Below, piece after piece: positions 1 through 16,376 of a DNA stretch of 16,376 bases (position 1 is its first letter; the number at the start of each line of letters is the position of its first letter). The notes under the pieces are model-generated. The model searched no databases, had not been told where the DNA came from, and worked only from the letters and a program-made list of their open reading frames with translations. A program made the translations under genes and the position numbers. The stretch covers positions 1 to 16,376 of the forward strand of contig CBFGJZ010000033.1 in NCBI GenBank assembly GCA_965649215.1, written 5' to 3'. Source of the stretch: a candidate division WOR-3 bacterium (lineage in GTDB: Bacteria > Hydrothermota > Tepidihabitantia > Tepidihabitantales > CAIPLT01).

Positions 1-3000
1 GTATATCTTAATTGACCACTGCTATTCACAATCGAACAGACCACGGGAAAATTCACCTGAGTCAAGGCACCATAGTTTTTCACTAAAGCCGATGGAATCA
101 TCTCGGTATTCGGCCAATGATTTGCCGCAGGACTTAATATTGCTTCAACACCAACATCATTATTCGGTGGCGGTAGAACCGCAAAACCAATACCCGTCAC
201 ATCATCAAGATACCAACCATCATACACAATTGAACCATCTGAACCAAAATGCCACCTCAATCTAAACTGTTGACCCGAAAGGACGGGGAGATTATTAAAG
301 ACCGCTTCAACCCAACCATTACTAGAACCACCATAAACCGGTTGACCACCAACACCTTGAGTACTTGTCGAAGCAGTGCCAGTATAACCACTAACTGGTG
401 TAATCACATTCCAAGTCTGCCCTTGATTAGTCGAAATCTTAACATTACCACCATCATAAAGTGTCGAAGTACCTTCAAAATTATACCAATGCCAGAACTT
501 AAGAGTCGGATTATCTGTGGTTGCAGTTAAAACCGGCGAAGTTAAAGTCCAGTTGGCACTGTTAGCATAACTGCCAGTTAACACAGTTGCCCAGAGTTTT
601 GTTCCAGAATGTGCATTACCAGGACCAGAAGTCGGTGTACCCCATTCCCAACCACCTGCGGTTGGTGAAGGTTCATAATTACCATTATTGGCTTCAAACT
701 CCTCTAAATAGATTTCAACCGGTAATGAGAAGTAAAATGTATCTACATAATATCCGCTGGTCACGATTAATCTAAACTGAGCCATTGTTCCGGCGACGAT
801 TGAACTGTCTGCATAAATTACATAAGGATCAGCATTATTATTGGCAGTACTATTGGGAATGATGGTTGGAAAGTTACCACTGCCATCAATTATTTGAATG
901 CCTGGAGTTGTTGTGGTTAGAATGGAAGTTGTATTCTCGGCGTTATCGCTGCCAATATTTCTAAGTGTTGCAATTAAATTGACAGTTTCACCACGATTGA
1001 TAATACCATTATTATTCCCCATAATATCATTGACCACAGTGCTGACATGTTCTAAAACACATTGAGCAACCCTTGCTGATACATTAGATACCCAAGTCGA
1101 ATCCGTTGCATCTTTAATGGTTAGAGTAAATCTTAATGTGTAATTATTAGTACAGCTACTTGCAACTGTAAAATTAAAGCCATCTGAAGTGTAAACTGAA
1201 TCATTAGCGGCAATATTACCTAAATTTTTAAATGAATCAGTAATAGTAATATTGGCATCAGTAGTTCGTAACCATACCCGCACATTATTAGCAGTGCTCG
1301 AACCAAAATTCTTAAACCATGCTTTCATTTCCACTGCTTCACCCGGATTGATAAGTCCATTATTATTACCACCCGGTGGTGGATCAAAAATTTGATTTCG
1401 TAGGTGCATCACATAAGCGCCACTTGTTGCTAATGCCATTGTGCCACCAAGATGTGGAGCTAAATTATGTCCAGTGACTGTGATATACACACTATCTGGT
1501 GCGATTGTTGTCAATGACAAGGAAACTTGTCCATTAATATCTGTATACGCCATTGCCCTTCGCGAAGTATCATTTTTAACCATCGCACAAACTAACGCAT
1601 TACGAACTGGCATTCCATTTTTTAAAACACTAACAGGAATATTATAATAACCAAGAGGAATGACCGATGGATAATTGACTGTAATTGCAGCAGGAATATC
1701 TGAATAAACATCAACAGCACCATCACCCATCATATTATACATCTCGAAATAACGACGAGTCGTCCCCGTATTACCCATTTGGGCAAAATAACGGATTTTG
1801 GCTTTATTTAACATTCCCATCGCCCAGACATAATTTGAATCAAATGCATAATCAAAAACTCTTCTCTGTAAAGTATCGTCTTCTACCCAATAAGATGATA
1901 CAGATGAAGCATAATTAGCAATTGCTCCACGATAGCCAGCTCGTATCCAACTTTCGGAAAGACATACTTGTGAGTAAGTATAATTACCACATAAACATGC
2001 ATAAGTCCCAACTAATGGCACTTTGTCAACATTATTAAGAGCATAAACACTTGAAGTTGGATAACTAATTCCTGGATCTGCCCAACCTGTTTCGCTGCCA
2101 TGACCAGAAAAAGTGACCCAAGCTCGTCCTTCATTTACACGATTCGTAACCATTGTTGCAGCACCAGTCTGATAGTAGGTAAAAATTGAATCCGCAATCA
2201 TACCATAACTACGGACTTTTGCCATACAATACCGATGAGTTCCTTCAGCTACTTGATGATAAGTACCATCTGCGGATGCAATAAATAAAGCTTTCTTAGT
2301 CCACTCAGTTCCGCTGATCCATTCATTCTTTTCATATTTAATAGTCTTCCAGATTAAACTATCTAATTGCGCAGCATTAGCAATTGATGCCCTTGATAGG
2401 TCAAGATCTGGCCAATAATCTGATCCTGCTAATGTTGAATAATTCAAATCGGTTGGTGGATTACCCGATCCTGAGCCTGTAAAATAACCAATTTTATCAA
2501 TATCCCCAACTAACAGAACAAATGTTGGTGGAATGGGCCAAGTAGTATAAGCATTTAAAATGTAATTTCTTACCGTAGTATTTGTTCCGCCACCCACTTG
2601 ACTTAATGGTGCGACCGTAACATGATAACCCTTACGAGTCCGCCAGTTAACCAAAGGAGCAACATTACTTACCCATTCATCCGGCACAATAATCAAATAA
2701 CCAACCGGTAGATCCGGAGGTGGGGTTAACGCGTAAGCATCATAATTTTTGACTAAATTAGAAAGCATCATTTCATATGGTTTTGAATAATATCGGTTAC
2801 GCATTTCAATGGTCTTACCAATATTAGCACCCGCTAAGTTAAGCTCAATTGTCATTTCTGATGCATATTCAATAGTATTTTGTTTTGGATTATAAGTTAC
2901 TGGATAAATCTCAATTAGAGCAATTCGATGTCCTCGAATCTCTCCAATCATCTCAACTCGGGCGCGCTCTTTCAACAAAAAATCATCATAATTATAAACT

Positions 3001-3377
3001 TCTTTATTCATTGTAAACTCAGGTGGTGGACCCGACTTAGGAATTGAGGGCTGCAATGGTAAAACCGGTGCATAAAGACGAATTCTTTCTGTTTGGAAGA
3101 TATTAACAGCTAAATCTAATGAAGCATCAAATGGAATTTCAACTAATTCTCTAATTACAGGTAATTGCGGCGATCCAATCTCAGTCGAAATGTCAGCATC
3201 AGTAAAATATAACTGACTAAAAGTCTTGCTGTCGGCCTGTTCTTCTTTTATGTTAAGTGGCGGTAGCGATACTGATAAAGTTATTTTGTTTATATTGGAC
3301 TCAATTACCCGAACATTACTATTAGCACTTAATATTGCTAAGGGTAAAAGAATCCCTACTATTAGAAGTTTCTTCAT
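1..3377 (-). CDS. Secreted gingipain-family (peptidase C25) cysteine protease, Kgp-like, multidomain; 3' end lies outside the window (at least 1125 codons)
   Basis: Translated by hand from ATG 3377 (SD GGGAGGAA at 3385-3392). Signal peptide MKKLLIVGILLPLAILSA, then a C25-propeptide-like region (EIGSPQLPVIRELVEIP). Catalytic domain motifs: TDLNYSTLAGSDYWPDLDLSR, FSGHGSETGWADP (His codon 2100-2102), YACLCG (Cys codon 1995-1997), SSYWVEDD, YFEMYNMMGDG. These are followed by an Ig-like domain, two NNNGxINxGE Ig-like modules, a jelly-roll module (GWYLDDV) and an NDVGV..ILSP CARDB-like module. All segments I translated are in one frame with no stop. Confidence 0.93.
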   Translation of the reverse strand, partial: MKKLLIVGILLPLAILSANSNVRVIESNINKITLSVSLPPLNIKEEQADSKTFSQLYFTDADISTEIGSPQLPVIRELVEIPFDASLDLAVNIFQTERIRLYAPVLPLQPSIPKSGPPPEFTMNKEVYNYDDFLLKERARVEMIGEIRGHRIALIEIYPVTYNPKQNTIEYASEMTIELNLAGANIGKTIEMRNRYYSKPYEMMLSNLVKNYDAYALTPPPDLPVGYLIIVPDEWVSNVAPLVNWRTRKGYHVTVAPLSQVGGGTNTTVRNYILNAYTTWPIPPTFVLLVGDIDKIGYFTGSGSGNPPTDLNYSTLAGSDYWPDLDLSRASIANAAQLDSLIWKTIKYEKNEWISGTEWTKKALFIASADGTYHQVAEGTHRYCMAKVRSYGMIADSIFTYYQTGAATMVTNRVNEGRAWVTFSGHGSETGWADPGISYPTSSVYALNNVDKVPLVGTYACLCGNYTYSQVCLSESWIRAGYRGAIANYASSVSSYWVEDDTLQRRVFDYAFDSNYVWAMGMLNKAKIRYFAQMGNTGTTRRYFEMYNMMGDGAVDVYSDIPAAITVNYPSVIPLGYYNIPVSVLKNGMPVRNALVCAMVKNDTSRRAMAYTDINGQVSLSLTTIAPDSVYITVTGHNLAPHLGGTMALATSGAYVMHLRNQIFDPPPGGNNNGLINPGEAVEMKAWFKNFGSSTANNVRVWLRTTDANITITDSFKNLGNIAANDSVYTSDGFNFTVASSCTNNYTLRFTLTIKDATDSTWVSNVSARVAQCVLEHVSTVVNDIMGNNNGIINRGETVNLIATLRNIGSDNAENTTSILTTTTPGIQIIDGSGNFPTIIPNSTANNNADPYVIYADSSIVAGTMAQFRLIVTSGYYVDTFYFSLPVEIYLEEFEANNGNYEPSPTAGGWEWGTPTSGPGNAHSGTKLWATVLTGSYANSANWTLTSPVLTATTDNPTLKFWHWYNFEGTSTLYDGGNVKISTNQGQTWNVITPVSGYTGTASTSTQGVGGQPVYGGSSNGWVEAVFNNLPVLSGQQFRLRWHFGSDGSIVYDGWYLDDVTGIGFAVLPPPNNDVGVEAILSPAANHWPNTEMIPSALVKNYGALTQVNFPVVCSIVNSSGQLRY

Positions 3378-3505
3378 AATAAACTTCCTCCCTTAAGATT
3401 TTTGCCAAAATAAAAACGTCACTAAAAAAAATCGCTTACAAAAAATAAATAAAATTTTTTCACTGGTCATTTCGGCAGGTAATTATAAATATATAACATT
3501 AAAAT

Positions 3506-3534
3506 ATTATATCATTGAAAAGATAAAGAGTCAA
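3506..3534 (-). promoter_or_regulatory. Sigma70-type promoter for the C25 protease gene
   Basis: Minus strand reads TTGACT (3534-3529), 17 bp spacer, TATAAT (3511-3506), with an extended -10 TG (TGaTATAAT). Confidence 0.75.
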
Positions 3535-3612
3535 GCATTTTAACTTACTAATTTTTTCTTTCGCTTATCAATGCAGAACTCAATATACAAAATGTTTTTA
3601 AGATTCAATTCG

Positions 3613-4257
3613 CTACCAATTATATTGAATACCCATTCCCATCCCAATGCCACTAAAAGTTCTTTCTGGATAATAACCGATTTCAAACCAATTATTTTGT
3701 AAATAACCTTCACTAAATTCATGTTTAATAAGATAAAAACTACAGATCTCAATATTCAAAGACAACGCTTTTGATATACGAGTATCAATATTCAGCAATT
3801 TAGTAAAAAATGCAATTGGGAAAAAATCGACTCCTCCACTTATAGTTGGTCCCCAATAATTAGTCTTATATTGCACTGGGTGGATTTCATAAGTCGAATC
3901 AATCTCATTATAATAATTTTCCCAGCGCTTATCACTTTTCCCTTCCAATCCAAAACCAATATATGTTTGATACCAGTTATGATCCCTAAAATGATAATGC
4001 AACCTTAGACCATAATTTATGGTAAAATATGGACGATAAAAAGAATATCTGTAAATCGTAGAAGTATAAGCATTGAATTTATATTTAGCAGAATCAACTT
4101 GTGTTTCACCGCTTCTAAAATTAATTAAAAAATTTGTACGGAAACCTTGATTTTGACCAACTTTCACGCTAATCCCGTCAAATAAAGGATCATGCATAAA
4201 ACCAATAGAACCTGTTTCTAAAAAACTTATTAATAAAATAGAAAATAAAACATTCAT
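3613..4257 (-). CDS. Putative small outer-membrane beta-barrel protein (hypothetical)
   Basis: 214-aa ORF with SD-like AGGA upstream and a hydrophobic N-terminus. Amphipathic strands (NYGLRLHYHF, TYIGFGLEG, GPTISGGVDFFP, LSLNIEI) and a C-terminal beta-signal-like strand ending in an aromatic residue (GMGMGIQYNW). Confidence 0.7.
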   Translation of the reverse strand: MNVLFSILLISFLETGSIGFMHDPLFDGISVKVGQNQGFRTNFLINFRSGETQVDSAKYKFNAYTSTIYRYSFYRPYFTINYGLRLHYHFRDHNWYQTYIGFGLEGKSDKRWENYYNEIDSTYEIHPVQYKTNYWGPTISGGVDFFPIAFFTKLLNIDTRISKALSLNIEICSFYLIKHEFSEGYLQNNWFEIGYYPERTFSGIGMGMGIQYNW

Positions 4258-4303
4258 GTTGCTTCCTGCTTTAATATAAGGTATTGCGATTCCATTCTGA
4301 CGA

Positions 4304-4333
4304 ATTATAGCATACTTATTAACAATATGTCAA
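4304..4333 (-). promoter_or_regulatory. Consensus sigma70 promoter for the 214-aa beta-barrel gene
   Basis: Minus strand TTGACA (4333-4328), 18 bp spacer, TATAAT (4309-4304), with extended -10 (TGcTATAAT). Confidence 0.75.
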
Positions 4334-4357
4334 TATAGTTATATCTTGCGACAAATA

Positions 4358-4385
4358 TTGACAATCCAATAAAATATTGTAAAAT
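4358..4385 (+). promoter_or_regulatory. Sigma70-type promoter for the lipoprotein-TBDR-CTD protein-PorV operon
   Basis: TTGACA (4358-4363), 16 bp spacer, TAAAAT (4380-4385); SD AGGAGG at 4452-4457 before ATG 4462. Confidence 0.6.
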
Positions 4386-4461
4386 TGTAATGCTGTATGG
4401 TTATTTATAAACAAGCCACGCACTTTCAAAATGTACATTCTAATTTTGGCAAGGAGGCCAA

Positions 4462-5574
4462 ATGATACATAATAACAAAAAAACGATTGTTAATAGTGTT
4501 TTGCTTTTAACAATCGTATTAACCGCATTTATTATCGGCTGCGGAACTATGCCCCCTGAAGAATATTGGACCTGGACAGCTCAAGATTCTACTCAAATAC
4601 ATCAAATCGTTAATCAATATCGACCTTACTTTACAATCCAATTTGAAAAGAACGACTCTTTTTATCCTGTTAATTATATTGCAGACACTGTTGCTCGAAA
4701 TATTCGTCTTGCAGTACGGACTCTTTGGACTAAACCCCATTATTGGCCAGGTGGTATCACTCGTACTTACCAATCGACTATTATTGACAGTTTTATTCCT
4801 GTCAAAGATACAACCGTAACAGTGAAGATTCGCGAAGTCGTGAGCGGTGTCTTAAAAATCAAAGCTGAATCCAGTACCGTGAGGTTAGGTGATACAACAA
4901 TCGGTGACCAAGTTTATCCCTTATACTCTCGCAGTTTTGTCAAAGCCAATGCACCTTATCAATTTATCCGCAAGATTACTGATTCGATTGTTGGTAATGA
5001 TACTTTCTTTCATTATGATACCATAACGGGTGTCAATACAGATACTTTAATCGAAAATCCATACGAAGGTTTTTGTGAACGATTTATGCATTTTGAATAT
5101 GACGATGTTAATAAAACTTGGTATCTAAGTAAGATTACCGGTGGAACTCGTATTTTTATTCCCAATTACAATGATGCACCATATCTACAATTGTGTAGTT
5201 TAGCCACTCGTAACAAAGCCTATGGCATTTGGGAACGTCCTGATACTACCACTGTTCGCAGATACGGGATCCAACGCTTTTATGAACTCGATTCTATTGT
5301 CACTTTTGCTCCTGGTGAAACCTTATTTGTCCGCGCCACTAATTTTATTCCCCCCCTCTCGTTAGGATTTATTCATTATAATCAAAAACGCACCGACTTA
5401 ACAATCACCACAACCGCAACGACACCACGCACAACACTACCATATCCATTAGAAGATCCTAATCAAACAACTTGGCAACAAGTTTATTTAGAGTTTACGC
5501 CTTGGGAAGCGGTCTGTCGTCGTGGTAATTATAATGCTTTAATATGGGTATTACCCATCAGAGTAAAACCTTAA
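4462..5574 (+). CDS. Uncharacterised lipoprotein, beta-rich, first gene of the TBDR operon
   Basis: 370 aa with AGGAGG SD. Basic N-region, hydrophobic stretch and lipobox-like IIG|C at Cys27. Thr/Ile/Val/Tyr-rich; no SusD/TPR-like helical pattern recognised. Confidence 0.85.
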   Translation: MIHNNKKTIVNSVLLLTIVLTAFIIGCGTMPPEEYWTWTAQDSTQIHQIVNQYRPYFTIQFEKNDSFYPVNYIADTVARNIRLAVRTLWTKPHYWPGGITRTYQSTIIDSFIPVKDTTVTVKIREVVSGVLKIKAESSTVRLGDTTIGDQVYPLYSRSFVKANAPYQFIRKITDSIVGNDTFFHYDTITGVNTDTLIENPYEGFCERFMHFEYDDVNKTWYLSKITGGTRIFIPNYNDAPYLQLCSLATRNKAYGIWERPDTTTVRRYGIQRFYELDSIVTFAPGETLFVRATNFIPPLSLGFIHYNQKRTDLTITTTATTPRTTLPYPLEDPNQTTWQQVYLEFTPWEAVCRRGNYNALIWVLPIRVKP

Positions 5575-5591
5575 TAAGCAGGAGAGCAACT

Positions 5592-8411
5592 ATGAAAAAT
5601 ATAAATAAATATTATTGGGCAGTAATTTTATTAACTGCCTGCTTTTTACTCTTACCGATCCATCTCTTTGCTGGTGAAACAGGCCGTATTATTGGACGCA
5701 TTATCGACGCTGATACTCGAGAACCATTAGCGGGTGTCAATGTTATTGTTGAAGGCACTGAACTTGGTGCTGCAACTGATGCTGACGGCCGTTATTTAAT
5801 TACCAATGTTCCACCCCGTCGCGTTAATGTTACTGCATCTTATATCGGTTATGAACCTCAAACTTACAAAGATGTTTTAGTTATCGTTGACCAGACTGTT
5901 ACTGTGGACTTTCGTTTAAAAGCTACTATTATTGAAATTGACAAACCAGTGATTATTCAAGCCGAAAGAGATATGGTCATTCGTACCGCAGTTGCGACAA
6001 CCCGCACTGCCTCCGCAGAAGAATTCAATCGTTTGCCAGTCACAGCATTAACTCAATTAGTTGGTTTACAAGCCGGTATTCGTCAAGATGATCGTCGTGG
6101 TTGGACTCATATTCGTGGCGGTCGTTTTGATGATGTTTCTTATCTCATTGATGGTGTTGCAGCACGAGACGCTTTAGTTGGTACTTTGTGGTCAAGCCCA
6201 AAACCAACCACAGAAGCAATTCAAGAAGTGATTGTCATTACCGGGAGTTTTGACCCTGAATATGGTGAAGCAATGTCTGGGATTGTTCAAGCTATTACCA
6301 AAGAAGGTGGCAGCAAAACTCAAACCCGAATTCGTTATACAACTGATGCTATGTTTCCTCGTAAAGACTATAATTATGGTTATAATAATGTTCAATGGAC
6401 TATTGGTGGCCCAATTCCCTTATATGATCGCTTAAGATATTTTATTTCCTCTCAATATTTCAAGACCAAAGCATCAAGTGAAGCACTATATTATGTGCCA
6501 TCCCCACGCTATGAATATGCAGTCGAAGGTAAACTTACCTTCAATGTTCCAAAAAGTTTTCCGTTAACTCAACAAGGCTTAAAACTCACGGTTGATGGTC
6601 ATCATTCTAATTATCAATGGCAAGGATATAGTCAAGACTGGAAATATTTCTTAAAAGGAATTTTTGCAAACCGAGTTCGCTCATATAAAGCTAATTTCCA
6701 TCTCAATCATATGATAACTGATAAAGTGGTCTGGACCTTAAAGACCGGTTATTTTAGTACTGCGCTTCTCCGTGACCCTCGCAATTTTGACCGCGAAGCA
6801 GCTGATACAAGTGGTATTAGTGGCTTTCTCCGACGAACCGGCATTTGGGAAAACTTCATCTTTATGGGAGAAGACTGGGTATTTAATAACCCTGAAAGCC
6901 TTGATACAAAAACTGCCCTCTTAAATATGTATCGTGCTCCAAATATTATTTACTATAATAATAATGATTTACGAATGGCTATGCTTAATCCTTATGGAAC
7001 TTATGAGGGAATTTTCTATACTTCATCACCCACCTATTTCCATTATCGTACCACGCAAAGTAAATTTGTCAAAGGTGACATTTCTTGGACCCCAAATAAA
7101 ACCCATGAAGTCAAAACCGGTATTGACTTAACCCAATATACTTTAGCTGAACATACCAACCAAATGCCAGATGACCCCAATCCCTTCTGGGAATATTTCA
7201 AAGTCCATCCGGTCACTTTTGCTGCTTTTATTCAAGACCGCGCTGACTTTGAAGATTTAGTGATTCGTGGCGGATTGCGATTTGACTATCTTGACGCTAA
7301 AGTGAAAAAACGATTATATCCGGAAAGCATTGGTGGCCGTGAAGAAATTCGCGATTCGCTGGTCCCTGTCAAAGTAAAGATGCGTATCTCACCACGTCTT
7401 GGTATTTCCTTCCCACTAACCGAACGCATCAAGTTCCGTTTCTCTTATGGTCACTTCTTTAAAAATCCAACATTCGGTGATCTATTTAGTTGCGTTGAAT
7501 TTACCAGTATGGATATCTCACGTCGTCCTAATACAATAGTTGGTAACCCTGATATGGCAGCAGAAAAGACCATTGCATATGAAATGGGTTTTGATGCTCA
7601 ACTTACTGATATCTTTGCATTTGACTTAACTACCTATTATAAGGATATTTATGATCTCTCCGGGACAAGAACTGTTCGTGCGATTCCATCTTATAGCATG
7701 TATTACAATGTTGAATATGCTCGTGTGATGGGTGCTGAAGCAACCTTTACCAAACAATTAAGCAATTATTGGCGAGCGTCAGCTTCTTATACTTATCAAA
7801 TTGCTAAAGGCACAGCTTCTACTGCTACTGCAGAATATTCCCGCGGTTATGCCTTACAGATTGATTATCCATTAGATCATGATATGCGTCATAGTGCCAG
7901 TTTAGATTTTGCTTTGGCTTTCCCCTCTGACTTTATCTTTATACCCATCCGAGATTTTGAAGCATCTATGATTGCCCGTTTTAATACTGGATTACCTTAT
8001 ACTCCGACTGATGCCCGCGGCAATCGTGTTGCTGATGAAAATTCGGCTCGGATGCCTTCCACATTTTCAATTGATTCCCGTTTGAATAAATCCATCAAAA
8101 TAAATAATCTTGCCATAAACTTATATTGTGATATTTTCAATCTCCTCAATAATAAAATTGTCGTGACAGTTTTTGGTGCGACCGGTACTCCTGATGATCG
8201 TGGTCAACGGATTGTTGAAGGTCAATTCTCATCGGGTTTAAGAATTGGTGATGCCTATTATCACCCAGCACGAGACTTTAATCATGATGGTTATTTAACT
8301 CAACGGGAAATGTATGATTCTTATATGGCTGCCTACAAAGATCGCTATTCAATTCCTACTTATTATGGTGCATCTCGAAAGATCCGGTTTGGAATCAGTT
8401 TAGGAATTTAG
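5592..8411 (+). CDS. TonB-dependent outer-membrane receptor with N-terminal carboxypeptidase-regulatory-like domain (939 aa)
   Basis: Start moved from 5544 to ATG 5592 (SD AGGAG at 5580-5584; signal peptide ending LFA|GETG). CarboxypepD_reg-like GRIIGRIIDADTREPLAGVNVIVEGTELGAATDADGRYLITNVPP; TonB-box region PVIIQAER; plug HIRGGRFDDVSYLIDGV and ITGSFDPEYGEAMSGIV; barrel motifs GGLRFDY, ISPRLGISFP, FRFSYGHFF, GNPDMAAEKTIAYEMG, IFNLLN; terminal strand RKIRFGISLGI. Confidence 0.95.
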   Translation: MKNINKYYWAVILLTACFLLLPIHLFAGETGRIIGRIIDADTREPLAGVNVIVEGTELGAATDADGRYLITNVPPRRVNVTASYIGYEPQTYKDVLVIVDQTVTVDFRLKATIIEIDKPVIIQAERDMVIRTAVATTRTASAEEFNRLPVTALTQLVGLQAGIRQDDRRGWTHIRGGRFDDVSYLIDGVAARDALVGTLWSSPKPTTEAIQEVIVITGSFDPEYGEAMSGIVQAITKEGGSKTQTRIRYTTDAMFPRKDYNYGYNNVQWTIGGPIPLYDRLRYFISSQYFKTKASSEALYYVPSPRYEYAVEGKLTFNVPKSFPLTQQGLKLTVDGHHSNYQWQGYSQDWKYFLKGIFANRVRSYKANFHLNHMITDKVVWTLKTGYFSTALLRDPRNFDREAADTSGISGFLRRTGIWENFIFMGEDWVFNNPESLDTKTALLNMYRAPNIIYYNNNDLRMAMLNPYGTYEGIFYTSSPTYFHYRTTQSKFVKGDISWTPNKTHEVKTGIDLTQYTLAEHTNQMPDDPNPFWEYFKVHPVTFAAFIQDRADFEDLVIRGGLRFDYLDAKVKKRLYPESIGGREEIRDSLVPVKVKMRISPRLGISFPLTERIKFRFSYGHFFKNPTFGDLFSCVEFTSMDISRRPNTIVGNPDMAAEKTIAYEMGFDAQLTDIFAFDLTTYYKDIYDLSGTRTVRAIPSYSMYYNVEYARVMGAEATFTKQLSNYWRASASYTYQIAKGTASTATAEYSRGYALQIDYPLDHDMRHSASLDFALAFPSDFIFIPIRDFEASMIARFNTGLPYTPTDARGNRVADENSARMPSTFSIDSRLNKSIKINNLAINLYCDIFNLLNNKIVVTVFGATGTPDDRGQRIVEGQFSSGLRIGDAYYHPARDFNHDGYLTQREMYDSYMAAYKDRYSIPTYYGASRKIRFGISLGI

Positions 8412-8420
8412 GAGGAAATA

Positions 8421-11261
8421 ATGAATCATAATAACAAAGTAAACATAAAGCAATTAATCTTAATCATAACTATCATCTTTGGGCTGTTTGCTATTAGTTC
8501 ACTAGAAGCAATGTCAAAGACTAAACCTCCACGTACCGGTCGTATTCGGGATAAGAAATATCTTGATATTAACCGATGGCGTTGTCCATTTTACAATGAA
8601 GGTCGTTATGCTTATGACGAAGCAACCGGTGAAGGTGGTGGTTTTTGGCCTTATCCCTTACGCAACCAGTATATCTTTGGCGCTGGTCCGTGGGTTGGCG
8701 CAATCACTCATAATAACGATACTTTAGTTACTTGTGGTTACAATCCCAATACTGCTCAAGGTGAATTCTTCCCAGCCCCATATGGTGAAGGAAGTACGGG
8801 AAATGCGATGGATCGCATTTATAAAGCACCTTATGATTGGCCACCACCTCAATCCCGTTTTGGTTATGATACAACTTTAGTACCACAAAAGATATTCTCT
8901 TTGCAAGATATGTGGTGTGTTTATTCTGATTCGCATCCTGATTATCATGTTGCACCGGGCAAACCGATTGGTATCGAAGTCTATCAAACTATTTACGCTT
9001 GGAACTATCCGACTAATCAAGATATTTTCTTCATCACTTATAAAGTTAGAAATGCAACTGCTGATACTATTAAGAATATGATACTTGGTGCTTGTATGGA
9101 CCCGGATATTGGTGAATCTGGTTACCATGTACTTGAAGAAGGTGATATGGTCGGCTTAATCAAAGAAGCCTTTATTGGTGGTGATACGGTGCGAGATGTT
9201 GGTTATGTTGGTGACTATAACAATATTGAATCTTCATATTGGCAATCGGGTACACCAGGTGTTGTTGCCTATAAGTTCTTAGAAGGTGCTCGGGATGAAC
9301 AGACCGGTGCTCCGTTAGGGATGACCTCATTTAAGAAGTTTACGATTGATATTGACCCGCCCACTGATGTTGCTCAATATTTAACAATGGCCGGTTATGA
9401 TTATCGTACTGGTATTTATAATCCCTATGACTCCATTGATGAACAACCGATGGATAAAAGATTTATCACCTGTACTGGTCCTTTTAATCTTCCGCCTGGC
9501 AGTGTCGCTACGATTTTAGTTGCTTGTCTTGCGGCTCCTTATGGTGGTCCTGGTCAACTTTGGCATCTGCGTGACACCAATGACTTAAAACCATTAGTAA
9601 AATTAGCTGTCACTGCTCAATATATTTATGACCAAGGTTGGCTCTTACCCGGACCGCCAGCAGCTTCAAATGCAGTGCTTTACCCAATGGATAAAGCAAT
9701 TCGCATCGTTTGGGACGATTTAGCAGAACGAACACCTGACCCTTATTATGAAGTAACTTCCAATCCAGCCAGTCCTGGTTATGATCCTTATTATAAACAA
9801 TACGACTTTGAAGGATATAAAATCTATAAATCTTCTGATGGAATTAACTGGACATTACTAACCCAATGTGACCTTAATAATGGCATTCGTTTCAAACTTC
9901 GCAACGATACGATGTTTTATAATGATACAATTCAAGAGACAGGTGTTACAACACGAGCGACTGATCGCGGTCTTTTCTACAGTTATCTTGATAAAGATGT
10001 TATTAACGGCTTTCCTTATTATTATAAAGTTGCCAGTTATGACTTTAATTTTACTAAAACCAGTGACACGACCCGTGATACTTTAATTTTTGAATCTAAT
10101 CCTCAACCAGTTTCCGCCCGGCCTCGTTGGGAAGCACCAAACTATTCAAATCCCTGGGTGAAAATTGACCGCATTATCGGTAATGACATCTCACCGGGAT
10201 TAAAATGTAGCACTTCCATAGTATTACCATACTTAATACCTCAAGATACTTTGACTATTAAATTTGCCGGTCCTGTTTATACTGGTGTTTCTAATCGTGC
10301 TTTATATCGCTACATTGTAGTTGATAAGAATAACAATCTTATCCAAGACACAGTTCGTTTTTATTACACTTTAGGTGCAGCTCGTAATCAGAATTTACCA
10401 CCGTTGAAAGGTACTGAATTGATTGCTAAAATGTCAATCACTTTACCGAGCCGAACTTATGACTCAATCTATCCGATAAGTGGTTCGTATCCCGCTGATC
10501 GTCTTGGTCCAAGAGTAATTTCTGTGCCTTTTGGTCAATGGGCATATCGTGGTTCGGATTATAAAATCGTTTGGCAAATCTGTGGCAATGTCAAAACCTG
10601 CCGTGTTTACGATGTGACGAACGGTGAAGTCGAAGTACCAAAAACACGCTTTCAAACCACTCCACCTTGGTATGATTCATTAGCCAACGGTTGGTGTTTT
10701 GTTGACCGAGTCTTCCGTAATCCCACAGATACTTTAAAGACTGGCTCTGCATATATCTACATAAATTTTGGGTATCTTGCTTTGAATCGTATTAGCGCTA
10801 CTCAATTTGACACGATTGGCGCTTTATACAATCAGATTAATGATGGCGATATTTGGTATGTCAAAGCTACTGAAGGTTCAATCTCAGCTCCATATTATAA
10901 CCAATTCATCTATTATGGCACGCCTGCCATTGCTCGTTCTGACACTACCTATAAACTAAATGTTAAAGTGGTACCTAATCCTTATCTCATTACAAACCGC
11001 TGGGAAATTAGCAAATTTGAACGCCGAATCGCTTTCACCAATCTACCTGCTAAATGCAAAATCCGTATCTACACTGTTGCTGGAAACTTAGTAAAGATTA
11101 TTGAACACAAAGATACGGACACAAATCCGATGGATAAAGGTGGCACTGAATATTGGGACTTACTTAATGAACATGACCAATTAGTTGCCTCTGGCGTTTA
11201 CATCTTCCATATCGAATCTGATATTGGCGAACAAGTTGGAAAATTTGCAGTTATCTTATAA
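8421..11261 (+). CDS. Large secreted protein with an Fn3-like domain and a T9SS-type C-terminal sorting-like domain (function unknown)
   Basis: 946 aa; SD AGGAGG overlaps the upstream TAG; signal peptide present. Fn3-like segment GPPAASNAVLYPMDKAIRIVWDD...DFEGYKIYKS...NGFPYYYKVASYD (about 9651-10125). C-terminal VKVVPNPY...FTNLPAKCKIRIYTVAGNLVKII...WDLLNEHDQLVASGVYIFHIESDIGEQVGKFAVIL (10962-11261) carries the PNP, GxY and KxxVx hallmarks of T9SS CTDs. Confidence 0.85.
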   Translation: MNHNNKVNIKQLILIITIIFGLFAISSLEAMSKTKPPRTGRIRDKKYLDINRWRCPFYNEGRYAYDEATGEGGGFWPYPLRNQYIFGAGPWVGAITHNNDTLVTCGYNPNTAQGEFFPAPYGEGSTGNAMDRIYKAPYDWPPPQSRFGYDTTLVPQKIFSLQDMWCVYSDSHPDYHVAPGKPIGIEVYQTIYAWNYPTNQDIFFITYKVRNATADTIKNMILGACMDPDIGESGYHVLEEGDMVGLIKEAFIGGDTVRDVGYVGDYNNIESSYWQSGTPGVVAYKFLEGARDEQTGAPLGMTSFKKFTIDIDPPTDVAQYLTMAGYDYRTGIYNPYDSIDEQPMDKRFITCTGPFNLPPGSVATILVACLAAPYGGPGQLWHLRDTNDLKPLVKLAVTAQYIYDQGWLLPGPPAASNAVLYPMDKAIRIVWDDLAERTPDPYYEVTSNPASPGYDPYYKQYDFEGYKIYKSSDGINWTLLTQCDLNNGIRFKLRNDTMFYNDTIQETGVTTRATDRGLFYSYLDKDVINGFPYYYKVASYDFNFTKTSDTTRDTLIFESNPQPVSARPRWEAPNYSNPWVKIDRIIGNDISPGLKCSTSIVLPYLIPQDTLTIKFAGPVYTGVSNRALYRYIVVDKNNNLIQDTVRFYYTLGAARNQNLPPLKGTELIAKMSITLPSRTYDSIYPISGSYPADRLGPRVISVPFGQWAYRGSDYKIVWQICGNVKTCRVYDVTNGEVEVPKTRFQTTPPWYDSLANGWCFVDRVFRNPTDTLKTGSAYIYINFGYLALNRISATQFDTIGALYNQINDGDIWYVKATEGSISAPYYNQFIYYGTPAIARSDTTYKLNVKVVPNPYLITNRWEISKFERRIAFTNLPAKCKIRIYTVAGNLVKIIEHKDTDTNPMDKGGTEYWDLLNEHDQLVASGVYIFHIESDIGEQVGKFAVIL

Positions 11262-11271
11262 GGAGATAAAT

Positions 11272-12312
11272 ATGGCTAAGAAAATTAAATATATCTTATT
11301 AATTTTACCCTTAATTGCTTTAACTATGCACGGTGATATTAAGTTTTCTAAAGTTGGTACTACCTCGGCACAATTCTTAAAAATTGGCGTTGGTCGTGCC
11401 ACCGGCATGGGTGAAGCGTTTGGTGCGATTGCCAATGATGCATCAGCAACTTATTTCAATCCTGCGGGACTTGCTCAATTGACCAAGAAAGAAGCATTTA
11501 TCAGTCATATTGACTGGATTTCTGACCTAAATCATGATTATGTATCTTTAGCATTGCCATTGAGTCAAATTGGTGTTTTAGGATTTTCGGTTTCTGCACT
11601 CACTATGGGTAAAATTCATCGCCTGACAATTGATGACCCTGGCACTTTAATTCGGGAAGATGACTCCACAGGTCTTTATTACAATGCTATGGATATGGCG
11701 TTTACTATCTCTTATGCTCGTCAGATTACCGACAAATTGGCTTTCGGATTTTCAGGTAAAGCAATCACTTCAACAATTTGGAATCTCTCAGCCAGTGGGG
11801 CTGCACTTGATTTAGGTTTACTCTATCATACTGGTTTTAAGAGCTTACGGATTGGCGCGGCGGTTACCAATTTTGGTTCTTCTATGGCTTACACTGGTTT
11901 AGCAGTTGAATTTCAAGACACATCATATCAGATTAAACCTCGTGCCCGTTATGTCACAACCGCTAATCCTCTCCCGACAACATTCCGCTTTGGTATTGCT
12001 TATGACCTAATTGATATGCCTGATAACACTTTAACATTTGCTTTAGATGTCTTACATCCAAATGACATTAATGAAACTGTGAACTTTGGCTTTGAATATA
12101 TCTTTCGTAAGATCTTCTTTTTACGCAGCGGTTATATCCTAAATACCGACTTAAAATACTCAGAAGCGATGAAATATCAAACTGGTTTATCTGCGGGTGC
12201 TGGTTTTATGACTGACTTAACACCGGGTGTTACTTTGCGAATTGACTATTGTTATCGTGATATGGGCTTTTTAAAAGCATCGCATCGTTTAGGCGCAATT
12301 GTCGGCTTCTAA
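11272..12312 (+). CDS. PorV/PorQ-family (FadL-like) outer-membrane beta-barrel, 346 aa
   Basis: Start moved from 11185 to ATG 11272 (SD AAGGAG overlaps the upstream TAA). Hallmark KVGTTSAQFLKIGVGRATGMGEAFGAIANDASATYFNPAGLA, plus DLGLLY, LPTTFRFGIAY, LRSGY, IDYCY and a terminal Phe (HRLGAIVGF). Confidence 0.92.
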   Translation: MAKKIKYILLILPLIALTMHGDIKFSKVGTTSAQFLKIGVGRATGMGEAFGAIANDASATYFNPAGLAQLTKKEAFISHIDWISDLNHDYVSLALPLSQIGVLGFSVSALTMGKIHRLTIDDPGTLIREDDSTGLYYNAMDMAFTISYARQITDKLAFGFSGKAITSTIWNLSASGAALDLGLLYHTGFKSLRIGAAVTNFGSSMAYTGLAVEFQDTSYQIKPRARYVTTANPLPTTFRFGIAYDLIDMPDNTLTFALDVLHPNDINETVNFGFEYIFRKIFFLRSGYILNTDLKYSEAMKYQTGLSAGAGFMTDLTPGVTLRIDYCYRDMGFLKASHRLGAIVGF

Positions 12313-12331
12313 TAAGTTATAAAAATCAAAC

Positions 12332-12372
12332 GGGGCATAGTTTAGAAACTTAAGCTATGCCCCTTATCTTTT
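12332..12372 (+). terminator. Intrinsic terminator closing the TBDR-PorV operon
   Basis: 13-bp stem GGGGCATAGTTTA / TAAGCTATGCCCC (one G-U pair), 6-nt loop, followed by TTATCTTTT; 19 nt after the PorV stop. Confidence 0.8.
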
Positions 12373-12373
12373 A

Positions 12374-14542
12374 ATGTGTAAGCACAATCTCGTCAGATTC
12401 AGCATCTTTGCACTCTTAACCTTACCAAGTTTGTTGTTCGCTTTAAATTGGACGGTAATGGTTTATATGTGTGCTGACAACTCGCTGCAAGACCAAAGTT
12501 ATATCGATTTGCAAGAGATGATGCAAGCAAATTCATCAGATCAAGTCAAAATTATTGTTCAAGTTGACAATCTTGCCTCTTCGCTTACTCCCAACTGTCA
12601 ACGCTATCTCATCTCGCATCAGAATCAAGAACTGATTGCGGATCTTGGCGAAGTTGATATGGCTGATCCCCACACTTTAATTGATTTTGTCCGCTTCAGT
12701 AAAAATCGATTTCCTGCGCAAAACTATCTCTTAATTCTTTGGGATCATGGCAATGGTTGGCCAATTGGCACATATCAGACTTATCAAAACAAAGCCATTA
12801 TCTATGACCAGTCATCCCAGAACTGGTTAGGTGTGGCTGATGGTGAATTAAAATATGCGGTCAGTGAGATAAAGAAAATCTTGGGTAAAAAGATTTCTCT
12901 GCTTCTCTTTGATGCCTGTTTAATGGCGATGGCTGAAGTTGCGGATGAACTTACTGAAGGAGTTGAGTATATGCTTGGTGCTCAAGACCAAAATCCGATT
13001 GATGGTCTGTGTTATGACCAAGTTTTATCCTATCTTGCTCACAATCCTAATGTTCAACCCCGTACTTTAAGTGAACAAATTATTAACCTCTGGACTGCTT
13101 CCTATAATCATGGTACGCAGGGTTTTCAACCGGTCGCATTTTCGGCATTAAACTTAAATCAATTTCAAAAAGCCCGTGAAAACTTTAATTCGGTTCTTAA
13201 TATCTTATCTCAAAATATCTCTCTGCTTCAATCAGCACGACTGCAAGTACAGACATTTAGCATTGAACATTTACCACCCAATCAACAAGATGACTATATT
13301 GACCTGCTTCACTTCTTAAGTTTAATCAATCAGCAGTTATCCAATCCTACGCTTACGAAAAATATTAAACAATTTTCTGATGCGGTGATTCGTTGTCAAT
13401 CAGTTGGCGATTACTTACGCAATGCATCGGGCATCTCAATCTGGTTTGCGGATAACTATCTTGCATTTAAATACAATATCAATGAATATCGTAATTTAAC
13501 TTGGGCAAAAAACACTGATTGGCTTCGGTTACTCAACAACTATTTTAACCTTGATGACATAAGGCCAACTCCAACTATAATTTCTCTATCGCCTGTTGGC
13601 AAGCATAATGATTTTTATTTGAGTTATCCTCGAAGTTTTGATTTGGCAGATGTTAACTATAACATCTATGAAACCCAAGCAATAACCCAAATCTTTTTTG
13701 ATTCGTGTCATAACTTTAACAATTGGCAGAGCAATGGCTTTGTTTTAGATAGCAGTAATTATCATTCTCCAGCGTACTCATTCTATTCTAATCAGGGTAA
13801 TAATCTTACACACACGCTTTGCTTGTTAAACCCAATTGCGCTTCCGGCTGGTGGTCTCCTCTCATTTCACTCTTATTATGAAACCGAAGAAAGTTATACT
13901 CCTTCTGCCACAATCAAGCGCGATATTTGCTATCTTGAGCAATCGTCCAATAATATTGACTGGTATGTCATTGATTCGTTTTATGGTCAAAGCAAAACAT
14001 GGCAAGAACATCGTTATCTCTTAACACCGCAAGATAATTTATATTTACGTTTTCGCTATCAGACCGATGCCACACTCAGCCGACTCGGGGTCTATTTAGA
14101 CGATATCACAATTTTGGCATTCACTAACACTCGTTTACTGGCTAGTCATTATCCCGACACTTGTTTTTATATTTATAACCTTGCATATGGCAGTTATCAT
14201 TATTTTATAATACCCCAAGATGCTTTTGGAAATGTCGGTTTTTGTAGTCCGTTTCAATCTCTGACGATTAACAATTACTGCGAACCCCATACTCGGCCAT
14301 CACCATTTTATACTGATTGTTATATCTATTGTGACTATCCTGACCCTCATCCTTTAAACTTATCAATTTATACGCTCAATGGTGAGTTAATTCGCAGTTT
14401 TGATGCTTCGGCATTTACCGATAAGAAAGTTTACTGGGATGGTTGTAATCTTAAAGGACAATCTGTTGCAAGTGGTCTTTATCTATTGGTCTTAAAAACA
14501 CCAAGTTTAACACGCATTGGTAAGATCGCCAAAGTAAGATAA
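12374..14542 (+). CDS. Secreted clostripain-family (peptidase C11) cysteine protease with split Fn3, jelly-roll module and C-terminal FlgD/T9SS-like domain
   Basis: 722 aa with signal peptide. WTVMVYMCADNSL, VKIIVQVD, GEVDMADPHTLIDFV, FPAQNYLLILWDHGNGW (His codon 12746-12748), LLFDACLMAMAEV (Cys codon 12917-12919). C-terminal PSPF...IYTLNGELIR...WDGCNLKGQSVASGLYLLVLK...KIAKVR. Confidence 0.93.
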   Translation: MCKHNLVRFSIFALLTLPSLLFALNWTVMVYMCADNSLQDQSYIDLQEMMQANSSDQVKIIVQVDNLASSLTPNCQRYLISHQNQELIADLGEVDMADPHTLIDFVRFSKNRFPAQNYLLILWDHGNGWPIGTYQTYQNKAIIYDQSSQNWLGVADGELKYAVSEIKKILGKKISLLLFDACLMAMAEVADELTEGVEYMLGAQDQNPIDGLCYDQVLSYLAHNPNVQPRTLSEQIINLWTASYNHGTQGFQPVAFSALNLNQFQKARENFNSVLNILSQNISLLQSARLQVQTFSIEHLPPNQQDDYIDLLHFLSLINQQLSNPTLTKNIKQFSDAVIRCQSVGDYLRNASGISIWFADNYLAFKYNINEYRNLTWAKNTDWLRLLNNYFNLDDIRPTPTIISLSPVGKHNDFYLSYPRSFDLADVNYNIYETQAITQIFFDSCHNFNNWQSNGFVLDSSNYHSPAYSFYSNQGNNLTHTLCLLNPIALPAGGLLSFHSYYETEESYTPSATIKRDICYLEQSSNNIDWYVIDSFYGQSKTWQEHRYLLTPQDNLYLRFRYQTDATLSRLGVYLDDITILAFTNTRLLASHYPDTCFYIYNLAYGSYHYFIIPQDAFGNVGFCSPFQSLTINNYCEPHTRPSPFYTDCYIYCDYPDPHPLNLSIYTLNGELIRSFDASAFTDKKVYWDGCNLKGQSVASGLYLLVLKTPSLTRIGKIAKVR

Positions 14543-14554
14543 AAATTTATATTA

Positions 14555-14750
14555 ACTGTCTGTAAGATTGCTTCGGTCGCTTTGCTCCTTCGCAAAGACG
14601 AAAGGTTAATTGTCATTGCGCTGTTGCCGAAAGGCAACCCTGGCAATCTTGCCGACGGTAAGAAAAGATAGCGCAAAGATGATTATGGTTTTTTACTGTC
14701 TGTAAGATTGCTGAGAAATTGCTTTGTAATCTGCTCGAAATAACAGTAAA
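14555..14750. repeat. Palindromic REP-like structured element, one full and one degenerate copy, between convergent genes
   Basis: Exact 18-bp direct repeat ACTGTCTGTAAGATTGCT at 14555-14572 and 14695-14712. The first copy pairs with GCAATCTTGCCGACGGT (14643-14659) and encloses the stems CGCAAAGAC/GTCATTGCG and GTTGCC-GAAA-GGCAAC. The second copy pairs with GTAATCT and ACAGTAAA (to 14750). Confidence 0.7.
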
Positions 14751-14775
14751 GAGAATTTAGAAAACAGATAACAAA

Positions 14776-15420
14776 TCATTTACTATACTTATCTAACCAT
14801 TTAACTGCTTTAAATAAATCCTTAGCAGTGCCGATTGAGTGTTCACCGGCAGTAATTATCAGGGTATCTTTAATACCATGCTTATAGAACTGTTCGTGTA
14901 AAGAATAATTATGGGATAAGTTCCAATCTTTATTGCGGGTTACTAAATAGACTAATTTGCCTTTTAATGTCTGCCATTTGGCTAATGAGAGCGCGCCGCT
15001 ATGCGCGCATTCGCTAATGAGACCCCGAAAAAGGGTTGGTCTGAGAAACATACTCATCATTGCCTGCACACCTTGACCCGAAAACCCATAAATAAATACC
15101 CGAGTTGAATCAATCGGATAGGATTTGATTGCTTTATGATAGGTCTTAATAATATCTTGATGATTAAGCATTACATCGCGATGGTTCCGACTCTTTTGAC
15201 ACGAAAAAATAATCCAGTTCAGACTATCGGCAATAAAAGTAATTGAATCTAAATCAGCTTTTTTCGCACCCGTGCAACTCAAATACATTAAAGCTGGCAC
15301 TCGCTTACCCATTTCTAAAACTTTTTGGGGAATATAAAAACAATCCGAATCATTATCACATATCACATTTTTACCAAACAGGAAACTTACGCAGACTACC
15401 GACAACAATATAATTCTCAT
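14776..15420 (-). CDS. Secreted alpha/beta-hydrolase (esterase-like)
   Basis: 214 aa with signal peptide. YPIDSTRVFIYGFSGQG nucleophile elbow, RPTLFRGLI strand, candidate Asp in TRNKDWN and candidate His in TAGEHSIG. Confidence 0.8.
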   Translation of the reverse strand: MRIILLSVVCVSFLFGKNVICDNDSDCFYIPQKVLEMGKRVPALMYLSCTGAKKADLDSITFIADSLNWIIFSCQKSRNHRDVMLNHQDIIKTYHKAIKSYPIDSTRVFIYGFSGQGVQAMMSMFLRPTLFRGLISECAHSGALSLAKWQTLKGKLVYLVTRNKDWNLSHNYSLHEQFYKHGIKDTLIITAGEHSIGTAKDLFKAVKWLDKYSK

Positions 15421-15428
15421 TCTTAACT

Positions 15429-15457
15429 ATTTTATTATCAAACCAGTGATAAATCAA
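15429..15457 (-). promoter_or_regulatory. Sigma70-type promoter immediately upstream of the hydrolase ATG (leaderless-type arrangement)
   Basis: Minus strand TTGATT (15457-15452), 17 bp spacer, TAAAAT (15434-15429), then 8 nt to ATG; no SD. Confidence 0.5.
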
Positions 15458-15516
15458 TAACTAATAACTTAAACTTATTTACTCTAAAAATATTTACAAT
15501 ATTGAATAAATTTTTC

Positions 15517-15545
15517 TTGACATTTATAAAAATTTAATTAAAAAT
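15517..15545 (+). promoter_or_regulatory. Possible promoter for the WG-repeat gene
   Basis: Perfect TTGACA at 15517-15522; the -10 is only approximate (TAAAAAT at 15539-15545) in very AT-rich DNA. Confidence 0.4.
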
Positions 15546-15588
15546 TAGAAAAAAATATTTAATCATCCATATAAAATTTGGAGGAAGT

Positions 15589-16376
15589 ATGACAAGATAT
15601 GTAAAACTAATCTTGTTGATAATGTTTATGGGTGTATCATTACTCCAATCAGAAGAATTATCTTACAAGTCCAAAGACCCAAATCCATATTTTGTCATAA
15701 AGGCTTATGATAAATATGGTTATATTGATAATAATGGTAAACTTGTGATCGGCCTGCGATTCGATGATGCTTGGTGTTTTTCCGAAGGTCTGGCGGCTGT
15801 ATTAGTTGGCGACAAATGGGGTTATATTGATAAGACCGGCAAGATTGTGATTTCTCCGCAATTCAATTGGGTTGATGATTTTTCTGAAGGTCTGGCGTGT
15901 GTAAAAATTAGCGGCAAATATGGTTATATTGATAAGACCGGTAAATATGTTATTGAGCCGCAATTCGATGGCAATGGGAATTTTTCCGAAGGACTGGCAA
16001 GAGTGACAATTGGCAAAAAATATGGTTATATTGATAAGACCGGTAAGGTTGTTATCAATCCGCAATTTGATGCAGCGGGTAGTTTTTGTGAAGGTCTGGC
16101 TGTTGTAAGAATTGGTGATGATAAGAAATATAAAGAGGGTTATATTGATAAGAGTGGCCAGTATGTTATTAAGCCACAATTTGCCGATGCGGGGAATTTT
16201 TCCGAAGGGTTGGCTTATGTAAAAATTGGCAATAAATATGGTTATATTGACAAGACCGGTGAGATTGTTATAAAGCCAAAATTTGATGATGCTTGGGATT
16301 TTTCTGACGGACTGGCAAGAGTAAAAATTGGCAAAAAATATGGTTATATTGATAAAACGGGTAAGGTTGTTATCAA
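15589..16376 (+). CDS. WG-repeat (KWG / WG_beta_rep-type) secreted protein, 3' end outside the window
   Basis: Translated by hand from ATG 15589 (SD GGAGG at 15580-15584). Signal peptide MTRYVKLILLIMFMGVSLLQS, then repeats of FSEGLAxVxIGxKYGYIDKTGKxVIxPQFDxAxx, open to the window end. Confidence 0.95.
   Translation, partial: MTRYVKLILLIMFMGVSLLQSEELSYKSKDPNPYFVIKAYDKYGYIDNNGKLVIGLRFDDAWCFSEGLAAVLVGDKWGYIDKTGKIVISPQFNWVDDFSEGLACVKISGKYGYIDKTGKYVIEPQFDGNGNFSEGLARVTIGKKYGYIDKTGKVVINPQFDAAGSFCEGLAVVRIGDDKKYKEGYIDKSGQYVIKPQFADAGNFSEGLAYVKIGNKYGYIDKTGEIVIKPKFDDAWDFSDGLARVKIGKKYGYIDKTGKVVI
15712..16376 (+). repeat. Intragenic tandem repeat with a 102-bp (34-aa) period, 7 GYID cores visible
   Basis: GGTTATATTGA begins at 15718, 15820, 15922, 16024, 16138, 16240 and 16342 (spacings 102, 102, 102, 114, 102, 102). 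Confidence 0.92.

Follow-up and report, generated by a model that had tools for sequence, protein, structure and literature searches.

A conserved five-gene block in a candidate division WOR-3 bacterium that may display a CTD-bearing surface protein beside a TonB-dependent receptor

Why should the gene for a TonB-dependent receptor (TBDR) be followed directly by genes for a secreted protein with a T9SS-like CTD and for a barrel of the PorV/PorQ family? This arrangement is present in the window, by which we mean the whole stretch of 16,376 nucleotides analysed here, from a candidate division WOR-3 bacterium. At positions 4462-12372 it encodes a lipoprotein, a TBDR, a 946-aa protein (mid946) and a PorV/PorQ-family barrel, all on the + strand and abutting, and this four-gene layout is confirmed as given in the preliminary description of the locus. 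We propose that the block, together with the C11 protease gene that follows it, forms a conserved module of five genes for acquisition at the outer membrane, in which mid946 is held by its CTD beside an importer, and we put the probability of this reading at about one half. The features are as follows.

4358..4385, + strand: sigma-70-like promoter candidate (TTGACA, 16 nt, TAAAAT; 11/12 matches), a consensus match only
4462..5574, + strand: 370-aa lipoprotein with a signal peptide, the lipobox IIGC and then a conserved CG(R/T)MPP
5592..8411, + strand: TBDR with signal peptide, CarboxypepD_reg, candidate TonB box, plug and barrel; not SusC/RagA-type
8421..11261, + strand: mid946, 946-aa secreted protein with signal peptide, novel N-domain, beta-rich middle and T9SS-like CTD
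8523..9635, + strand: mid946 N-domain, residues 35-405, an autonomous module (mean pairwise identity 0.62)
9636..10934, + strand: mid946 middle, residues 406-838, an Fn3-like stretch (by eye) and then a less conserved beta-rich region
10935..11258, + strand: mid946 CTD, residues 839-946, a divergent T9SS type-A-like CTD
11269..12312, + strand: 347-aa PorV/PorQ-family outer-membrane barrel of the 14-strand type, a distinct subfamily
12332..12373, + strand: intrinsic-terminator hairpin (14 bp) with T-run, between the barrel and C11 genes
12374..14542, + strand: 722-aa C11 (clostripain-family) cysteine protease with MAM-like domain and CTD, the conserved fifth gene

In the ORF list the first four coding regions span 4462-5574 (lipoprotein), 5544-8411 (TBDR), 8421-11261 (mid946) and 11185-12312 (barrel). 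The junction sequences shift two of these starts: that of the TBDR to the ATG at 5592, past the lipoprotein stop at 5574 and with AGGAG 8 nt upstream, and that of the barrel to the ATG at 11269, past the mid946 stop at 11261. The AGGAGG preceding the ATG at 8421 contains the TBDR stop TAG, and the AAGGAG preceding the ATG at 11269 is overlapped by the stop TAA of the mid946 gene. The promoter candidate lies 77 nt from the lipoprotein start; the scan that gave it returned 96 sites against 61.8 expected, used a sigma-70-like consensus that may not be that of the host lineage, and alone is weak evidence. The terminator hairpin folds with -22.1 kcal/mol (z -5.6), and 0/200 shuffles fold as well. 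The earlier claim of four genes with one promoter-like site, one terminator and stops that abut or overlap the next SD is thus matched by the junctions and the hairpin.

Ten related loci, with mid946 homologues at 35-61% identity and a GC content of 37-64%, were compared, each counted only as far as its contig reaches. The TBDR gene lies immediately 5' of the mid946 gene in 10/10 loci, the barrel gene immediately 3' of it in 8/8 loci reaching that far, and a lipoprotein homologue 5' of the TBDR in 7/7. Neighbouring genes of the block stand some 10 nt apart or have overlapping ORFs, and the flanking genes vary from locus to locus. Since each of the 10 loci repeats this order as far as its contig reaches, the arrangement exceeds chance, and the gene order is conserved among these relatives. 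Outer-membrane genes often cluster, and nothing further speaks for a chance juxtaposition of unrelated ones, to which we assign a next to negligible probability: the order is kept in 10/10 loci across 37-64% GC and amid unrelated surroundings, with coding regions that touch or overlap. The trees of the TBDR, mid946 and the barrel, whose comparison had also been proposed, agree on well-supported deep splits, namely the window with L001 and L002, that group plus L010, and L004 with L005, L007 and L008. The 10 relatives were all picked up by close similarity, so a single lineage could account for the conservation.

A C11 protease with a CTD is encoded 3' of the barrel in 7/8 loci, so the unit comprises five genes and not four. 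Its protease domain scores 157.8 bits (PF03415), the catalytic dyad is intact, its His motif (WDHG) and Cys motif (FDAC) being invariant in 7/7 proteins, and its CTDs score 18.0-23.6 bits on TIGR04183, with 3/7 reaching the cut-off. In the window and in L001, which has a similar hairpin in the same place between the barrel and C11 genes, a strong terminator parts C11 from the other four genes; in L004, L005 and L008 the barrel and C11 ORFs overlap in place of the hairpin. In all 8/8 loci CTD proteins lie on each side of the barrel, the one on the far side from mid946 being C11 or, in L010, an LVIVD protein. L010 also has ExbB-ExbD-ExbD-TonB immediately upstream of the lipoprotein gene.

The TBDR matches the receptor barrel model PF00593 with 103.8 bits (cut-off 27) and CarboxypepD_reg (PF13620) with 69.6 bits; Plug, with 23.0 bits, is slightly below its cut-off of 23.9, and the plug region has a match in the colicin I receptor (2hdf, E 1.3e-8). 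A candidate TonB box, (V/I)x(V/I)xAx(R/K), stands ahead of the plug in 8/8 sequences. Assignment to the SusC/RagA type fails, as TIGR04056 gives 68.1 bits against a cut-off of 368, over the N-terminal domain only, and the Pfam search of the block gave no SusD-like protein. The block had been described as SusD-independent. Because the TBDR is not SusC-type, this label carries no weight and the contrast is uninformative. As in SusC/SusD (RagA/RagB) of Bacteroidota, an importer with an N-terminal CarboxypepD_reg is encoded beside genes for surface partners; here, however, the TBDR is of another type, SusD is absent, and the putative partner would be displayed via a CTD and a barrel and not via a lipid anchor. 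RagAB acts on peptides together with gingipain proteases. The lipoprotein is without Pfam or NCBIfam family and without PDB profile match, and its Cys27 is invariant in 8/8 aligned homologues. The bipartite receptors TbpB-TbpA and HpuA-HpuB of Neisseria share with the block an operon in which the TBDR gene comes straight after that of a lipoprotein, although no sequence similarity to them was found in the Pfam/NCBIfam and PDB-profile searches.

The direction of transport could also be the reverse. The TBDR presumably resembles Oar of Myxococcus in domain layout, that is, a CarboxypepD_reg TBDR associated with a protease; it shows a partial match to PF25183 (38.9 bits, cut-off 30), the protease gene is a conserved neighbour (7/8) and TonB-ExbBD is adjacent in L010. 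The TBDT Oar is needed for secretion of the PopC protease (PMC6434023). An Oar-like TBDR would then use TonB power to export mid946 and/or C11, the barrel would receive them, and the block would be a secretion and anchoring module and not an importer. We consider this unlikely, since the cargo carries T9SS-type CTDs, for which the known conduit is SprA/Sov, and nearly all TBDRs are importers.

In the proposed acquisition module the surface partner would be mid946. At E<=1, 0/10 of its homologues contain a Pfam family, mid946 has no PDB profile match, and the full-length model has a pLDDT of 40.8. A paralogue in L007 (4320-5708, - strand) consists of N-domain and CTD only, being 44% identical to mid946 residues 42-389 and then matching 871-945. 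The N-domain model reaches a pLDDT of 57.6 and a pTM of 0.69, and Foldseek gave weak matches only (TMq 0.22-0.38), to the beta-supersandwich N-domains of GH94 and GH116 and to aldose epimerase. As these models are of low confidence, the substrate of mid946 is a guess. Identities in the middle region are 0.58 (Fn3-like) and 0.43 (beta-rich), where Pfam fn3 was absent from the homologue scan and PDB profiles gave no significant match. The CTD is the best-conserved part of the protein (mean identity 0.64). Its matches are limited to the CTD portions of the models for PorZ (35.1 bits) and PorU (21.3 bits), the former ranking first in 9/10 homologues (18-37 bits). On TIGR04183 it scores 18.6 bits, under the cut-off of 23, which 0/10 homologues reach (14.2-19.9 bits) and which three other cargo proteins, encoded in the flanks of L004 and L010, do reach; in this it departs from the tails of ordinary cargo. 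Among the matches listed for the tail at E<=0.1 there is no type B CTD model.

With 204.3 bits on NF033709 (cut-off 90) the barrel is a member of the PorV/PorQ family, and its profile matches PorV of F. johnsoniae (6h3i_F, E 5.8e-8). It was rejected as an equivalog of PorV (68.4 vs 250 bits), PorQ (84.1 vs 220) and PorV2 (87.2 vs 325), and 7/7 module barrel homologues scanned show the same pattern, with 52-74 bits against 250 for PorV. It is thus no equivalog of PorV, in line with its earlier description as a paralogue. Nor is it the only barrel of the PorV family in every relative: L007, for one, encodes another such barrel at a distance of 8.5 kb, next to further CTD proteins that include the N-domain and CTD paralogue.

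The complex model of barrel residues 22-347 with the mid946 CTD (835-946) scored 0.90, and the best of three controls 0.01; a mark of 0.90 is reached by 58/80 solved complexes and by 2/110 mismatched pairs. Runs showed at least 84% contact agreement with a partner pLDDT of at least 74, and the invariant G940-K941 lies within the modelled interface. The prediction suggested for cargo CTD and PorV therefore docks the two together, while the controls score close to zero. This high score may mislead, because barrel and CTD resemble solved PorV-CTD complexes (8gl6 and others), and the model, made of this one pair, is silent on specificity. Passages of PMC12578637 call PorV a FadL homologue, and the barrel weakly resembles Toluene_X/FadL (17.9 bits, E 0.0012) and UPF0164 (33.1 bits). 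That it serves as a FadL-like channel for hydrophobic compounds instead of anchoring a CTD, in a block for uptake of lipids or hydrophobic substrates, nevertheless seems quite improbable given 204 bits for the PorV/PorQ family against 18 for FadL, the complex score of 0.90 against 0.01, and CTD proteins invariably adjacent to the barrel. The same passages describe BamG-BamH of the Bacteroidota BAM, in which the loops of a FadL-like 14-strand barrel bind an extracellular protein and the barrel packs on another barrel, a precedent for such barrels linking a surface protein to an adjoining barrel (PMC12578637). The BamG model is, however, matched far under its cut-off (19-20 bits vs 250, in 2/8 PorV-family barrels, i.e. 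seven module barrels and the L007 paralogue), and no BamA is present here.

Does the barrel keep mid946 or only pass it on? In Bacteroidota, PorV is a shuttle, and CTDs bind its extracellular loops (passages of PMC10994853). The barrel could accordingly be a PorV-type carrier for the CTD proteins on either side; the cargo would be cleaved and released or glycolipid-linked like type A, and the TBDR and lipoprotein would import products with no standing complex. CTD proteins on both sides in 8/8 loci fit this, as do the similar scores of the mid946 and C11 CTDs on the models and the terminator before C11, which points to separate dosage and not to a fixed stoichiometric complex. Against it, the mid946 CTD is conserved like the functional N-domain (0.64 vs 0.62), it scores best against the CTDs of PorZ and PorU, which these two proteins are known to retain, mid946 and barrel are adjacent in 8/8 loci, and the barrel stays under the PorV equivalog (52-74 bits vs 250). 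We regard an ordinary shuttle as a possible but less probable reading. The preliminary description took the barrel for a dedicated anchor of mid946. Its own subfamily and the CTD modelled on it favour this role; the CTD proteins on its two sides make mid946, C11/LVIVD or both its candidate clients.

That an uncleaved CTD is held by a barrel of its own has been put forward before. In PorQ-PorZ and PorV-PorU of the T9SS attachment complex a barrel keeps an uncleaved CTD, and cognate PorV-like barrels have been proposed to protect CTDs (passages of PMC10202324). The mid946 CTD best matches those of PorZ and PorU and the barrel-CTD model passes, but the barrel is under the PorQ and PorV equivalog cut-offs, mid946 matches the tail of PorZ only (positions 672-743 of 757), and here genes for a TBDR and a lipoprotein belong to the operon of the pair. 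PorP-like barrels are partners of type B CTD proteins (PMC9143113), and SprF/PorP-like barrels with adhesins such as SprB likewise place a cognate carrier or anchor beside its own CTD protein (PMC9143113, PMC10202324); here the CTD is type A-like and resembles PorZ/PorU, the barrel is of the PorV/PorQ family, and there is no gliding link. The new element is the operon link of a CTD protein and its putative cognate barrel to a TBDR, the function being inferred; no description of such an operon was found in the literature searched.

In the module that we propose, mid946 would cross the outer membrane by a T9SS-type route, and its CTD would be captured and kept by the barrel encoded next, as PorZ is by PorQ, PorU by PorV and SprB by SprF. 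With the CTD kept there, the N-domain and beta-rich stalk would therefore stand on the cell surface beside the importer. Mid946 may capture a polymeric substrate (glycan, glycoprotein or protein), the C11 protease would trim it, and the TBDR, powered by TonB-ExbBD, would import the fragments with the lipoprotein as a putative accessory. Mid946 and the TBDR may touch each other or may merely work together, and direct contact is the least supported step. Surface partners of importers may here arrive via the type IX sorting route. Against this reading, the CTDs of mid946 and C11 differ little on TIGR04183 (14-20 vs 18-24 bits).

The arrangement reported in the preliminary description, four genes between a promoter and a terminator with stop codons running into the next Shine-Dalgarno sequence, proved accurate when the ORFs, gene junctions and hairpin folding were checked. 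The window encodes nine sizeable ORFs, and the four genes at 4462-12312 are co-oriented on the + strand:

4358-4385, + strand: promoter-like site (consensus match)
4462 onwards, + strand, gene 1: lipoprotein, 370 aa, with signal peptide and lipobox IIGC
5592-8411, + strand, gene 2: TonB-dependent receptor (TBDR); start ATG 5592 set from the junction sequence
8421-11261, + strand, gene 3: mid946, 946 aa, with signal peptide and a tail of about 108 residues that resembles a C-terminal domain (CTD) of type IX secretion (T9SS) cargo
11269-12312, + strand, gene 4: PorV/PorQ-family barrel; start ATG 11269 set from the junction sequence
12332-12363, + strand: 14-bp hairpin followed by a T-run, of the intrinsic-terminator type
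12374-14542, + strand: C11 protease

The stop codons of the TBDR and mid946 genes overlap the Shine-Dalgarno sequence of the following gene. The hairpin has a folding energy of -22.1 kcal/mol, and 0 of 200 shuffled sequences folded equally well.

A single scan of species-representative genomes with mid946 yielded ten related loci (L001-L010; 35-61% identity), all from uncultured MAGs, and gene order was established for each by BLASTP of its ORFs against the window proteins. The TBDR is located directly upstream of the mid946 homologue in 10/10 loci (37-72% identity to the window) and a PorV-family barrel directly downstream in all eight with continuing contigs (45-68%); L003 and L009 are left out of the latter count because their contigs stop before that position. 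A lipoprotein homologue is present upstream of the TBDR in 7/7 loci reaching that far (20-40%) and the C11 protease follows the barrel in seven of eight (38-51%), so that the gene order is conserved. The exception is L010: here two CTD proteins come after the barrel, one of them an LVIVD-repeat protein whose CTD is of true type A (31.0 bits). Since the genes flanking the cassette vary among the loci, as does GC content (37-64%), the cassette is a conserved unit, and it is hardly credible that these genes stand together by chance. For the nine taxa having a TBDR, a mid946 and a barrel, trees of the three proteins made with FastTree have their supported deep splits in common; conflicts were all in weakly supported shallow nodes (Robinson-Foulds distance 4-6 of a maximum of 12). 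The phylogeny comparison called for in the preliminary description therefore shows inheritance as a block, but the shared splits do not prove co-evolution.

The C11 gene is a fifth member of this conserved unit. Its product belongs to the peptidase C11 (clostripain) family (PF03415, 157.8 bits), and the His (WDHG) and Cys (FDAC) motifs, which we take to hold the catalytic residues, are invariant in 7/7 sequences. In L004, L005 and L008 the C11 ORF begins before the barrel ORF has ended, whereas in the window and L001 a terminator hairpin separates the two genes.

The TBDR has a clear 22-strand barrel domain (PF00593, 103.8 bits, cut-off 27), together with CarboxypepD_reg (69.6 bits) and PF25183 (38.9 bits). 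The Plug domain PF07715 scores 23.0 bits, slightly below the cut-off of 23.9, and residues 126-274 match the plug region of the colicin I receptor 2hdf (E 1.3e-8). A (V/I)x(V/I)xAx(R/K) stretch, seen by eye, precedes the plug in 8/8 TBDR sequences and is a candidate TonB box. In L010, genes for ExbB, two ExbD and TonB are located directly ahead of the cassette, an adjacency found in 1/7 loci extending beyond the lipoprotein (upstream ORFs were scanned in six of these seven, all except L009). The preliminary description called the block SusD-independent, and Pfam indeed found no SusD-family match among the nine window proteins. The significance attached to this did not hold: the TBDR scores 68.1 bits on the SusC/RagA model TIGR04056 against a cut-off of 368.25, with residues 50-186 only, and as it is not of SusC/RagA type one would expect SusD to be missing, and nothing can be concluded from this. 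The 370-aa lipoprotein belongs to no Pfam or NCBIfam family, gave no significant match in a PDB-sequence profile search, and is not related to mid946 according to hhalign (probability 0.7%).

Judged by profile scores, the tail of mid946 is a divergent CTD, just modestly more divergent than that of the C11 protease. The tail of the window protein scores 35.1 bits on the CTD portion of PorZ, 21.3 on PorU and 18.6 on TIGR04183, and the PorZ tail is the best match for 9/10 mid946 tails. On TIGR04183 the mid946 tails score 14.2-19.9 bits, and none of the ten reaches the type A cut-off of 23; with E-values of 5e-4 to 3e-2 and the PorZ and PorU tail matches, they therefore show kinship to type A CTDs below the cut-off. 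Por_Secre_tail (PF18962) was not found by Pfam in the window proteins or the ten mid946 homologues. Over its full length mid946 does not match PorZ: the equivalog NF052228 gives 30.6 bits against 260 and covers the tail only (profile positions 668-742 of 757), where a full-length match comprises two beta-propellers plus CTD. C11 tails score 18.0-23.6 bits on TIGR04183 and reach the cut-off in 3/7; L004 and L010 have three other cargo proteins in the module flanks, with 31-36 bits. In these flanks, the regions L004:1-5879, L004:16278-19494 and L010:14137-18504 encode secreted proteins whose sorting tails are of true type A (some with Kelch repeats, one with LVIVD repeats, and an unknown of 604 aa), and these genomes therefore also use standard T9SS-type tails. 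Within the same seven genomes the mid946 CTD is conserved at 0.65 and the C11 CTD at 0.52, a contrast too small to decide on CTD retention.

The barrel is a member of the PorV/PorQ family (NF033709, cut-off 90), with 204.3 bits in the window and 188.8-203.0 in 7/7 scanned module homologues, and the module-barrel profile matches F. johnsoniae PorV 6h3i_F (E 5.8e-8). It falls short of the PorV equivalog NF033710, with 68.4 bits (51.8-73.7 in 8/8) against 250; this model is built on Bacteroidota, so that a housekeeping PorV of another phylum might fail it too. The equivalogs of PorQ (NF033711, 84.1 bits in the window, range 74.7-103.7, cut-off 220) and PorV2 (NF052325, 87.2 bits, range 79.1-99.1, cut-off 325) are likewise not reached. 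That the barrel serves as a FadL-like channel for hydrophobic substrates is very improbable.

The modelling of cargo CTD with PorV that had been suggested was done with barrel residues 22-347 and mid946 residues 835-946, using separate alignments. The CTD docked with a score of 0.90, compared with 0.01 for the best control; this mark is reached by 58/80 solved complexes and 2/110 mismatched pairs. Contacts agree between runs by at least 84% and the CTD has a pLDDT of at least 74 (74-75). As to the C-terminal seven-strand beta-sandwich by which type A CTDs bind PorV loops, the docked CTD is a model only. Since SprA-PorV-substrate complexes have been solved (8gl6 and others; PMC10994853), the result indicates likeness to the PorV-CTD mode and is no proof of binding or of its specificity. 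Mid946 could also be ordinary cargo with the barrel as its local shuttle, the importer being coupled to them functionally only, which we regard as possible but unlikely.

Mid946 itself can be divided as follows (mean pairwise identity among homologues):

residues 35-405: N-domain, 0.62
residues 406-572: Fn3-like stretch (by eye), 0.58
residues 573-838: less conserved region, 0.43
residues 839-946: CTD, 0.64

No Pfam family was found in the ten homologues at E<=0.09, and the Fn3-like label is therefore by eye only and unconfirmed. PDB-sequence profile searches with the whole protein, the N-domain and the middle gave nothing significant. A full-length AF2 model (10-row alignment) was unusable (mean pLDDT 40.8, pTM 0.28), and a model of the N-domain (11 rows) had pLDDT 57.6 and pTM 0.69. 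Foldseek of the latter against the PDB returned low-TM matches only (TMq 0.22-0.38, rmsd 9-22 Å), namely beta-supersandwich N-domains of GH94, GH116, GH149 and GH161, and aldose 1-epimerase. The N-domain is perhaps a large, carbohydrate-binding beta-sandwich, which is a lead from modelling and not a fold assignment. Many Asp, Trp and Tyr residues are invariant among the homologues and would fit sugar or calcium binding. In L010:10058-11254, the most distant homologue, the N-domain has an insertion rich in D-x-D-x-D-G-type stretches, which by eye look like calcium-binding thrombospondin-type repeats. In the ESM Atlas, the clusters nearest to whole mid946 are unnamed or labelled 'T9SS type A sorting domain' (score 0.98) and hold few known taxa, WOR-3 and Zixibacteria; by label, not alignment, this agrees with the mention of similar gene trios in FCB-associated genomes in the preliminary description. 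The N-domain had no usable match among named ESM Atlas clusters and none by tblastn against plasmids. With the mid946 N-domain and the lipoprotein, the block thus defines two sizeable conserved families that have no relative in Pfam, NCBIfam or the PDB.

In L007 a paralogue of 462 aa has just an N-domain, 44% identical to mid946 residues 42-389, and a CTD, and the N-domain is therefore an autonomous displayed module. This paralogue is on the opposite strand, convergent with a second PorV-family barrel gene (115.9 bits; 463 aa with a C-terminal CarboxypepD_reg-like extension). This second barrel is preceded by a protein of 252 aa whose CHU_C/FlgD_ig-like tail weakly resembles a CTD (29.3 bits on Pfam CHU_C, cut-off 27; 20.1 bits on the tail portion of PorU), giving a second arrangement of CTD protein and PorV-family barrel at L007:2143-5708, just upstream of the module.

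We propose, with a probability of about one half, that the block is an acquisition module. Mid946 would be exported via a T9SS-type route and kept at the surface on its cognate barrel, the C11 protease would trim the substrate, and the TBDR would import the trimmed fragments, with the lipoprotein assisting. Of this, the analysis shows the domains, the conservation of the gene order, the TonB genes beside the L010 cassette and, as a model, the docking of CTD and barrel. That the CTD is retained, that mid946 is located at the surface, that it has such a substrate and that it touches the TBDR at all are inferences. The preliminary description, with the uncleaved CTD protein as lid or partner of the TBDR, was thus confirmed in its observation and is supported in part only in its interpretation. 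Neither the window nor the scanned flanks encode T9SS core genes (SprA/Sov, PorKLMN). An exporting TBDR similar to Oar, the Myxococcus transporter tied to PopC protease secretion (PMC6434023), is improbable. It would be a long shot for the block to secrete and display proteins by itself, powered by TonB, with an Oar-like TBDR as conduit or extraction motor for the neighbouring CTD proteins and the barrel receiving these via their CTDs and retaining them at the surface; such a unit would be related to the T9SS carrier step in a minimal form, with no need of a SprA translocon and outside Bacteroidota.

A dedicated CTD-holding barrel is in itself not a new idea. In Bacteroidota, PorU remains attached to PorV and PorZ to PorQ, both with the CTD retained (PMC10202324), proteins with a type B CTD associate with PorP-like ones (PMC9143113), and the FadL-like barrel BamG binds extracellular BamH and packs against BamA (PMC12578637); other FCB phyla may have T9SS components (PMC11285876). 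Because of the PorU-PorV, PorZ-PorQ, PorP-like/type B and BamG-BamH precedents, the idea of a dedicated anchor was already known, and the element apparently new is the embedding of the barrel/CTD-protein pair in a TBDR-lipoprotein operon. No description of a TBDR, CTD protein and PorV cluster was found in the main texts of the literature searched, and PorV or TonB occur 0 times in PMC8542988 (Cloacimonadota). If mid946 is held on its own barrel beside the TBDR, the extracellular half of an importer would in lineages outside Bacteroidota be supplied by type IX sorting and not by surface lipoproteins. This would join T9SS cargo handling and TonB-dependent uptake, which are usually treated apart, and would carry the rule of CTD retention by a cognate barrel further than the PorQ-PorZ and SprF-SprB pairs. 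The block is also a concrete operon to seek in uncultured polymer degraders.

Some other genes were noted. In L009, which has 64% GC, an ORF of 1899 aa (3166-8865, - strand) runs antisense to those of the TBDR and the lipoprotein; almost certainly it is no gene but a high-GC compositional artefact. Two window genes are outside the conserved block: a 214-aa alpha/beta-hydrolase-like protein (14776-15420, - strand) with a weak Peptidase_S9 match at the cut-off, and a secreted protein of WG-containing repeats (15589-16374, + strand; 279 bits, six stretches). Divergent from the module and 1.1 kb upstream of it, the window encodes a large C25 (gingipain-family) peptidase (3-3377, - strand) with propeptide, catalytic and MAM-like domains; its C-terminal end is truncated by the edge of the window. 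A porU gene is the usual neighbour of porV, but this peptidase falls well short of the cut-offs of PorU (44.9 against 420 bits) and PorU2 (75.8 against 450), and no counterpart is present beside the module in the ten related loci. Lastly, a 214-aa ORF at 3613-4257 (- strand), without a Pfam or NCBIfam family and not conserved in the related loci, has a hydrophobic N-terminus and an aromatic residue at its C-terminus and could be a small outer-membrane barrel; a promoter-like site matching 12 of 12 positions is located at 4333-4304 on the same strand.
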